From a virus, in IMG/VR virus record IMGVR_UViG_3300045988_157868, positions 1 through 40,907 of that record: a stretch of 40,907 nucleotides of DNA; one strand, given 5' to 3'. The notes under the pieces were generated by a model. That model worked only from the letters and a program-made list of their open reading frames with translations, searched no databases and was not told the origin of the DNA. Positions 1-40,907 of this stretch are shown here, one piece after another. The position numbers were made by a program, and so were the translations under genes. The stretch's first letter is position 1; each line of letters begins with the position of its first letter.

Positions 1-21
1 GTTAAACGTGGAGCTAACGGG
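1..21. repeat. Left copy of the 21-bp terminal direct repeat (att core or circular-assembly overlap)
   Basis: gttaaacgtggagctaacggg at 1-21 is identical to 40887-40907. Confidence 0.9.
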
Positions 22-131
22 CATCTAACCTTAGTAGCTCTTAGCTTTGACTTTAGCCAGCTTATTTTTCTTGTGGTCCAGCTAATGTCCAATTTTCAAG
101 GGCGAAGGCGGGGCCGAAAGTGTTGCCAATA

Positions 132-611
132 TCATCTTCGGCTATCACGGTCTCGGATCAGATTATCAGTGTCCTCACTGATAGCAAGAACACGTTCCAC
201 CGCTGAAGGGATAGTAGGCCTTCCTGGAGGATTAGGGTACGTTTCCAACAAAGTTCGGAGCGTCAGCCGCACCTGCACATCTAGGATCCGCTCGGATCTC
301 ATAGCGTCGATGGTATGTTCCATTTCGGCCTGCTGGGCTTCTAGCTTCTCGATCTTTCGCCAGAGGTCCTCGCGGAGGCGGGTGCCGGCTTCGAGAGTGA
401 GCTGAAGTTCGCTCTGCGCCAACTGGGCTTTTGCGGTTTCTGCTTCCCGCTCAGCCACAGCGCGTGCCGCCGCCGACTCCAGCGCTTTCGTTCGCCAGAG
501 GGTTCTCTGCACGATCACTGTGGTGGTCAGTGTGGTCACTAGGGTGAGGAGCGCGATACCAATGCTCTCAGTGATCCCCAAGCCCGATAGCGATAATCCA
601 GCTGGGTCCAT
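132..611 (-). CDS. Membrane-anchored coiled-coil protein, last gene of the lysis cassette (holin-accessory position)
   Basis: 159-aa ORF. N-terminal hydrophobic segment IGIALLTLVTTLTTTVIV, then an Ala/Glu/Leu-rich coiled-coil-like region. Lies immediately downstream of the holin. Confidence 0.55.
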   Translation of the reverse strand: MDPAGLSLSGLGITESIGIALLTLVTTLTTTVIVQRTLWRTKALESAAARAVAEREAETAKAQLAQSELQLTLEAGTRLREDLWRKIEKLEAQQAEMEHTIDAMRSERILDVQVRLTLRTLLETYPNPPGRPTIPSAVERVLAISEDTDNLIRDRDSRR

Positions 612-716
612 GTGGCCTCCAGTCCTAGGATAGGGCCACCGCGGAATCGACCACTGCCGCCACCAAGGTGGAATCCAGACTACGGATCAGCGCCTCCACT
701 GCGGTAAACAGCACGA

Positions 717-1052
717 TTAGGTGGTCGGCCATTCCTTCACCTCCCGATGGTGAGCCGGAGCGCGGGTATCAATAGCAGCCGGTGGTGTGGTATTAGCCGG
801 TGTTGGCGTAGCCTCAACAGCAGTCGCAGGCGTACTCGGCGGAACAATAGCCACCATGCCCGGCGCGCCGATGCGCCATGTAGAGATGGATGTAAGTAGG
901 GAAGCGATAGTGGCTGCTATTGCCAGCCCTAGGCATTCTTTCCAAACGTCAATGGGGGAAAAGATACTGATGGGCAGTGCTGGGATAGCGACTTGGGCGA
1001 AAGTCCTGGCAGCGCGGCTACCAGCATCAATCCAAAAGGCTTTATTCCACAT
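717..1052 (-). CDS. Holin (r1t-holin-like)
   Basis: 111 aa. N-terminus MWNKAFWIDAGSRAARTFAQVAIPAL resembles the r1t-type holin signature. Two hydrophobic segments and a Pro/Thr-rich tail. Start abuts the endolysin stop. Confidence 0.7.
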   Translation of the reverse strand: MWNKAFWIDAGSRAARTFAQVAIPALPISIFSPIDVWKECLGLAIAATIASLLTSISTWRIGAPGMVAIVPPSTPATAVEATPTPANTTPPAAIDTRAPAHHREVKEWPTT

Positions 1053-2525
1053 TTACTTGTTTCCTTCCTTGAGTAGGGTTTCGATCCGGTCGAGTCGCTC
1101 CGGGAGTGTGGCTACCGTGCGGGCGATTTCCGGGATGAGTTTGATTTTGTCGGCCACGAAGTCGACAAAGGTTTTGCCTTCGGTGGCTTTCCAGCCGGTG
1201 AAAAGTGGTTTGTTGTCCTGCCATTCGGGACCAACTAGTTGGTCTAGGATCCAGCGCACCATGCGTGGTTCTCCTTCTTCTTGTTGTGGTTGGTTCGGTG
1301 AGTCGAGCAGTTCGGCGGCGTAGGCCAGCACGACGTCAAACGGGAAGCCGGGGCCAGGGTCGGTGTGGTCAACTTCCCGCCAGGCCTCGGAAATTTCCGC
1401 ATGGCCATGAACACCACGGACACCTGCGCGGAGTTGATCGGCGTCGATGAACTCCAGGGGGATGTCGTAGAGCTGTGACCAGCTGGCGATTTGTTCGGCG
1501 GTCCGCCGCAGCTTTTGGTCGTCGTCAAGCCAGTCTTCGCGGCTCATGCTGGCGTAGCCGGTCAAACTGATGTGCAGGCAGCGGGCGTTGCCGGTGGGGC
1601 CTGCTGCGTACGGCATGAAATCATCCGTGTTGCACAAAATGAGGTTGCCGTCTGCTCCGGCGAGCACGTTATAGCTGGAGCCGTTGGCGGGGTTTGTTTG
1701 CCACTGGGCGACGGCAATGCCGTCTCGCCCTGGCGGGCACTCCACCGTGTGGACACAGATCGACTGAATAGCATCGAGGGAGCGGTAGCCGACACCGGGC
1801 ATGTCCGCAGTGAAATCGGCATCGTAGCGGATTTTTGTTTCCATGGTTCCTCCTTCTTCTTGGGTTAGGGTTTCAGGTGCAGGAATGGGGGCGCGTGATG
1901 CGGTGCCATTTGGGTGTTGGCCCCAGTAGTCAGCAAGCACAAAATTGATATCACAGTCGATACCGCCCACGTTCTCGCTGCCGGGGCGCTGATAGAGCAC
2001 CGCTTCCGTAGATAGGACGCCTCCGCTCCAGGCCGCAGTCTGCCACGCCAGGAACTTTCCGCCGCCCAAGTCAGCGATGAGCGCATCTGCGGCAGCCCAA
2101 GCGATCACCCTGGAATGCCCATAAATACCGACCCGGGCGCGCCCTAAGACTTCACAACAGGCGCGGAAATACTCGGAAGCGGTACCGTTCCACTCATCAA
2201 GGCTGATAGGGAAATCCACCGCGAAGAACACGGGGTGATCGTTACACCCGAGCTCGTCGAGTTTCCGCTGGGCCGCCTGGGCATCAGCCAAGCCACCAGA
2301 GTAGCCACGCATCACGTCAGAGTCGGATTCCTTGCCAAACTGCCATACGAAAGCGACCTCCAGGCCATGAGCTTGGAGGTCATCTAGTTCAGCCTTCTGG
2401 ATGGGCTTTCCCCGCATCCAGCTAGCCCTGGGTGGGCTGATGTAGCGGATCACGCCATCATGGCCAGCGGCGCGAATCGCCACAGCTGGCGGCACGCCAG
2501 CACTGTAATCAAGGACTGTTAACAA
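1053..2525 (-). CDS. Endolysin: N-terminal Rv2525c/DUF1906-like glycosidase-like domain plus N-acetylmuramoyl-L-alanine amidase domain plus C-terminal domain
   Basis: 490 aa. N-terminal pattern VLDYSAG...VIRYIS...GLEVAFVWQ...VFFAVDFP...VGIYGH. Central amidase_2-like pattern ICVHTVECP...HGHAEIS...DHTDPGPGFP. Lies next to the holin. Confidence 0.85.
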   Translation of the reverse strand: MLTVLDYSAGVPPAVAIRAAGHDGVIRYISPPRASWMRGKPIQKAELDDLQAHGLEVAFVWQFGKESDSDVMRGYSGGLADAQAAQRKLDELGCNDHPVFFAVDFPISLDEWNGTASEYFRACCEVLGRARVGIYGHSRVIAWAAADALIADLGGGKFLAWQTAAWSGGVLSTEAVLYQRPGSENVGGIDCDINFVLADYWGQHPNGTASRAPIPAPETLTQEEGGTMETKIRYDADFTADMPGVGYRSLDAIQSICVHTVECPPGRDGIAVAQWQTNPANGSSYNVLAGADGNLILCNTDDFMPYAAGPTGNARCLHISLTGYASMSREDWLDDDQKLRRTAEQIASWSQLYDIPLEFIDADQLRAGVRGVHGHAEISEAWREVDHTDPGPGFPFDVVLAYAAELLDSPNQPQQEEGEPRMVRWILDQLVGPEWQDNKPLFTGWKATEGKTFVDFVADKIKLIPEIARTVATLPERLDRIETLLKEGNK

Positions 2526-2534
2526 TGTTTCTCC

Positions 2535-3323
2535 TTATTGGAAAGTCATAGGCAGCATGGGGTGAGCACCGTGCAAGCCCAGTGTGCGACGGATGAAATC
2601 AATCCCCCGGGGGCGGACACGAGTCGTGTGCGTTACCACCTGGGTGCCGTTCGAACGGGTATAGCCGCCGGCCTTCACCTCGAAATAGTTTGCATAGCGT
2701 TGGTATGGGGTGTTCCGCATGTCACCTTTAGTAATCAAGATGCCCCGGTTCCGCAGCTCACGGAAAAGTGTGTTCTGGCCGATCCCTAGCATTTTCGCCA
2801 CCGTGCCCATGCTGTAGGAGCCGGTGGAATCAATAAAACAGTCGTAGGCATCCGCCTTCGGCTGGAGCTGCTTATTAGCAGCCTCTAGGGCCAGGCGTTC
2901 CTCTTCAGCGTTGAGCGCAATTAAAAGAATCTCAGATCGGGTCAACTGCGATGGATCAAACGCCGGCGCCACCATGCGTGCGCGCTTTTCCACCTCGATG
3001 AAATAGCGGCGGGCTTGCCTACCCCTAGCGGAGCGCTGGATCATGGCAATCTCCTTTGCCATGTCCAAAGACACAACATGATTCAACCGCGGCCGAGACG
3101 GCATTCCCGCAGGTGACGCCGAACGGTCATTTTTGACCACATAGTCCACACCCTCCTCAAAACCATAAGCAACCATCCGCGGAAACCAGTGGCGATACGA
3201 CGCCCCGGCTTCCAAAAACTCGTGAAGGTCACGCCCTAACACCGCCTGAACGCCCTCCCCCATGTTCGTAATAGGGATGAGCTGGCCGCCGCTTGGTGTA
3301 TGATTATTATCTGGTTTCGACAT
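2535..3323 (-). CDS. Antirepressor (AntA-like N-terminal domain plus KilAC C-terminal domain)
   Basis: 262 aa. LHEFLEAGASYRHWFPRMVAYGFEEGVDYVV and MAKEIAMIQRSARGRQARRYFIEVEKR (AntA/Bro-like). YSMGTVAKMLGIGQNTLFRELRNRGIL (KilAC-like). SD GAAAGGAG upstream. Confidence 0.8.
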   Translation of the reverse strand: MSKPDNNHTPSGGQLIPITNMGEGVQAVLGRDLHEFLEAGASYRHWFPRMVAYGFEEGVDYVVKNDRSASPAGMPSRPRLNHVVSLDMAKEIAMIQRSARGRQARRYFIEVEKRARMVAPAFDPSQLTRSEILLIALNAEEERLALEAANKQLQPKADAYDCFIDSTGSYSMGTVAKMLGIGQNTLFRELRNRGILITKGDMRNTPYQRYANYFEVKAGGYTRSNGTQVVTHTTRVRPRGIDFIRRTLGLHGAHPMLPMTFQ

Positions 3324-3356
3324 GAAGAGTCTCCTTTCGAAATTATTTTTGTATTA

Positions 3357-3399
3357 GGAAACCCGCGGCCTCACATTTTTAGGAGGGCCGCGGGTTTCC
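3357..3399 (-). terminator. Strong 14-bp-stem hairpin between the tail-fibre gene and the antirepressor gene
   Basis: GGAAACCCGCGGCC (3357-3370) pairs with GGCCGCGGGTTTCC (3386-3399), with a 15-nt loop. No clean T-tract. Confidence 0.5.
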
Positions 3400-3425
3400 G
3401 CATTTGTTAGTGCCAGGGTTGTTTG

Positions 3426-4628
3426 TTAGTTAATGGCGAAATCTCGGATGTACATGCCCATGCCGAATCCGGTCTTTGCTGCCGGGTCCGAGAAATTCAC
3501 GCTCACCACACCTTCCCTTGTGATGGTGCACCAGCCGGGGGCGCTGCGTTTCTCTGGGCTGGTGAGGAAGAAATCCACATCCCGATTCGGGGGCCGGAAC
3601 TTCGGCGGAAGGGTCCCTTTCACACCAGCAGAAGCACCGCTGACAGCGACCCACACCATCGCGCCAATCCGGGTGAAAATGATTTCACCGTCATTCCACC
3701 GGATCAGATCATCTTCCGGCACGTCAAGACGACGATTCACCTCCTTGATTTTGGTATCAACATAGCCCTTATTAGCAATATGAGTAGCGGTGACGGGATC
3801 ACCAATATCCGCATGACCAGTATCACTACGAATCATGAGGGAGGCCTGGCCCGGAGTCAGTAATGCTGAGGCCACCGGCGGAAGACCCTGAATATCACGG
3901 ATCTGGTGCGTATGCTCCTTATCAGCCTTCTCCAGCCGGAGCTTGTTATCGGCTTTGTCCACGTAGTCCTTGTTGGTTGCATGAGCCGGCTCAGTGATCG
4001 AGGGTGTGGTGATAGCGATCCGACCATCCGCCTTGGTCTTCACAAACGCAGCCCGTTGCACATCATGATGAATACTGAAATCCACATCCCCCGCAGTAAT
4101 AACCTTAGGCTCAGCAGCAGTGCCAGTCAGATCTCCAGCAAGTTGGATTTTGCCCTGCACGGTAGCGGTAGCAGGAGGCGTCGGTTGCACCGCAGCAGTG
4201 GCGTTTTCCGCAGCAGTTTCCGCCTTCTTCGCCGCCACCTCAGCAGCGCGTTCTGCAGTGATGGCACCCTGCCAGGCAGCATAGGCGCGGTCAGCGTCCG
4301 CCGCTACCGCTGATTCCACTGACGGCCGGTACTGGAAACTGCGCTCCATACACGTACGCAGCGACACCGGACCCGTTCCCTCAGGGACCACAACCTCAAA
4401 CGGGGCACTGCCACGCACGGATTGGGTACGGATCTGCACCAGCAGCGGGCCAGACTCTACCTGGACCTCGGCTTTGCCGTCGGTCAGATCAACATGCACG
4501 GGGGCTGTCATGATAACCGACCCCGTGAAATCGGCGGAGCCGCGGAGCGCTGGTGCCTGCAAGAGCACGTAGTCCTCGGGGTGGGGCTTACCGCCCACAT
4601 CGCGCAGGTCAATGATGAGTGTTCGCAT
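3426..4628 (-). CDS. Tail fibre / minor tail protein
   Basis: 400 aa. Last large gene of the tail block. Fibre-like motifs (KADKEHTHQIRDIQGLP, NKGYVD and NKDYVD repeats) and an Ala-rich coiled segment. Confidence 0.6.
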   Translation of the reverse strand: MRTLIIDLRDVGGKPHPEDYVLLQAPALRGSADFTGSVIMTAPVHVDLTDGKAEVQVESGPLLVQIRTQSVRGSAPFEVVVPEGTGPVSLRTCMERSFQYRPSVESAVAADADRAYAAWQGAITAERAAEVAAKKAETAAENATAAVQPTPPATATVQGKIQLAGDLTGTAAEPKVITAGDVDFSIHHDVQRAAFVKTKADGRIAITTPSITEPAHATNKDYVDKADNKLRLEKADKEHTHQIRDIQGLPPVASALLTPGQASLMIRSDTGHADIGDPVTATHIANKGYVDTKIKEVNRRLDVPEDDLIRWNDGEIIFTRIGAMVWVAVSGASAGVKGTLPPKFRPPNRDVDFFLTSPEKRSAPGWCTITREGVVSVNFSDPAAKTGFGMGMYIRDFAIN

Positions 4629-4648
4629 ATTTTTCCTCCTTGTTGGTT

Positions 4649-5542
4649 TTATACTTCGTCTCGAACAGTCTGCTCACCGAGGTTTTCCACCTCATGCGAA
4701 TGGCGGATAGCAGAAAAACTGGAGTATCTAGTCCCGCCATAGCACGTTCGCCAGTTCGCCATGTAGATCTGAACCTTTGCCTTATACCCAGGCCGGTCAA
4801 CCACAACCGGTTCCGTTGCCAGCACCAGCGACTGCGCATATTGTTGCGGGGTCTCAAAAGTTGCCGCGACCTCGTGGTACAACTGACCCTCAGGCGTGTA
4901 CACCAACAAGTTCACATCACAGTAACCCCAACCGGTATAGATAGTTTTCCCAATATGACACCTGGCGTTAAACGTCCACAGCCCCTTCGCATCAAGCACA
5001 ATCATGCCGTTTTCCGTATCCAAATGCGCATTCTTCGCAGGACCCACTTGTCCCTTAAAGGGCAAAGTCCGCGCTGTATTTGCCTGCCAGGCACTATTCA
5101 AATTCACCGTCTGATACGCGCACACATAGCCCGGCGCGCCGTCGAGCAGGTCGATTCGGTCGTTGAGGGCGAGCTGGCCGGAGAGGCCGGTCTTGATTTC
5201 TTTCTGCATCGGTTTAATGAGACTCCCCACCGCGTCGAAGACCCGGTTCAGTAGGCTGCCGATGAATTCGAGGCCGGTCTTAACGACGAAGGCGGCGCCG
5301 GTGGCGAGAGCCCGGAAGATGTCGGCGATGCCGCTGAGTACGGTTTTGCCTAGGTCGGCCATGAGCTCGGGTAACCCTTTCTTTCCGAAGGGCATGGCTT
5401 CGAGGGCTTGTTTGCGGGCGCGGTCTTTGACGGTTTTCTCGGTGTAGGGGGTGATTGTTTTGACCTGGGCACCTACTAGCGTGTCCCCGGTGGTTTTTAG
5501 CGGGTAGTCGCCGCTTTCGATGAGGGCCTTTGGGTCAGTCAT
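4649..5542 (-). CDS. Minor tail protein (possible receptor-binding, beta-rich C-terminus)
   Basis: 297 aa. Position within the tail-tip block. C-terminal beta-rich region (GLWTFNARCHIGKTIYTGWGYCDVNLLVY). Confidence 0.55.
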   Translation of the reverse strand: MTDPKALIESGDYPLKTTGDTLVGAQVKTITPYTEKTVKDRARKQALEAMPFGKKGLPELMADLGKTVLSGIADIFRALATGAAFVVKTGLEFIGSLLNRVFDAVGSLIKPMQKEIKTGLSGQLALNDRIDLLDGAPGYVCAYQTVNLNSAWQANTARTLPFKGQVGPAKNAHLDTENGMIVLDAKGLWTFNARCHIGKTIYTGWGYCDVNLLVYTPEGQLYHEVAATFETPQQYAQSLVLATEPVVVDRPGYKAKVQIYMANWRTCYGGTRYSSFSAIRHSHEVENLGEQTVRDEV

Positions 5543-5933
5543 AGTTTACTTTCGCCTCCTGCCTTGTGGTGGGTTCTGGGGGTGTGAGGTCGTCGGTAAG
5601 CTGGTCGAGCAGGGCGCGTTTTTCCGCCATGGAAAGGTGAGAAATGTCTGGGGTGGTCACCTCGGGCGGGAGTGGCTGGTTGATGTCTACCCATTTGCCG
5701 CCGGCGGCGGTGATCCAATCATGGGGGCCGCGGGGCGGCACGTATTTTATTTCCTGGAGTTCTGGGTGGTGGCGGAAGCCGCACCGGTAGAGGTGTTCCG
5801 ACCATTGCCTAAGCGTGCTGGTGGGGACCACGAGGGGGGCGGATGCGGCGGGGCCAGCCAGGCCGACAAGGGCCCAGAGGGCGTGTTCTTCGGGGGATTC
5901 CGGGTCGCAGGCGGTTTGGAGAGGGATGGGCAT
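5535..5933 (-). CDS. Hypothetical tail-block protein
   Basis: 132-aa ORF tightly packed between minor tail genes, overlapping both neighbours by a few nt. No recognisable motif. Confidence 0.5.
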   Translation of the reverse strand: MPIPLQTACDPESPEEHALWALVGLAGPAASAPLVVPTSTLRQWSEHLYRCGFRHHPELQEIKYVPPRGPHDWITAAGGKWVDINQPLPPEVTTPDISHLSMAEKRALLDQLTDDLTPPEPTTRQEAKVNYD

Positions 5934-5934
5934 G

Positions 5935-7626
5935 TTAGATGACTCCTAGATCATGGATGCTGCTCATGGAGGATTTCACCCTGGTGAGGATTTGTTCCAG
6001 GGGTGAGTGCTGGGCCTGGGGGTCACCGCAGACGCACGCCCAGCCGCGGGTGTCGCGGTCTAGCTCGTAGGTGATTTCAGTGACCTGTTCGACAACTACT
6101 TGGTCGCCGGGGAGGCCTTTGATGGTGGCGCCGATCCGGTCGCCCAGGAAGAAATGGCCCTGGCCTCGGTCGCCGATGAACCATGGGGCGCCGTCGCCGA
6201 GGGTGAGTTTGTGGGAGGTTTTTTCGCGGGTGTCCCAAAACCCCTCCCGGAGTGCGGCCAGAGCAGACAGTGTGTAGCCGCGGTCTGCGCCGTCGGCGAA
6301 GTGCTCCCAGTATTTTGACCATCCTAGGGTGCGGCTGCGTTGGATTGATTTTAGCGACATCCAGGCCAAAATAGTGTCTTCGTAGAAGGGTTTGAGGAGA
6401 GTATCCGCAATGACACCAATGGTCGGTGTGGCGATAAACATACCCAAGTAATTACCAACCAGCGTCACTAGGGATGATAGGGCTTCGTTGACGCCGTAGG
6501 TGGAGTGGCCGCCGGTGAGGATTTGGACTGCGGTGGCGGGTTCCCAGGTGAAATCCGCGGCTTCTATGCCGGTTAGCGGAGCATCCCGGTATAGCACGTA
6601 TGGGCACTGGGGGATGGTGCCGATCCAGTTCGGCGCGGAGTATTTCACCGGGATATTTGGGTTAGGGATCACTGTGTGCTCGGTGTCAACGTTATGGCCA
6701 ACCAGTTGTTGGGTGGTGCGGAGGAAGCCTTCTCGGATGGTGCCCCACAGGGAAGTGCCTTCAGGATCAAACCACGAGGACTTGTCCACAATGTCGATAA
6801 CCAGGCACCCGTGCCGGATTTTCGCACCCGGCCACGGGAGCGGATCCCCTTCTAGGTATCTGCGGCATTCCACCATCAGCTGGGCCTGCCGCAGTGGACT
6901 AGCCGCCATATCATGCCACGTTTTCATCCGCGACGAAATAATGGCCCATGGGGTGGTATCACCACCGATCCTCCCCGGCGCGACTTGGATTGCCCAGGTG
7001 CGGGGGTTGAATGTGTCGGTCCATTCGGTGAGGTCGAGTGGGTCGTCGGGCAGTGCCCACACGGAGCCCTCCAAGCGCCAAACATTGAGCATGAGGGCGG
7101 TCTTAAGGGCCCACCGGGTGGGGCCAAGCAGCATAAAAGTGCGAGGGAATTGGACCGCTGCCGGGGTGAGCGGATTCGGCCACACATAAATGTGTTTGAG
7201 TTCTTCGTAGTCGTGGAGGAAATTCAGCTCCAGGTATCTTTGGCCTGTGCGTTCTTTTACTAGGCGGGTGGATTTCAGGCGGCCACTCCAGCGTGCCCCG
7301 TCTTTGTCCATGGTGATGTGGATGTTTTTTGTGGGGCGACTGTGGTGGTCGAGGGCCCAGGTAGCAAGCCAATGATCTATCGGAATGGTGATAGTACCGG
7401 CCCCGGTGTCGTTGAGTTTCCATTGGAATTTGGCGTGGATGGCGTCTACCAGGCGGCCTTTGAGGTTCCAGTCGCCGTCCCAAAGCCGGATAAGAGGTGG
7501 GGTGCGGCGGGCTAGGATGCGGCCTTGTCTGAGGGTTTGGCCTTTCCGCCACACTGTTTCTAGCCGGTCTAGGGTGCCCTGGTCGAGGGTTTGGGTGCCT
7601 GGCATGAGGCGCGGAGTGGTGGTCAT
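5935..7626 (-). CDS. Minor tail protein in the Tal (baseplate hub) position
   Basis: 563 aa from ATG 7626 (MTTTPRLMPG). SD GGAAGGAGG upstream. TAATG overlap with the preceding stop. Follows the Dit-position gene. Confidence 0.65.
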   Translation of the reverse strand: MTTTPRLMPGTQTLDQGTLDRLETVWRKGQTLRQGRILARRTPPLIRLWDGDWNLKGRLVDAIHAKFQWKLNDTGAGTITIPIDHWLATWALDHHSRPTKNIHITMDKDGARWSGRLKSTRLVKERTGQRYLELNFLHDYEELKHIYVWPNPLTPAAVQFPRTFMLLGPTRWALKTALMLNVWRLEGSVWALPDDPLDLTEWTDTFNPRTWAIQVAPGRIGGDTTPWAIISSRMKTWHDMAASPLRQAQLMVECRRYLEGDPLPWPGAKIRHGCLVIDIVDKSSWFDPEGTSLWGTIREGFLRTTQQLVGHNVDTEHTVIPNPNIPVKYSAPNWIGTIPQCPYVLYRDAPLTGIEAADFTWEPATAVQILTGGHSTYGVNEALSSLVTLVGNYLGMFIATPTIGVIADTLLKPFYEDTILAWMSLKSIQRSRTLGWSKYWEHFADGADRGYTLSALAALREGFWDTREKTSHKLTLGDGAPWFIGDRGQGHFFLGDRIGATIKGLPGDQVVVEQVTEITYELDRDTRGWACVCGDPQAQHSPLEQILTRVKSSMSSIHDLGVI

Positions 7627-8516
7627 TAGAGCCTCCTTCCACCCCAGGGCCTGGTCCAATATTCGGCCATGCGGCACTGGATGGATGATTCCACGCCGCC
7701 GGTGAGGGTGGCTTTGACTGGTATCACGGTGGGTGGTGTGTGGGGTGGGAGTGGGTAGAGGAAATCCACACCAGCAAACCGGCCAGCAATGTTGGAGCCG
7801 TTGGCGGCTACGTAGCGCTCGTGGCGTGGGTAGGTGTCAATTGTGAGGTCTTCCCCGGGGCGGAGTTGTGGGGTGGTGATGGTGCGGCGCCCATCGCGGC
7901 CAGTGGGGTCCGCGAAATCATAATCGGGGATAGTCCACTGGCCGGGTGCGGTCATCGCCCACTGCAGCCACAAAGGCCGGTCGGTGGGGTTATGCACCGT
8001 CAGTGTGCCGCTGGTGCTGCCCGGGGTGGCCTTGAACACTGACACGTGCGTGTCCCCTTTCCAGAACGGAAAAGCCGCGCGTAGGTTCAGGATGAGTTTG
8101 GAGTGGTGGAGGAGCCGCGGGTCTTTCTTCGACTGGGTTTTACTCTCCTTGAGCTTGACGACCTCTAGGGTGCGGCACTCGCTGTTGGTGGTGACCATGA
8201 TGGTGGCCGGGGTGTCCGGGGCGAAGCCCGAGTAAAAGCGGGATTCGATGGTTTCCCAGTCACCGTCATCACCGTAAATGTCGAATCCCAGTACCAGGTC
8301 GATGGGTTCGATGGTGTGCCCTAGGTAGGTGGAGCCTTCCTGGAATGCGGATTGCTGCCAGATGCCTGAAATGGGCGCTTCGTCGAACAGGCCCTGGGGG
8401 TCTTCGGCCAGCTCGACACCCTCCGCGCCCATGCCCGCACCGGAAACGGTCCACGTGCGACCGTGAATGTCCGTGATGTCGATGCGGGCGGGGGTTCCAA
8501 TATCTAACACAACCAA
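7626..8516 (-). CDS. Distal tail protein (Dit-position phage tail family protein)
   Basis: About 295 aa, directly after the tape measure gene. SD GGAAGGAG at 8521-8528. Start ambiguous (TTG 8516 or GTG 8510). Confidence 0.6.
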   Translation of the reverse strand: MVVLDIGTPARIDITDIHGRTWTVSGAGMGAEGVELAEDPQGLFDEAPISGIWQQSAFQEGSTYLGHTIEPIDLVLGFDIYGDDGDWETIESRFYSGFAPDTPATIMVTTNSECRTLEVVKLKESKTQSKKDPRLLHHSKLILNLRAAFPFWKGDTHVSVFKATPGSTSGTLTVHNPTDRPLWLQWAMTAPGQWTIPDYDFADPTGRDGRRTITTPQLRPGEDLTIDTYPRHERYVAANGSNIAGRFAGVDFLYPLPPHTPPTVIPVKATLTGGVESSIQCRMAEYWTRPWGGRRL

Positions 8517-8542
8517 CCAACTCCTTCCAACCAGGTTTCTGG

Positions 8543-11500
8543 CTATGCGCCGTTCATGGCCATGACTTGCTGCCGGGCGTGCATCTCTGACCGGCGCAGG
8601 CCCTCCTCCACGTTGTTTGTTTCAATGTGATAGTGCACTTCCACTGGCGCAGGCGGATCCGCAGGTGGGTTCGGTGGGGTGCCCGTGGCGGCTTGGGTGA
8701 TGGCCCTAGCGTGCTGCGGATCGGCGTTGAGCATTTCCAGGAGCGGCCTGGCATGCCGCGTTGCCGCCTCACGCACCACAAATTCACCATTGGACAGCCA
8801 TGCGGGGATAAGGTCATCAGTGGGACCGCCGGGGCCTTCCACCAGTCCGCCACCCGCGTACCCGTGCCCCTGACCCCACATCGTGGTCAAATCGAAACCG
8901 TACCGGCTGCGGTAGTAGCGTAGGGCTGCCACCATATTCGAGAACGGATTCCGGCGGTCGTTGGGTAGCTCGGGGTCCCTATGGGCGGCATACGTTGCCG
9001 GAATGATCTGCAACAACCCCACACCCGCCGACTCCCCAGACCCATTCACATCCACGATCTGCTGGGCAATATTCGGGTCACCGCCGGACTCTGACTGGAT
9101 CTGCTTTATCATGGCGTTGACCTGGGCCGGGTCGTCCGCGTTGAAGCCAACCCTGCGCATGGCGGCCATGGCCATGCCACGCCACTGCTCAGCGCCGCCG
9201 CCTGGCACATACACATGGTCAATATCGCCATCGTCGGCTTTTGGCGCTTTGATCGGTGAAAGGCCGCCCACCAAGTCCAGGCCGGTGACCTCTACCGTAT
9301 CCACCTGCGGGTCGGCGTCAATCACACTCGCTGCTGCCTGGGACAGGCTGGTGATTTCTTTCTGCTTCGCGGCGGTACCCGAGCGCTTCGATACGCTCTG
9401 GCGGGCTTTCAACCACTGGCTATAGGCCTTCACCATCGGGATGTCATCAGACACACCAACCAGGCCTAACAGGTCCTTGGTGTGGCCTGCCGCCGCGGTC
9501 TTAGCGAAATCAGCAACAATCTCTGAAATACTGGATGGGCCATCTGATTTCGCCCCGGTCACATACGAATCCGGGTCAGACTTACCCGACGCCCGGAACG
9601 ACTTGAGCTTATCGCCCGACGGGTCGGTGGTCTCCACAGCACTAGCAGAAGCAGCGTCGGTGTGGCCGAAATCAATATCGCCCAAACCGCCCATGCGGGG
9701 CACCTTAATCGGGGCGAAAAACTCCGCCGGCACATGCGCATGATCCGTGTACTGGGGATGACTAGCAGGTGCCGCACTGCCACCAAATTGGCCATTGCCG
9801 CGGCCGCCACCCATCTCCACATTTGTGCCGGACGGGAGGGTGCCGGAAGTGTGGCCGCCACCCGGGCCCCCGTTATACCAGCCGATCTGCAGTGACCCAG
9901 AGGGCCCCAGGCCAGGAAGGAACCCTAAAGCGCTGAGGCCTTCTTTCTCTGATGCTGTGGTGAACCGGCCGGCCCAAGGGTCAACACCCGCCGTGTAGCG
10001 GGCAATCGCCGACATGGCACCACTACAGTCGCCCCAGTGGACGCCACCCCACACATACGGTTTGCCTTCCAGGTCGGAAGCGAAACTGTCCAAATCGTCA
10101 ATGGTGATACCACCCTCGGCGAAAGCACGCACATCCGTGGGGCCTAGACTGCCCTTCGCTACCGGGGCGAAGCCTTTGCCCTTAGCATCGACAAGGCTGT
10201 AGCCGAAGTGGTCCGCCACCGCGGCAGTAATCGCCACAGCGCGGGAGCGTCGGTAGTCATTAGCCAAAGGGATGTAGGCTTCGCCGCCGGTCTCGGGCTC
10301 TGCCCATACACGCCATTCGCCACCAGCGGCAATCTGCGGGGAATGATCTTCCCCACCAGCAGCATAACGGCGAACCGAGCCCGTGGCGTGGCGGCTAGCG
10401 CGACTGGAGAACGGGCTGCGGATAGCGCTCAGCTTATCGCTAAACCACTCCGTAACGTTCTCCCACATGTCTTTCATGCCATTCCACAGACCACTGATGA
10501 TGGTTTTGCCGGCATTAATTAACCAATCTTTGGCACCCTTGAACACGTCAAGCACTAGCTGGCGGATACCCTTAACCTTTTCCACCACAGCCTTCACACC
10601 ATTAGCAACCGCGGCAGAAGCGTTATTCCACATGGTCATGAACTGGTTCACCAGCCGCTTGCCAAAATCAACGATCAGGCTAACGGCGCGGGAAATAAAC
10701 TGCTGAAAACTGCTGACGATCTTCGTGATGAACTGGCTAGTAGCAGCAATTAGCCGGGCTTTGAAAGAATCCCAGTTCGTCACCGCCTGCACCACAAAGT
10801 TAATGATTGCGGCTAAAACCTTCACGACGGCGCCGATGAGCTCACCGATAATAGCGATCACCGGGGCAACAGCCGTAATAATTGTGGCGAATACCTGCAC
10901 CAGACCCACAATCGCCGGCATCAGAGCCCCAATGACCCCGATCAACGGAGAGATAATATCAAACGCCAACTTGGTGAACACCGGGATCAGCGGAGCCACC
11001 GCATCAAAGATCTGCTGCCACGCCGCCACCATCTGCGGAAGGAACGGCATCAACTGCCCCAAATACTGCGTCACCAAATCAGCAAGCATGCCCACCAGGT
11101 CCGAGAAAATTGGGGCCAACTGCTGAATCAGCGGGGTCAAGGCCGTAGCAGCAATTTGGATCACCGGCGCCAACGCGCCCACTACCTGGCTCAAACCCTG
11201 CGCAACCGGCACCAAGGCAGCAGTTAATAACTCACCCAACACGGGGAGAAGCGGCGCTAACGCGGCACCAATATCGCTCAGCAGCTGGCCAATCGGCCCC
11301 ATCGCCGGAGCCAAAGCAGACAACCCATCCGCGAAACCCTGCACAAACATCTGAACACCCGGCGCGGCCTGCTGGATGAAATCGCTGATGGCCGGCATGA
11401 TCGTAGTGCCGATAGAAGTGAGGGCCGTGGATAGGATAGGCATGAGGGCGGCCAGACCATCAGTCATGGAAGAGAAGAACGACCCTAAGGCTTGCTGCCC

Positions 11501-13501
11501 CTGCACGCTATTTACGAACTCGTTGACCATGGATAGCACTTGACCGAGTGGACCCAGAGAAGACTGGCCGGCGGTGGCGGCGGCCTGGAACACACCGCTG
11601 ATGATGCCGCCCACGTCGGATAGGGTTTGGCCGATACCTTTCAGGGTGTTGATGCCGTTTTGCACCCACTGGTCGAACTGGCCAGTCTGGGTTGCCTGGG
11701 TAAGGAATTCACCCAGGCGGGCACCTGCCTCACCCAGGTATTGGCCTAACTGGGGCAAATATGCGGAGCTTGCTGCGCCGATATCCACAATGGCCTGGGT
11801 GAGAGGCCCAGCCGCTTGGTTTGTGCCGGCAAACGCTTGCCGGGTGTTTTCCAGCATGGTAGCCAGTCCAGTTTGGGAAGCCTCACTGGATAGTGCTGCA
11901 ATGTTTGCGCGCAGCCCAGTGTTGATTTCGCTAGCGATCCCCGCCAGGCCGGTCTTCAGCACGGGGAGCTGCACGGTCGCCAGGTTCGTGACGTCCTCAG
12001 CCAAGCCGTCGAACAGATTGTCCTGCACCGCGAATTTCAGGTCCTGCCACTGGTCGCCCAAGGCCTGCATGGCCAGCACGAACTCTTGTGCTTTCGGGGA
12101 CAGGTTCGCTAGAGCTTCGGCAAAGGGATCGACGCCACCAGCGGCAGAAGACGCCCCCTTCGCCAGGTTTTCCAGGGCGTCATCGAGGCGTTCCTGGGCG
12201 ACCAGCACATTTTCGTTTGCCTCTAGCAGGGCGCGCTGCGCGTCGGCTTCCCCACGGGTGGCGGCCTCGACTTTTTCCTTCGCATCCTGAACCTTCTGCG
12301 AGCCCTCGATACCGGCGTCGTTCGCTGCCTGCACGTCCTTGGCTAGCTGGTTGTTTTTCTCCCGCACTTCATCGAGGTTTTTGACCGCTTTGCGGTATGC
12401 CAGGTCAGCTTCGGCGATATCCAGGCCGGAAGAATCCTTATCGGCCTGGGCGTCAATCAGGGATTGGCGGGCGCGGGCGACCGCCAGGACGGCTTCTTCT
12501 TCCCCTAGGGCCGCGTCTTCCAGTTCACCCTTGAGCTCTTTCAGGTCTTTGACGGCTTCTTTACGGGCGTCGTTGAGGGCGTCTTGGGCTTTCCGGGTGT
12601 TCTTCTGCGCGTCGGCTACCCGCCGTTCGGCGTCTTCTACCCGACGGTTGGCCTGCACTAGGCCGCGTTCGGCAGACTCCACCTGCCGCTGCAGCTGCTT
12701 CATTTTGTCCGCGGTGTCGTCGGCTGCGCCGCCGGCGGATTTCCCCATGGCAGAAAACGCTGCACCCACACCGCTGAGTCCAATCCCTAGGGTGGCCAGG
12801 CCGGCCGCGGCGGATGCGGCTATGCCAGGGAGCACACCCAGCACACCGATCACGCCGGAGGCTGCGGCTGCTACAGACGCCAGGGGGCCAATACAGCCGG
12901 CCGCGGCAACAGCAATGATACCGATGCCGGTTGCTTGGGCCCCCACCATGCCCAATGATGATGCGGCACCAGCAGCCTGCGTGGCCATGGACGCCAGGCC
13001 GGACGCGGCGCTACCCGTATCCACGTCGATTTTGGCTTTACGGTCACGGGCAGCAGCAGCGATTTTTGCTTTCGCAGCCGCGGTATCAGCATCAACCTCA
13101 ACCGTGACGTGGCGGTTCTTAGCAGCCTGGTCAATGCGCTCCTTAGCAGGGGCAGTATCAGCATCAACCTCGATAGTGACCTTTTGCGGGCGGGTGAGAT
13201 ATTCGATACCTGACTTAGCGTCTGTGGTATCTGCCTCGGCCTGGATCGTGAGCGTCTGATCCCGGCCCAGCTGGGCGATCTTCCCCTTGGCCGCAGCAGC
13301 ATCCACATCCACATCAATCTCAGCGGTAGGGAGGTTCGCCATCTCGGCGCGCAGCTGCGCCCGGAAATCACTCAAATCCGGGCGAATCTCCACACCAAAT
13401 TGGGCATTAATCCGCTCCAGCTCCGCTTTCAGGCGCTTGGAGAACCCCGAAAGATTCGGTCTGATCTCAACCTTCGCAACCCCTGCGGTGTATTCAGCCA
13501 T
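8543..13501 (-). CDS. Tape measure protein with embedded NlpC/P60-like and lytic-transglycosylase-like motifs
   Basis: 1652 aa from ATG 13501 (MAEYTAGV; G-run SD upstream). The track start 13570 would overlap the chaperone ORF. Ala/Gly-rich and hydrophobic repeats. GKPYVWGGVHWGDCSGAMSAIARY (about 10005-10080). IQSESGGDPN...GLLQIIPATY (about 8975-9095). Confidence 0.9.
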   Translation of the reverse strand: MAEYTAGVAKVEIRPNLSGFSKRLKAELERINAQFGVEIRPDLSDFRAQLRAEMANLPTAEIDVDVDAAAAKGKIAQLGRDQTLTIQAEADTTDAKSGIEYLTRPQKVTIEVDADTAPAKERIDQAAKNRHVTVEVDADTAAAKAKIAAAARDRKAKIDVDTGSAASGLASMATQAAGAASSLGMVGAQATGIGIIAVAAAGCIGPLASVAAAASGVIGVLGVLPGIAASAAAGLATLGIGLSGVGAAFSAMGKSAGGAADDTADKMKQLQRQVESAERGLVQANRRVEDAERRVADAQKNTRKAQDALNDARKEAVKDLKELKGELEDAALGEEEAVLAVARARQSLIDAQADKDSSGLDIAEADLAYRKAVKNLDEVREKNNQLAKDVQAANDAGIEGSQKVQDAKEKVEAATRGEADAQRALLEANENVLVAQERLDDALENLAKGASSAAGGVDPFAEALANLSPKAQEFVLAMQALGDQWQDLKFAVQDNLFDGLAEDVTNLATVQLPVLKTGLAGIASEINTGLRANIAALSSEASQTGLATMLENTRQAFAGTNQAAGPLTQAIVDIGAASSAYLPQLGQYLGEAGARLGEFLTQATQTGQFDQWVQNGINTLKGIGQTLSDVGGIISGVFQAAATAGQSSLGPLGQVLSMVNEFVNSVQGQQALGSFFSSMTDGLAALMPILSTALTSIGTTIMPAISDFIQQAAPGVQMFVQGFADGLSALAPAMGPIGQLLSDIGAALAPLLPVLGELLTAALVPVAQGLSQVVGALAPVIQIAATALTPLIQQLAPIFSDLVGMLADLVTQYLGQLMPFLPQMVAAWQQIFDAVAPLIPVFTKLAFDIISPLIGVIGALMPAIVGLVQVFATIITAVAPVIAIIGELIGAVVKVLAAIINFVVQAVTNWDSFKARLIAATSQFITKIVSSFQQFISRAVSLIVDFGKRLVNQFMTMWNNASAAVANGVKAVVEKVKGIRQLVLDVFKGAKDWLINAGKTIISGLWNGMKDMWENVTEWFSDKLSAIRSPFSSRASRHATGSVRRYAAGGEDHSPQIAAGGEWRVWAEPETGGEAYIPLANDYRRSRAVAITAAVADHFGYSLVDAKGKGFAPVAKGSLGPTDVRAFAEGGITIDDLDSFASDLEGKPYVWGGVHWGDCSGAMSAIARYTAGVDPWAGRFTTASEKEGLSALGFLPGLGPSGSLQIGWYNGGPGGGHTSGTLPSGTNVEMGGGRGNGQFGGSAAPASHPQYTDHAHVPAEFFAPIKVPRMGGLGDIDFGHTDAASASAVETTDPSGDKLKSFRASGKSDPDSYVTGAKSDGPSSISEIVADFAKTAAAGHTKDLLGLVGVSDDIPMVKAYSQWLKARQSVSKRSGTAAKQKEITSLSQAAASVIDADPQVDTVEVTGLDLVGGLSPIKAPKADDGDIDHVYVPGGGAEQWRGMAMAAMRRVGFNADDPAQVNAMIKQIQSESGGDPNIAQQIVDVNGSGESAGVGLLQIIPATYAAHRDPELPNDRRNPFSNMVAALRYYRSRYGFDLTTMWGQGHGYAGGGLVEGPGGPTDDLIPAWLSNGEFVVREAATRHARPLLEMLNADPQHARAITQAATGTPPNPPADPPAPVEVHYHIETNNVEEGLRRSEMHARQQVMAMNGA

Positions 13502-13523
13502 AACCAACACCCCCCCTTTTTTG

Positions 13524-14389
13524 TTAGTGGATTTCTGCTCGATCCCCAAGCAAACCCGTGAGCAGATCATTCATGTCGGCTTTCCGCTGCTGCTGCTCCA
13601 GGCGGTCAGCGGCGGTTATTGGTCGGGGCGGCGGCGGCAGCGACGTCTCCAGGCGAGCTGTGATAGCACACAAGGCCTGGGTGAGCTCAATCAGCTGCGT
13701 GAGCTTGGCCTGGGTGCCATCCCACTCCCGCAGCGACGGGGGCGCATGCGGGTTCTCTTTCCGATCCCGCAGCACCTGCTCCGCCAAATCATCATCATCA
13801 GCGAGAGCCGCCAAATAGTGCGACCCTGGCGGCAACTGTTCTAGGAGCTCAATAAACGTCGCCCAATGCCTGATGCCGCATAAAAAATCATCAAGGTCGA
13901 TACCCAAATAGTGGTGGAGGTCCCACCTAATCTCCGGCCCGTACTTGTTGATGAGGCCGGTTACATAGGGAAAGTGACCAGCTCGTCAACGATCCCCTCA
14001 CCGTAGAAATGGGCTTGGATGTCGATGAACACGCCAATGGCTACTTCCTCAGCGTCATCACCAACACTGTTCAGGGCGGCCAGGAAGCGGCGGTAGTCAT
14101 CCTTGAAAAGGAGTCGCAGCACACCGGTGGCGTTGCCGGCGCGGGCCATCTCTTCGATAGCGAGCCGATCGGTGTAGACCGGCTTTTGGATTTCAATCGG
14201 TGGGGTGAACCCATACTCCTCACCAAGCACAAACGGGTCATCGGTCACAAACGTGCGGCGGCGGTGCCCGGCGCGGTTTTGCATGGCCATGCCGCGGGCG
14301 CGGAATTTTTCAAACCGGTCCCCTGCCGGATCCGTGGCCTGGGCAGCCTGGGTCTTTTTCGTGGTACTGGTTGTGGTTTTTCTTGGCAT
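13524..14389 (-). CDS. Tail assembly chaperone, -1 frameshift-extended (G-T-like) product
   Basis: The -1 frame is open from just after a TGA at about 13990 through to 13524. Heptamer T_TTC_CCT (plus-strand agggaaa, 13967-13973) fits X_XXY_YYZ in the G frame. Confidence 0.6.
13961..14389 (-). CDS. Tail assembly chaperone (G-like)
   Basis: 142 aa, immediately upstream of the tape measure region. Ends ...DELVTFPM* with a slippery heptamer two codons before the stop. Confidence 0.75.
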   Translation of the reverse strand: MPRKTTTSTTKKTQAAQATDPAGDRFEKFRARGMAMQNRAGHRRRTFVTDDPFVLGEEYGFTPPIEIQKPVYTDRLAIEEMARAGNATGVLRLLFKDDYRRFLAALNSVGDDAEEVAIGVFIDIQAHFYGEGIVDELVTFPM

Positions 14390-14419
14390 GAGTTATTTGT
14401 CTCCATTCATAGGGGCGGT

Positions 14420-14455
14420 GAAAAAACCGCGGTAGGCGATGGTGCTTACCGCGGT
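14420..14455 (-). terminator. Rho-independent terminator between the GH-like fibre gene and the chaperone gene
   Basis: On the minus strand, ACCGCGGTA ... TACCGCGGT (9-bp stem, 12-nt loop) is followed by TTTTTT. Confidence 0.65.
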
Positions 14456-14478
14456 GATTGATGGGGGTATTCGGCGGG

Positions 14479-15777
14479 CTAGAGTAGGGAGCCCATCTTT
14501 GAATAGGGGGTGACCTGCACCCGAGGGGCGTTGGTAAGGGACGTGAGTACCTGGCCTACAGATGTGGGGGTTGCCGACCACAAGCCCAGTGCGGTGCGGA
14601 TCCGCCCCGGCCACTGCCTATCCAACGCGGCAGACAATGCTACGGCTTTCGACTCGTCACCGGTTGTGTAGTAGGCCCACACCTGAAGCTCGTCAGCAAC
14701 CCGCAGCAGCTTGGAATAGTCATGGCCACTGCCCAGGTCACCGGCTACCGGGGTGGCCCAGTTCGCGCGCACGTCCATGATGAGGGGGATTCCCCCAGTC
14801 AGGCTACGGCAGTGGCCGATGAAATCGGCCATCTTCGTGGTCAGCCACTCCTGGTATTCCTTGCTCTCATGCGGGGTGCCATCACCCCGGCGCGGCCAGT
14901 CGGTTGCGCCAGTATCACTCTTGTATAGGGTGAGGTCATGGGCGGAGAACGAGCCGGAATCCCAAAACAGTTCGGTGATGATGATGCCGTCAATCAGGTC
15001 CCCGTACTCGGCGGCAACCTGGGCAACGGCACCACCGAGCATGTCCCGAATAGGGCCGGGGTTGGTGAGTGCTGCGGGTGATGGCATGTCCCGGATAGTG
15101 CCGTCCCGGGAAACAGCCTTCCACTCGGGATGGTTCCCCAGCGTGGTGGTAATCATCATGTCCAGAGTGAGGAAAACATTCTCGATCCCAGCAGCCCGGA
15201 GGGCGGTGATGGTGTCCCGGATGGGGTTTTTCCCAGCGTCGATAGACACCCGCTCTGGGTGGGCCGGCCACGGGAAGAGTGTCCATTCGGGTCGGCCCAC
15301 AGCCAGGTCAATGGTGTTGTACCCCTTGGCTATGGCTTTCTGGGCGATAGTCGCCCAGTCGCGGTCGGCCGCGTTCGAGGTGTCTTCCCACCCAACACCA
15401 ATGGCGCGGGTTTTCACCCCTGCGCGGTCCATGAGTCGCCCGAGCAGGCCGGACTGCTGTACCTGCTCCCGCACAGTGCTGGCGGGTTTGGTTTCCAGTG
15501 CGGTGAGTCGCTTAGTGATCGGCCCAAGATCAACTGGGGGCTGGGCCTTGAGGGCGTCGGCTACCGCGGTTTTGATGGCCTGCGGGTCTACCTGCGCGGG
15601 CTGGTCTTTCAGCCTTTCCAGGCTAGTAACCCGGGTTTTCAGGCTTTCACTAGCGACAGTCGCAGCATCGGCGGTGACATGAGCCGATTCGATGCCCTGC
15701 TCGATGCGATCTAGGCGTTCCGCCGACAGGGGAGTTGCGGGGTCGTCGTTATGCCAGATGTTACGGGCATACGCCAT
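14479..15777 (-). CDS. Fibre-like protein with C-terminal glycoside-hydrolase-like (TIM-barrel-like) domain; candidate depolymerase
   Basis: 432 aa. N-terminus NIWHNDDPATPLSAERLDRIEQGI is a common fibre or hyaluronidase-type N-terminal motif. A coiled segment follows, then alternating beta/alpha pattern (YNTIDLAVGRPEW...ENVFLTLDMM...IDGIIITELFWD...IPLIMDVRANW...LQVWAYY). Confidence 0.55.
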   Translation of the reverse strand: MAYARNIWHNDDPATPLSAERLDRIEQGIESAHVTADAATVASESLKTRVTSLERLKDQPAQVDPQAIKTAVADALKAQPPVDLGPITKRLTALETKPASTVREQVQQSGLLGRLMDRAGVKTRAIGVGWEDTSNAADRDWATIAQKAIAKGYNTIDLAVGRPEWTLFPWPAHPERVSIDAGKNPIRDTITALRAAGIENVFLTLDMMITTTLGNHPEWKAVSRDGTIRDMPSPAALTNPGPIRDMLGGAVAQVAAEYGDLIDGIIITELFWDSGSFSAHDLTLYKSDTGATDWPRRGDGTPHESKEYQEWLTTKMADFIGHCRSLTGGIPLIMDVRANWATPVAGDLGSGHDYSKLLRVADELQVWAYYTTGDESKAVALSAALDRQWPGRIRTALGLWSATPTSVGQVLTSLTNAPRVQVTPYSKMGSLL

Positions 15778-15821
15778 GGTTCGGTTCCTCCTTACAGTTT
15801 TATGGGGCGGCAGTTGGTAGG

Positions 15822-15860
15822 AGCCCTCGACCAGGTAAGGTGTTGTTACCGGCGAGGGCT
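15822..15860 (-). terminator. Hairpin at the 3' end of the major tail gene
   Basis: AGCCCTCG...CGAGGGCT outer stem with inner GGTAA/TTACC pairing. No T-tract. Overlaps the stop codon. Confidence 0.35.
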
Positions 15861-16797
15861 AGGAGGGGTCCTTAGTGACCTCCACCGATTTCGGGAAACC
15901 ACCACCCGCCAAACCAGTGGCAGCAACCGTTGGGGCGGCGGATACCTTAGCGATCACGAAACCAGCATCCACCGTGCCGGTAACCTCAGCCTCGTTTTCA
16001 CCCAAAGCACGAATCGCCGCCTGCACCGCTGCGGCGTCAGCGTTATAAGTGATGGTGGCGGTGGTTTTCCCACCAATGGTGATGGTGTACGTGCCAGACG
16101 TGGCACCCTTGACGGAGAACTTGTATTTGGCGTCGGATAGTTTGTGGGCGCCGGTGATACCCATGAGCTTTGCTAGCTCTGGGGTGAAGCCAGGGCCGCA
16201 CAAGCCGAAACCATACAGGGCACCGTATTTTTCATCATCCTGCGCGCCCAGAGTAATCGGATACTTAATGACGTCCGTTTCGGAGAAAGACTGCTTACCC
16301 TTCTTCTCAATCGTCATCTTGGGAAAAACGAAATAGGGGTAGATTTCATGCCCCGGATCACCATCTTTAGCGACCAGGATGCTGGAATATTCCCGCACCC
16401 GGGCAGCCCGGCGCTTCTTAGCGAAATAGCCGGTGCCCTCATCATACTGGGCCTCCATCAAATCGTAGAATGCCTCCAGGGTTCGCAAGCGAGATTCCTG
16501 GGCGGTGACATCAACCGTGAACGTTTCTTCCGTTACGAATGTGCGGCGGCGGCCGGGGCTACCGTAACCTTCAGGGCCTTCAACTTTAGAGTCGGGGGCC
16601 AGGTCAACGCCGGCTTTTTTCTCACCCTCACCGATAGAAAACCAGCCTTCCGGCAACTCCAACAGGTTTCCGTTGCTGTCGGTGATGCGATCTGGGATTT
16701 CAATCCCATAGGGGCACATCAAAAGCAGGTAGTCCAGGGGCGCGAATAATAGGTCGCTCTGTTTGTCTTTTAGCTTGTAGAAATCCGTGGTGGTCAC
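15859..16797 (-). CDS. Major tail protein
   Basis: 312 aa from GTG 16797 (VTTTDFYKL), preceded by AAGGAG. Position between head-tail connectors and chaperones. C-terminal Ig-like-looking extension (KFSVKGATSGTYTITIGGKTTATITYN). Confidence 0.7.
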   Translation of the reverse strand: MTTTDFYKLKDKQSDLLFAPLDYLLLMCPYGIEIPDRITDSNGNLLELPEGWFSIGEGEKKAGVDLAPDSKVEGPEGYGSPGRRRTFVTEETFTVDVTAQESRLRTLEAFYDLMEAQYDEGTGYFAKKRRAARVREYSSILVAKDGDPGHEIYPYFVFPKMTIEKKGKQSFSETDVIKYPITLGAQDDEKYGALYGFGLCGPGFTPELAKLMGITGAHKLSDAKYKFSVKGATSGTYTITIGGKTTATITYNADAAAVQAAIRALGENEAEVTGTVDAGFVIAKVSAAPTVAATGLAGGGFPKSVEVTKDPS

Positions 16798-16867
16798 GGC
16801 TATCTCCTTTCCCCGCACGTTGCGGGCATTAAAAAAGCCCCCAGGAAAGCCCGGAGGCAAGGGGTTG

Positions 16868-17314
16868 TTATGTGTGTTTTCGGGGCCTGCGGATAGTGAT
16901 CTCGTAAAGTGCGTTCACATACCGGTGGTCGGGGTTGATCCAGGGGGGCATGACTGATCCCACCCGCTCGGTGATACTCACGATACGGACCGGTACTTGC
17001 GGGTGGGTGGGGAATGCATCTAGCATCCACGCCCTCAAATAGTTGTTGATTTTTTGGGCGTCGGCGCGGGTTTCGGCTAGCACCCCAATCTCCACAAGGG
17101 GGACATCTACTTGATTGTTGAAGTCAGCAGCACCGGTGGTACGCTGCACCACAATTAGTGGGGATTGCTGGATCTGGGTTTCGTAGTCGTCGGGGACCCA
17201 TGTACCCACCCACGGCTGGGGCACCATCTGCTGGGCCACACCGTCGAGGGCGTCTACGATGAGTTGTTCCACATCCGGCCACGGCGCCAGGTCATCAGGA
17301 ATGGTAATGGTCAT
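16868..17314 (-). CDS. Tail terminator / tail completion protein (position-based)
   Basis: 148-aa ORF directly upstream of the major tail gene. Overlapping stop/start with the preceding gene. Confidence 0.5.
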   Translation of the reverse strand: MTITIPDDLAPWPDVEQLIVDALDGVAQQMVPQPWVGTWVPDDYETQIQQSPLIVVQRTTGAADFNNQVDVPLVEIGVLAETRADAQKINNYLRAWMLDAFPTHPQVPVRIVSITERVGSVMPPWINPDHRYVNALYEITIRRPRKHT

Positions 17315-17640
17315 AGTCGCACCGCCTTAATTGTTTTGTGTAGCATCGCCCGGGGCGCAGCTGCTTTGCGCCCGTGGCGGGATTTGATCTTGTGCCCGAA
17401 CTCCACCGGCACCCCATAGGGGGCGTCTATCGAGACCGTGGCCACCAAGCGCTTGCGGGCTTTACTCGTGTAGGGGCGGGCTACTTCTACGTCGACCGTG
17501 CCGGAGGATGCTAGCCGGCCGGTGTCCCGGGGCGCCACCGTAGCGTAGATGGCCTGCGCTAAATAGCCGGCACGGTACAGGAGCTCTTCCACCTCAGGGC
17601 CTTCCAGATACCCTTTCATGATCCGGGGTGAAAACTTCAT
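17311..17640 (-). CDS. HK97 gp10-like head-tail joining protein
   Basis: 109 aa. Motif PRDTGRLASS, and position within the connector block. Confidence 0.55.
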   Translation of the reverse strand: MKFSPRIMKGYLEGPEVEELLYRAGYLAQAIYATVAPRDTGRLASSGTVDVEVARPYTSKARKRLVATVSIDAPYGVPVEFGHKIKSRHGRKAAAPRAMLHKTIKAVRL

Positions 17641-17642
17641 GA

Positions 17643-17951
17643 CTATCGCACCTCCTCACAGATCACCGCGGTCCCCACAATGATGCCCTCCCTGCGGGGA
17701 TGCTCCCACAACTGCGCCTCAATGACCTTCAGTTTTCTTCCGAAACCCTCGATGACGTCACCGGTGCGAATATCCGGGGCCTGGCGTTTGATATACACCG
17801 TTGGCCAGGTAGACACCACCATTTTGCGGTCTGTATCGACCGTGGCCTGAGCCCAGGCGATTCTCGCCCCAGGGATCGTGAGAACCGGCACCGGGGCAGT
17901 CAAGTCACCAAACCTATCCCGGCTGCGGCGGAGCACTCGGATCGTGGCCAT
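17643..17951 (-). CDS. Head closure / head-tail adaptor protein
   Basis: 102 aa from ATG 17951 (MATIRVLRR). The longer track ORF overlaps the upstream gene. Call is by position in the connector block. Confidence 0.5.
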   Translation of the reverse strand: MATIRVLRRSRDRFGDLTAPVPVLTIPGARIAWAQATVDTDRKMVVSTWPTVYIKRQAPDIRTGDVIEGFGRKLKVIEAQLWEHPRREGIIVGTAVICEEVR

Positions 17952-17955
17952 AGCA

Positions 17956-18351
17956 TCACCATCCTTCGGCAGTAATACACCGGAATCGCTGCTTAGATAG
18001 GGCGTTCTCCAGCATCGTGCGCTCCTGGGCGGAGATGAAGAAGGCCCCCTCACTGTTACGGAACGATAGCGTAGAGGTGAACGGACCGGCAGTATCAGTG
18101 ACGGACTGGGCACCATCCGAGAACTCGGCGTTTTTCTCCGCCAACAGAGCGCGCTTCACAATGGCAACCGTGACAACCCGCAGCACCGACGCCAGGAGCC
18201 CATCTGGGTTTTCTGGGATGGTCGGGTATGTGGCGCGGAGGAACACACTAGCATCCTCCAGCAGCACCTGAAGGTCGCTATCTTCTATGCTATCGGGGAT
18301 GAGTCGCCTGGCGCGGGCACGCAGATCATCCGGGGATGCGTAGGCCGGCAT
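17956..18351 (-). CDS. Head-tail connector (gp6-like) protein
   Basis: 131 aa, immediately after the major capsid gene. N-terminus YASPDDLRARARRLIPDS...LQVLLEDASVFL is typical of gp6-like connectors. Confidence 0.55.
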   Translation of the reverse strand: MPAYASPDDLRARARRLIPDSIEDSDLQVLLEDASVFLRATYPTIPENPDGLLASVLRVVTVAIVKRALLAEKNAEFSDGAQSVTDTAGPFTSTLSFRNSEGAFFISAQERTMLENALSKQRFRCITAEGW

Positions 18352-18352
18352 G

Positions 18353-19261
18353 CTAGCTACCCAGGCCGGTGATCTTAATGACCGCCAGCGGGTCTGTTAC
18401 CGCGTAGGCGAGCATGGCGCGGGTTTTCGTCCAAGTCAGGTCCCGATCTTCATCACGGTAGGTCGTGGTGGTAATGCCTTCTTCCACGCCCATCGTGCCT
18501 ACTTGTTGCTCGGCGATGAGCCAGCCTTCGCCCTTAGTGGCCAGCGGGCTGGAAATAACCTCTAGGCCCTTGTTCTGCAGGAACTTGGATTCTGCCTCAT
18601 CGTCGTCAAAGGCATTGGAGAATTCCAGGTGGTCATCGGGGTGGAGAGCTAGGAGATTGTACACGTAGCCCATTTGGGATTTTCGCCCCTCAGTGAAGGC
18701 CTTGTTAATGTCAGCCCGAATAGACTTGGCTGCGGTTTGATCCAGCTTCTTGGTTTTGTTAATGGTTGCCCAGCCACCGGACTCCACCTTGATGATATCC
18801 GCATCGTAAGCGGTGAGGGCTTCGCGGACAGCCTGCATACCCATGCCATCCAGATCATAAACCATAGTATTTGCGACCCGCTGGGCACGCCGCTGCATCA
18901 TAGTCAGGTCATTGCGCTTTGCAGCCTCATCAGTCACGGAGAACTTACCGCCGACCTTAACGGTCTTGATGACCTTGGGGTCATCAGTAGTGACATCAAC
19001 CGTGGGGTAGTTACCACCCGGGGCAATGACACCATTATGGTCGTCAGCCAGTAGGGCATTCTTCAGCGCTACCTCGTAGAGGATAGCGCCACCCTTAGCC
19101 TCACCAGTGGAGAAAATCCGGTCAGTGAACATACCAAGGGCAGTAATATCAGCGATATAGCGGGCGATACGTGTGGGCTCCTGGAGCATCATGTCCAGTG
19201 TGATAACCCCGTCGGCCACTGTCGGGGCGACGCCGGGGAAAAGGCCAGTGTTTTTAGGCAT
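18353..19261 (-). CDS. Major capsid protein
   Basis: 302 aa, following the scaffold and a small head protein. Size and position. Confidence 0.8.
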   Translation of the reverse strand: MPKNTGLFPGVAPTVADGVITLDMMLQEPTRIARYIADITALGMFTDRIFSTGEAKGGAILYEVALKNALLADDHNGVIAPGGNYPTVDVTTDDPKVIKTVKVGGKFSVTDEAAKRNDLTMMQRRAQRVANTMVYDLDGMGMQAVREALTAYDADIIKVESGGWATINKTKKLDQTAAKSIRADINKAFTEGRKSQMGYVYNLLALHPDDHLEFSNAFDDDEAESKFLQNKGLEVISSPLATKGEGWLIAEQQVGTMGVEEGITTTTYRDEDRDLTWTKTRAMLAYAVTDPLAVIKITGLGS

Positions 19262-19276
19262 GAGAAATTCCTTGTC

Positions 19277-19645
19277 TTAGAGTAGGGCAATAGTGGCGGG
19301 TTTACCTGATGTGCCCTTGGTGAGCGCGATAGCGACTACAGGGCCAGCAGCAGCCTTGACGATCTTGCCGTCGGCTGCGGTGCTGAGCTTGTCGCCGGCA
19401 ACAAATGTGCCTGCGGCTAGGGCGTCGAGAACATGCCCGGCGCGGTAAACAGTGACATAGCCGTCCTTGTCTACATCATGAGCTACTACACCGAATGGGT
19501 AAGCGTCAGCGGCGGCAATATCAACGACCGGGGTTCGGCCAACAATGTCGTCGGCGGGAACAACGAATGTGCCGGCGGGGATTTTCTTCTTCGCTTTCAC
19601 TGTGATGGCGGCTGCTGGATCGTAGTGAACTTTAGTGATATCCAT
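19277..19645 (-). CDS. Small head protein (DUF2190-like / decoration-type position)
   Basis: 122 aa, beta-rich, between the scaffold and major capsid genes. Confidence 0.45.
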   Translation of the reverse strand: MDITKVHYDPAAAITVKAKKKIPAGTFVVPADDIVGRTPVVDIAAADAYPFGVVAHDVDKDGYVTVYRAGHVLDALAAGTFVAGDKLSTAADGKIVKAAAGPVVAIALTKGTSGKPATIALL

Positions 19646-19653
19646 GGTATTCC

Positions 19654-20202
19654 TTACTGGTCGTGGTTTTTGCGGAGTGCTTTAGGCACCCATGAGCTGG
19701 GGTAGGTTACCGGGTCTTGCTGGGGTTCGTTACCTACCCCGGACCCGGATTGGATGTTTTGGCGGGGGCTATTCGACGGCGGGGCGGTATTTCCTGCACC
19801 GTAGAGTTCTTTAATCCTGGTAGCGCGGGCTTCTAGGTCTTCTTTCGTGCCAGTGCCCAGCAGCGGCACGTCCTCAGGTTTGATGCCGTGGGCCGCTGCG
19901 ACTTCCAGCAGCAGGTTCGCGGTTTGGGCTTGGGCGAGTTCCTGCTGGGCTGCGGCTAGTTTCTCTTGGGCTAGCTGGAGCTCTGATTTCTGTGAGTCCT
20001 CATGCTGCTGCCATTTCTGGGCGGCGGCTTGAACCGCGTCACGTTCTTGCCGGGTTTTTTCCAGCTCCGCTAGGGCTTCTTCTAGAGTCATCTCCGGGGC
20101 TGGGGACTGCGATGGGGAGGATTCTTCCTGGGGGTTCTGCACAGCAGGGTTCGTGGTTTCTTCCTGTTTTTCGTCTTGGGTATCGGCGATATTATTCGGC
20201 AT
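19654..20202 (-). CDS. Capsid scaffolding protein
   Basis: 182 aa. Acidic, Gln/Glu/Ala-rich coiled coil (LEEALAELEKTRQERDAVQAAAQKWQQ). Upstream of the capsid gene. Confidence 0.7.
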   Translation of the reverse strand: MPNNIADTQDEKQEETTNPAVQNPQEESSPSQSPAPEMTLEEALAELEKTRQERDAVQAAAQKWQQHEDSQKSELQLAQEKLAAAQQELAQAQTANLLLEVAAAHGIKPEDVPLLGTGTKEDLEARATRIKELYGAGNTAPPSNSPRQNIQSGSGVGNEPQQDPVTYPSSWVPKALRKNHDQ

Positions 20203-20240
20203 GATTGCCTCCTTGATTGCGTGAAATGTAAATAGATAAA

Positions 20241-20258
20241 CCCCACTGCTCAGTGGGG
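20241..20258 (-). terminator. Rho-independent terminator (second of a tandem pair) upstream of the scaffold gene
   Basis: On the minus strand, CCCCACTG/CAGTGGGG hairpin followed by TTTATCTATTTACATTT. Confidence 0.55.
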
Positions 20259-20306
20259 TCGGATTTCAAATCGTGGCCTTCAACCCAGATAATGGTTTCG
20301 GGCACG

Positions 20307-20344
20307 AGAAAACCCGCCCCTCAAATGTGAGACCGCGGGTTTCG
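20307..20344 (-). terminator. Hairpin/terminator just after the candidate immunity gene; sequence-related to the 3357-3399 hairpin
   Basis: On the minus strand, cgAAACCCGCggtctcacatttgagggGCGGGTTTtctc. The first 22 nt match 20 of 22 with ggaaacccgcggcctcacattt at 3357-3378. Confidence 0.55.
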
Positions 20345-20362
20345 TTGATTAGTCGGAGTGGA

Positions 20363-20659
20363 TTACGCTGCTGCGTAGTTAACAGGAGTCATGGTTTCCA
20401 CAATCTTTCCCCACTCATCAGTTTGGAAGTGTAAGTGAACTACCTCTCCGGTGCTTTTGCGGATTAACGTCAAAGGCGTGCCTTCAGGATTCAGGAAGTG
20501 TTCATCCCCATCAAATGCCTCTACCGCAGCGATAGGGGTGAAAAAATACTCGGAGTTTTCCATACCTTCAGCGCTTGCATGTGGTGTGCCCTTTTTCACT
20601 ATCTTATTTGCTTCTTCACGAAAGATACTGTATGCAGCCTGTTTACCGATCAACGTCAA
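20363..20659 (-). CDS. Small protein, candidate immunity partner of the MuF C-terminal toxin-like domain
   Basis: About 98 aa, starting 19 nt after the MuF stop. GGGAGGTG SD. TTG start (first or third codon). AT-richer than flanking genes. Followed by two terminators. Confidence 0.45.
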   Translation of the reverse strand: MTLIGKQAAYSIFREEANKIVKKGTPHASAEGMENSEYFFTPIAAVEAFDGDEHFLNPEGTPLTLIRKSTGEVVHLHFQTDEWGKIVETMTPVNYAAA

Positions 20660-20678
20660 ACACCTCCCAATAGATTAG

Positions 20679-22412
20679 CTATATTCTACCAAATGGTTGG
20701 ATGACATCTGGCAATCGCCAATCCACCGGGGTAGCGTCATCCAGTCTTACTAGAATAATAGGTGCTGACGCCTCAACGCCATATTGCGGTCCTTCTGGAT
20801 TAATTTTCTTGCCCAATTGCGCATCAATGAATGCGACTTCATCATCAATCTTTTGCCAGAGAATCACATGTCGCTGTTTAGCATTAGCGATTTGGAATGA
20901 AAATATCCCGTACCCATCGGGCATTTCTCCAAGAATATCTTTCCATTCTTTAGCAGTGGTTTCGATTATTTTTATGGGCTCTCCGTCTGGGGTTTCCCAC
21001 ATCTTTAGGGCTTCAAGAATCTGGTAGCCAGAAGCACCTGCGGAATACAAGGTGGCGTATGGGTAAATATCATAGCCGCGCATCCGCATCACGGTAGCCG
21101 CGGTAGCACGCACACAGTTAGCAAAGGAATTTACACGAGATACCTGCACTGCTGCCTGCTCCATGGTTTCAGGAGCATCCAGCCGCGGGTATTCGTCCAA
21201 ATCATATGGGTAAAGCGTTGATAACCGTAGTTCGGGGAATCCGTCTTTCGCTGGCAGCGTGAATGTTCCGTCACTATTTGGCTGTTCGAAAGCGCTACCA
21301 GCCAATCCCATGCCGCCGTCTTCTGACACGCTACCGGAATCCTCCACTGGTCGGGGAGCCTGGCTATGTTCTTCCCTGCCGGAGTGGGAGTCGGTCGCTA
21401 TCTTCTCTGGCTGTTGGCCAGGATCGTCAGCGCTATCCTTGAAGGTTGCGAATATTTCTGGATTTTCTTTCGCCAGTTGTCGGTAGCGGCTGCTGAACCG
21501 GTCTATTGGCATCTCTAGGTCATTGTCTAGTTCCTCTTTGGTGGGATGATCGCGGGCGTCATTCCAGAGCGTTTTAAGCGCTTTGTATTCGGCTTCACCC
21601 TCCCATGGCCTTCCCTTAATCACTAGCACTGCTTTGCAGTCGCAATGATCGTGGTACGCTTTACCTTCTTCAGAAGTTAGAACGGTGGATTCCTCATACA
21701 CGGGTCCGCGGGAAGCGAGCATGGCGCAGAACGCGCAGCTTTCCGCCCCGGTGAGAACCCTGGCCCATCCCAGCACTACCCCACCGCTCTTGGCCGGCCG
21801 GACATATTGGTCAACTGCTACCTTGCGGGGGTCGGAGAGCTCGTCACGCAGTCGCCTAGCATCTGATTCGTTATCAACCTTCACTACAACCTGTCGCTTA
21901 GCTGGTTTAGCCTCATTACGGTCGGCCGTATCAGCGATGGCATCCCTACCTGCGGCACGGGCATGCCGCGTTGCCCCTGCCGCTACCCGGCGCGCTACCT
22001 TGTCGACCAGGACGGGGTCGGTAGGGTCGGGCGGGAAGGGAATCATTTTGTCTGCAAGCTGCTGCTGGTAGGTGGCATCGTAGTCGGTGATACGGCCGGG
22101 GATAGGGTCCCGGGTGGGGTTCCATCCCAGGGCCCTGGCTAGCATTTTCCATGCGGCGTTAGGATAGTAGGGTTTTTGGGGCGCTGGGGTGATCTGGACG
22201 CCATGGGTGATAGCCACGGAATGAATGTGGGTGATAGCCAACTTATATGATTGGGTGCGCGCTTCCTGGATCAGGGGGATTAGCTCGGTTACAAGCTCCC
22301 ACATTCCGTCGAGGCTGGTGGGCACGCCCCGGTTTTTGATGAGGTTGTAGATCGCCTCAGCCAGCCGGTCGATGATATTCCGGTCGTTTTGGTGATATGA
22401 GTACAGGTTCAT
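20679..22412 (-). CDS. MuF-like minor head protein fused to a C-terminal papain-fold toxin-like domain
   Basis: 577 aa. MuF-region motif GAESCAFCAMLASRGPVYEES...YHDHCDCKAVLV. Gly/Ser/acidic linker. The C-terminal ~200 aa carry NSFANCVRATAATVMRMRGYD (Cys codon 21114-21116), KQRHVILWQKIDDEVAFIDAQLGKK (His codon 20878-20880) and a following Asp. Confidence 0.75.
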   Translation of the reverse strand: MNLYSYHQNDRNIIDRLAEAIYNLIKNRGVPTSLDGMWELVTELIPLIQEARTQSYKLAITHIHSVAITHGVQITPAPQKPYYPNAAWKMLARALGWNPTRDPIPGRITDYDATYQQQLADKMIPFPPDPTDPVLVDKVARRVAAGATRHARAAGRDAIADTADRNEAKPAKRQVVVKVDNESDARRLRDELSDPRKVAVDQYVRPAKSGGVVLGWARVLTGAESCAFCAMLASRGPVYEESTVLTSEEGKAYHDHCDCKAVLVIKGRPWEGEAEYKALKTLWNDARDHPTKEELDNDLEMPIDRFSSRYRQLAKENPEIFATFKDSADDPGQQPEKIATDSHSGREEHSQAPRPVEDSGSVSEDGGMGLAGSAFEQPNSDGTFTLPAKDGFPELRLSTLYPYDLDEYPRLDAPETMEQAAVQVSRVNSFANCVRATAATVMRMRGYDIYPYATLYSAGASGYQILEALKMWETPDGEPIKIIETTAKEWKDILGEMPDGYGIFSFQIANAKQRHVILWQKIDDEVAFIDAQLGKKINPEGPQYGVEASAPIILVRLDDATPVDWRLPDVIQPFGRI

Positions 22413-22434
22413 GTGTCACCTGCCTCTCCGGGGG

Positions 22435-23859
22435 TTAGCGCGTTATCGTGTCGCCTAGTGGTGATTCCGCCGTAGCATCAAAAGCATCAAAACCTGGGGC
22501 TTTTGCCATCGTTTGCTTGATGCGTTTGATTTTTTCAGCAGTGAACCCTGGGATGTCTTCCCAAAGGATTTCTGGCGGGATGTTTAACATGGTGGCCAGT
22601 TTCCCTAGGGCATCTACTGTTTGGGCGAAGCTTCGGGCTGTCATGTCAGCCCATTTGACTTCGGACGCAAAGTCGGCGGCTTCCTGTTGGTCGCCATCAA
22701 GGTGGGCGCAGAGCCGTAGTAGCTGCTCGTAGGATTCGCCTAGGGAGGTTCGGATCTCTGAGGATTTCCTGTCCTTAGCGGATTCCATAGCCGCCAAACC
22801 GTCTGCGGAAACATTGCTGATAGCGTTAGCGCCGAGTGACTGGGCTGGCACCTGGGCGATAGCCGCCATATCGCGGATAGATGCCTGCTTCACATCCACA
22901 TACTGGCGAATATCCGTTTCATCAAACTGGCCGACTTTCGCGTCGGCGTCGATGAGCCACACGTCACTGGCGCGCATGCGGATGCCCTCAGCGTCATCAG
23001 CTGGAGCCCAGCCGATGACGTAGCGCTGCTTGAAGGCGCTGTAGTATTGGGCGACCGCGGCCTCCCAGCTCGTGCGGTCAATGCGGCTTTGCAGCGCAAT
23101 CAACGGTTCGATGATGCCGGCGACTTCTTCGCCTTCCAGAAGCCACCGGTCGCGGAACCTCACGACTGGGGGCACACCCGCGTGGTGGTCGCGGGCTTCG
23201 ATGAGCTGGAGATTCTGGGCTGTGTTCCATGGGTGAGCCGCCCAATCCTTGATTTCCTGCGGGGTTTCGATAGCGCCGATGTAGTAGATTTTTTCCTCAT
23301 CGAATAGCCTCATACGGTTGCCCTTGACCTCTAGGGCCAGAATGGGCCATTCTGATGCCACACCGGACTCACCCGGCCAAGCATATGCCTCACCATAATA
23401 GGCGGTCATATGACGGGGGGACACGCCGGTAATCAGCGGAGCTGGCGCGCCGCCTACAACCCCCTGGTCAACCACGGCATACGAGGTGCCGTATTGCAGG
23501 GCGGCGCGGGTAATGCCGGTTTGCCTAGCATCGAGGTTGTTACGCTGCCAGTGTTTCCATGCCCTGGCGCGGGCACCAGCATCAACCCCGGAGAAATAAT
23601 CTTCCACTTTCATCGACTGCGCGAACGTATCCAGCACCAAAGGGAGGTACATGGTTTGCGAATCCCGAGCGAGCTGGATTTGCCGGTCGATCATGAGATT
23701 GGCGTTTTTATCCTTCAGGATGCCAAACCGGTTAATGATTTCCTGTCGATCCCACGGGCGCATCGCACTGTTGATTCGGTCAAACACTTGGCGTTCCCTG
23801 GCATACTGTGCCAATAAACCACGCGCAGCAGATAAAACCTGGCTATGGCTCATGCTCAT
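22435..23859 (-). CDS. Portal protein
   Basis: 474 aa from ATG 23859 (MSMSHSQ), in an ATGA overlap with the terminase stop. Size and position after TerL. Confidence 0.85.
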   Translation of the reverse strand: MSMSHSQVLSAARGLLAQYARERQVFDRINSAMRPWDRQEIINRFGILKDKNANLMIDRQIQLARDSQTMYLPLVLDTFAQSMKVEDYFSGVDAGARARAWKHWQRNNLDARQTGITRAALQYGTSYAVVDQGVVGGAPAPLITGVSPRHMTAYYGEAYAWPGESGVASEWPILALEVKGNRMRLFDEEKIYYIGAIETPQEIKDWAAHPWNTAQNLQLIEARDHHAGVPPVVRFRDRWLLEGEEVAGIIEPLIALQSRIDRTSWEAAVAQYYSAFKQRYVIGWAPADDAEGIRMRASDVWLIDADAKVGQFDETDIRQYVDVKQASIRDMAAIAQVPAQSLGANAISNVSADGLAAMESAKDRKSSEIRTSLGESYEQLLRLCAHLDGDQQEAADFASEVKWADMTARSFAQTVDALGKLATMLNIPPEILWEDIPGFTAEKIKRIKQTMAKAPGFDAFDATAESPLGDTITR

Positions 23860-25493
23860 AAAAACACCGCCCTTCCTGAATGCTTTGGCATGTGATGCGC
23901 CGCGTGCTCTAGATACAGCCTGCGCACCATGCGGGCCCCGATTAGGCATACCGCGGCATCAATCTTTTTCGCCGATGATGGGGACTCCTTTTTCACTGAT
24001 ATGCCATATCGGTTCTCTGCGCGCCGGCAGTTCCGCATATGGGCAGTAAGTACTGGGTGTCCATCGTGGGTAAAAGCATGCTCGATGATTTCTCTTTCTG
24101 TGAGCTCACACGCTTGGGTGAAATCGAAAAGTTTCCCGCGCATATCCCACGCAATCGGCTCCGGCTGCTTCCCACCAGGGTTCGCCCAGAGCTGCAGCCG
24201 GTCTTTATAGCGTGCCGGCCAAGTGACCTTCGTGAAGCTTTCCCACTCGCGGACGTCTGCGAAAAAGGCTTTCACATCATACCTGGCGAAGGCGTTATCC
24301 ACACGCGCGTCTACCGCCTCCACATCCACTGTGCCGGCGTCGTTATGGCTGTTGCCGGGGTCCCATGACCCAATCAGAAAAACGTGGCCATCGCTAACCC
24401 GACACCCTACCAGGGCTGTGGTATCGCGGGACAGTGAGCCGTCGAAGAACATGACAATTTCCTCCCCTTCTGCCACGATGGTTTCCCGGCGAGCCATGAG
24501 CGCAATATCGTTCGGGTCTACCCAGGCGTTCGCGGCCGCGGTAGGCCAGTTCAGGTATTTACGCTTGGAATCATCCGGGGAAGCCTCTGGTGACCAAACC
24601 CGAGTGATGATGGTATCAACATCCATCCATGGGCAATCTTGATACACAAACTCCAGCCCAGCGCGAAGCGAAATGGCGTCAGCCAGATTAGTGTCTGGTG
24701 GTGCTTGGCGGATATCCATGAGGATTTGCCGGTCGTTCTTCGCCTTCCCGTTTTCCTGGAGACACCAAGCCTGGAAGGTGCTCTCGCCGACCGTGCCCAG
24801 GCCTGGTTCCCAAGCGTTCAGGGTCCCTAGCATTCGGCTTCCTGACTTGGCCAAATTGTCCGCCAGGGTGCTGTATAGCTTGGTGCCACCATTGCCTGGC
24901 GTCCAGTGTTCGAGCTCATCACCGACGATGAACGTGGCTTCGGCGCCTTCTTGGGTCATAGCTGACGAAGTAATGACCTCCAGCTTTCCTTCCGGCACGA
25001 TATTGATTTGGGTTTTACCGGGGTCAATATCATAATCACGATGCAATCTAGGTGCGGCTTTCTTATTCGCCATCGCACGCACATGACGCATCGTATTATC
25101 AGTTTGCTTCTCGGACACTGCGGCTATCTGCACCCATGGCATGGCTACCGGCTTACCGATACAAGCGCCTGGCACCTGGGGGTCAAACCGATCAAGCCGA
25201 ACCGGAGCCAGCAACTCCGTCAGGGCCAGGGCGGCGGCAAACGGGCTCTTACCACTCCCCTTAGCCAGCCGGCGGAAAGAGTTATAGAACAGCCACTTGC
25301 CATTCTCATCAATCGCGTAAAACCACAGGATGAACCTGGCCTGGCGTTCGGTGTAAACCCACGGCAACCCGGCGCGAATCCCGTTCGGGTGCTTCAAATA
25401 TTTCGCGGCCCACGCTAGTGCCTCCCAGCCGAGTGTTAAATCAGGAACCCCCGGGGGGAGCGTGTCTAGCCGCTCCTCCGGGGGAATCATCAT
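23856..25493 (-). CDS. terL: Terminase large subunit
   Basis: 545 aa. Walker-A-like RRLAKGSGKSPFAAALAL. ATPase then nuclease architecture. Overlaps the TerS stop. Confidence 0.9.
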   Translation of the reverse strand: MMIPPEERLDTLPPGVPDLTLGWEALAWAAKYLKHPNGIRAGLPWVYTERQARFILWFYAIDENGKWLFYNSFRRLAKGSGKSPFAAALALTELLAPVRLDRFDPQVPGACIGKPVAMPWVQIAAVSEKQTDNTMRHVRAMANKKAAPRLHRDYDIDPGKTQINIVPEGKLEVITSSAMTQEGAEATFIVGDELEHWTPGNGGTKLYSTLADNLAKSGSRMLGTLNAWEPGLGTVGESTFQAWCLQENGKAKNDRQILMDIRQAPPDTNLADAISLRAGLEFVYQDCPWMDVDTIITRVWSPEASPDDSKRKYLNWPTAAANAWVDPNDIALMARRETIVAEGEEIVMFFDGSLSRDTTALVGCRVSDGHVFLIGSWDPGNSHNDAGTVDVEAVDARVDNAFARYDVKAFFADVREWESFTKVTWPARYKDRLQLWANPGGKQPEPIAWDMRGKLFDFTQACELTEREIIEHAFTHDGHPVLTAHMRNCRRAENRYGISVKKESPSSAKKIDAAVCLIGARMVRRLYLEHAAHHMPKHSGRAVFL

Positions 25494-25927
25494 GCTAGAT
25501 CAGCCCGATACTGTTCCATGATCGACACAGTAGCCTCCTTCGCCTCATCCGTTATCTTCGGGGTGGTGAGCTCTACACGCAGCCGGCGGCGGGCTCCTTC
25601 GGTGGTCATCAGGGCATCAGCACGGGAAAAGATTACGTCCATCATCCCAGCACGGGCACCTGTCGGAGAGCTTAATTCTTGGGTGATAAGCCAGCACACT
25701 AAGCGGGCTTCCTGCCAGTCGCTTTCCTGATAGAACTGTGCCTGACCACTTCGCTTCAGGGAGCGGAACCACTGTTTCGCATACGGGTGCCACGCCCGGT
25801 CCTCTGTGGGCGGCTTCACCACCTGCTGCCCCATGGCCACCACCACAGCGGGAGCATCAGCCTCCGGTTTATTACGCCGCCTACGCTGGTCGCTACGCTT
25901 CGGCACCGGGCCACGCACCATAACCAA
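25490..25927 (-). CDS. terS: Terminase small subunit (P27-like)
   Basis: 145 aa. Basic N-terminus GPVPKRSDQRRRRNKP and WHPYAKQWFRSLKRSGQAQFYQESDW, typical of P27-family small terminases. Immediately upstream of TerL. Confidence 0.75.
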   Translation of the reverse strand: MVMVRGPVPKRSDQRRRRNKPEADAPAVVVAMGQQVVKPPTEDRAWHPYAKQWFRSLKRSGQAQFYQESDWQEARLVCWLITQELSSPTGARAGMMDVIFSRADALMTTEGARRRLRVELTTPKITDEAKEATVSIMEQYRADLA

Positions 25928-25945
25928 CCCTCCTTCACTGTTTGC

Positions 25946-26530
25946 TTACCGCTCGGGGACACGCCCCTCCCGCTGCAACGCAGCAGCTACTCGCACCGCG
26001 GGGGCCAGATCAACAAGGCCACCCATACGGTAAATGTCCTCCGTTGTGCGGATGAACCTTGCCCGGGAATAAATCTCTACGCAGCCGCGCCGACGCCCCG
26101 GCCCTTCTGGGAGCAGCCCGAAAACATGCAGGCCTCGCCTAGATACCGACCGCTCTACAACGGCACCGGGCACCGCCTGGATAATCTCAACCGCCCAATC
26201 GGCCACCTTGCCGCGCCGGTTGATGCAGTGGTCAAGGTCGATGCAGGCTAGGCCACCGCCCAGCATGACGCCGTGCGGACCATCCTGAACCTCAGCATGA
26301 GTGGTCCAGGTTTCCGGCTTAGTAGTTGACGCAGGGGAGCCTGTAGGCGTGACGGGGCGTTTACCATCGGCCGCCGTCCACCGATCTAGCTCACGCATCC
26401 GGGCCGGCAGCTGCTCACGCCGACGCCGACGGTAGGCCTTCTGCCTGCATGCGGACGAGCAAAACCGCGGGGAGCGTCCCCGTGTAGGGATCTCCAGCCG
26501 GGCTTTGCACGCCTCACACACCAATCTCAT
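25946..26530 (-). CDS. Small AEP (primase-polymerase)-like protein with N-terminal zinc ribbon
   Basis: 194 aa. CEACKARL...RFCSSACRQKAYRRRRR (zinc ribbon). GVMLGGGLACIDLDHC and RRGLHVFG resemble the prim-pol N-terminal catalytic motifs. Confidence 0.45.
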   Translation of the reverse strand: MRLVCEACKARLEIPTRGRSPRFCSSACRQKAYRRRRREQLPARMRELDRWTAADGKRPVTPTGSPASTTKPETWTTHAEVQDGPHGVMLGGGLACIDLDHCINRRGKVADWAVEIIQAVPGAVVERSVSRRGLHVFGLLPEGPGRRRGCVEIYSRARFIRTTEDIYRMGGLVDLAPAVRVAAALQREGRVPER

Positions 26531-26537
26531 AATCTGT

Positions 26538-26546
26538 ATTTTACCA
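26538..26546 (-). promoter_or_regulatory. Candidate extended -10 promoter (TGGTAAAAT) giving a leaderless transcript of the AEP-like gene
   Basis: On the minus strand, TGGTAAAAT is followed by 7 nt (acagatt), then ATG at 26530. No SD present. Confidence 0.3.
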
Positions 26547-26824
26547 CAAGCGTTACGATATACCTAGTACTAGCTTGACGTATTCACCTTTTTCAACCAA
26601 CAACGACTAGGGGGCGAACAAAACAAGGAAATGGTGACCCACGCCATAATACAAAGCCGCAGGTCACAGCCCCAACACGCACCGCCAACCAACACCTAAA
26701 ACCAAGAAACCTATCCTGACCAGCAAAAACCCTGAAACCCGTACACAGCCGGGGGCCGTATGTGCCCCGTACCAGGGACCGGCCGGCGGCGGGGTACCCC
26801 CCACCCCACGTGGCATAGGTCACC

Positions 26825-27178
26825 TCATTTCAGGCCGGGGTGGCGGGTAGCAAACCTGTCATACAGCCGGCGCCGGGCTACCCGACGCTGAACACCGCGC
26901 ACCGATTCGCGCCGGGACTTTTTCGCATGGCATAACGGGCATAACCACTGGAGGTTATCGAGCGCGTCGGTGCCGCCCTCAGCGACCGGGACGACGTGGT
27001 CCAACTCTAGACTGTCTCGCCCTATCACTGGTTCGGCACCACACTGGGCGCACCAGTAAGAAAGACGCTGTTTCGCTAATCGGTGTAGGCGTTTCCACTC
27101 AGCCGCGGTTGTGCGCGATACGCCATTACGCCACGCCATCAGCAGCACCGCCTTGCGGCGGGCGGACGATAGCAGCAA
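26825..27178 (-). CDS. HNH endonuclease (packaging-associated type)
   Basis: 117 aa. CAQCGAEP...LELDHVVPVAEGGTDALDNLQWLCPLCHAKK. Near the terminase genes. The start may be the internal MAWRNGV at 27139. Confidence 0.85.
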   Translation of the reverse strand: MLLSSARRKAVLLMAWRNGVSRTTAAEWKRLHRLAKQRLSYWCAQCGAEPVIGRDSLELDHVVPVAEGGTDALDNLQWLCPLCHAKKSRRESVRGVQRRVARRRLYDRFATRHPGLK

Positions 27179-27380
27179 TCGCCCATGACAGTGCTTGCTC
27201 TAGGTGCGTGATAGCTAGCTCACGCTCACGACAGTCCGGTGCGATCGCCGCCACACGATGCGCCGCCGCCTGCATACTAGCGCGAACCTTAATGCAGTCT
27301 TCGCACTGGTCGTCGGTGCCTTCGTGATACCGGAAGCGACGATCAATCTCCTGCTGGATACTCTTCGCTTGTGATCCCAT
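27126..27380 (-). CDS. Conserved-looking small phage protein of unknown function
   Basis: 84 aa from ATG 27380 (MGSQAKS), preceded by GGAGGAGG. Motif FRYHEG...RERELAITHLEQALSWAIAAI. Confidence 0.5.
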   Translation of the reverse strand: MGSQAKSIQQEIDRRFRYHEGTDDQCEDCIKVRASMQAAAHRVAAIAPDCRERELAITHLEQALSWAIAAIVRPPQGGAADGVA

Positions 27381-27450
27381 GATCCCCTCCTCCCCAACCC
27401 TAGGCATGACTAAACCCCTAGGTGTTTACCCAGGGGTTCCGAACGCCAGT

Positions 27451-28110
27451 TTACACCACTGCGTGTCCCACACCAAAGGATACTGAACCGCGCATCGCCC
27501 CGGCACGCGCCAGCACATCACCGAGCCGTACCAGCGTGCCGCCATCATCGTCCTTTGTGGTGGCCACTTTCCCCGACTGCGCCCACCGATAGACAGTCGT
27601 GCGCGACACCGGCGCTCCAGTCTGCTTAGCCCACGACGCCGCCACTTGGCACGTCGCCCACTCCGGCGGGGTTGGTTCCTCTCCCCCGCTGTCGGGCTCC
27701 ACCACAGACGCCACCATGCGCGCCTGGGCAATCACTTCTTCCGCCATCATCTCACCCCACGGCGCGCCATCTGCCACATCCAGATACCGCTGCAACCACG
27801 CAGCAGTAGCCGTAATCCCCTCAGGCACCGGGCCTACAACACCATCACCACACGCCAACACCTCCGACGCCCAGAACCCCAACAGGCATTCTGTCTGAAC
27901 CAACAGATCCAGCACCGTGAGGTTTACCGGAGGCTTTGAGCAACACACCGCGCGCCCCAGAGTATCAGTGGTGCCACTCCCGCGGTGAAAGGTAAGAAGT
28001 TCTTCTAGCCCGTCACCATCCTTCTCTAATGAGTACAGGGACCTTCCTAACTCATGAAGCAGATAATCATCCACCCTAATTTCCTCTCTTTTAAATAGGT
28101 CATCCCGCAA
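27451..28110 (-). CDS. Protein with C-terminal helix-turn-helix (MerR/excisionase-like) DNA-binding region; possible late regulator
   Basis: About 207-219 aa. C-terminal ATCQVAASWAKQTGAPVSRTTVYRWAQSGKV. Start uncertain (TTG 28110 without SD, or GTG 28074 after AGAGGA). Confidence 0.5.
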   Translation of the reverse strand: MRDDLFKREEIRVDDYLLHELGRSLYSLEKDGDGLEELLTFHRGSGTTDTLGRAVCCSKPPVNLTVLDLLVQTECLLGFWASEVLACGDGVVGPVPEGITATAAWLQRYLDVADGAPWGEMMAEEVIAQARMVASVVEPDSGGEEPTPPEWATCQVAASWAKQTGAPVSRTTVYRWAQSGKVATTKDDDGGTLVRLGDVLARAGAMRGSVSFGVGHAVV

Positions 28111-28609
28111 TAGGTTTGTAGTCTACTCACCGCCCCTGCCACCTCACGGCTCTACCCGACCCGCCCCGACCCGGCAAACCCAGATCCGTCACCCTATCTT
28201 CCTGGTCTTGATCTAGGTCTGGACCAGATTCGGACCAGGTTTTACCATTTCGTTATAAATTAGGGTAAAAGAAAACCCGGGCTAGACCCGGGCCCTTCTA
28301 GGTGCACATATGCACCGCTATTGGCAAAATTTGGTAAATCTTCCTATCCTAAAAGCAGCTCATCCACCATGCGTGGAAGGAGTATCCGAGGCCGTTTGCT
28401 TACAAGCGGCCTCTGCTTTATCCTTATCGCGGCTAACAAGAAAACATCTAACAACAGTCGCGGCACACTTCCACCCGTGGCTATCGCATGGCTAAACACC
28501 AACCCACCTGACCGCACGCACGCCGACTACCCGCCCCAGCCCTGCTGAAGCGGGTAACCAATGCCTCCTGCACCACCTACCTTTCTTGAACGCTCAAGCC
28601 ATCAGCTTC

Positions 28610-29749
28610 TTACTTCCGCTTCCCGCGCTTACGCCACCGCCGCCCACGACGCCGCAACTTACCTGGCTGACTGTCATGATTCCCACTCGGCATGCCCAGC
28701 GCGTTACCATTCCGCCTCCGCTCTTCCAAAGGCGGCCCCGGAGGGTTCTTCTCTCCCATTGTTACCGCTTCCGCGGCAGTCGGCGACGCGCCCATATCAT
28801 TACTGTCTTCGGGGTCATCCGCGAAATCCATCATCCCCGACGGCACCCACCCCGCCGGGGGTTCCTCCCCGGAAACCCAATCAGGCGCCGCCTCTAGCGG
28901 ATCATCAAACCCCTGTACGGGACCAGCGACCGCACTGGGCGCTTGCGGCACCGCATCATAACGCCTAGCGGCCTTAGGCTCATCCGCCTGAGCAGCCTTG
29001 CTTTGCTGTGGGGATTGCCGTTTAGCGCGCCGGGATCGCTCTTGCTCTTGCCTCTGCTGTGCCTGCTTCTTACGCTCGTCCTTAGAAACCACATGAATGC
29101 CGTGGTCTTTTGCGTACCGTGACTCATTAATGAAAGCAATGCTGTGTTTATTGTAATGTACTTCCTCAGGCGTGGGCGGGTCCCGAAGCTCCTTAACCTC
29201 ACCCGCGCCACGAGCACTATTACACGAATAACAAGCAACCACTAGTGTTTCCGGCGTCGAATCCCGGTGACCGTTAAGCGAATCATAAGTACCCCGCCGA
29301 CCGCTCCTCCGGTCACGCCAATCCACACTTCCCCCACACCACCGGCACTGATCCCCATCACGAATCCTCACCTTCATCAGCAAATCAACATTGTGCTTAT
29401 CCCGATTGCGACGCCGGTCCAACTCAACTTCTTCCCTCGATCGCATGTGGAAAAGCTCCCGATCATCAACCAGCCGAAGCGCCGGATACCCCTCAGGGCC
29501 TTCCTCCTGGAAAAGCAACCCTGCACCGCACAACATCTCCAGCATGATGTCTTCCCTCCCCGGCGCGACCTGATAGAGCGACCCGTACCCAATCCAGTAG
29601 TCTGTCATGTGCGCTGCCGCGATGATTGCAAGTTGCGCTAGCGCACCGACGGCTTCGTTCTTCAGCTGGTGATTCCCCTTACATACTTCCAGCAGGCGAA
29701 TCATGAGCGGGTGGGTAATAAGGGTGTCTCCCATACGGAGCCAAGGCAT
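28610..29749 (-). CDS. HNH-like zinc-finger domain protein with long charged, disordered C-terminus
   Basis: 379 aa from ATG 29749 (MPWLRMG), after AAAGGTGA. RDGDQCRWCGG...VVACYSCNSARG. Basic/acidic low-complexity tail ending RRRGRRWRKRGKRK. Confidence 0.5.
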   Translation of the reverse strand: MPWLRMGDTLITHPLMIRLLEVCKGNHQLKNEAVGALAQLAIIAAAHMTDYWIGYGSLYQVAPGREDIMLEMLCGAGLLFQEEGPEGYPALRLVDDRELFHMRSREEVELDRRRNRDKHNVDLLMKVRIRDGDQCRWCGGSVDWRDRRSGRRGTYDSLNGHRDSTPETLVVACYSCNSARGAGEVKELRDPPTPEEVHYNKHSIAFINESRYAKDHGIHVVSKDERKKQAQQRQEQERSRRAKRQSPQQSKAAQADEPKAARRYDAVPQAPSAVAGPVQGFDDPLEAAPDWVSGEEPPAGWVPSGMMDFADDPEDSNDMGASPTAAEAVTMGEKNPPGPPLEERRRNGNALGMPSGNHDSQPGKLRRRGRRWRKRGKRK

Positions 29750-29774
29750 AATTTTCACCTTTCTTTTTAAATCT

Positions 29775-29815
29775 CAAAAATATAAACGCGCGCAACACAA
29801 ACCATCACGCGCGTT
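29775..29815 (-). terminator. Rho-independent terminator after the WhiB-like gene
   Basis: On the minus strand, AACGCGCG...CGCGCGTT (8-bp stem, 29785-29815) is followed by TATATTTTTGAGATTT. Confidence 0.6.
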
Positions 29816-29830
29816 CCTGTTGTGCTGCGC

Positions 29831-30367
29831 CTAGGCAGCGGGTTTACGGGCACTCACCCGACGACGCCGAGTGCGACGCACGGGTTGCGCTTTCCTAGCG
29901 GCACGAGCCGCCCTTGAGTGTCCCTGATAGCAACGGTTACATAACCCTTCTCCCATGTGGTGTTGTTTATATTGATACGGTGTATGACAGCACCTCTTCC
30001 GCGCATGGGCTGCTACTAGGGCTTGCGGGTCCATAGGCCCACCACACCACCTACAGCACAGCTGATAGGGATCGCTACTAGTTAGCGGTTGGGGGCGATC
30101 CGAATACCGGCCGGCAACCACACCGGCAACTCGTACCCCACGCCACTCACAGTCCGATAGCATCCGCTCACAAGCCTCAAGCAACGGACACTGCGCACAT
30201 AAGAGTTTGGCCTGCTGGTGGCGCTTCCGCATACGCGCCACCGGCTCACCCGCCGCAGCCGGATCCCACAGACTCGGCGCATGCGGGTTCGCCTGCATAT
30301 CACGCTGCTGACAGATACCCAGCTCGGCATCACCACCACACGGCAACATCCCACCAGTCATACTCAT
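29831..30367 (-). CDS. WhiB-like transcription factor with C-terminal Cys-rich (zinc-ribbon-like) extension
   Basis: 178 aa. Cys pattern LPCGG...(about 50 aa)...LCAQCPLLEAC (WhiB-type C...CxxC.....C). An extra CCRWCGG...CCH...CNRC follows. Confidence 0.65.
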   Translation of the reverse strand: MSMTGGMLPCGGDAELGICQQRDMQANPHAPSLWDPAAAGEPVARMRKRHQQAKLLCAQCPLLEACERMLSDCEWRGVRVAGVVAGRYSDRPQPLTSSDPYQLCCRWCGGPMDPQALVAAHARKRCCHTPYQYKQHHMGEGLCNRCYQGHSRAARAARKAQPVRRTRRRRVSARKPAA

Positions 30368-31212
30368 ACCGCACCACCCGTGGGATTCGAGCGCGCTAAC
30401 CGCACCCGCGCTTTCTGGGGCTTCGCCCCATCAATCACCGTGTCGTACTCAAAACCATCACCATCACGCACCACGCCCGCCGACCCCATATCAGCTTCCG
30501 CCCCAACGTTAGACCCCTCCGGGGCCGCGCCGGGAAGCCCCGGAAGGGGCTCCTGCACGCCGCGGTCAGCAGGCACAAAGGAATACGACTCGAACATGCC
30601 CTTCAGCACAACGTATACCCTGGCGCGGTGGCGTTGGGTTGCGAGCGGCACCGGGGTGATATCTGTATCAAACTGCCGCGCTGCAGCACCCAGCGCGGCA
30701 GCCTGGGCGGCAGTGAACATGATCGGCTCACCCACCTCCCCGACGCGGTCGTTTGAGCAAACCTTAGCCTCGGCACGCACCCGGTCGAACAGCTGCGCCG
30801 TGTCCGTGGTGAAAGCCGAATCAGCCCGCGCCGCGGTCACCTCTGTCAGGTCACCACAGGTGCCGGAAAGGTCCTGAAGTTGGACTTCCTCATCACGGAT
30901 GAAGATAGCAGCCCTTGCGTCGTCTTCTTCCTTATCCGGCTTCAATTTCAGAAACAGCTTGGCGCTAGCCGTGGTGATTTCCACCACCCGGTGAGCCTCT
31001 TGCACATCATCAAAATAGGCACTCACATAGGCCTGAACCACATGCTGGGGGTTCGCAGCAACCACCAGCAGGCTCCCTGCGTAGGTGATAAGACGCACCA
31101 CATCATAGATTTCCGGCTTCCGCTCTGTCACCCCGACCACTGCGCGGATAGCACGCTGCAACTCCCTAATATCAACAATGATCTTCGACCGTGCTGGCAG
31201 CTTCTCAGGCAT
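30364..31212 (-). CDS. Hypothetical early protein (weak sliding-clamp-like pattern)
   Basis: 282 aa from ATG 31212 (MPEKLP), after GGGGAG. The N-terminal region IIVDIRELQRAIRAVVGV...LLVVAANPQ loosely resembles DnaN-type domain organisation. Confidence 0.4.
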   Translation of the reverse strand: MPEKLPARSKIIVDIRELQRAIRAVVGVTERKPEIYDVVRLITYAGSLLVVAANPQHVVQAYVSAYFDDVQEAHRVVEITTASAKLFLKLKPDKEEDDARAAIFIRDEEVQLQDLSGTCGDLTEVTAARADSAFTTDTAQLFDRVRAEAKVCSNDRVGEVGEPIMFTAAQAAALGAAARQFDTDITPVPLATQRHRARVYVVLKGMFESYSFVPADRGVQEPLPGLPGAAPEGSNVGAEADMGSAGVVRDGDGFEYDTVIDGAKPQKARVRLARSNPTGGAV

Positions 31213-31693
31213 GATCGCTCCCCGTTCCGGCATCGGAACCAGCAGCCACAGCGCTAGCCCCGGTGATCTCCCGCAGCTTCGCGGTCACCGCACCCATCCG
31301 GGTAATCAACTCAGTCAATGCTGGTGCCGAAGTCGCTGCGGCACCGGACCCCGCCACCAAATCCGCCACTTCCAGAACTTTCTCCCGAGCATTTTCTGCA
31401 AGCCCACTCAGCTCATCCCAATCACGAGAATGCACCGCATCAGCCAACTGCTGCTCCAGCTGGCGATTTTCGATGCGCAAGGACTCCCGATCACGCTTTA
31501 CTCGATCCAACTCAGTATGCAGCTTATTGATCCGGTCCGTGGCATCCACCGCCTTATGCAGCGCATCCAACGATGCCGAACGATCCATCAGCTTTTTAAT
31601 TACTTCCTGCTGCCACGCCATAGTGCGCTCCATACCGCTCCAGGCGCCGTTGAGGCTCTGTAGTAACTCCTGATCTAATCTTGGCGCAGCCAT
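31205..31693 (-). CDS. Hypothetical coiled-coil early protein
   Basis: 162-aa ORF with heptad-like Leu/Glu/Arg-rich sequence, packed in the early operon. Confidence 0.5.
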   Translation of the reverse strand: MAAPRLDQELLQSLNGAWSGMERTMAWQQEVIKKLMDRSASLDALHKAVDATDRINKLHTELDRVKRDRESLRIENRQLEQQLADAVHSRDWDELSGLAENAREKVLEVADLVAGSGAAATSAPALTELITRMGAVTAKLREITGASAVAAGSDAGTGSDHA

Positions 31694-32007
31694 ACCGTTA
31701 CGCCCTCCTTTCGAACCAACGCGGCCTCCCGGATAGCATCAAGGAAAGGCTGATCCAATGCCTGAATCTCCGGTGTGAGCTCCTCAAAAGGCACCAACGC
31801 AGGATGGTCCGGCCGGGCAGCAGACGCCCAAGCCGCCCACGCATCATGTACATCCTCCAGCTGCGTATCGACGCCCTTCGCACGCATCAGCAGCGCATAC
31901 GTGTAGAACAGTGGCAGCTGCTCCTTGGTGATTTCGTCGTCGATCTCCTCAGGAAGACAAGACACAACCAGTGCCGCATCCGCCTCAAGATAGTTAAGAT
32001 TCGTCAT
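31675..32007 (-). CDS. Hypothetical early protein (possible RyR-domain-like motif)
   Basis: 110 aa. VHDAWAAWASAARPDHPALVPFEELTPEIQALDQPF loosely resembles the H..W...HP.LVP[FY]..L motif of bacterial/phage RyR domains. Confidence 0.4.
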   Translation of the reverse strand: MTNLNYLEADAALVVSCLPEEIDDEITKEQLPLFYTYALLMRAKGVDTQLEDVHDAWAAWASAARPDHPALVPFEELTPEIQALDQPFLDAIREAALVRKEGVTVWLRQD

Positions 32008-32303
32008 TATGCAGCCTCCAGTGCCAACCGGCGGGGCGGCCGAGTAGCGGTCCGCACTAACGCCATATATCGTTCCTGCTGGGCCGCAACCAGTTTCATG
32101 TGGGCGTACGCCACCGCATCACCCCAGCTACGGAACGAGGCGATGAGCTCCCCGCCCCACAAAACTTCCCACAAATCCGGGTACGACTGGCCGGTGAAAG
32201 CACCGAAAACGCCGATTCGCTCCACACCCGGCCGCAGCCAGATCCGCAGCTTCAATTGCAGCTGGCTCATGATTGTTTTCCCTTTATCAATCTCGGTCAT
32301 CAT
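32007..32303 (-). CDS. Hypothetical early protein
   Basis: 98-aa ORF with a 1-nt stop/start overlap with the downstream gene. Confidence 0.45.
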   Translation of the reverse strand: MMTEIDKGKTIMSQLQLKLRIWLRPGVERIGVFGAFTGQSYPDLWEVLWGGELIASFRSWGDAVAYAHMKLVAAQQERYMALVRTATRPPRRLALEAA

Positions 32304-32341
32304 TTCCTTCTTTCATTTCAATTGCGCCACAGCGATAGTTG

Positions 32342-32530
32342 TTAGTCACCACCGCGGAGCACATGCTTACCAATCACGGTGATCGCACCGTCCTCGTCGA
32401 TGTAGCCCATGCTCAGCATCGCCCGACGCCCAGCAGCGGTCATTTTCTTCCCCGCAGCGTGACGGCGTAACGACTTATACGCCAGGTGGGCCTCGTAGGT
32501 GGTAGACTGCCCGATACGTTTCCAGGACAT
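32342..32530 (-). CDS. Hypothetical small basic protein
   Basis: 62-aa ORF in the early operon orientation. Confidence 0.4.
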   Translation of the reverse strand: MSWKRIGQSTTYEAHLAYKSLRRHAAGKKMTAAGRRAMLSMGYIDEDGAITVIGKHVLRGGD

Positions 32531-32630
32531 TTCTTTTCCTTTCTCTGGTCTTGGGAATGTGTTTTATGCAGTCCCCCGCCTTCCCCAGCGGGGGACCAAA
32601 ATTATCAATAGGGGTTTGTGGAGCCGGCGG

Positions 32631-33332
32631 CTACGTGAACAAGCGAGTCAGCGTGGCGAACTTTTCAGCCGGAATCGCTTCAAAGAAGATGTCACCGTCG
32701 AAGATGCACGCATCCCAACCCTCACGGACGACACGGAAACCATCAACATGCATGGTGATAAGCCCGGTATCCTCCAGGACGAACAACTGGCGCATCTCCT
32801 CGAACCGCTCCTCCGGCACCCGGAACAGCTCACGCTCACCGCGGGTGAAGACCACCCCATCATCGACGCGCTCAGCGACGGTCCAATCAAAAAGCTTTCC
32901 CAGGTACACGCGCGTGGTGCTATCCTCCACGTCACCGATTTCAGGGCAGTCACCTACCCGCTCAGCCGGCGGCTCACCCTGTTCAGCAAGCAATGCCGCT
33001 TCTTCCTCAGCCGCTGCCGCAGCCAAAGATGCCTCATGCTCAGCTTTCCATTCTGGCGTGTCCATGTCGGCGGCAACCTCTTTAATAAGATCCCGCATGA
33101 GGTTGCCCATTAACTGTGGTTTATCCTCATTATCAGGCTGCTGATCTGCATCATCCACTGTCTGCGCCCCACGTAGCCGAATCTGAATCCCCTCATCCGT
33201 GGCCACCAAATCAATTGTGCAATCCTGATCGGTGTCCGCGTGCAGGTGCAAATGGAACTGGATAGGGGCGCCATCGCTCACTGGGATGCTCATATCAACC
33301 ACACCAGCCCCCAAATCCGCACTACTCATCAT
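32631..33332 (-). CDS. Hypothetical acidic early protein
   Basis: 233 aa from ATGATG at 33332, preceded by GAAAGGA. The longer track ORF runs through the tRNA-like element and is rejected. Confidence 0.5.
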   Translation of the reverse strand: MMSSADLGAGVVDMSIPVSDGAPIQFHLHLHADTDQDCTIDLVATDEGIQIRLRGAQTVDDADQQPDNEDKPQLMGNLMRDLIKEVAADMDTPEWKAEHEASLAAAAAEEEAALLAEQGEPPAERVGDCPEIGDVEDSTTRVYLGKLFDWTVAERVDDGVVFTRGERELFRVPEERFEEMRQLFVLEDTGLITMHVDGFRVVREGWDACIFDGDIFFEAIPAEKFATLTRLFT

Positions 33333-33381
33333 TGTTATTCCTTTCTCTTGAAGAGGTTTACGCACCACACCTCGTGGTGCT

Positions 33382-33452
33382 TGGTGCCCATGGCGGGGGT
33401 CGAACCCGCAGCATCCATATGAAGCCCGGAAGGATGCGGCCATTTCATGGGC
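33382..33452 (-). ncRNA. tRNA-like element: 7-bp acceptor stem, canonical T-arm and CCA end, with a non-canonical body
   Basis: On the minus strand: GCCCATG-AAATGGCC-GCATCC(15-nt loop)GGATGC-T-GCGGG-TTCGACC-CCCGC-CATGGGC-A-CCA. It lies in an intergenic gap and is followed by hairpin GCACCAC-GAGGT-GTGGTGC. Confidence 0.45.
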
Positions 33453-33496
33453 CTGGTGCCGGATAACCCGCCGGCAGCGGGGCTGAGATAGCCTGT

Positions 33497-33676
33497 CTAA
33501 ATGCGATAGGTGTTGCGCTCCACCAGCTCCTCCACCTCCGCACGGATATACAAAATCTTTTGCCTTGAAAGTCGGATCCGAGACAGTCGCCCCTCCCTGG
33601 CATAGCGCTGCAACGTGCGGGTTGAAATCCGCAGATACTCCGCGGCTTCCCGGGTTGACATATAACGCGACGCCAT
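33497..33676 (-). CDS. Excisionase-family (HTH_17-type) DNA-binding protein, 59 aa (below the ORF-track cutoff)
   Basis: MASRYMSTREAAEYLRISTRTLQRYAREGRLSRIRLSRQKILYIRAEVEELVERNTYRI. ATG 33676 is in a TAATG overlap with the upstream stop. Confidence 0.65.
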   Translation of the reverse strand: MASRYMSTREAAEYLRISTRTLQRYAREGRLSRIRLSRQKILYIRAEVEELVERNTYRI

Positions 33677-34272
33677 TAGGAGACTTCCTGATCCTGCTTT
33701 ACGACGGCACCATGCCCCTCACTGTGGTACTCCTTAAGCGACCCCACCAACAGCTCAATAGCAATAATTAAGCCGGAAATGTACTCATTTGGAACACCAG
33801 CCGTAACACACTTCCAAGGCCCCAGTAGCCCATGAAAATAGTGCACCAACTGGCCATAAACCCGGATACGATCAACAAGTGGTCGTTGCTGGCAAAAATA
33901 AGCAATTCGACGCACAGTATCAACGCTCAACTCAACAACAGACCAACCCAAGCGGTTACTGTTCAGTTTGACACCGCGACCGGAAGTCATCCCATCCTTG
34001 GTGAGCGATAGCGCAGTCGCGTACTCAAAATCCATATCGACCACAGCACCATCACGAAGTAAAGTGTTCTCGGTTTTCGTGGCATACTCCAGAATCGTGT
34101 CGATCAAACGAGCAAAACCCTCTTCTTCATCAAGCCAATCCGCTGGAACAGTCTTGCCTTCAGGCTTGGGATAATGCCAATCATGAGAATGCTTAGCAGC
34201 ATCCGCCAGATACCGCTCAGCAATCGCAACCGCCACGGAATCATTAACCTCTGTCATTTCTTCTACTTCCAC
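33676..34272 (-). CDS. Hypothetical early protein
   Basis: 198-aa ORF. Start ambiguous (GTG 34272 or ATG 34257). Confidence 0.5.
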   Translation of the reverse strand: MEVEEMTEVNDSVAVAIAERYLADAAKHSHDWHYPKPEGKTVPADWLDEEEGFARLIDTILEYATKTENTLLRDGAVVDMDFEYATALSLTKDGMTSGRGVKLNSNRLGWSVVELSVDTVRRIAYFCQQRPLVDRIRVYGQLVHYFHGLLGPWKCVTAGVPNEYISGLIIAIELLVGSLKEYHSEGHGAVVKQDQEVS

Positions 34273-34334
34273 TTACTTTCTCTCGGGGGTTATCCTTCCC
34301 CTAGGGCCGCTCACCCTGGGAAGGAGGTGACTAC

Positions 34335-34547
34335 ATGTACATGCAAATCAAATACGCGGGGTCGTTTTTCTCTTTTAAAGTTGACGAGGGGAACAAAGAA
34401 GCTATTGAAGGACTGCTTCAAGGAGCGTTCCCAGGGATCGTGACTTTCAAGACTCCGAATGGAACCACTGTCTCGCTCAATTTCAGTGAAAATATTCCAT
34501 TCTTCTTCGAAATTTCCGATACCCCACGTAACGATTGGCCAATCTAG
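34335..34547 (+). CDS. Small plus-strand hypothetical protein embedded in the minus-strand early region
   Basis: 70 aa. Strong SD GGAAGGAGGTG 6 nt before the ATG. AT-rich. Followed by a 12-bp-stem hairpin. Confidence 0.55.
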   Translation: MYMQIKYAGSFFSFKVDEGNKEAIEGLLQGAFPGIVTFKTPNGTTVSLNFSENIPFFFEISDTPRNDWPI

Positions 34548-34550
34548 GAT

Positions 34551-34580
34551 CCGTGAGGGACAGTAAAGCCTGTCCCTCAC
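34551..34580. terminator. Bidirectional hairpin between convergent genes
   Basis: CGTGAGGGACAG-taaagc-CTGTCCCTCACG (12-bp stem). Overlaps the stop codon of the 34577-35101 gene. Confidence 0.55.
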
Positions 34581-35101
34581 GCGGTAAACCACGTATTAAT
34601 CACCAATCCCGGCCGGTTATTGACCACCGTCGCCAAGAACTTCGCGTCAGCGGTACTCAGCCACAGGCGTTGTTCCCCGGTCTGCGGGCGGATCATCACA
34701 CCTGTCGTGGTGATCTGCACCTCTACACGAGGGTTGGACACCTCCACCAGCACATCACCCAACGCATCTTCAGAAGCGTCCTGGCCCTCAGCAGAATCCT
34801 CAGACGCCTTACCGCCCTTAGCCGTCAAGACACCAGCAAGGTAACGGTAAGCCCCGCAAACCGCCCGAACATTAGCCAACTGCCGTTCATCCAAATCCTT
34901 TTCCGACAATTGCAGTCCCGCCAAGGTCTCTTTCACCAATGCGTCAAGCCCCTGATCCTCAGGATCTTTCGCACTCTTGTTCTTCACAAAGTCACGTGCG
35001 CAAGCTCCCCGAAAAGCATCCGCCTCGTCAGCGGTGAAACCCGCCGGGGACACACCCGCAAGAACGTACACAGCCCCCTCCAAATCAATATCTGCACCCA
35101 T
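34577..35101 (-). CDS. Hypothetical early protein (second gene of the Cro-side operon)
   Basis: 174 aa from ATG 35101 (MGADIDLEG), preceded by AAAGGAG. Confidence 0.5.
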   Translation of the reverse strand: MGADIDLEGAVYVLAGVSPAGFTADEADAFRGACARDFVKNKSAKDPEDQGLDALVKETLAGLQLSEKDLDERQLANVRAVCGAYRYLAGVLTAKGGKASEDSAEGQDASEDALGDVLVEVSNPRVEVQITTTGVMIRPQTGEQRLWLSTADAKFLATVVNNRPGLVINTWFTA

Positions 35102-35144
35102 CACAATCAACTCCTTTTCTTGCTTTACGACGCCCCGGCGCGAA

Positions 35145-35411
35145 TCACGCAGCAGATCGCTTACTTGGCCGGCGGCGTTGAGGTCGGATTTTTTCTGTTG
35201 AAACGTAAAATGCATCGGCGAATTCAACCGGATAGGTTGTCAATACAGATCCGATAAATCGTGGTCCTGCTTCGGCTTGCCCTCTGGCATATCGGCTAAT
35301 AGTCGATACGGTTGTCTGCAGTTCATCCGCTAGGCCGGATAAGCTGCCCGCTTGCGTTATTCGATGCTCAAGCCAATCTTGTCGCACTCGAACCGTGTTT
35401 ACGGTAGGCAT
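35145..35411 (-). CDS. Cro-like HTH (XRE-type) early regulator
   Basis: 88 aa from ATG 35411 (MPTVNTVRV), after GGAGGCGAA. HTH SLSGLADELQTTVSTISRYARGQ. Divergent from the repressor gene. Confidence 0.65.
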   Translation of the reverse strand: MPTVNTVRVRQDWLEHRITQAGSLSGLADELQTTVSTISRYARGQAEAGPRFIGSVLTTYPVEFADAFYVSTEKIRPQRRRPSKRSAA

Positions 35412-35441
35412 TTCGCCTCCTTTGTTTTTAAACAATCTTGA

Positions 35442-35456
35442 TTTGTGCTTACGCAA
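35442..35456. promoter_or_regulatory. Operator-like repeat copy 1 (TTTGTGCTTACGCAA)
   Basis: Perfect 15-nt match to 35521-35535. Ends TTG.G...C.CAA show partial dyad symmetry. Confidence 0.55.
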
Positions 35457-35459
35457 GCA

Positions 35460-35488
35460 AGAATAGACCAATTTTTGTTCTAGCGCAA
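35460..35488 (-). promoter_or_regulatory. Candidate early (Cro-side) promoter overlapping operator copy 2
   Basis: On the minus strand: TTGCGC (35483-35488), 17-nt spacer, TATTCT (35460-35465). Operator-like copy 2, tttgttctagcgcaa (35474-35488), matches the repeat at 12 of 15. Confidence 0.4.
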
Positions 35489-35506
35489 GGCCAATTTGGA
35501 TTGGCC
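35489..35506. promoter_or_regulatory. Inverted repeat GGCCAAT-TTGG-ATTGGCC in the switch region
   Basis: 7-bp perfect arms with a 4-nt spacer, between the divergent promoters. Confidence 0.35.
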
Positions 35507-35513
35507 CAATAAC

Positions 35514-35542
35514 TTGCCTTTTTGTGCTTACGCAATTACGAT
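35514..35542 (+). promoter_or_regulatory. Candidate repressor promoter (leaderless) with operator copy 3 in the spacer
   Basis: TTGCCT (35514-35519), 17-nt spacer containing TTTGTGCTTACGCAA (35521-35535), TACGAT (35537-35542). The ATG follows 7 nt later at 35550, with no SD. Confidence 0.45.
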
Positions 35543-35549
35543 CTGACAC

Positions 35550-36083
35550 ATGAAGCAAACTCGCTGGTGGAAATACGTAACGGAAACAATCCAAGGTCGC
35601 ACTTTCAAAGAAGCTGCCAAAATCGCAGGATTCGATCAATCAGCTTTCACCCGATGGAAAGATGGTGCAGCCGCAAAACCTGAATTCGTTGTAAAATTTG
35701 CTCGCGCCTATAACCGCAATATCTTAGAAGCCCTAGTGGAGGCAGAATTTATCACAGAACAAGAAGCGGGATTGCAAAAAGTAAACGTTCCAGACATCCG
35801 ATCCGCACTACGACTCGCACCTGAAGAATGGTTAGCTGACGAAGTACTCAAACGAATGCGTGCAGGTGCAAAAACTGACGAGTTCGCGCCCCCTCTTGAC
35901 GAACTGGTTGAACGCCAACAACATAAAGCTAATAAACTAAACTCCGATCCTAAACCGGATGATCCTTGGGCTGCAGCGGCCGCAGTCAGTGGCAAGGACT
36001 CATGGCGCGGTGATGAAATGGTTGCCGACGACTCGGAGGAAGAAGGCTTCCTAGGTGACGATAATTACAGCGATGGTCCATAA
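35550..36083 (+). CDS. Immunity repressor candidate (HTH, no peptidase domain, acidic disordered C-terminus)
   Basis: 177 aa. HTH RTFKEAAKIAGFDQSAFTRWKDG. Divergent from the Cro-like gene. C-terminus DDSEEEGFLGDDNYSDGP. Confidence 0.65.
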   Translation: MKQTRWWKYVTETIQGRTFKEAAKIAGFDQSAFTRWKDGAAAKPEFVVKFARAYNRNILEALVEAEFITEQEAGLQKVNVPDIRSALRLAPEEWLADEVLKRMRAGAKTDEFAPPLDELVERQQHKANKLNSDPKPDDPWAAAAAVSGKDSWRGDEMVADDSEEEGFLGDDNYSDGP

Positions 36084-36134
36084 TTTTTGTGCTACAACCA
36101 GCGGGTTTCCCAATTCGGGACTAGCCTAGATGGC

Positions 36135-36599
36135 ATGGGAATTCTTAGTGTCGGCGGCCCACAGAATATGCTTTCACTCTCCGATAAAAGGCTTGCGCTT
36201 GTTTACGCCGCAGCTTTGGAGGTTTTTAAGCGAACCGGCCGCATTACTATCTGCTCTTGGTACGGCGATGAAGAACAATACGCTGCGGTGAGCGCATCCG
36301 CTCTCTTTCCTAAATCAATTCCTTTTCCTGGAAGAGCCTACAAGATCAAAGAAGTTGATGATGGCCAATACGTCTTGGTGCTCATTCCTGCTTACAGCAC
36401 AGAACCGGCACCGGTACCCAAGCCTAAAGCCGTCAAGAAAGTCGCCGATCTCGTCGAAAAGCATGATTGCTGGCTCATACTAGACAAAAGCGACCAAATC
36501 ATCAGCACCCCCAAGGTCATCGACGAAATCAAGGCCACTGCTAAGTGCATTGATGGAGTAGCCTATCTCAAGGAACTAAACGCCCAAGAAGAAGCTTAA
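36135..36599 (+). CDS. Hypothetical lysogeny-block protein
   Basis: ORF 36087-36599. Start uncertain (TTG 36087, ATG 36135 or ATG 36168). No motif recognised. Followed by a hairpin. Confidence 0.45.
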   Translation: MGILSVGGPQNMLSLSDKRLALVYAAALEVFKRTGRITICSWYGDEEQYAAVSASALFPKSIPFPGRAYKIKEVDDGQYVLVLIPAYSTEPAPVPKPKAVKKVADLVEKHDCWLILDKSDQIISTPKVIDEIKATAKCIDGVAYLKELNAQEEA

Positions 36600-36617
36600 A
36601 GTCCTTACCTACAAACA

Positions 36618-36646
36618 AACCCCGGCGCGCTCAGGTGACCGGGGTT
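36618..36646 (+). terminator. Hairpin after the 154-aa gene
   Basis: AACCCCGG (36618-36625) pairs with CCGGGGTT (36639-36646), with a 13-nt loop. Weak T-richness after it. Confidence 0.4.
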
Positions 36647-36673
36647 GATGTATTTGATAATTATGTGCATGGC

Positions 36674-36861
36674 CTGTAATCGAATCTTTATCTAAAACCT
36701 ATATACGAATAAGTCTTTAGCGGGTAGTGTTTTCCTTAAATAATATTCATAAGAACATGAGGGAACGACCATGGCCGGTATTTATGATGCCCGATCCACT
36801 AGAGAATGGTGCAATCAAGAAGCCGTAGGTGAGCTTTTTTGCCAGACGGTGCTTAACGATA
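36674..36861 (+). repeat. Copy A of the ~190-bp diverged direct repeat (leader plus first ~30 codons)
   Basis: Aligns by eye with 37312-37498 (for example aatctttatctaaaacctatatacgaataa vs aatctttacctaaaacctatatgcggataa; tatgatgcccgatccac in both). Confidence 0.8.
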
Positions 36862-36896
36862 GCGGAAGAGGTTGCAGTCATGATAACCATGCTTGA
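36771..36896 (+). pseudogene. Truncated 41-codon paralogue of the HIRAN/TM2 gene 5' end (or a leader ORF for the ImmA-like gene)
   Basis: MAGIYDARSTREWCNQEAVGELFCQTVLND... parallels MPSIYDARSTREWCDQETVGESFYRTALND... of the 399-aa gene. GAGGGA SD. Stop at 36894-36896, overlapping the ImmA-like start. Confidence 0.55.
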
Positions 36897-37287
36897 TTTG
36901 GAACAATTAGCCGAAGAGATGGGCGTTATGATAGTTACCCATACCGGTGGTAAGAAGGGTGGTTGGAATCCGACAACCCGCACCGTCAGCCTTCGGGAGG
37001 GCATGCACGAAGTGCAAACATTGTGCACGCTAGCACACGAGCTAGGGCATGCCCACTATAGACACCAGCTTGGCGCAACAGGATTGGCGCGCGAACAACA
37101 GGAACGCGAAGCAAACGAATGGGCCGCAATCTTACTCATAGATGAGAATGATTACATGGCGGCCGAAATCAACTGTGACAGTATAAGCTCGATCGCTCAC
37201 GAGCTGGGCGTGACTATTCTCATGGTAGGGATTTGGAGACAGCTCTACGCCAAAGGGAAGATACCGCAGTACTGCATCCAGGACTAA
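36880..37287 (+). CDS. ImmA/IrrE-family zinc metallopeptidase
   Basis: 135 aa from ATG 36880 (MITMLDLEQLAE). HEXXH motif LAHELGHAHY. EREANEWAAILLI is typical of the family. Confidence 0.75.
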   Translation: MITMLDLEQLAEEMGVMIVTHTGGKKGGWNPTTRTVSLREGMHEVQTLCTLAHELGHAHYRHQLGATGLAREQQEREANEWAAILLIDENDYMAAEINCDSISSIAHELGVTILMVGIWRQLYAKGKIPQYCIQD

Positions 37288-37311
37288 TGATTCCTCAATT
37301 GCTACGAAACC

Positions 37312-37498
37312 CCGTAACCGAATCTTTACCTAAAACCTATATGCGGATAACAGTTTAACGGGTAACCTTTTTCTTAAAGGAAGCTCATAAAAACATGAGG
37401 AGACAATCATGCCCAGCATCTATGATGCCCGATCCACCAGGGAATGGTGCGATCAGGAAACCGTAGGTGAGTCCTTTTATCGAACAGCGCTTAACGAT
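37312..37498 (+). repeat. Copy B of the ~190-bp diverged direct repeat
   Basis: See copy A. The minus-strand shadow ORFs 36747-37028 and 37385-37765 share the tail LTYGFLIAPF..GSGII..GH...LMFL, which reflects the repeat. Confidence 0.8.
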
Positions 37499-38608
37499 AT
37501 CAGAAAACTTGTTCCACTGAATGAGCATAAAGTTCGCCGATTTGACGCAACGCTCGTGTTGGAAATGGACAATCCACATTCCGAAGCTGGTCATGCAATA
37601 TCTGTCAGGTGGCAAGACCGGGTTATTGCTTATATACCCGATTTGGAGACTGATGATTATTTTCCCGAACTGGCACGCCTTGCCGCTAGCGGGTTCGATG
37701 CCGGAGTGAGGGGTACTTTGTGGACGAATGAGACACAGCCCAATTTCAATCCCAACGAGGTTCACATGTCAGTGCATGTTGGGCCGCAACCACCCGGCAT
37801 GATCGTGCCTATTAACAATCCGCCTTCACGAAAATGGGCAGTCATCCCCCGGGGACAAGCTAGCCAGGTCACTAAGGAAAAAGACCACCTCGATGTGCTG
37901 CAACCATATACGGGGCTAGGCCATAAGAAAACCTACATTCTTGTAACGCTGCACAAGGTGCTTCTTGGTACGCGCACCCGCTGGGCCGGGGTCGAGGTTC
38001 GACTAGACGGCAAGCGAATCGGAGAGTTAAGTAAGGCGACTGGGGCAAAATTCCTCCCCATCATTGAGCACTACGATTCTCTCGGGCTTGTTACCGTATG
38101 CCATGCCTATCTCAGGGAAACTGCCACCTCTGCTGAAGTTGCCCTCAAAGCTGCGACCTTTGAAGAGATAACAGATGCAGATCTATATAATCCCGTTGTA
38201 TGCCCGATTCCGCAGCTGGTGCCTTATGCTTTTGACCCTTACACCTATAATGTTCCCGGACGGTACCGGCCGGAACTCGAAGATGACGCATATAGTGATT
38301 GGGAATATGAAGAGCCCCATTACTTCAATCCGCCGCGACTGGGATACTACAATGCAGAGCTAGTAGGTCCCAACAATTCCGTGGGTAGGGCACCATTGCG
38401 GGGATATTTGCAAACCAGTATAGGCCTAAGCGGTAACAAGAGCTACGCTATCTACCTTCTTTGTCTTTTCTTTGGTGGCTACATCGGGTTGCACCACTAC
38501 TATGTAGGGAAAATCGGCAAAGGGGTTCTATATACATGCACAATGGGGTTGTTCATGATCGGCTGGATCGCAGATATTCTTAACCCCCGGCGCGGTTTTT
38601 ATAGCTAG
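37409..38608 (+). CDS. Membrane-anchored protein: HIRAN-like domain(s) plus C-terminal TM2 domain
   Basis: 399 aa. VGESFYRTAL...ATLVLEMDNPHSEAGHAISVRWQDRVIAYIPD (HIRAN-like). A second similar block, ILVTLHKVLL...VEVRLDGKRIGELS. C-terminal YAIYLLCLFFGGYIGLHHYYVGKIGKGVLYTCTMGLFMIGWIADIL (TM2-like). Confidence 0.65.
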   Translation: MPSIYDARSTREWCDQETVGESFYRTALNDIRKLVPLNEHKVRRFDATLVLEMDNPHSEAGHAISVRWQDRVIAYIPDLETDDYFPELARLAASGFDAGVRGTLWTNETQPNFNPNEVHMSVHVGPQPPGMIVPINNPPSRKWAVIPRGQASQVTKEKDHLDVLQPYTGLGHKKTYILVTLHKVLLGTRTRWAGVEVRLDGKRIGELSKATGAKFLPIIEHYDSLGLVTVCHAYLRETATSAEVALKAATFEEITDADLYNPVVCPIPQLVPYAFDPYTYNVPGRYRPELEDDAYSDWEYEEPHYFNPPRLGYYNAELVGPNNSVGRAPLRGYLQTSIGLSGNKSYAIYLLCLFFGGYIGLHHYYVGKIGKGVLYTCTMGLFMIGWIADILNPRRGFYS

Positions 38609-38625
38609 ATTGTTATAGGCCAAGT

Positions 38626-38661
38626 CCCCTATCCTCATCACGAGGGTGGGGGTTGTTTTTT
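38626..38661 (+). terminator. Rho-independent terminator after the HIRAN/TM2 gene
   Basis: CCCCTATCCTC-atcac-GAGGGTGGGG (bulged stem) followed by GTTGTTTTTTAT. Confidence 0.6.
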
Positions 38662-38674
38662 ATATTACCCCCAC

Positions 38675-38704
38675 TTGACACGTAACGTTCTAGAACTGTA
38701 TAAT
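38675..38704 (+). promoter_or_regulatory. Consensus sigma-70-type promoter
   Basis: TTGACA (38675-38680), 18-nt spacer, TATAAT (38699-38704). Confidence 0.65.
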
Positions 38705-38759
38705 GGGTAGTGTTCCACCAAGGAACAGGGAGAACTCAATAGTGGAGGGAGGTGATGAC

Positions 38760-38903
38760 ATGTCACCCTGGCGCTCCCCCGGTCCGTGGGAAGCAGCTGG
38801 TATTATTCTCGGCCTTCTGGCCTGGTTTTTCCCGAGAGGCGGTAAGCCTGGGAAACACCGGAAAGGCGTGAAGCGATACCGGCGCGGAAAGCGGAAGAAG
38901 TAG
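38760..38903 (+). CDS. 47-aa single-pass membrane peptide with polybasic C-terminus
   Basis: MSPWRSPGPWEAAGIILGLLAWFFPRGGKPGKHRKGVKRYRRGKRKK. SD GGAGGGAGGTG upstream. Between the consensus promoter and a GC hairpin. Confidence 0.55.
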   Translation: MSPWRSPGPWEAAGIILGLLAWFFPRGGKPGKHRKGVKRYRRGKRKK

Positions 38904-38904
38904 C

Positions 38905-38937
38905 CTCCCCGCCCCATGTCATAGATGGGGCGGGGGG
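38905..38937 (+). terminator. GC-rich hairpin after the 47-aa ORF
   Basis: CCCCGCCCCA (38907-38916) pairs with TGGGGCGGGG (38926-38935), extendable by 2 bp. No T-tract. Confidence 0.4.
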
Positions 38938-38974
38938 CACCCCTCCACACTACCCTTTTCGTAAAGGAGGCGAA

Positions 38975-39106
38975 ATGAAAACATCAATCCGGTGGGGCAT
39001 TTCGGTTGCCGTTGCGGTATTCCTCTACACCCGACCGAACCCACTATGGCTGCTGATCTACACGATTGGCATCATCACCCTGCTAGCAAGGGAGTTCAAC
39101 CGATGA
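38975..39106 (+). CDS. 43-aa two-segment hydrophobic peptide, translationally coupled to the Xis-like gene
   Basis: MKTSIRWGISVAVAVFLYTRPNPLWLLIYTIGIITLLAREFNR. SD AAAGGAGG. ATGA overlap with the next gene. Below the ORF-track cutoff. Confidence 0.5.
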   Translation: MKTSIRWGISVAVAVFLYTRPNPLWLLIYTIGIITLLAREFNR

Positions 39107-39333
39107 CGGTAATCCCTATTATCACCGACCAAGCCACAGGGCGGGTGCTATGGCGAGTCATCGACTGCGCCACCTACTGCGGTATCGGCCCACGCACCTG
39201 GGCGAACTACCATGCAGGCGGTCGAACGCCCCAACCCGTAGCGCACCTCGATGGCCGCACACCCCTATGGGACGCAGAGGAGGTGAAAGCCTGGCACGCT
39301 AACCGCCCCGGCTCGCCAATCAAAGCAACATAA
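39103..39333 (+). CDS. xis: Excisionase / AlpA-like HTH protein
   Basis: 76 aa from ATG 39103. IDCATYCGIGPRTWANYHAGGRTPQP...PLWDAEEVKAWHANRPG resembles actinobacterial Xis/AlpA-type proteins. Convergent with the integrase. Confidence 0.6.
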   Translation: MTVIPIITDQATGRVLWRVIDCATYCGIGPRTWANYHAGGRTPQPVAHLDGRTPLWDAEEVKAWHANRPGSPIKAT

Positions 39334-39342
39334 TAGGGCAAC

Positions 39343-39370
39343 AACCCCCGGGCTTCCGGGGGTTTATTTT
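39343..39370 (+). terminator. Rho-independent terminator after the Xis-like gene
   Basis: AACCCCCGG-gctt-CCGGGGGTT followed by TATTTT. Confidence 0.7.
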
Positions 39371-39508
39371 GATCCTTACTTGGGTTGTTTTTCACGAAAC
39401 CCCACTAAAAAAGCGTGACCTGCGGTTTTATTTTTGAAGGTCTGAAAATTTGACCAAACCTCAAAATAAAAAACCAGGGCCTTCCCCATGTGGGTGAAAG
39501 TAACATCG

Positions 39509-39546
39509 TTGGTAATAATATAACTATCTGGCTATATTATTACCAA
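39509..39546. repeat. 14-bp perfect AT-rich inverted repeat just downstream of the integrase stop
   Basis: TTGGTAATAATATA (39509-39522) and TATATTATTACCAA (39533-39546), with a 10-nt spacer. Confidence 0.8.
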
Positions 39547-39557
39547 TAGTTTTACAT

Positions 39558-40715
39558 TTATGAACCCATGAGCGAGTCACTCACCCGCTGCAATGCCTCC
39601 TGGCGCCTGGCATTGGAGGTGCGCATATAGATCTCAGTGATGGTCTTTAGGTCTACCTGGCCTAGTAGCTCGCCAATCGCGGGGATTGTCATGCCCTGCT
39701 CCACCAGTGTGGTGATAAGCCACACACGACCATAGTGCGGGCTGATACGCTCGGTGATCCCGGCGCGGGTTTTAGCACGGTGGAGGACGGACCTGTAGGA
39801 GGTGTCTAGGATGATTTTGCCGGAGCCGGTGGTGCAGATGAAGGCGTCTGGGCTGTCGCCGATGGTGGCCAGGTGGTCGATGATGTCTTGGTGGAATTTT
39901 TTAAAGACGGGGATGGTGCGGTGGCTGGCGCTGGTTTTGGGGGTGTCCTGGTATTTCATGCCGTCTGAGGTGCGGTAGGCGTTTCCCCTGATATGGATGA
40001 GGATGGTGTCACCTGTAATGGTGATGTCTTTACGCCTGAGGCCTAGCACCTCTCCTATGCGCATGCCATGGAAGAACGTGAGGATACCTATTATCTTATG
40101 GGTCGGGTTTAAATTGTCCACAATTTTCTGCATGGTGGCGGCTTCGGGCAGTTCCTTGCGTGCTGGCTTGGGCTTGTGGCGGGCCTCTTTCACGTCCACT
40201 GGATTAGTAGGGATCAGATCCCGGTCTACCGCTGCCTGTATCGCAGTGCGAAGGCGCACATATGCCGCACGGTTATAGGGCTGGTATCCGAATTGTATGG
40301 TGAGCGCGTCCCACCAGTCGATTACATCACGGCGGGTAAGTCTTACCAGGGGGATGGTGCGGAGCCGACCGGCTTTGCCTGTGATAGTGAGAATACGGCG
40401 GTCGAGGGTGGTGCGGTAATTCACCATAGTGGAGGGCTTTAGGCGTTTTTCTTGGAGGTCTAGCCACTGGCGTAGCCAATCGCCGACGGTTCGGGCATCG
40501 TCTTCTTTCGTCCGGTACCGGAGGTGCGGGGGTTGCCATTCGTCGAATTCAATGAGTTTTTGTTCTTGACGCAGCCAGGCACCAGCATCGTCTTTGGTGA
40601 AGAATGGGTGGGGGCCGGAGTATTTTTTGCCATCAGGTCCGGTGTAGCGGGCGCGGTATTTGCCGGATGATAGCCGTGATATTGTGCCGAAGAGGCGTTT
40701 TTTAGGGGCGGGCAT
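39558..40715 (-). CDS. int: Tyrosine integrase
   Basis: 385 aa. HGMRIGEVLGLRRKDI (catalytic Arg region), SPHYGRVWLITTLVEQG (H..R), LKTITEIYMR (Tyr). Adjacent to the terminal repeat. Confidence 0.9.
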   Translation of the reverse strand: MPAPKKRLFGTISRLSSGKYRARYTGPDGKKYSGPHPFFTKDDAGAWLRQEQKLIEFDEWQPPHLRYRTKEDDARTVGDWLRQWLDLQEKRLKPSTMVNYRTTLDRRILTITGKAGRLRTIPLVRLTRRDVIDWWDALTIQFGYQPYNRAAYVRLRTAIQAAVDRDLIPTNPVDVKEARHKPKPARKELPEAATMQKIVDNLNPTHKIIGILTFFHGMRIGEVLGLRRKDITITGDTILIHIRGNAYRTSDGMKYQDTPKTSASHRTIPVFKKFHQDIIDHLATIGDSPDAFICTTGSGKIILDTSYRSVLHRAKTRAGITERISPHYGRVWLITTLVEQGMTIPAIGELLGQVDLKTITEIYMRTSNARRQEALQRVSDSLMGS

Positions 40716-40742
40716 GAGGGGTTGTTTCCTGCGATTATTTGT

Positions 40743-40777
40743 GGTCTATGGGCGGTCTTGCGGTCTACATGTGGTCT
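40743..40777. repeat. Four direct GGTCT-core repeats (candidate arm-type integrase sites)
   Basis: tGTGGTCTa, gGCGGTCTt, tGCGGTCTa, tGTGGTCTg, with GGTCT at 40743, 40754, 40762 and 40773 (spacing 11, 8 and 11). Confidence 0.5.
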
Positions 40778-40843
40778 GCATGCTTACACTCATGTCCCAC
40801 TGTGTCGTTTGTTGTCGCTTATTATTTTACGCAGGTCATAGGG

Positions 40844-40886
40844 CAAAAAAGAAGGACCCCCACGTCATGGTGTACGTGGGGGTCCT
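40844..40886 (-). terminator. Strong rho-independent terminator abutting the right terminal repeat
   Basis: On the minus strand, AGGACCCCCACGT-acaccatg-ACGTGGGGGTCCT (13-bp stem, 40853-40886) is followed by TCTTTTTTGCC. Confidence 0.75.
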
Positions 40887-40907
40887 GTTAAACGTGGAGC
40901 TAACGGG
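40887..40907. repeat. Right copy of the 21-bp terminal direct repeat
   Basis: Identical to 1-21. Confidence 0.9.

Follow-up and report, generated by a model that had tools for sequence, protein, structure and literature searches.

Why should a minor head protein of a phage carry an enzyme-like domain at its C-terminus, and what is the small gene that follows it so closely? Both questions are raised by a locus in IMG/VR virus record IMGVR_UViG_3300045988_157868, of which a stretch of 40,907 nucleotides, hereafter the window, was analysed at its full length. The head module of this phage runs in the order terminase, portal, MuF-PL1 fusion, 96-aa gene, scaffold, cement protein and major capsid protein, with the portal and scaffold genes flanking the fusion. 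From sequence comparison and structure prediction we regard it as moderately probable that this locus of a temperate Corynebacterium siphophage is a polymorphic-toxin cassette of the MuF family. Temperate carriage is indicated by a tyrosine integrase at 39558-40715 and by relatives of the phage that are integrated in Corynebacterium contigs. The Ham1/RdgB host gene of a prophage remnant has its best match, 81% identical, in an uncultured Corynebacterium MAG, which places the host of the prophage in Corynebacterium. An Acb2/Tad1-like anti-defence gene is also present in the phage; neither a second copy of the cassette nor an orphan immunity gene was found within the window. The fusion gene and its parts are as follows:

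20679..22412, minus strand: gene of a 577-aa MuF/VG15-class minor head protein with a C-terminal Tox-PL1-like domain (open reading frame list, Pfam, phrog_193)
20679-20681, minus strand: stop codon of the 577-aa gene
21423..22412, minus strand: MuF/VG15 body, residues 1-330, conserved against Poushou gp5 and the relatives L006-L012
21264..21422, minus strand: low-complexity acidic Gly/Ser/Pro linker, residues 331-383 (read from the sequence)
20682..21263, minus strand: papain-fold Tox-PL1/Gln_amidase-like domain, residues 384-577 (profile search, hhalign, AF2, Foldseek)
21114-21116, 20868-20870 and 20823-20825, minus strand: codons of the predicted catalytic residues Cys433, His515 and Asp530

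An earlier note, made from the letters of this DNA, had described a 577-aa reading frame with a MuF-type body and a Gly/Ser/acidic linker, and this architecture holds: the reading frame is present on the minus strand, and the motif given for the body (CAFCAMLASRG...YHDHCDC) sits inside a match of residues 214-284 to Pfam VG15 (PF25310; E 4.7e-19). The protein also matches phrog_193 (E 1.3e-37), a family whose 'protease' label covers the MuF body, residues 39-312. PF04233 itself was not matched in Pfam; homologous fusions bear VG15, Phage_min_cap2 or Phage_Mu_F N-termini, and the protein has a MuF-superfamily minor head domain at its N-terminus and lies within the packaging and head module. Presumably, this body targets the protein to the capsid. 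A disordered linker of about 55 aa, rich in Ser, Gly, Asp, Glu and Pro, tethers the C-terminus of the MuF body to a papain-fold domain of the Tox-PL1 (OspI-like) kind, and the first 9 residues of the structural model of that domain have a pLDDT below 50.

The C-terminal domain carries a conserved Asn-Cys...His...Asp(-x-Gln) centre, predicted to be catalytic from the motifs FANC(433)VRAT, RH(515)VILW and FID(530)AQ. An ordered Cys-His-Asp arrangement had been claimed for this domain, and its conservation extends over 62 remote homologues, none of which departs from N432, C433, G446 or H515 and at least 90% of which keep D530 and Q532; the pattern NC...H...D equals the Tox-PL1 signature in PMC3482391. 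The proposal that the domain belongs to the papain-fold Tox-PL1 class (PF15644) is supported by profile-profile, transitive and structural evidence. Directly, PF15644 scored 19.9 bits against the whole protein and 21.3 bits against the domain alone, both below its gathering threshold of 24.1 bits, so the domain is filed here as a divergent relative of PF15644 rather than as a member at the Pfam threshold. The match nonetheless covered the full length of the profile (2-113 of 114), and PF15644 was the only toxin family that the domain matched. A profile search with the family found 73 proteins; PF15644 is present in 56 of the 62 that were aligned (best E 1.6e-22), and 23 of the 62 have MuF-type N-termini. 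Whereas a word-indexed protein search with the domain recovered 4 close relatives only, this exhaustive profile search went further; a scan of one genome per species did not find the domain. Compared by hhalign with eight phage domains, the domain reached a probability of 98.3% (E 1.2e-14 over 156 columns), and the three of these eight that were scanned against Pfam, those of Jawnski, GardenState and Jeeves, score 32.8-46 bits, above the cut-off, which makes the domain homologous to threshold-passing members of PF15644.

Structure prediction points the same way. The AF2 model of the domain (pLDDT 89.8, pTM 0.87) has a papain-like alpha+beta fold, and its interpretable top Foldseek matches in the PDB are papain-like enzymes, although the similarity to them is weak (E 2.5e-3 or higher, TM 0.3-0.6). 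The fold neighbours include OspI, AvrPphB, a Josephin-type clippase, Ssp1 and the Cpe1 toxin. By sequence, too, the family profile finds no better match in the PDB than OspI (E 0.007), whose NC, H and D line up with those of the domain. A C-terminal toxin domain of this kind is shared with other polymorphic toxin families.

The gene downstream raises the question of a partner. A small open reading frame (<150 aa) immediately following such a domain is a candidate immunity gene, and one is found here:

20363..20653, minus strand: 96-aa partner (immunity-like) gene, TTG start at 20653, stop codon at 20363-20365 (homologue lengths, Shine-Dalgarno)
20661..20668, minus strand: Shine-Dalgarno GGGAGGTG of the small gene, 7 nt upstream of TTG 20653

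Of the small reading frame described in the earlier note, about 98 aa long and 19 nt downstream with a strong Shine-Dalgarno, the frame and the Shine-Dalgarno stand and the length does not. The mechanical reading frame is 98 aa from TTG 20659, 19 nt past the stop of the 577-aa gene; homologues are all 96-97 aa, and these lengths together with the spacing of the Shine-Dalgarno to TTG 20653 indicate that the true gene is 96 aa, beginning 25 nt past the stop of the fusion gene. It is predicted to be co-transcribed with the fusion, and a search of the minus strand for promoters of the sigma-70 type found none that would express it in a lysogen. The product is confidently modelled by AF2 (pLDDT 93.2); it had no match in Pfam (E up to 1), NCBIfam or PHROGs (E up to 0.1), no fold match in the PDB by Foldseek (best E 0.3, TM at most 0.32), and no match to Imm35, which related phage proteins likewise do not match. 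Family-level comparison identifies it as a remote relative of the PHROG 3585 'immunity protein'. The phrog_3585 HMM, which does not match the 96-aa protein directly, is matched by the gene-5 proteins of eight out of eight actinophages (E down to 1.6e-37), and hhalign of the 96-aa family against this set gave 95.9% (E 5e-9 over 70 columns), a family-to-family comparison that succeeded where hhalign from the single sequence to GardenState gp5 gave 3% only. Structural matches in BFVD include GardenState gp5 (TM 0.67-0.71) and a protein of an Arthrobacter phage (E 3e-5). The family specifically follows Tox-PL1 domains: the 96-aa gene does so in three diverged Corynebacterium lineages (100%, 57% and 54% identity), and its remote relatives share not only the fold but also the position after a PF15644 domain.

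Whether domain and small gene form one unit can be judged from their composition and from their variation among closely related phages, for which three further features are needed:

20363..21150, minus strand: AT-rich hypervariable island comprising the toxin core and the small gene (G+C, nucleotide identity, dS)
20307..20341, minus strand: terminator-like hairpin 1 with a UUUUCUC tail, closing the cassette (-19.7 kcal/mol, z -2.4)
20239..20260, minus strand: hairpin 2 (GACCCCACUGAGCAGUGGGGUU), upstream of the scaffold gene (-14.6 kcal/mol, z -3.6)

The toxin-like domain and small gene had been noted as AT-richer than their surroundings, and the counts behind that statement are exact (25 G+C of 60 at 20881-20940 against 41 of 60 at 12721-12780). 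The toxin core and small gene are the AT-richest stretch of the window, with a G+C of 46.1% in 20363-21150 against 56.9% for the window; among all windows of 788 nt, this is the 0.2 percentile. GC3 is 44-46% in the cassette against 63-65% in neighbouring genes. Both hairpins reported previously are likewise present on the minus strand. At the site of hairpin 1, the diverged cassettes of L015 and L002 also have a hairpin and T-run with other stem sequences, whereas hairpin 2 is kept in L006-L012 and absent from L015 and L002, whose downstream gene differs. A simple scan found no terminator-like hairpin after the partner gene in Poushou, GardenState or Jawnski.

Against relatives that are 93-97% identical, the cassette is the only strongly diverged segment. 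Nucleotide identity to L006-L009 is 69-87% in the island and mostly 87-99% in the flanks. At the protein level, the MuF body is 94-95% identical between the window and L006-L012 and 98-100% identical among L006-L012; where it is 94-95% identical, the toxin core ranges from 62 to 91%, and pairs within L006-L012 whose MuF bodies are 98-99% identical have toxin cores 72-78% and partners 78% identical. Toxin and partner identities co-vary (r = 0.98). Synonymous divergence in the cassette (dS 0.73-2.7) is 3-10 times that in the MuF body (0.10-0.20), with dN/dS in the cassette at most 0.27. On these values we reject the idea that positive selection acting locally made the cassette hypervariable; low dN/dS with strongly raised dS indicates the exchange of old alleles, and both genes are under purifying selection. 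The toxin core and small gene therefore behave as one AT-rich unit that is swapped between near-identical phages by recombination. The cassette also persists in prophage remnants that have no head genes.

A more distant exchange is seen in Corynebacterium phage Poushou, the closest isolated phage, which is about 65% identical in nucleotide sequence over the head module and shares the layout of a MuF-toxin gene plus a small gene between portal and scaffold. Its capsid protein is of equal length and 67% identical, its scaffold 41% identical, and the MuF body of its gp5 47% identical over residues 1-332, where the similarity ends. Beyond that point Poushou differs, with an EndoU-type nuclease as the C-terminal domain and a 90-aa gene (gp6) whose product is unrelated to the window's small protein, as expected for non-cognate partners. 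This replacement and the alleles of L006-L012 amount to a constant N-terminus with a variable C-terminus.

Further afield, phrog_3585 relatives follow a PF15644 domain in eight of eight inspected phages of Arthrobacter, Microbacterium and Mycobacterium. Arthrobacter phages of cluster AO (Jawnski, Sonny, Martha) and Microbacterium phage GardenState have, with the pair as genes 4 and 5, the same order as the window, namely portal, MuF+PF15644, a 90-102-aa gene and scaffold. Their enzyme domains are homologous to that of the window (hhalign 98.3%) at just 25-29% identity, as are their small proteins (hhalign 95.9%; BFVD TM 0.67-0.76) at about 24% identity; in these phages the domains pass the Pfam cut-off, the partners match phrog_3585 directly and the fusion genes are annotated as capsid maturation protease. 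Cluster AO and GardenState phages are lytic, unlike the window phage, and those of cluster AO are myoviruses. Lytic as well as temperate phages, and siphoviruses as well as myoviruses, have homologous pairs at this locus, and four actinobacterial host genera are represented. Jawnski has an additional, separate Mu-like protease/scaffold gene, and in Jeeves the PF15644 domain and its partner lie outside any MuF or head gene.

The annotations of these homologues suggest another function for the domain, that of a capsid maturation (prohead) protease carried on MuF within the procapsid, with the 96-aa protein as an inhibitor or chaperone against premature proteolysis. Besides the label 'capsid maturation protease (and MuF-like fusion protein)' in GenBank, RefSeq and PHROG, the conservation of the pair in lytic phages agrees with such a role, as does the fact that no other prohead protease is recognisable in the head module of the window phage or GardenState. 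We nevertheless consider it improbable. Poushou, with homologous head genes, has EndoU at this position and no protease, from which it follows that assembly in this lineage can do without the domain; a separate protease gene is present besides in Jawnski; the Jeeves pair stands apart from MuF and head genes; and the cassette is compositionally foreign, hypervariable and found in remnants that have lost the head module. Nor did Pfam show a match to the prohead protease families S78 (HK97), U35 or Mu-like_Pro. Self-processing, in which a 'releasing' peptidase with no host target would cut the linker and so free or trim MuF, would fit the long disordered linker ahead of the domain, and papain-like peptidases appear in Zhang et al. 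2012 as the processing proteases of MuF systems, with some Tox-PL1 versions noted as releasing (PMC3482391). This seems very improbable, since the domain comes last in the 577-aa protein, leaving no downstream cargo to release, and since such a peptidase would need no dedicated co-evolving partner, nor would a sister phage be expected to have a nuclease in its stead.

Two further readings retain delivery into the host and dispute what the enzyme does there. Instead of inhibiting growth as a toxin, the ejected domain may be an effector that serves host takeover or anti-defence, modifying a specific host factor to favour infection, with the small protein as a safety catch in the producer cell and allelic diversity as the trace of an arms race with host targets. 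The spread of the pair over phage lifestyles, morphologies and host genera is in line with this, as is the nature of OspI, the closest relative with a solved structure: this glutamine deamidase is substrate-specific and shuts down a host signalling protein without killing the cell. Jamet et al. propose such roles for MuF domains of low toxicity (PMC5576092), and the Acb2/Tad1-like gene provides an anti-defence companion on the same phage. Exchange as a cassette and an inhibitor of its own that co-varies with the enzyme are, however, hallmarks of toxin/immunity systems, and relatives of the domain are found in secreted polymorphic toxins, so that we rate the effector role as rather unlikely. 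Another view, put forward tentatively, is that Tox-PL1 domain and PHROG-3585-like partner constitute an ancient two-part capsid module of actinobacteriophages and not an inter-bacterial toxin/immunity pair. Here a capsid-delivered cysteine protease or deamidase would act on a host factor at DNA entry and be silenced by its dedicated inhibitor during assembly; the module would be common to lytic and temperate phages and would diversify through cassette exchange, its arms race being with hosts or with rival phages. If true, it would run counter to the published view, in which only temperate phages have MuF toxins.

The toxin-cassette reading, which the earlier note had advanced, draws its support from cross-genus synteny, co-variation of toxin and partner, the EndoU replacement in Poushou and anomalous composition. 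Under it, a few copies of the fusion protein would be built into the capsid at the portal, as are SPP1 gp7/MuF proteins, and would accompany the DNA out of it; within the cell that has just been infected, the Cys433/His515/Asp530 enzyme would cleave or deamidate a cytoplasmic host protein. The 96-aa protein would bind the variable C-terminal lobe of the enzyme, keeping the producer cell unharmed, and may also shield lysogens that meet the same allele. Counted against this explanation are: 1) the sub-cut-off Pfam score; 2) a small protein that matches neither Pfam, Imm35 nor the PDB; 3) the lack of a sigma-70-type promoter; 4) the protease annotations; and 5) the pairs in lytic Arthrobacter cluster AO myoviruses, which misfit a role confined to lysogeny. 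Presence of the pair in lytic phages weakens a purely lysogen-competition role. On these comparisons, such toxin/partner cassettes are not confined to temperate phages, and where genes of actinobacteriophages are annotated 'capsid maturation protease', what has been mislabelled is in many cases probably a Tox-PL1 domain.

Phages of human-associated bacteria commonly carry MuF polymorphic toxins, of which, to our knowledge, the (p)ppApp-synthetase members are the only ones that have been tested. The locus offers a clean system for the papain-fold MuF class: two natural alleles of enzyme and partner are available in otherwise near-identical Corynebacterium phages, a sister phage with a nuclease at the same position allows comparison, and lytic phages of Arthrobacter and Microbacterium that can be cultured have homologous pairs.

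Although this combination of domain and partner had been put forward as open, the cassette is not a new kind of system, since Zhang et al. 2012 had already described MuF joined to Tox-PL1 in prophage head modules (PMC3482391), and both PHROGs and RefSeq give the partner family the name 'immunity protein'. The same study recorded Tox-PL1 in T2SS, T3SS, T6SS, T7SS and MuF toxins and tied to it the immunity family Imm35 (PMC3482391). MuF toxins with small downstream immunity genes were described by Jamet et al. 2017, a survey whose main text does not include Tox-PL1 (PMC5576092). In the literature searched, no experiment demonstrates toxicity, packaging, ejection or binding for any MuF+Tox-PL1 protein. 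Like the fusions of Zhang et al., the protein described here has an NC/H/D papain-fold C-terminus, lies beside terminase, portal and capsid genes, is followed by a small open reading frame and belongs to a temperate phage; unlike the systems in both studies, its MuF body is of the actinobacteriophage VG15 type, its toxin domain is divergent and below the Pfam cut-off, and its host is Corynebacterium. A precedent is set by the Apk2 MuF toxins, which have a C-terminal domain that is experimentally toxic and neutralised by the downstream immunity IapK/Aph1 (PMC12226406), but that domain is a (p)ppApp synthetase. In the Cpe1-Cpi1 pair, a papain-like antibacterial toxin acts in the cytoplasm and a small immunity protein binds beside its active site (PMC12136450); Cpe1 differs in being C39-like and in its T6SS/CDI delivery, and is a weak fold match to the window's domain (E 0.13-0.15). 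Shigella OspI (PDB 3B21/4IP3), a T3SS glutamine deamidase, aligns with the phage domain at NC, H and D-x-Q and is among the top fold matches at about 13% identity and a TM of about 0.36, but is a eukaryote-directed effector without an immunity partner.

Gene content, including tail, lysis and integrase genes, makes the window look like a complete temperate siphophage of ~41 kb, in which a small terminase, tail genes and a lysis cassette are also present and all head-region genes lie on the minus strand.

Genes and intervals of the window discussed in the text
23856-25493, minus strand, large terminase
22435-23949, minus strand, SPP1-type portal (PF05133, E 4e-26)
20679-22412, minus strand, 577-aa ORF (MuF fusion)
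end at 20363, minus strand, small ORF
160 nt, spacer between the small ORF and the scaffold-like gene
19654-20202, minus strand, scaffold-like gene
19277-19645, minus strand, cement protein
18353-19261, minus strand, major capsid protein
39558-40715, minus strand, tyrosine integrase
2535-3323, minus strand, AntA/ANT antirepressor
1053-2525, minus strand, endolysin with Rv2525c-like glycoside hydrolase and Amidase_2 domains
717-1052, minus strand, r1t-type holin

The nearest isolated phages are the Corynebacterium phage Poushou and its kin, with ~65% nucleotide identity across the head module, and a host gene adjoining a related prophage remnant shares 81% identity with an uncultured Corynebacterium MAG. 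Near the integrase, in the lysogeny region, a 399-aa ORF (37409-38608, plus strand) ends in a TM2 membrane domain (PF05154, E 7e-11) and may be a membrane protein expressed in lysogens, for example for superinfection exclusion. Elsewhere, a 93-aa ORF (27126-27407, minus strand) matches the Acb2/Tad1 hairpin domain PF24729 with E 1.4e-12 and 48 bits, the cut-off being 27, which makes it a candidate nucleotide sponge of the anti-CBASS/anti-Thoeris kind. Downstream of it come an HNH gene (26825-27178), a PrimPol-like gene (25946-26530) and the small terminase, and the metagenomic relatives L010-L012 have this ORF too.

The 577-aa protein has the three parts that the earlier note had read in it: a VG15/MuF-class body (PF25310 at residues 214-284, E 4.7e-19; phrog_193, E 1.3e-37) containing the CAFCAM...YHDHCDC motif, a low-complexity acidic linker (~residues 331-383), and a C-terminal domain with Cys433, His515 and Asp530. 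This domain covers the whole PF15644 profile at 19.9-21.3 bits, short of the gathering score of 24.1, and three close homologues likewise match below threshold. An exhaustive HMMER search (E up to 1e-3) with a profile built from these four sequences retrieved 73 proteins. Among the 62 aligned hits, 56 match PF15644 (best E 1.6e-22) and 23 have MuF-type N-termini (VG15 15, Phage_min_cap2 6, Phage_Mu_F 2); N432, C433, G446 and H515 are invariant, and D530, Q532, R443, R556 and D558 are at least 90% conserved, a pattern that corresponds to the Tox-PL1 signature 'NC, H, D' of Zhang et al. 2012 (PMC3482391). Profile-profile comparison with eight phage domains gave 98.3% probability (E 1.2e-14, 156 columns), and all three of the eight that were scanned pass the Pfam cut-off (Jawnski 32.8, GardenState 46 and Jeeves 40.9 bits). 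The AlphaFold2 model (pLDDT 89.8, pTM 0.87) has OspI, AvrPphB, a Josephin-type clippase, Ssp1 amidase and Cpe1 toxin among its PDB neighbours; each is a weak fold match (E 2.5e-3 or higher, TM 0.3-0.6), which means that no close structure has been solved. Among solved proteins the sequence profile matches the Shigella glutamine deamidase OspI best (E 0.007) and aligns NC, H and D-x-Q, a kinship that explains the Pfam name Gln_amidase. Profiles, conserved residues and model thus bear out the Tox-PL1-like reading: the predicted domain is a divergent Tox-PL1/Gln_amidase papain-fold domain, and cleavage or deamidation would fit its sequence alike.

The small ORF with a Shine-Dalgarno reported downstream is present, at a length other than that first given: the mechanical call is 98 aa from TTG 20659, all homologues have 96-97 aa, and the Shine-Dalgarno GGGAGGTG lies 7 nt upstream of an in-frame TTG at 20653, and the gene therefore encodes 96 aa. 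Its family has no match in Pfam or NCBIfam, nor directly in PHROG, and its confident model (pLDDT 93.2) found no neighbour in the PDB. Compared with a viral structure library, it resembles small proteins from phages of Arthrobacter and Microbacterium (E down to 3e-5 for the set), including GardenState gp5 (TM 0.67-0.71), and family-to-family hhalign against eight phage small genes gave 95.9% (E 5e-9, 70 columns), with GT-x-H/Y-V, E-N/D and K-x-T-G-E common to both families. A search for a sigma-70-type promoter of the small gene was negative, so the simplest reading is that it is expressed together with the late operon.

The same pairing recurs outside Corynebacterium. Searching with the toxin domain by tblastn identified 30 phage records (27 Arthrobacter, the Microbacterium phage GardenState and two of the Mycobacterium phage Jeeves), and in all eight inspected a gene of 90-102 aa directly follows the PF15644-domain gene and belongs to phrog_3585, 'immunity protein', the name that RefSeq gives to gp5 of Jawnski, Sonny and Martha. 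The small gene is thus a specific partner of this Tox-PL1-like domain. In Jeeves (L080 1070-2421), gp2, annotated 'VIP2-like toxin' (PF15644, 40.9 bits), is followed by a phrog_3585 gene, gp3, at the left genome end; this free-standing pair is linked to no MuF or head gene, and enzyme and partner therefore move together. Because the phages of cluster AO have a lytic lifestyle (PMC5513430), MuF-toxin-like cassettes also occur beyond temperate phages.

Composition and polymorphism set the cassette apart from its surroundings. The G+C counts of the earlier note proved exact on recount, and its AT-richness holds at 46.1% G+C across 20363-21150 against 56.9% in the window (lowest 0.2% of all equal-size windows), with GC3 of 44-46% against 63-65% in neighbouring genes. 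Nucleotide identity to the metagenomic relatives L006-L012 is mostly 87-99% on both flanks and falls to 69-87% only between ~20400 and 21150; among relatives, MuF bodies are 98-99% identical, toxin cores 72-78% and partner proteins 78%, and across all pairs the identities of toxin and partner are tightly correlated (r = 0.98). The cassette has dS values of 0.73-2.7 and the MuF body 0.10-0.20, with dN/dS at most 0.27, a pattern which indicates that both genes are functional and that recombination is swapping old alleles. Poushou gp5 is 47% identical up to residue ~332 and continues into an EndoU-type nuclease; the 90-aa gene that comes next is unrelated. The diverged L015 keeps the pair (565-aa MuF fusion and 97-aa gene, both ~54% identical), and in L002-L005, prophage remnants beside host genes, the MuF gene is broken, the toxin domain intact and the 96-aa gene ~57% identical.

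In L002-L005 (~5000-6730 in L002) the split MuF gene (154 + 301 aa) lies beside AntA/ANT and host RNase PH and Ham1 genes, and in L015 and L002 an AntA/ANT gene directly follows the cassette in place of the scaffold gene. L013/L014 carry a 5'-truncated partner gene without toxin, and L017 an 83-aa toxin tail fragment with intact partner beside a PAD_porph gene; these and L002-L005 are prophage remnants in Corynebacterium contigs. Protein P0004, from an ENA contig of 1160 nt, is a chimeric 137-aa ORF whose C-terminus is the last ~95 toxin-domain residues and whose N-terminus resembles an alternative frame of the scaffold gene 5' end (cf. window ORF 20088-20246); it is an artefact of assembly or else a deletion variant without the partner gene.

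Both hairpins proposed to close the cassette fold well. The first (-19.7 kcal/mol, z -2.4) has a UUUUCUC tail, and a hairpin and T-run directly follow the small gene in all three lineages; its position, kept despite differing stem sequences, indicates a predicted functional terminator belonging to the cassette. The second (20239-20260, minus strand; -14.6 kcal/mol, z -3.6) precedes the Shine-Dalgarno of the scaffold gene by ~35 nt, is kept in L006-L012 with loop changes and is missing from relatives with another downstream gene; it might act as a second terminator, stabilise the 5' end of an mRNA or serve in regulating the scaffold/capsid transcript.

Beyond the established features (architecture, family, conserved catalytic residues, predicted fold, co-varying specific partner, cassette exchange and predicted terminator), knowledge of MuF/SPP1 gp7 and the MuF-toxin literature suggests by analogy that a few copies of the fusion would be carried in the capsid and pass into the cell together with the DNA, where the enzyme domain would act on a host protein of the cytoplasm. 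The 96-aa protein would bind the enzyme domain, probably at its variable lobe (residues 456-577), and protect the producing cell; it might also shield lysogens.

Homologues in 26 records, including Jawnski (L074), L075, L076 and GardenState (L073), are labelled 'capsid maturation protease' or 'capsid maturation protease and MuF-like fusion protein' at gene 4, where Tox-PL1/PF15644 is the only recognisable enzyme domain and a phrog_3585 'immunity protein' comes next; the label is probably wrong. That the domain matures the capsid, a reading which this label and the lack of any other recognisable protease in this phage favour, is nevertheless improbable: Poushou has a nuclease at this position despite a capsid protein 67% identical and of equal length and a scaffold 41% identical, Jawnski has a separate Mu-like protease, the Jeeves pair lies outside head genes, and the phrog_193 match is limited to the MuF body. 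A peptidase that solely processes its own protein is scarcely credible for a terminal domain with its own co-evolving partner. An ejected effector that modifies the host or counters its defences gains weight from the lytic lifestyle of the pair-carrying Arthrobacter cluster AO phages, though we still consider it unlikely. The reading as a virion-borne toxin/immunity cassette is supported and the underlying observation confirmed.

Its novelty is modest. In the searched literature we found no Corynebacterium example with two co-varying alleles, no remote link of the partner to phrog_3585 rather than Imm35, no conserved cassette terminator, no homologous pairs in lytic phages and no experiment on any MuF + Tox-PL1 protein. 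The domain combination, which the earlier note had called open, was explicitly described by Zhang et al. 2012, who reported MuF + Tox-PL1 fusions from the head modules of prophages and proposed that the capsid delivers them. Likewise, MuF-linked toxins with downstream small genes were, as the earlier note held, already known: Jamet et al. 2017 (PMC5576092), who defined the family of MuF toxins, found a small ORF downstream in 89% of cases. The cassette thus joins a known class as a divergent member.

Follow-up and report, generated by a model that had tools for sequence, protein, structure and literature searches.

A diverged direct repeat around an ImmA-like gene in a Corynebacterium prophage: a probable gene relic that may now serve ImmA expression

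The window, i.e. the whole stretch of 40,907 nucleotides that was analysed, is a prophage of oral Corynebacterium. In its lysogeny module, two diverged copies of one leader, each followed by the same first codons, lie on either side of an ImmA-like metallopeptidase gene. From the sequence comparisons below, we consider it probable that the upstream copy (A) is the relic of a HIRAN-family gene, joined to ImmA by an old illegitimate recombination and now used as an expression module for ImmA, and that the downstream copy (B) is its intact sister. This would be a natural and well-sampled example of how the shuffling of phage genes rewires regulation, with a leftover leader being selected as the expression signal of the next gene.

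The repeat and its place in the lysogeny module

The lysogeny module contains, in order, a repressor, orf170, a hairpin, leader A with a 41-codon stub ORF, ImmA, leader B with a HIRAN-like/TM2 gene, and a terminator; the integrase follows further on. The features are:

35550..36083, + strand: prophage repressor (HTH); PHROG transcriptional repressor families, E 1e-11 to 4e-17; weak Pfam HTH_31 match
36087..36599, + strand: orf170, between repressor and leader A; from the ORF list
36621..36647, + strand: GC-rich hairpin after orf170; from the folding of sequence variants
36673..36867, + strand: repeat copy A, the leader of a HIRAN-family gene that appears to have been lost, with its first 30 codons; alignment and repeat search
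36681..36709, + strand: conserved 29-nt 5' block of copy A (CGAATCTTTATCTAAAACCTATATACGAA); motif matching and variant comparison
36734..36768, + strand: A-type 3' leader, invariant across A variants, with a -10-like box and the stub Shine-Dalgarno (SD)
36771..36896, + strand: 41-codon stub ORF, putative gene remnant and upstream ORF of ImmA; from the ORF list
36862..36871, + strand: putative recombination junction and ImmA Shine-Dalgarno (GGAAGAGG, 36864-36871); copy A/B comparison
36880..37287, + strand: ImmA-like M78 metallopeptidase, complete, with a HELGH motif; Pfam Peptidase_M78 (PF06114) 1e-12, PHROG metallo-protease 9e-24
37300..38652, + strand: HIRAN-like/TM2 unit made up of leader B, the gene and a terminator; some related phages carry it and others do not
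37311..37505, + strand: repeat copy B, comprising the leader of the intact gene and its first 30 codons; alignment and repeat search
37319..37347, + strand: conserved 29-nt 5' block of copy B; motif matching
37409..38608, + strand: gene of a 399-aa HIRAN-like/TM2 membrane protein; Pfam TM2 7e-11, residues 343-390

The repeat search returned copies A and B as one ungapped direct repeat of 195 nt with 78% identity (152/195 by count) and a spacing of 638, and the register is identical in a MAFFT alignment. When A and B were compared at their best offset in 300 dinucleotide-preserving shuffles, a check that the earlier note had named, the identity was 36% on average and at most 41%. The direct duplication that the note had placed at 36674-36861 and 37312-37498 is thus real, apart from a one-base shift at either end of the coordinates. 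Identity is highest in the 5' block (35/40), lower in the middle of the leader (21/33) and in its 3' part (19/25), and is 72/90 nt over the 30 codons, where the differences fall 5/4/9 on the three codon positions. Copy B is 88.7-90.3% identical to the single leader of chromosomal remnant loci. The ORFs were also read correctly in the note: the stub ends with TGA at 36894-36896, the ImmA ATG is at 36880, and copy B heads the 399-aa ORF.

That this ORF encodes a HIRAN/TM2 protein, as had been proposed, is confirmed for TM2 by the Pfam match. Pfam HIRAN is not detected in the 399-aa protein of the window, and appears near its gathering cut-off of 24.7 bits in three homologues only (P0019 below it with 24.0 bits, P0020 with 25.2 and the L094 protein with 25.4 above it). 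The protein has 55 homologues, most of them in oral metagenomes and in Corynebacterium. A tblastn search with it against GenBank phages gave TM2-domain matches only, blastn of the repeat region against the same phages gave no match, and the AlphaFold model (pLDDT 51.6) was too poor for a fold search. A known prophage HIRAN-type membrane protein, compared by description, likewise combines a HIRAN-type N-terminal region with membrane segments and is encoded in a lysogeny module, but that phage has a C1-type repressor and not ImmA.

Repressor and anti-repressor protease modules of the ImmR/ImmA type are described for ICEBs1, phage phi105 and pneumococcal ImmAR prophages (PMC12637031), with IrrE/DdrO and CapP/CapH as related pairs. 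The present module resembles these in having an M78 (COG2856) peptidase with HEXXH in the lysogeny module and a co-oriented HTH repressor about 800 bp upstream, while ImmA is here separated from the repressor by orf170, the hairpin, the apparently captured leader and the stub. PADLOC gave a weak capP match to ImmA (7e-6). The repressor is homologous to that of L094, which lies directly upstream of ImmA. The intervening orf170, which is 154 aa long as called in related contigs, is retained ahead of the stub in related loci and has no Pfam, PHROG or PADLOC match.

The downstream HIRAN/TM2 gene appears to be a separate unit, variably present among related phages. Four states are seen downstream of ImmA, with unit edges between 37299 and 37300, where four phages diverge, and at about 38601-38615. 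Two remnant loci gain similarity only from 37302 and 37309, and internal deletions in other phages run from 37341 to 38601 and from 37358 to 38615. The terminator at 38626-38652 is an 11-bp hairpin followed by a T-run (terminator scan). Phage morons are self-contained promoter-gene-terminator insertions in prophages. The HIRAN-like/TM2 unit is like a moron in being present or absent between similar phages, in its defined edges and final terminator, and in remaining intact in a decayed prophage remnant. It is unlike one in its GC content, which is that of the rest of the lysogeny module (about 46-51% throughout, versus 57% for the window), and in having only a putative promoter: no site passes the sigma-70 scan, and by eye there are weak TANNNT candidates only.

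Origin of the upstream copy

In alignments, residues 1-30 of the stub correspond to the N-termini of HIRAN/TM2 family members, and the comparison supports reading the stub as a HIRAN-family gene cut short after its 5' end. The earlier note saw the reading frame preserved in both copies despite many substitutions. The stub ORF is open and 40-41 codons long in 13/13 unique nucleotide variants, where the sole indel is an in-frame 3-nt deletion. At the amino-acid level, judged from the codon comparisons, constraint on the stub is relaxed relative to the intact gene: its dN/dS is 0.21-0.35, and full-length genes give 0.04 over these codons. We use the stub value solely as evidence of relaxed constraint because possible gene conversion confounds it. 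Similarly, there are seven stub peptide variants versus two substitutions among the full-length N-termini. The value below 1 could also be explained by transition bias or by gene conversion from full-length copies. Given this origin, the 41-codon ORF should not be annotated as a protein of its own.

The homology of copy A to copy B fades past CTTAACGATA. The junction with ImmA, AAC(G/A)(A/C)TAG(C/T)GGAAGAGGTTGCAG, is identical in 61 fetched stub-carrying loci from ENA, JGI, Logan and IMG/VR assemblies, several of which are the same contig fetched twice, and at least two host flanks are seen. Since all 61 share it, the junction represents one old event and not an assembly error. An assembly artefact, which the earlier note had named as refuting its reading, is disfavoured: dozens of independent assemblies show this structure. 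We give practically no weight either to such an artefact or to its companion explanation, that stub and ImmA form one protein through programmed frameshifting. A T6 run (36835-36840) does lie inside the 68-nt overlap of the two frames, but the run is not conserved, being T5, T4 or T5 in other variants, and ImmA homologues (48-55% identity) begin at the same Met, with an SD of their own. Longer ImmA proteins of 173 aa and 151 aa differ at the C-terminus only, the first through an IS insertion and the second through a contig end. A frameshift fusion was rejected, with no conserved slippery site.

Relatives of the module indicate what may have preceded the junction. In L032, a HIRAN-family gene lies upstream of an ImmA from the closest outside clade; this HIRAN-family gene is 50% identical to residues 146-289 of the 399-aa protein, and its 5' end runs off the contig. 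Read by eye, the stretch between the two genes contains a GC-rich hairpin as well as a -10-like box, TATCAT. No relatives of this upstream gene were found in viral contigs. Upstream of the ImmA homologues in L030-L032 lies a region of their own that is unrelated and lacks the stub. In the other order, ImmA followed by a HIRAN-like gene, the pair occurs in 26 distant viral loci and also in chromosomal remnants in which ImmA has decayed. The recurrent adjacency of ImmA and HIRAN-family genes in Corynebacterium prophages and the survival of the HIRAN/TM2 gene in a decayed prophage remnant suggest that this gene benefits the host.

We suggest that the stub arose in the following way, a scenario whose recombination step follows directly, or nearly so, from these comparisons. 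A HIRAN-family membrane-protein gene would once have been located just upstream of ImmA. One old illegitimate recombination, most simply a deletion, would then have (i) removed the remainder of this gene, its terminator and ImmA's own promoter region and (ii) joined codon 31 to the sequence just before the Shine-Dalgarno of ImmA, giving the stub. Copy B would be the intact sister unit downstream of ImmA, which some related phages do not have. Recombination, one of the origins that had been proposed, stands, while the gene order in L032 makes it improbable that ImmA came in as a cassette at a common leader. The donor of copy A is inferred and not observed: a protein search with the stub returned 40-41-aa stubs only, and the metagenome scan described below likewise yielded no A-type leader ahead of a full-length gene. 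Other orders of events fit equally well, e.g. loss after a tandem duplication, or crossing-over between two phages.

Temperate actinobacteriophage genomes contain mosaic junctions and gene remnants from illegitimate recombination at or near gene boundaries. As in these, a truncated 5' gene fragment here adjoins an unrelated gene, the homology ends sharply at a ribosome-binding site, and related phages differ in the presence of neighbouring units. Unlike them, the fragment brings a whole leader that was seemingly retained for expressing the gene behind it, and an intact diverged sister copy 638 bp away mimics a duplication. The stub junction would be an ordinary scar of phage gene shuffling, and the current understanding of phage biology is unchanged.

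Leader A, the stub and ImmA expression

The 29-nt block has two matches in the window, those in leaders A and B, where 0 are expected, and is near-identical across A, B and the remnant copies. It differs at 3/29 positions versus 18/61 (30%) in the remaining leader (P=0.014) and versus a synonymous pS of 0.62. Its conservation could be aided by gene conversion between the copies.

The second conserved element is the A-type 3' leader, with a -10-like AATAAT/TAATAT at 36739-36746 and the stub SD GAGGG at 36759-36763. Positions 36734-36768 have zero variable columns among 7 unique A-type leaders that are about 15% different elsewhere (P ~0.003), and the fixed differences between A and B cluster here. 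An exact scan of metagenomes with this 35-mer found 14 loci, 14/14 of them with stub and ImmA. In every collection searched, the leader precedes only the stub-ImmA unit or the HIRAN/TM2 gene, so the idea that it heads different cargo genes finds no support. Among species-representative genomes, the leader scan gave one real match, a remnant in an uncultured Corynebacterium MAG; six other matches there had no similarity to the window and were taken as chance.

The stub SD and ATG are invariant, and the overlapping stop is kept in all 13 unique variants. The conservation of start and frame carries modest statistical weight; by a rough estimate, no stop codons would be expected about half the time at such divergence. 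Upstream, the hairpin folds as an 8-11 bp stem in 18/18 sequence variants, and its closing pair shows a compensatory change from A-T to G-C. It has no clean U-tract and was not called by the terminator scan, and is probably a terminator. Finally, the stub-ImmA unit persists in phages in which the HIRAN/TM2 gene is deleted or absent. Together, the constrained block and 35-nt segment, the open stub ORF, this persistence and the compensatory change in the hairpin argue that leader A is still in use; it is not dead DNA and is apparently kept as an expression signal of ImmA.

On the opposite reading, the stub and leader A are a dead scar, ImmA is expressed by read-through from repressor and orf170 together with its own SD, and the conservation reflects young age or gene conversion. 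Such a scar would fit the poorly conserved stub peptide, the SD 8 nt ahead of the ImmA ATG, the hairpin that lacks a clean U-tract and goes uncalled, the position of ImmA directly after the repressor in L094-type phages, and the signs of gene conversion (variant A2 contains a tract resembling B, and the leaders of L037 and L045 are hybrids). It would not account for 35 nt from the -10-like box through the SD to the ATG that stay invariant between variable flanks, for a start codon, frame and overlapping stop kept in every unique variant with an in-frame deletion, for a hairpin retained through compensatory change, or for a leader A and stub kept in phages without copy B in the same genome. We regard the dead scar as unlikely.

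For a leader A in use, the expression steps are inferred as follows. The hairpin would end the repressor-orf170 unit, and leader A would then supply the transcription and translation start signals for ImmA. Ribosomes would read through the 41 codons of the stub and terminate 17 nt into ImmA, keeping the ImmA start open and allowing re-initiation, besides initiation at ImmA's own SD. A second ATG lies at 36889. Translationally coupled overlapping ORFs and upstream leader ORFs occur in bacterial and phage operons; the stub resembles them in having its own SD and ATG and in ending 17 nt inside the next gene, while it is a gene fragment and not a dedicated leader peptide, and coupling here is putative. 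Of the earlier suggestion of a coupling ORF, the overlap of the stop with the ImmA start is as such an ORF would have it; the coupling itself may take place. The good SD of ImmA could make coupling unneeded.

The sigma-70 scan called no promoter in either leader. By eye, the weak -10 candidates are GATAAT (36656-36661), TAGTGT/TAACCT and AATAAT (36739-36744), with no ranking among them. Of the two roles that had been proposed for the conserved non-coding part, a promoter/operator is plausible, the block being under constraint in both copies, while a structured 5' leader finds no such backing. Common to both genes as a riboswitch or attenuator, such an RNA might explain about 98 nt of conserved non-coding sequence ahead of both ORFs, and a small CUCAU/AUGAG hairpin beside the SD is possible in both copies. 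Yet no Rfam family matches the window at gathering score, and a search with E<=10 over 36550-37600 gave chance-level tsr32 only. Folding gave leader A a z-score of +2.14 and leader B one of -0.76, with none significant when both strands and the stub mRNA were folded, and the RNAalifold consensus of 15 unique leaders (-11.9 kcal/mol) has a negligible covariation term of -1.6 with double changes at 2 pairs only. A B-specific CCUUU/AAAGG hairpin is destroyed in copy A. A structured RNA is thus very improbable.

With the same 29-nt block kept in both leaders, ImmA and the HIRAN/TM2 gene probably share one input, from the polymerase or from a regulator. A stronger version holds that the duplicate leader was retained mainly to put both genes under a shared operator, i.e. 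the block, as a two-output switch in which the stub peptide might also regulate. The near-identity of the block in A, B and remnants against 62% synonymous divergence, its absence elsewhere in the window, the neighbourhood of ImmA and HIRAN-family genes in several distant lineages and a similar AAAACTATATAC motif, read by eye at a similar distance in distant leaders, would agree with this. However, the block shows no clear dyad symmetry and resembles neither the CI-type operators nor a LexA box, the fixed differences in the 3' halves of the leaders imply that the outputs may differ, many phages keep leader A without the HIRAN/TM2 gene, and the stub peptide varies. We give little credence to this version. 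The CI-type operator repeat (TTTGTGCTTACGCAA) is confined to 35442-35535, plus one 3-mismatch match at 13063, and is absent from both leaders; no LexA box was matched near the leaders at <=3 mismatches, and matches in the window were fewer than in shuffles.

It is also rather doubtful that the block is the site of one regulator switching the ImmA anti-repressor protease together with a membrane-anchored HIRAN-like protein (DNA-end-binding type). If it were, the lysogeny circuit of oral Corynebacterium phages would couple induction of the prophage to a membrane sensor or effector like ThaL, a translated stub could add a further control step, and the recurrent ImmA/HIRAN-family neighbourhood would be a functional partnership and not chance.

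Recombination between the two copies

The direct-repeat copies are themselves a substrate for recombination: a crossover in their identical 24-nt stretch deletes ImmA. The two repeats form a built-in route to ImmA loss, which may yield prophages that are no longer inducible. In one contig, L056, the A flank is followed by the B leader and the full gene, ImmA is absent, and the switch lies inside CGAATCTTTACCTAAAACCTATAT; by its sequence, this loss is a crossover between the two copies.

The direct repeat and its setting

A single long direct repeat is found in the region by repeat search, 36673-36867 against 37311-37505, which is 195 nt long and ungapped, has 78% identity and a spacing of 638, and is placed in the same register by MAFFT. 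By our own count 152 of the 195 positions are identical, while the best offset in 300 dinucleotide-preserving shuffles reaches at most 41%. The diverged duplication around the ImmA-like gene, described in an earlier note, is thus real, and the ORF layout given there is correct. The upstream copy A, which includes leader A, opens a stub ORF of 41 codons (36771-36896), whose TGA lies 17 nt into the ImmA-like ORF; the 399-aa ORF begins in the downstream copy B. Identity varies from part to part: 35/40 in the 5' part, 21/33 in the mid-leader, 19/25 in the final 25 nt ahead of the ATG and 72/90 over the 30 shared codons. Two antisense ORFs, 36747-37028 (-) and 37385-37765 (-), of 93 and 126 aa, have near-identical peptide ends only because each crosses one copy of the repeat, and almost certainly neither is a gene.

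The window is a prophage (GC 56.9%), and the stub sits in a lysogeny module of the ImmR/ImmA type (GC ~46-51%).

Features of the lysogeny module
35550-36083, +, HTH repressor (profile matches)
36087-36599, +, orf170, without family match
36621-36647, +, GC-rich hairpin between orf170 and leader A
36880-37287, +, ImmA (Pfam Peptidase_M78, 1e-12; HELGH motif)
37409-38608, +, 399-aa protein, leader B ahead; TM2 domain at residues 343-390
38626-38652, +, terminator after the 399-aa gene
38675-38704, +, perfect TTGACA-N18-TATAAT directly past this HIRAN/TM2 terminator
between 38675-38704 and the integrase, Xis-like gene
39558-40715, -, integrase, beyond the Xis-like gene

Pfam HIRAN is not detected in the 399-aa protein of the window and three homologues lie only around the gathering score of 24.7 bits (24.0, just under it, 25.2 and 25.4), therefore HIRAN-like is the safe label. 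Three copies of TTTGTGCTTACGCAA, two exact and one with 3 mismatches (35442-35456, 35474-35488 and 35521-35535), occupy the gap between the divergent HTH genes and are probably CI/Cro-type operators of the prophage. This sequence is absent from leaders A and B, and its sole further match in the window, at 13063, has 3 mismatches. The site at 38675-38704 precedes a small ORF whose tail is basic, and the Xis-like gene comes next; the 10 nt immediately 3' of the -10 box of this site, GGGTAGTGTT, recur in leader A at 36722-36731. Immediately 5' of the integrase start (39497-39558), an AT-rich 26-nt inverted repeat, 81% complementary with a 10-nt spacer, could serve as an attP core or in regulation.

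The host is an oral Corynebacterium. Among species-representative genomes the sole real match is an uncultured Corynebacterium MAG, and most named homologues of ImmA and of the 399-aa protein belong to Corynebacterium, C. matruchotii among them; some of those of ImmA belong to Microbacterium.

The stub and its distribution

Stub residues 1-30 align to the N-termini of the HIRAN/TM2 family. In full-length genes the same residues are nearly fixed, with two substitutions in 15 unique nucleotide variants, while among the stubs seven different peptides occur, together with one in-frame deletion of 3 nt. The dN/dS is 0.21-0.35 for stubs versus 0.04 for full-length copies. With protein-level constraint relaxed, the stub is a fragment of a gene. 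A frameshift fusion of stub and ImmA was rejected, as the slippery run is not conserved and ImmA homologues begin at the same Met.

Among the loci fetched from ENA, JGI, Logan and IMG/VR assemblies, 61 have the stub-ImmA junction (some contigs fetched twice), with an identical junction sequence and at least two distinct host flanks. All A-type leaders found, i.e., those resembling copy A, precede a stub of 40-41 codons and ImmA, never a long gene. The arrangement is not an assembly artefact, a possibility that the earlier note had raised, and it has a single origin. The genomes are mosaic: phages that have the stub-ImmA unit in common are unlike one another in the early region, 5' of the repressor. 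In related phages (L011 463-678 and similar loci), the early genes include a weak Pfam match to Acb2_Tad1_hairpin, of the anti-defence sponge type, and a DUF7701 gene.

Origin of the stub-ImmA junction

Genes for ImmA and for HIRAN-family proteins regularly lie side by side. A HIRAN-like gene follows ImmA after ~120 nt in 26 distant viral loci (protein identity 40-53%), and in one distant prophage, L094, the repressor lies immediately 5' of ImmA. In the distant Corynebacterium prophages L081-L106 (e.g. L094 1359-4027), the repressor is followed by ImmA and then by a HIRAN-domain protein of 508 aa that lacks TM2; their intergenic leader contains AAAACTATATAC, whose spacing to the ATG resembles that of AAAACCTATAT in the window. 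In chromosomal prophage remnants near smpB, a decayed ImmA (35% identity to the window ImmA, Pfam M78 8e-5) precedes a single leader. In these Corynebacterium loci (L001-L010, L044, L047, L060; e.g. L001 5535-7143), the HIRAN-like/TM2 gene is intact and has a B-like leader, resembling that of copy B, and the ImmA ahead of it is decayed to 100-130 aa; survival of the intact gene suggests that it benefits the host. In L003 the remnant is flanked by another prophage, which has genes for holin and lysin, and in L002 (3652-4296) an IS with DDE_Tnp_1/DDE_Tnp_4 domains adjoins a RelA_SpoT gene.

The order of the intact pair in the window is reversed in the related locus L032 (1-1357). Its ImmA is among the closest homologues outside the phage group of the window (55% identity). 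The gene upstream of this ImmA belongs to the HIRAN family; it matches residues 146-289 of the window protein at 50% identity, and its hydrophobic C-terminus is different. By eye, the stretch between the two genes contains a GC-rich hairpin and a TATCAT -10-like box. DUF433 and PIN genes follow ImmA, and the stub is absent from L030-L032.

In the simplest history, a HIRAN-family gene upstream of ImmA would have been cut at codon 31 and joined to the sequence just 5' of the ImmA SD (GGAAGAGG, 36864-36871), by deletion or by illegitimate crossover, with loss of the body of that gene, its terminator and the promoter region of ImmA itself. An identical junction would result if a tandem duplication had been followed by loss, or if two phages had recombined by crossover. 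A donor, i.e., a full-length gene with an A-type leader, was not found in the collections searched.

Gene remnants at mosaic junctions have long been described in temperate actinobacteriophages, and the stub is of the same kind; however, this fragment brought a complete leader, seemingly retained as the expression signal of its neighbour. It resembles a duplication because an intact sister copy lies 638 bp away, and the HIRAN-like/TM2 unit next to it is moron-like. As an example the case is tidy and unusually well sampled; it can help annotation and is a lead on the partnership between ImmA and the HIRAN family, but would not surprise a phage genomicist.

In two contigs (L027 5001-6056 and L028 5001-6245), an IS of the DDE_Tnp_1/DDE_Tnp_4 type is inserted precisely at the ImmA stop codon, so that this ImmA is 173 aa long and its tail is foreign (P0056).

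Probable continued use of leader A and exchange between the copies

The 29-nt block CGAATCTTTAYCTAAAACCTATATRCGRA occurs in the window only at 36681-36709 and 37319-37347. Its copies differ at 3/29 positions, compared with 30% for the remaining leader (P=0.014) and with 0.62 at synonymous sites when stub and full-length codons are compared. A stretch of 35 nt (36734-36768) is invariant among A-type variants that differ by ~15% elsewhere (P ~0.003); it contains a -10-like AATAAT/TAATAT and the stub SD, reaches to the ATG, and is where the fixed A-versus-B differences cluster. The stub ATG, frame and overlapping stop are preserved in 13/13 unique variants. The stub-ImmA unit is also retained in phages without the HIRAN/TM2 gene, with two distinct deletions (37341 to 38601; 37358 to 38615) and four phages that have no trace of the HIRAN/TM2 unit beyond 37299. 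Finally, on the 3' side of orf170, the closing pair of the hairpin at 36621-36647 changes from A-T to G-C across variants in related loci. This compensatory change supports a real stem and, with it, a need for separate start signals for stub and ImmA; the hairpin has no clean U-tract and is not called by the terminator scan. From this combined conservation we infer that leader A would now drive ImmA, and that translation of the stub would hold the ImmA start open or permit re-initiation. A promoter scan of leaders A and B found none, and hexamer candidates picked by eye are weak.

Neither a LexA box nor the operator repeat of the phage is present in the leaders. A structured RNA leader was rejected (no Rfam match, folding z-scores of +2.1 and -0.8, covariation term of -1.6 kcal/mol), as was a leader heading varied cargo genes, seen in none of the collections searched. 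The interpretation in the earlier note stands for the recombination origin and for a coupling-type upstream ORF, but not for the structured RNA or the varied-cargo leader.

The copies also appear to recombine with each other. In the related locus L056, an A-type flank leads into a B-type leader and a full HIRAN/TM2 gene, and ImmA is absent. The switch lies inside an identical 24-nt stretch, CGAATCTTTACCTAAAACCTATAT, and the B portion matches copy B of L048-type phages, the structure expected of a crossover product between copies A and B. Hybrid leaders in two further loci (L037 and L045) and a B-like tract in the stub variant A2 suggest gene conversion between the copies too.

Follow-up and report, generated by a model that had tools for sequence, protein, structure and literature searches.

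A tandem-HIRAN protein with a TM2 membrane hairpin in the lysogeny block of a Corynebacterium matruchotii prophage: a candidate for protecting the lysogen against incoming DNA

In temperate actinophages, the interval from repressor to integrase is a frequent place for defence genes that are expressed in the lysogen. The window analysed here – the whole 40,907-nucleotide stretch of IMG/VR virus record IMGVR_UViG_3300045988_157868 – has at this position a plus-strand reading frame that a sequence-only reading had taken for a membrane-anchored, HIRAN-like protein and a candidate undescribed factor in prophage exclusion or defence. The HIRAN domain of HLTF binds 3'-OH ends of single-stranded DNA (ssDNA), and the question raised by this locus is what such a domain, if genuine, might do for a prophage when it is tethered to the membrane.

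The reading frame (37409..38608, plus strand; ATG start, 399 aa, stop codon included) appears both in the program-made list of open reading frames and in the sequence itself, and the product contains the peptide strings originally quoted for it. Proteins 98–99% identical are encoded on more than 100 contigs, including one from C. matruchotii ATCC 33806 (WP_005520581.1), and a chance ORF is contradicted by 55 full-length homologues, a further view of the family by profile (172 homologues) and 1018 cluster representatives: this is a genuine gene in the lysogeny block of a C. matruchotii prophage. The family is common in prophages of this species, a structural organiser of dental plaque. Its product consists of four parts – a HIRAN domain (residues ~15–135), a degenerate HIRAN-like domain (136–261), a Pro/Tyr-rich linker and a TM2 hairpin (343–390) – and this anatomy, together with the leader, the terminator and the position in the lysogeny block, is as the sequence-only reading had seen it. 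The gene is, as had been said, AT-richer than the structural genes (GC 0.504 vs 0.582 for bases 1–33000); however, this is not specific to the gene, because the whole 35–39 kb immunity block is likewise AT-rich. The remark that it was not recognised as a named defence system agrees with a comparison of the 399-aa protein with the PADLOC-DB v2.0.0 models, which returned zero families at E<=1. "Undescribed" holds with a reservation: NCBI has already given names, "HIRAN domain-containing protein" for the wider family and "TM2 domain-containing protein" for this clade. A literature search turned up no work on the function of HIRAN proteins in membranes or of TM2 domains in bacteria.

The gene lies on the strand opposite to the structural genes, in a plus-strand series that runs from a candidate repressor through a 170-aa ORF, an ImmA-like peptidase and the tandem-HIRAN gene to a terminator. 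The candidate prophage repressor, a 177-aa helix-turn-helix protein (35550..36083, plus strand; weak HTH_31 match), heads this block and is divergent from a minus-strand HTH ORF (35145–35639), with three 15-mer operator-like repeats between the two. The peptidase gene, directly upstream of the tandem-HIRAN gene, encodes a 135-aa ImmA/IrrE-type M78 metallopeptidase with an HEXXH motif (36880..37287, plus strand; PF06114, E 1.1e-12), which has weak similarity to CapP and to RmrA (E 9e-5 or worse for the latter); it had been overlooked in the sequence-only reading. A minus-strand tyrosine integrase (39558..40715; PF00589, E 1.1e-13, plus Phage_int_SAM_3) bounds the block, and the proposed position between repressor and integrase is thereby borne out. 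A nucleotide search with the 3.6-kb region gave no match among 50,697 phage records; against the same records, tblastn matches of the full protein were confined to the TM2 region, and those of the N-terminal module were marginal (E>=0.09).

Upstream of the start codon is a leader (37311..37408, plus strand) that probably comprises a promoter and a 5'UTR, and it contains a GAGGAGA ribosome-binding site. It forms the upstream part of one copy (37311–37505) of a 195-nt direct repeat whose other copy (36673..36867, plus strand) is 78% identical and precedes the peptidase gene. This other copy holds the same leader and what remains of some 31 initial codons of a HIRAN gene, readable as a 41-aa ORF (36771–36896) that is also called in the related prophages L002 and L004; the duplication of leader and first 31 codons before the peptidase gene is a second feature that had escaped notice. 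The claim that the gene has its own conserved leader holds: besides the repeat, the leader is partly conserved and recognisable upstream of homologues only 41% identical. Two other roles for it were considered and rejected. As a riboswitch or structured RNA it had no Rfam match and a folding energy no better than that of shuffled sequences, and as an immunity operator it lacks the 15-mer, which is confined to the switch region at 35.4–35.5 kb. Downstream, the intrinsic terminator that had been reported at 38626..38661 (plus strand) is present and strong, with an 11-bp stem containing 7 GC pairs and a T-run; the hairpin (38626–38652) with its T-run has a dG of -21.8 kcal/mol (z about -2.8). With its own leader and terminator the gene appears to behave like a self-contained cassette.

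If the N-terminus is a HIRAN domain, it should resemble PF08797, either directly or through its relatives. No direct match was obtained: with the 399-aa protein, hmmscan at E<=1 found TM2 as the sole Pfam match, and the fragment of residues 1–287 did not match PF08797 at E<=1e-3. Relatives do match. Among homologues alignable over residues 1–287 at 30–57% identity, PF08797 was found in 84 of the 108 alignable full-length over this range (best E 1.2e-12) and in 68 of 123 from a second set (best E 6.8e-13), which makes 152 of 231 together; the lineages P0020–P0022 score 25–30 bits (cut-off 24.7) at aligned residues 44–87. The HIRAN-like pattern that the sequence-only reading had placed at residues ~15–100 is thus upheld through homologues and through alignment with HLTF, but not by a Pfam match of the protein's own. 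When the family profile was compared with the PDB, the best five matches were all HLTF HIRAN (E 0.1). In hhalign, the first domain (D1, residues 1–135; 37409..37813, plus strand) aligns with HLTF HIRAN at 74–90% probability (core E-values between 1.7e-6 and 2.8e-5; 90% over the signature motif), with the signature EPDNP[HY][DS]..AISVR..GY in register, and the global alignment is collinear, pairing VVG..YY, EPDNP.., AI.V, GYL and a Trp. A profile-against-PDB match from a small alignment, the sole match obtained there, was discarded as spurious.

The residues concerned are V19-G20...F23-Y24 ... L49-V-L-E52-M-D54-N55-P56-H57-S58 ... A63-I-S-V-R67 ... V72-I-A-Y75. Across 108 sequences the pocket columns are nearly invariant (E52 in 108, D54 in 105, N55 in 107, P56 in 101, an aromatic residue or His at 57 in 100), and the window protein retains the aromatic/His positions F23, Y24 and H57 as well as D54 and N55. 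The exception is the position of HLTF D94, the acidic residue that contacts the 3'-OH and has flanking aromatic residues: it is Ser58 here, and of the 108 relatives 53 have Asp and 45 have Ser at this place. Because the Asp94 equivalent is Ser58, recognition of the 3'-OH may differ, while the 3'-end-binding signature of the N-terminal HIRAN domain as a whole appears largely intact.

The "second similar beta-rich block" that had been noticed by eye proves to be an internal duplicate: D1 and the second domain (D2, residues 136–261; 37814..38191, plus strand) align in hhalign with 96.3% probability (E 2e-9, 89 columns). D2 is degenerate, having no EPDNP[HY][DS] signature, and shows conserved residues of its own (Q153-V-T-K-E157..H160, T180-L-H182, E196-V-R198). 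For residues 1–287 AF2 produced a high-confidence two-domain fold (pLDDT 95.6, pTM 0.88); an earlier run on the full length, from a 14-sequence alignment, reached pLDDT 62, and its PDB Foldseek search was uninformative. The high-confidence model matches a BFVD entry from a phage that is named "HIRAN domain containing protein" (E 8e-6, rmsd 2.9 Å, 116 columns) and, over both domains, gp33 of Propionibacterium phage E6 (E 2.4e-17, 267 columns). Against the PDB, Foldseek returned nothing at E<=1e-3 and HLTF HIRAN was absent from the 50 best matches. The modelling and fold search that had been suggested as a check therefore give a confident model and a phage HIRAN match but not the HLTF domain in the PDB; since the PDB search had no significant match, structural support for HIRAN comes from the BFVD matches and the profile alignments. 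The identity of D1 as a HIRAN domain is supported at the level of family homology and predicted fold.

The remainder of the protein is linker and membrane hairpin. The linker (residues 262–342; 38192..38434, plus strand) is indeed Pro/Tyr-rich, as described (15% Pro, 12% Tyr), has a pLDDT below 50 over residues 272–345 of the full-length model, and differs in length and sequence among close relatives. The C-terminus had been called TM2-type, and residues 343–390 (38435..38578, plus strand) match PF05154 over profile positions 2–50 of 51 (E 6.9e-11), with 42.6 bits against a curated cut-off of 27.9. The modelled hairpin consists of helices 346–365 and 369–391, with a hydropathy peak at 373–391, a conserved loop (G-x-H-x-(F/Y)-Y-x-G) and Arg/Lys residues flanking its ends; by hydropathy and sequence there is no N-terminal signal or transmembrane segment, a topology that would suit a cytoplasmic HIRAN module. 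In the family at large, hydropathy predicts at least one transmembrane segment in 145 of 192 members, and the type of anchor varies: TM2, a single segment with an outer domain, three segments, N-terminal segments, or DUF2510. Membrane anchoring, as judged from these predictions, is a family-wide trait despite the varying anchor. In the L011 prophage, a TM2 protein 67% identical to the TM2 region of the window protein is encoded separately, two genes downstream of the HIRAN homologue.

Clustering at 50% identity divides the family into more than 600 groups, and its members are for the most part membrane-anchored and confined to Actinobacteria; most of the 1018 representatives found with a D2 profile have two matched stretches. 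(A peptide-pattern scan of genome contigs yielded 4 loci, the patterns being overly strict.) The gene recurs in the lysogeny modules of five lineages that have diverged from one another: the window, P0020, P0061, the Auritidibacter prophage P0142 and the cultured temperate phage E6. In three of the four prophage lineages that could be checked – the window, P0020 and P0061, which are 40–44% identical – an M78 gene lies directly upstream, and the order M78, HIRAN gene, integrase is also that of the P0020 loci, where the M78 and HIRAN genes are 16 bp apart, and of the P0061 loci, where they overlap by 4 bp. No M78 neighbour accompanies E6 gp33, P0142, P0042 or any of the chromosomal members sampled. 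The 177-aa gene upstream in Auritidibacter was considered as a counterpart of the window's candidate repressor or of its 170-aa ORF and is similar to neither. Some chromosomal relatives stand beside defence genes (a type I restriction-modification system directly upstream; AIPR and a KAP/nSTAND NTPase with an IS element; PIN and Wadjet JetCD), and one relative is fused to a DUF4041-T5orf172 nuclease. Many others are chromosomal singletons without mobile-element genes, one relative lies beside sbcD/sbcC-like genes, and several have unremarkable chromosomal contexts. PHROG families matched by the TM2 region of the window protein or by the HIRAN region of its relatives are all annotated "unknown function".

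Because the family recurs in prophage immunity regions and in defence islands, the protein is, from its sequence and setting, a good candidate for protecting the lysogen against incoming DNA. An exclusion or defence role would be helped by this context of lysogeny modules and of restriction-modification, AIPR/KAP-NTPase and Wadjet/PIN neighbours. Our preferred reading, which we hold tentatively and as somewhat short of probable, is that a lysogen-expressed protein, by binding DNA with free 3' ends at the membrane's inner face, excludes or senses invading DNA; what we infer is that it is expressed in lysogens, faces the cytoplasm, binds DNA ends and protects. Under this reading the TM2 hairpin would hold the tandem-HIRAN module at the inner membrane face by way of the flexible Pro/Tyr linker, with D2 packed against D1 in a cytoplasm-facing module that would act on free 3' ends appearing at the membrane of the lysogen. 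When a phage genome is injected, the target might be its leading end or its 3' cohesive end, and other linear DNA entering the cell could be caught likewise; with that end capped or held, the DNA would fail to circularise or to become established, and this would amount to superinfection exclusion or defence. A cytoplasmic 3'-end binder would meet host DNA ends too, and the model leaves the sparing of self unexplained. A bolder form of the proposal, more speculative and on balance unlikely, is a sequence-independent "DNA-end trap": the free 3' ends or 3' cohesive ends of linear DNA would be captured as they emerge on the cytoplasmic side of the membrane, so that neither an injected phage genome nor transforming DNA could circularise or recombine. 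This would be a single-protein exclusion device, present in many Actinobacteria as well as in prophages of theirs, and it might have a second output that acts on the ImmA-like protease.

That protease is at the centre of the main rival account, which we consider rather unlikely: the protein may be the signalling partner of an ImmA-like switch, sensing DNA damage or incoming ssDNA through free 3' ends, modulating or paralleling the M78 peptidase and tuning induction or lysis timing. In its favour are the M78 gene directly upstream in three lineages as far apart as 40–44% identity, the same ~100-nt leader before both genes in the window, and the weak resemblance of the M78 protein to CapP, which is presumably a member of a DNA-damage-responsive protease family. 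Moreover, the 16-bp gap of one lineage and the 4-bp overlap of another suggest that the two genes are co-transcribed. Tight and sometimes overlapping linkage of this kind is as compatible with regulation as with defence. A precedent exists in pneumococcal lysogeny modules, where accessory membrane proteins can alter induction and the accessory genes szaL and spaL are reported to tune induction or lysis timing. However, since E6 gp33, P0142, P0042 and the chromosomal members have no M78 neighbour, the tandem-HIRAN protein probably works without the peptidase; ImmA genes normally lie between repressor and integrase, so that adjacency could be positional; and damage sensing has no obvious need of a membrane tether. 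Distinctly unlikely, in our judgement, is abortive infection by a single protein, whose HIRAN domain would sense the ends of phage DNA or intermediates of its replication, and whose TM2 hairpins would then oligomerise into a depolarising pore, like a fused lambda RexA/RexB. It draws on the presence of a DNA-binding-type sensor and a membrane domain in one polypeptide, on relatives with defence-island neighbours, and on L011, where neighbouring genes encode the HIRAN module and the 67%-identical TM2 module separately: because they occur both fused and as neighbours, TM2 is perhaps a functional partner and not an anchor alone. Yet one kind of anchor can stand in for another within the family, and tethering for that reason fits better than a conserved pore effector; moreover, we know of no evidence that TM2 domains form pores.

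Two further accounts would remove defence from the picture. The protein might serve host-type DNA maintenance, tethering or processing chromosomal or imported ends – in repair, or in blocking transformation, in which ssDNA enters 3'-end first, and hence prophage curing – and merely be carried by the prophage. Many chromosomal singletons without mobile-element genes, one of them by sbcD/sbcC-like genes, would fit, as would the subject of the study that describes the pneumococcal prophage gene thaL, transformation-mediated curing. The patchy, island-like distribution, the repeated capture into lysogeny modules, the low GC and the cassette-like boundaries tell against it, as does Corynebacterium itself, which to our knowledge is not naturally competent, and we regard this account as improbable. 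Very improbable indeed is a merely superficial likeness to HIRAN, the product being a plain TM2 membrane protein that has nothing to do with nucleic acids. The missing direct Pfam HIRAN match, the PDB Foldseek search without a significant hit and the Ser at the Asp94 equivalent would be expected of such a protein; against them stand PF08797 matches in 152 of 231 relatives (E down to 1e-12), the collinear HLTF alignment, the structural match to a phage HIRAN protein and signature residues that hardly vary.

Were the preferred reading – capture of 3' ends at the membrane – true, it would describe a defence keyed to a physical feature, a free 3' end at the membrane, and not to sequence or modification; if the protein is protective, this would be the first tested role for prokaryotic HIRAN domains. 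The phage-host biology of C. matruchotii is almost unstudied. The conserved pairing with an ImmA-like protease offers a handle on the signals that feed ImmA/ImmR-type prophage switches.

Among known systems, the TM2 family (PF05154; eukaryotic TM2D1-3 and small phage and bacterial proteins) shares the two-helix hairpin, the Pfam cut-off being passed; in contrast to other TM2 proteins, the hairpin is here fused to a 340-residue module that is predicted to be cytoplasmic and of DNA-binding type. RosmerTA pairs RmrA, an HTH plus M78 peptidase, with the toxin RmrT. This system was considered and rejected: the upstream M78 protein has 135 aa and no HTH, its RmrA matches are weak, and the HIRAN protein matches no RmrT model. 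The HipA-associated HIRAN proteins of Actinobacteria ("HipI") occupy genomic islands and have a predicted link to defence or toxin-antitoxin function (PMC11706625). Unlike HipI, the window protein is membrane-anchored with a tandem HIRAN, and a HipA-HIRAN module was likewise set aside, since no HipA gene occurs near it in the window or near its counterparts in the 13 related lineages that were sampled.

Lambda RexA/RexB, Sbash gp30/31 and CarolAnn gp43/44 are described as lysogen-expressed pairs encoded beside the repressor, in which a cytoplasmic (DNA-binding) sensor and a membrane component exclude heterotypic phages (PMC11077077, PMC6426596, PMC6426606). The likeness to RexA/RexB and the actinophage pairs is one of analogy, with no relationship in sequence or fold, and here one polypeptide takes the place of two. 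Pneumococcal ThaL, so named as the transmembrane HIRAN protein associated with lysogeny, is analogous too: compared by its description, it too joins HIRAN with one or more transmembrane segments, and its gene lies in the lysogeny module of a prophage. It differs in its Firmicute host and in the C1 regulation of its prophage, and tblastn of the window protein against the 50,697 phage records gave no streptococcal match. The only relative among deposited phage genomes is gp33 of Propionibacterium phage E6 ("DNA binding domain protein", YP_009597015.1), which is also membrane-anchored and also lies in the immunity region, downstream of the repressor and near the integrase, but has two N-terminal transmembrane segments in place of a C-terminal TM2 and has no M78 neighbour; similarity in sequence is marginal (tblastn E 0.09).

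The domain of solved structure with which D1 was aligned, the HLTF/Rad5-type HIRAN (PF08797; PDB 4S0N, 4XZF, 5BNH, 2MZN), comes from proteins of another build: the window protein is prokaryotic, prophage-borne and without an SNF2 helicase or RING domain, its HIRAN is duplicated in tandem with a degenerate second copy, is membrane-anchored and has Ser at Asp94, and two residues are inserted before the AISV strand. Within the domain, the same elements – VVG..(Y/F)(Y/H), (E/D)P.NP(Y/H)(D/S)..AI.V and ..(I/V)G(Y/H)L – recur, and the order of secondary structure is collinear, down to a helix followed by a final strand with its Trp.

The gene under study, an ATG-initiated ORF of 399 codons at 37409-38608 (+), contains the peptide strings quoted in the sequence-only reading and is a genuine gene, a chance ORF being excluded. 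A cluster representative 98% identical to its product (P0001) is found on some 100 public contigs; the exact version encoded in the window, too, is on public record. The P0001 cluster includes WP_005520581.1 of Corynebacterium matruchotii ATCC 33806, annotated only as "TM2 domain-containing protein"; relatives number 55 at full length, 172 by profile search and 1018 as cluster representatives. The anatomy proposed from sequence – a HIRAN-like domain, a second similar block, a Pro/Tyr-rich linker and a TM2-type C-terminus – proved correct overall, with a qualification for the HIRAN domain.

Pfam HIRAN (PF08797) gave no direct match to the protein, even at E<=1. The assignment comes instead through relatives: the distant homologues P0020-22, whose alignment to it spans all 287 N-terminal residues, exceed the Pfam HIRAN gathering score at the aligned position, and the Pfam model is matched by 84 of 108 relatives in one sample and by 68 of 123 in another. 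The five best matches of a family profile to the PDB are all HLTF HIRAN structures (E 0.1), and hhalign of the first domain (D1) against the HLTF HIRAN sequence (its aligned segment confirmed by the PDB alignment) gave 74-90% probability. Global alignment of the two proteins is collinear (VVG..YY, EPDNP.., AI.V, GYL and a final Trp), and the signature columns are nearly invariant across 108 family sequences (E52 in 108, D54 in 105, N55 in 107 and P56 in 101). One difference matters: Ser58 occupies the position of HLTF Asp94 – the residue contacting the 3'-OH – and across the same 108 sequences this position is Asp in 53 and Ser in 45. By homology D1 counts as a HIRAN domain, albeit one that fails the direct Pfam test and has no Asp94 equivalent. 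Comparison of D1 with D2 (residues 136-261) by hhalign (96.3% probability, E 2e-9, 89 columns) bears out the second block and indicates that D2 is a degenerate copy of the D1 fold; D2 has lost the EPDNP signature and has conserved residues of its own (QVTKE..H, TLH and EVR). P0021 and P0022, which are longer, carry an extra insert between D2 and TM2 (residues ~300-470) that by eye looks similar to a third HIRAN-like repeat (…VTVLSKSGKVLGRLNEPTSRIV…).

AlphaFold2 modeling of residues 1-287 with a 108-sequence alignment (pLDDT 95.6, pTM 0.88) predicts that D1 and D2 form a fixed two-domain unit. Foldseek found no significant match to this model in the PDB; among predicted viral structures it matched gp33 of Propionibacterium phage E6 (E 2.4e-17, 267 columns) and a phage "HIRAN domain containing protein" (E 8e-6, rmsd 2.9 A). 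The linker (residues 262-342; 15% Pro and 12% Tyr) is modeled with low confidence and varies even between close relatives. Pfam TM2 (PF05154) matches residues 343-390 above its curated cut-off (E 6.9e-11), and the predicted model has two C-terminal helices (346-365 and 369-391): by these measures the protein ends in a genuine TM2 domain. Since hydropathy reveals no N-terminal hydrophobic segment, and Arg/Lys residues lie at both ends of the TM2 hairpin, the HIRAN module most likely faces the cytoplasm.

Structural and early genes of the window are on the minus strand, and the lysogeny block is on the plus strand. A plus-strand HTH gene (35550-36083), divergent from a minus-strand HTH ORF (35145-35639), is followed by a 170-aa ORF, an ImmA/IrrE-type M78 peptidase gene (36880-37287 (+); E 1.1e-12), the HIRAN gene with its terminator and, beyond it, the integrase (39558-40715 (-)), which agrees with the proposed position between repressor and integrase. 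The claims of an own terminator and of AT-richness also stood: a strong intrinsic terminator (38626-38652 plus a T-run; dG -21.8 kcal/mol, z -2.8) lies 3' of the stop codon, and GC is 0.504 vs 0.582 in the structural genes, although the entire 35-39 kb block is similarly AT-rich. The divergent region between the HTH genes holds three copies of a 15-mer, TTTGTGCTTACGCAA (35442-35456, 35474-35488 and 35521-35535; two exact, one with 3 mismatches), that look like operators of an immunity switch; elsewhere in the window the motif is matched once only (13063, 3 mismatches). Directly after the terminator a perfect sigma-70 consensus promoter (38675-38704 (+); TTGACA, 18 nt, TATAAT; 12/12), with a -10 flank (GGGTAGTGTT) similar to a segment of the repeated leader, is directed at small plus-strand ORFs between the HIRAN gene and integrase (38703-38903 and 38992-39333), which by position could include an excisionase.

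The supposed conserved leader was upheld; it is partially conserved upstream of 41%-identical homologues. It belongs to a 195-nt direct repeat (78% identity) comprising a ~100-nt upstream region and the first ~31 codons of a HIRAN gene; copy A (36673-36867) precedes the M78 gene. Within it a 41-aa relic ORF (36771-36896 (+)), a remnant of the opening ~31 codons of another HIRAN gene allele, overlaps the M78 start. Sister prophages have kept this ORF, which may be a scar of recombination or perhaps a coupled leader peptide. The leader matched no known RNA family and folded no better than shuffles, and the 15-mer is absent from it. We infer that it is a promoter/5'UTR traveling with the gene, and that the repeat is a recombination scar that also brought the peptidase gene under this control region.

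Two other prophage lineages (P0020 and P0061) share the order M78, HIRAN protein, integrase, although their HIRAN proteins are only 36-44% identical to that of the window; M78 and HIRAN genes are separated by 16 bp in P0020 loci and overlap by 4 bp in P0061 loci. Two further lineages have the gene in the immunity region without M78: an Auritidibacter element and the cultured temperate phage E6, where gp33 comes after repressor gp34, with integrase gp28 close by. At P0020 loci the lysogeny region that holds the HIRAN homologue has more cargo resembling toxin-antitoxin or defence genes: a RhuM-family gene upstream of the small M78 gene and, 3' of the integrase, a gene pair for a 378-aa M78-peptidase protein and a DUF4411 (PIN-like) protein.

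The N-terminal module is spread across Actinobacteria (Corynebacterium, Dietzia, Mycobacterium, Arthrobacter, Pseudarthrobacter, Curtobacterium and Auritidibacter), usually under the NCBI name "HIRAN domain-containing protein". A D2-only profile found 623 representatives at E<=1e-10 among 1.84 billion, most with two matched stretches, which fits the D1/D2 duplication. Partners of the module vary (TM2; a single TM with a Ser/Thr-rich stretch and outer domain; three TMs; N-terminal TMs; DUF2510; more rarely TerD, Excalibur or a DUF4041-T5orf172 nuclease), and 145 of 192 members of 300 aa or more have at least one TM segment predicted by hydropathy, a count that overlooks some TM2 hairpins. Membrane tethering is thus conserved and the anchor interchangeable. 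In a P0042-type C. matruchotii prophage HIRAN and TM2 are encoded apart: two genes after the HIRAN protein comes a TM2 protein whose hairpin shares 67% identity with the window protein at its C-terminus, a fusion/neighbor link between the modules. At this prophage end (9649-10749 of locus L011) the HIRAN gene is followed by genes for a 154-aa lipoprotein-like Ser/Thr/Gly-rich protein and the 147-aa TM2 protein, and preceded by a DUF3037-like gene, another of which is near the Auritidibacter homologue. Among chromosomal members, one is directly 3' of a type I R-M operon, one is amid AIPR, a KAP/nSTAND NTPase and an IS element, and one is near PIN and Wadjet JetCD genes; the surroundings of others are uninformative.

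The gene encodes a two-domain HIRAN-type module at the membrane, as a cassette in the lysogeny block. The most economical function, put forward tentatively, would be to protect the lysogen against linear DNA entering the cell, and the recurrence of the family in lysogeny modules and defence islands supports this: made in the lysogen, the protein would bind free 3' ends of DNA at the inner face of the membrane and hold or cap the entering end, or a 3' cohesive end, such that the genome could not circularise. The Ser at the Asp94 position counts against this, as does self/non-self discrimination, which it leaves without explanation. On cohesive ends, the gene for the small terminase subunit (Terminase_7; 25490-25927 (-)) is closely preceded by an HNH endonuclease gene (26825-27178 (-)), an arrangement typical of cos-type packaging that bears on the idea of such ends on incoming genomes.

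Tight linkage to M78 would suit an input to, or partner of, an ImmA-type induction switch, but relatives without M78 make this doubtful. An abortive-infection device with TM2 as effector, to which the fusion/neighbor link lends itself, is unlikely given that anchors are interchangeable; a host-type DNA-end maintenance or anti-transformation factor is rather improbable, and a spurious HIRAN resemblance – the lack of a direct Pfam match set against homologues, profile and collinear motifs – is very improbable indeed.

Protection of the lysogen is plausible, and the defence interpretation is better motivated than from sequence alone. Elsewhere in the window, a 93-aa early-region protein (27126-27407 (-)) has an Acb2/Tad1 hairpin domain (PF24729, E 1.4e-12, above cut-off) and may sequester cyclic-nucleotide immune signals as an anti-CBASS or anti-Thoeris sponge; sister prophages have one or two copies. 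A HipA-HIRAN module was rejected, there being no HipA among the neighbors in the window or in 13 sampled relative lineages, as was RosmerTA: the upstream M78 protein has only weak RmrA similarity, and the HIRAN protein matches no RmrT model. The PHROG families matched, by the window protein through TM2 and by relatives through HIRAN, are all of 'unknown function', phage E6 alone among 50,697 deposited phage genomes carries a relative, and we found no published functional study of membrane HIRAN proteins or bacterial TM2 domains. The factor had been called undescribed: it matches no catalogued defence protein in PADLOC, but the architecture has been described in part, since that of ThaL from pneumococcal prophage phiRMV8, named but of untested function (PMC12637031), matches in description, as does its placement. 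Overall, the window encodes a HIRAN protein of prokaryotic kind that is tethered to the membrane and belongs to the lysogeny modules of prophages, and its architecture is not wholly undescribed.
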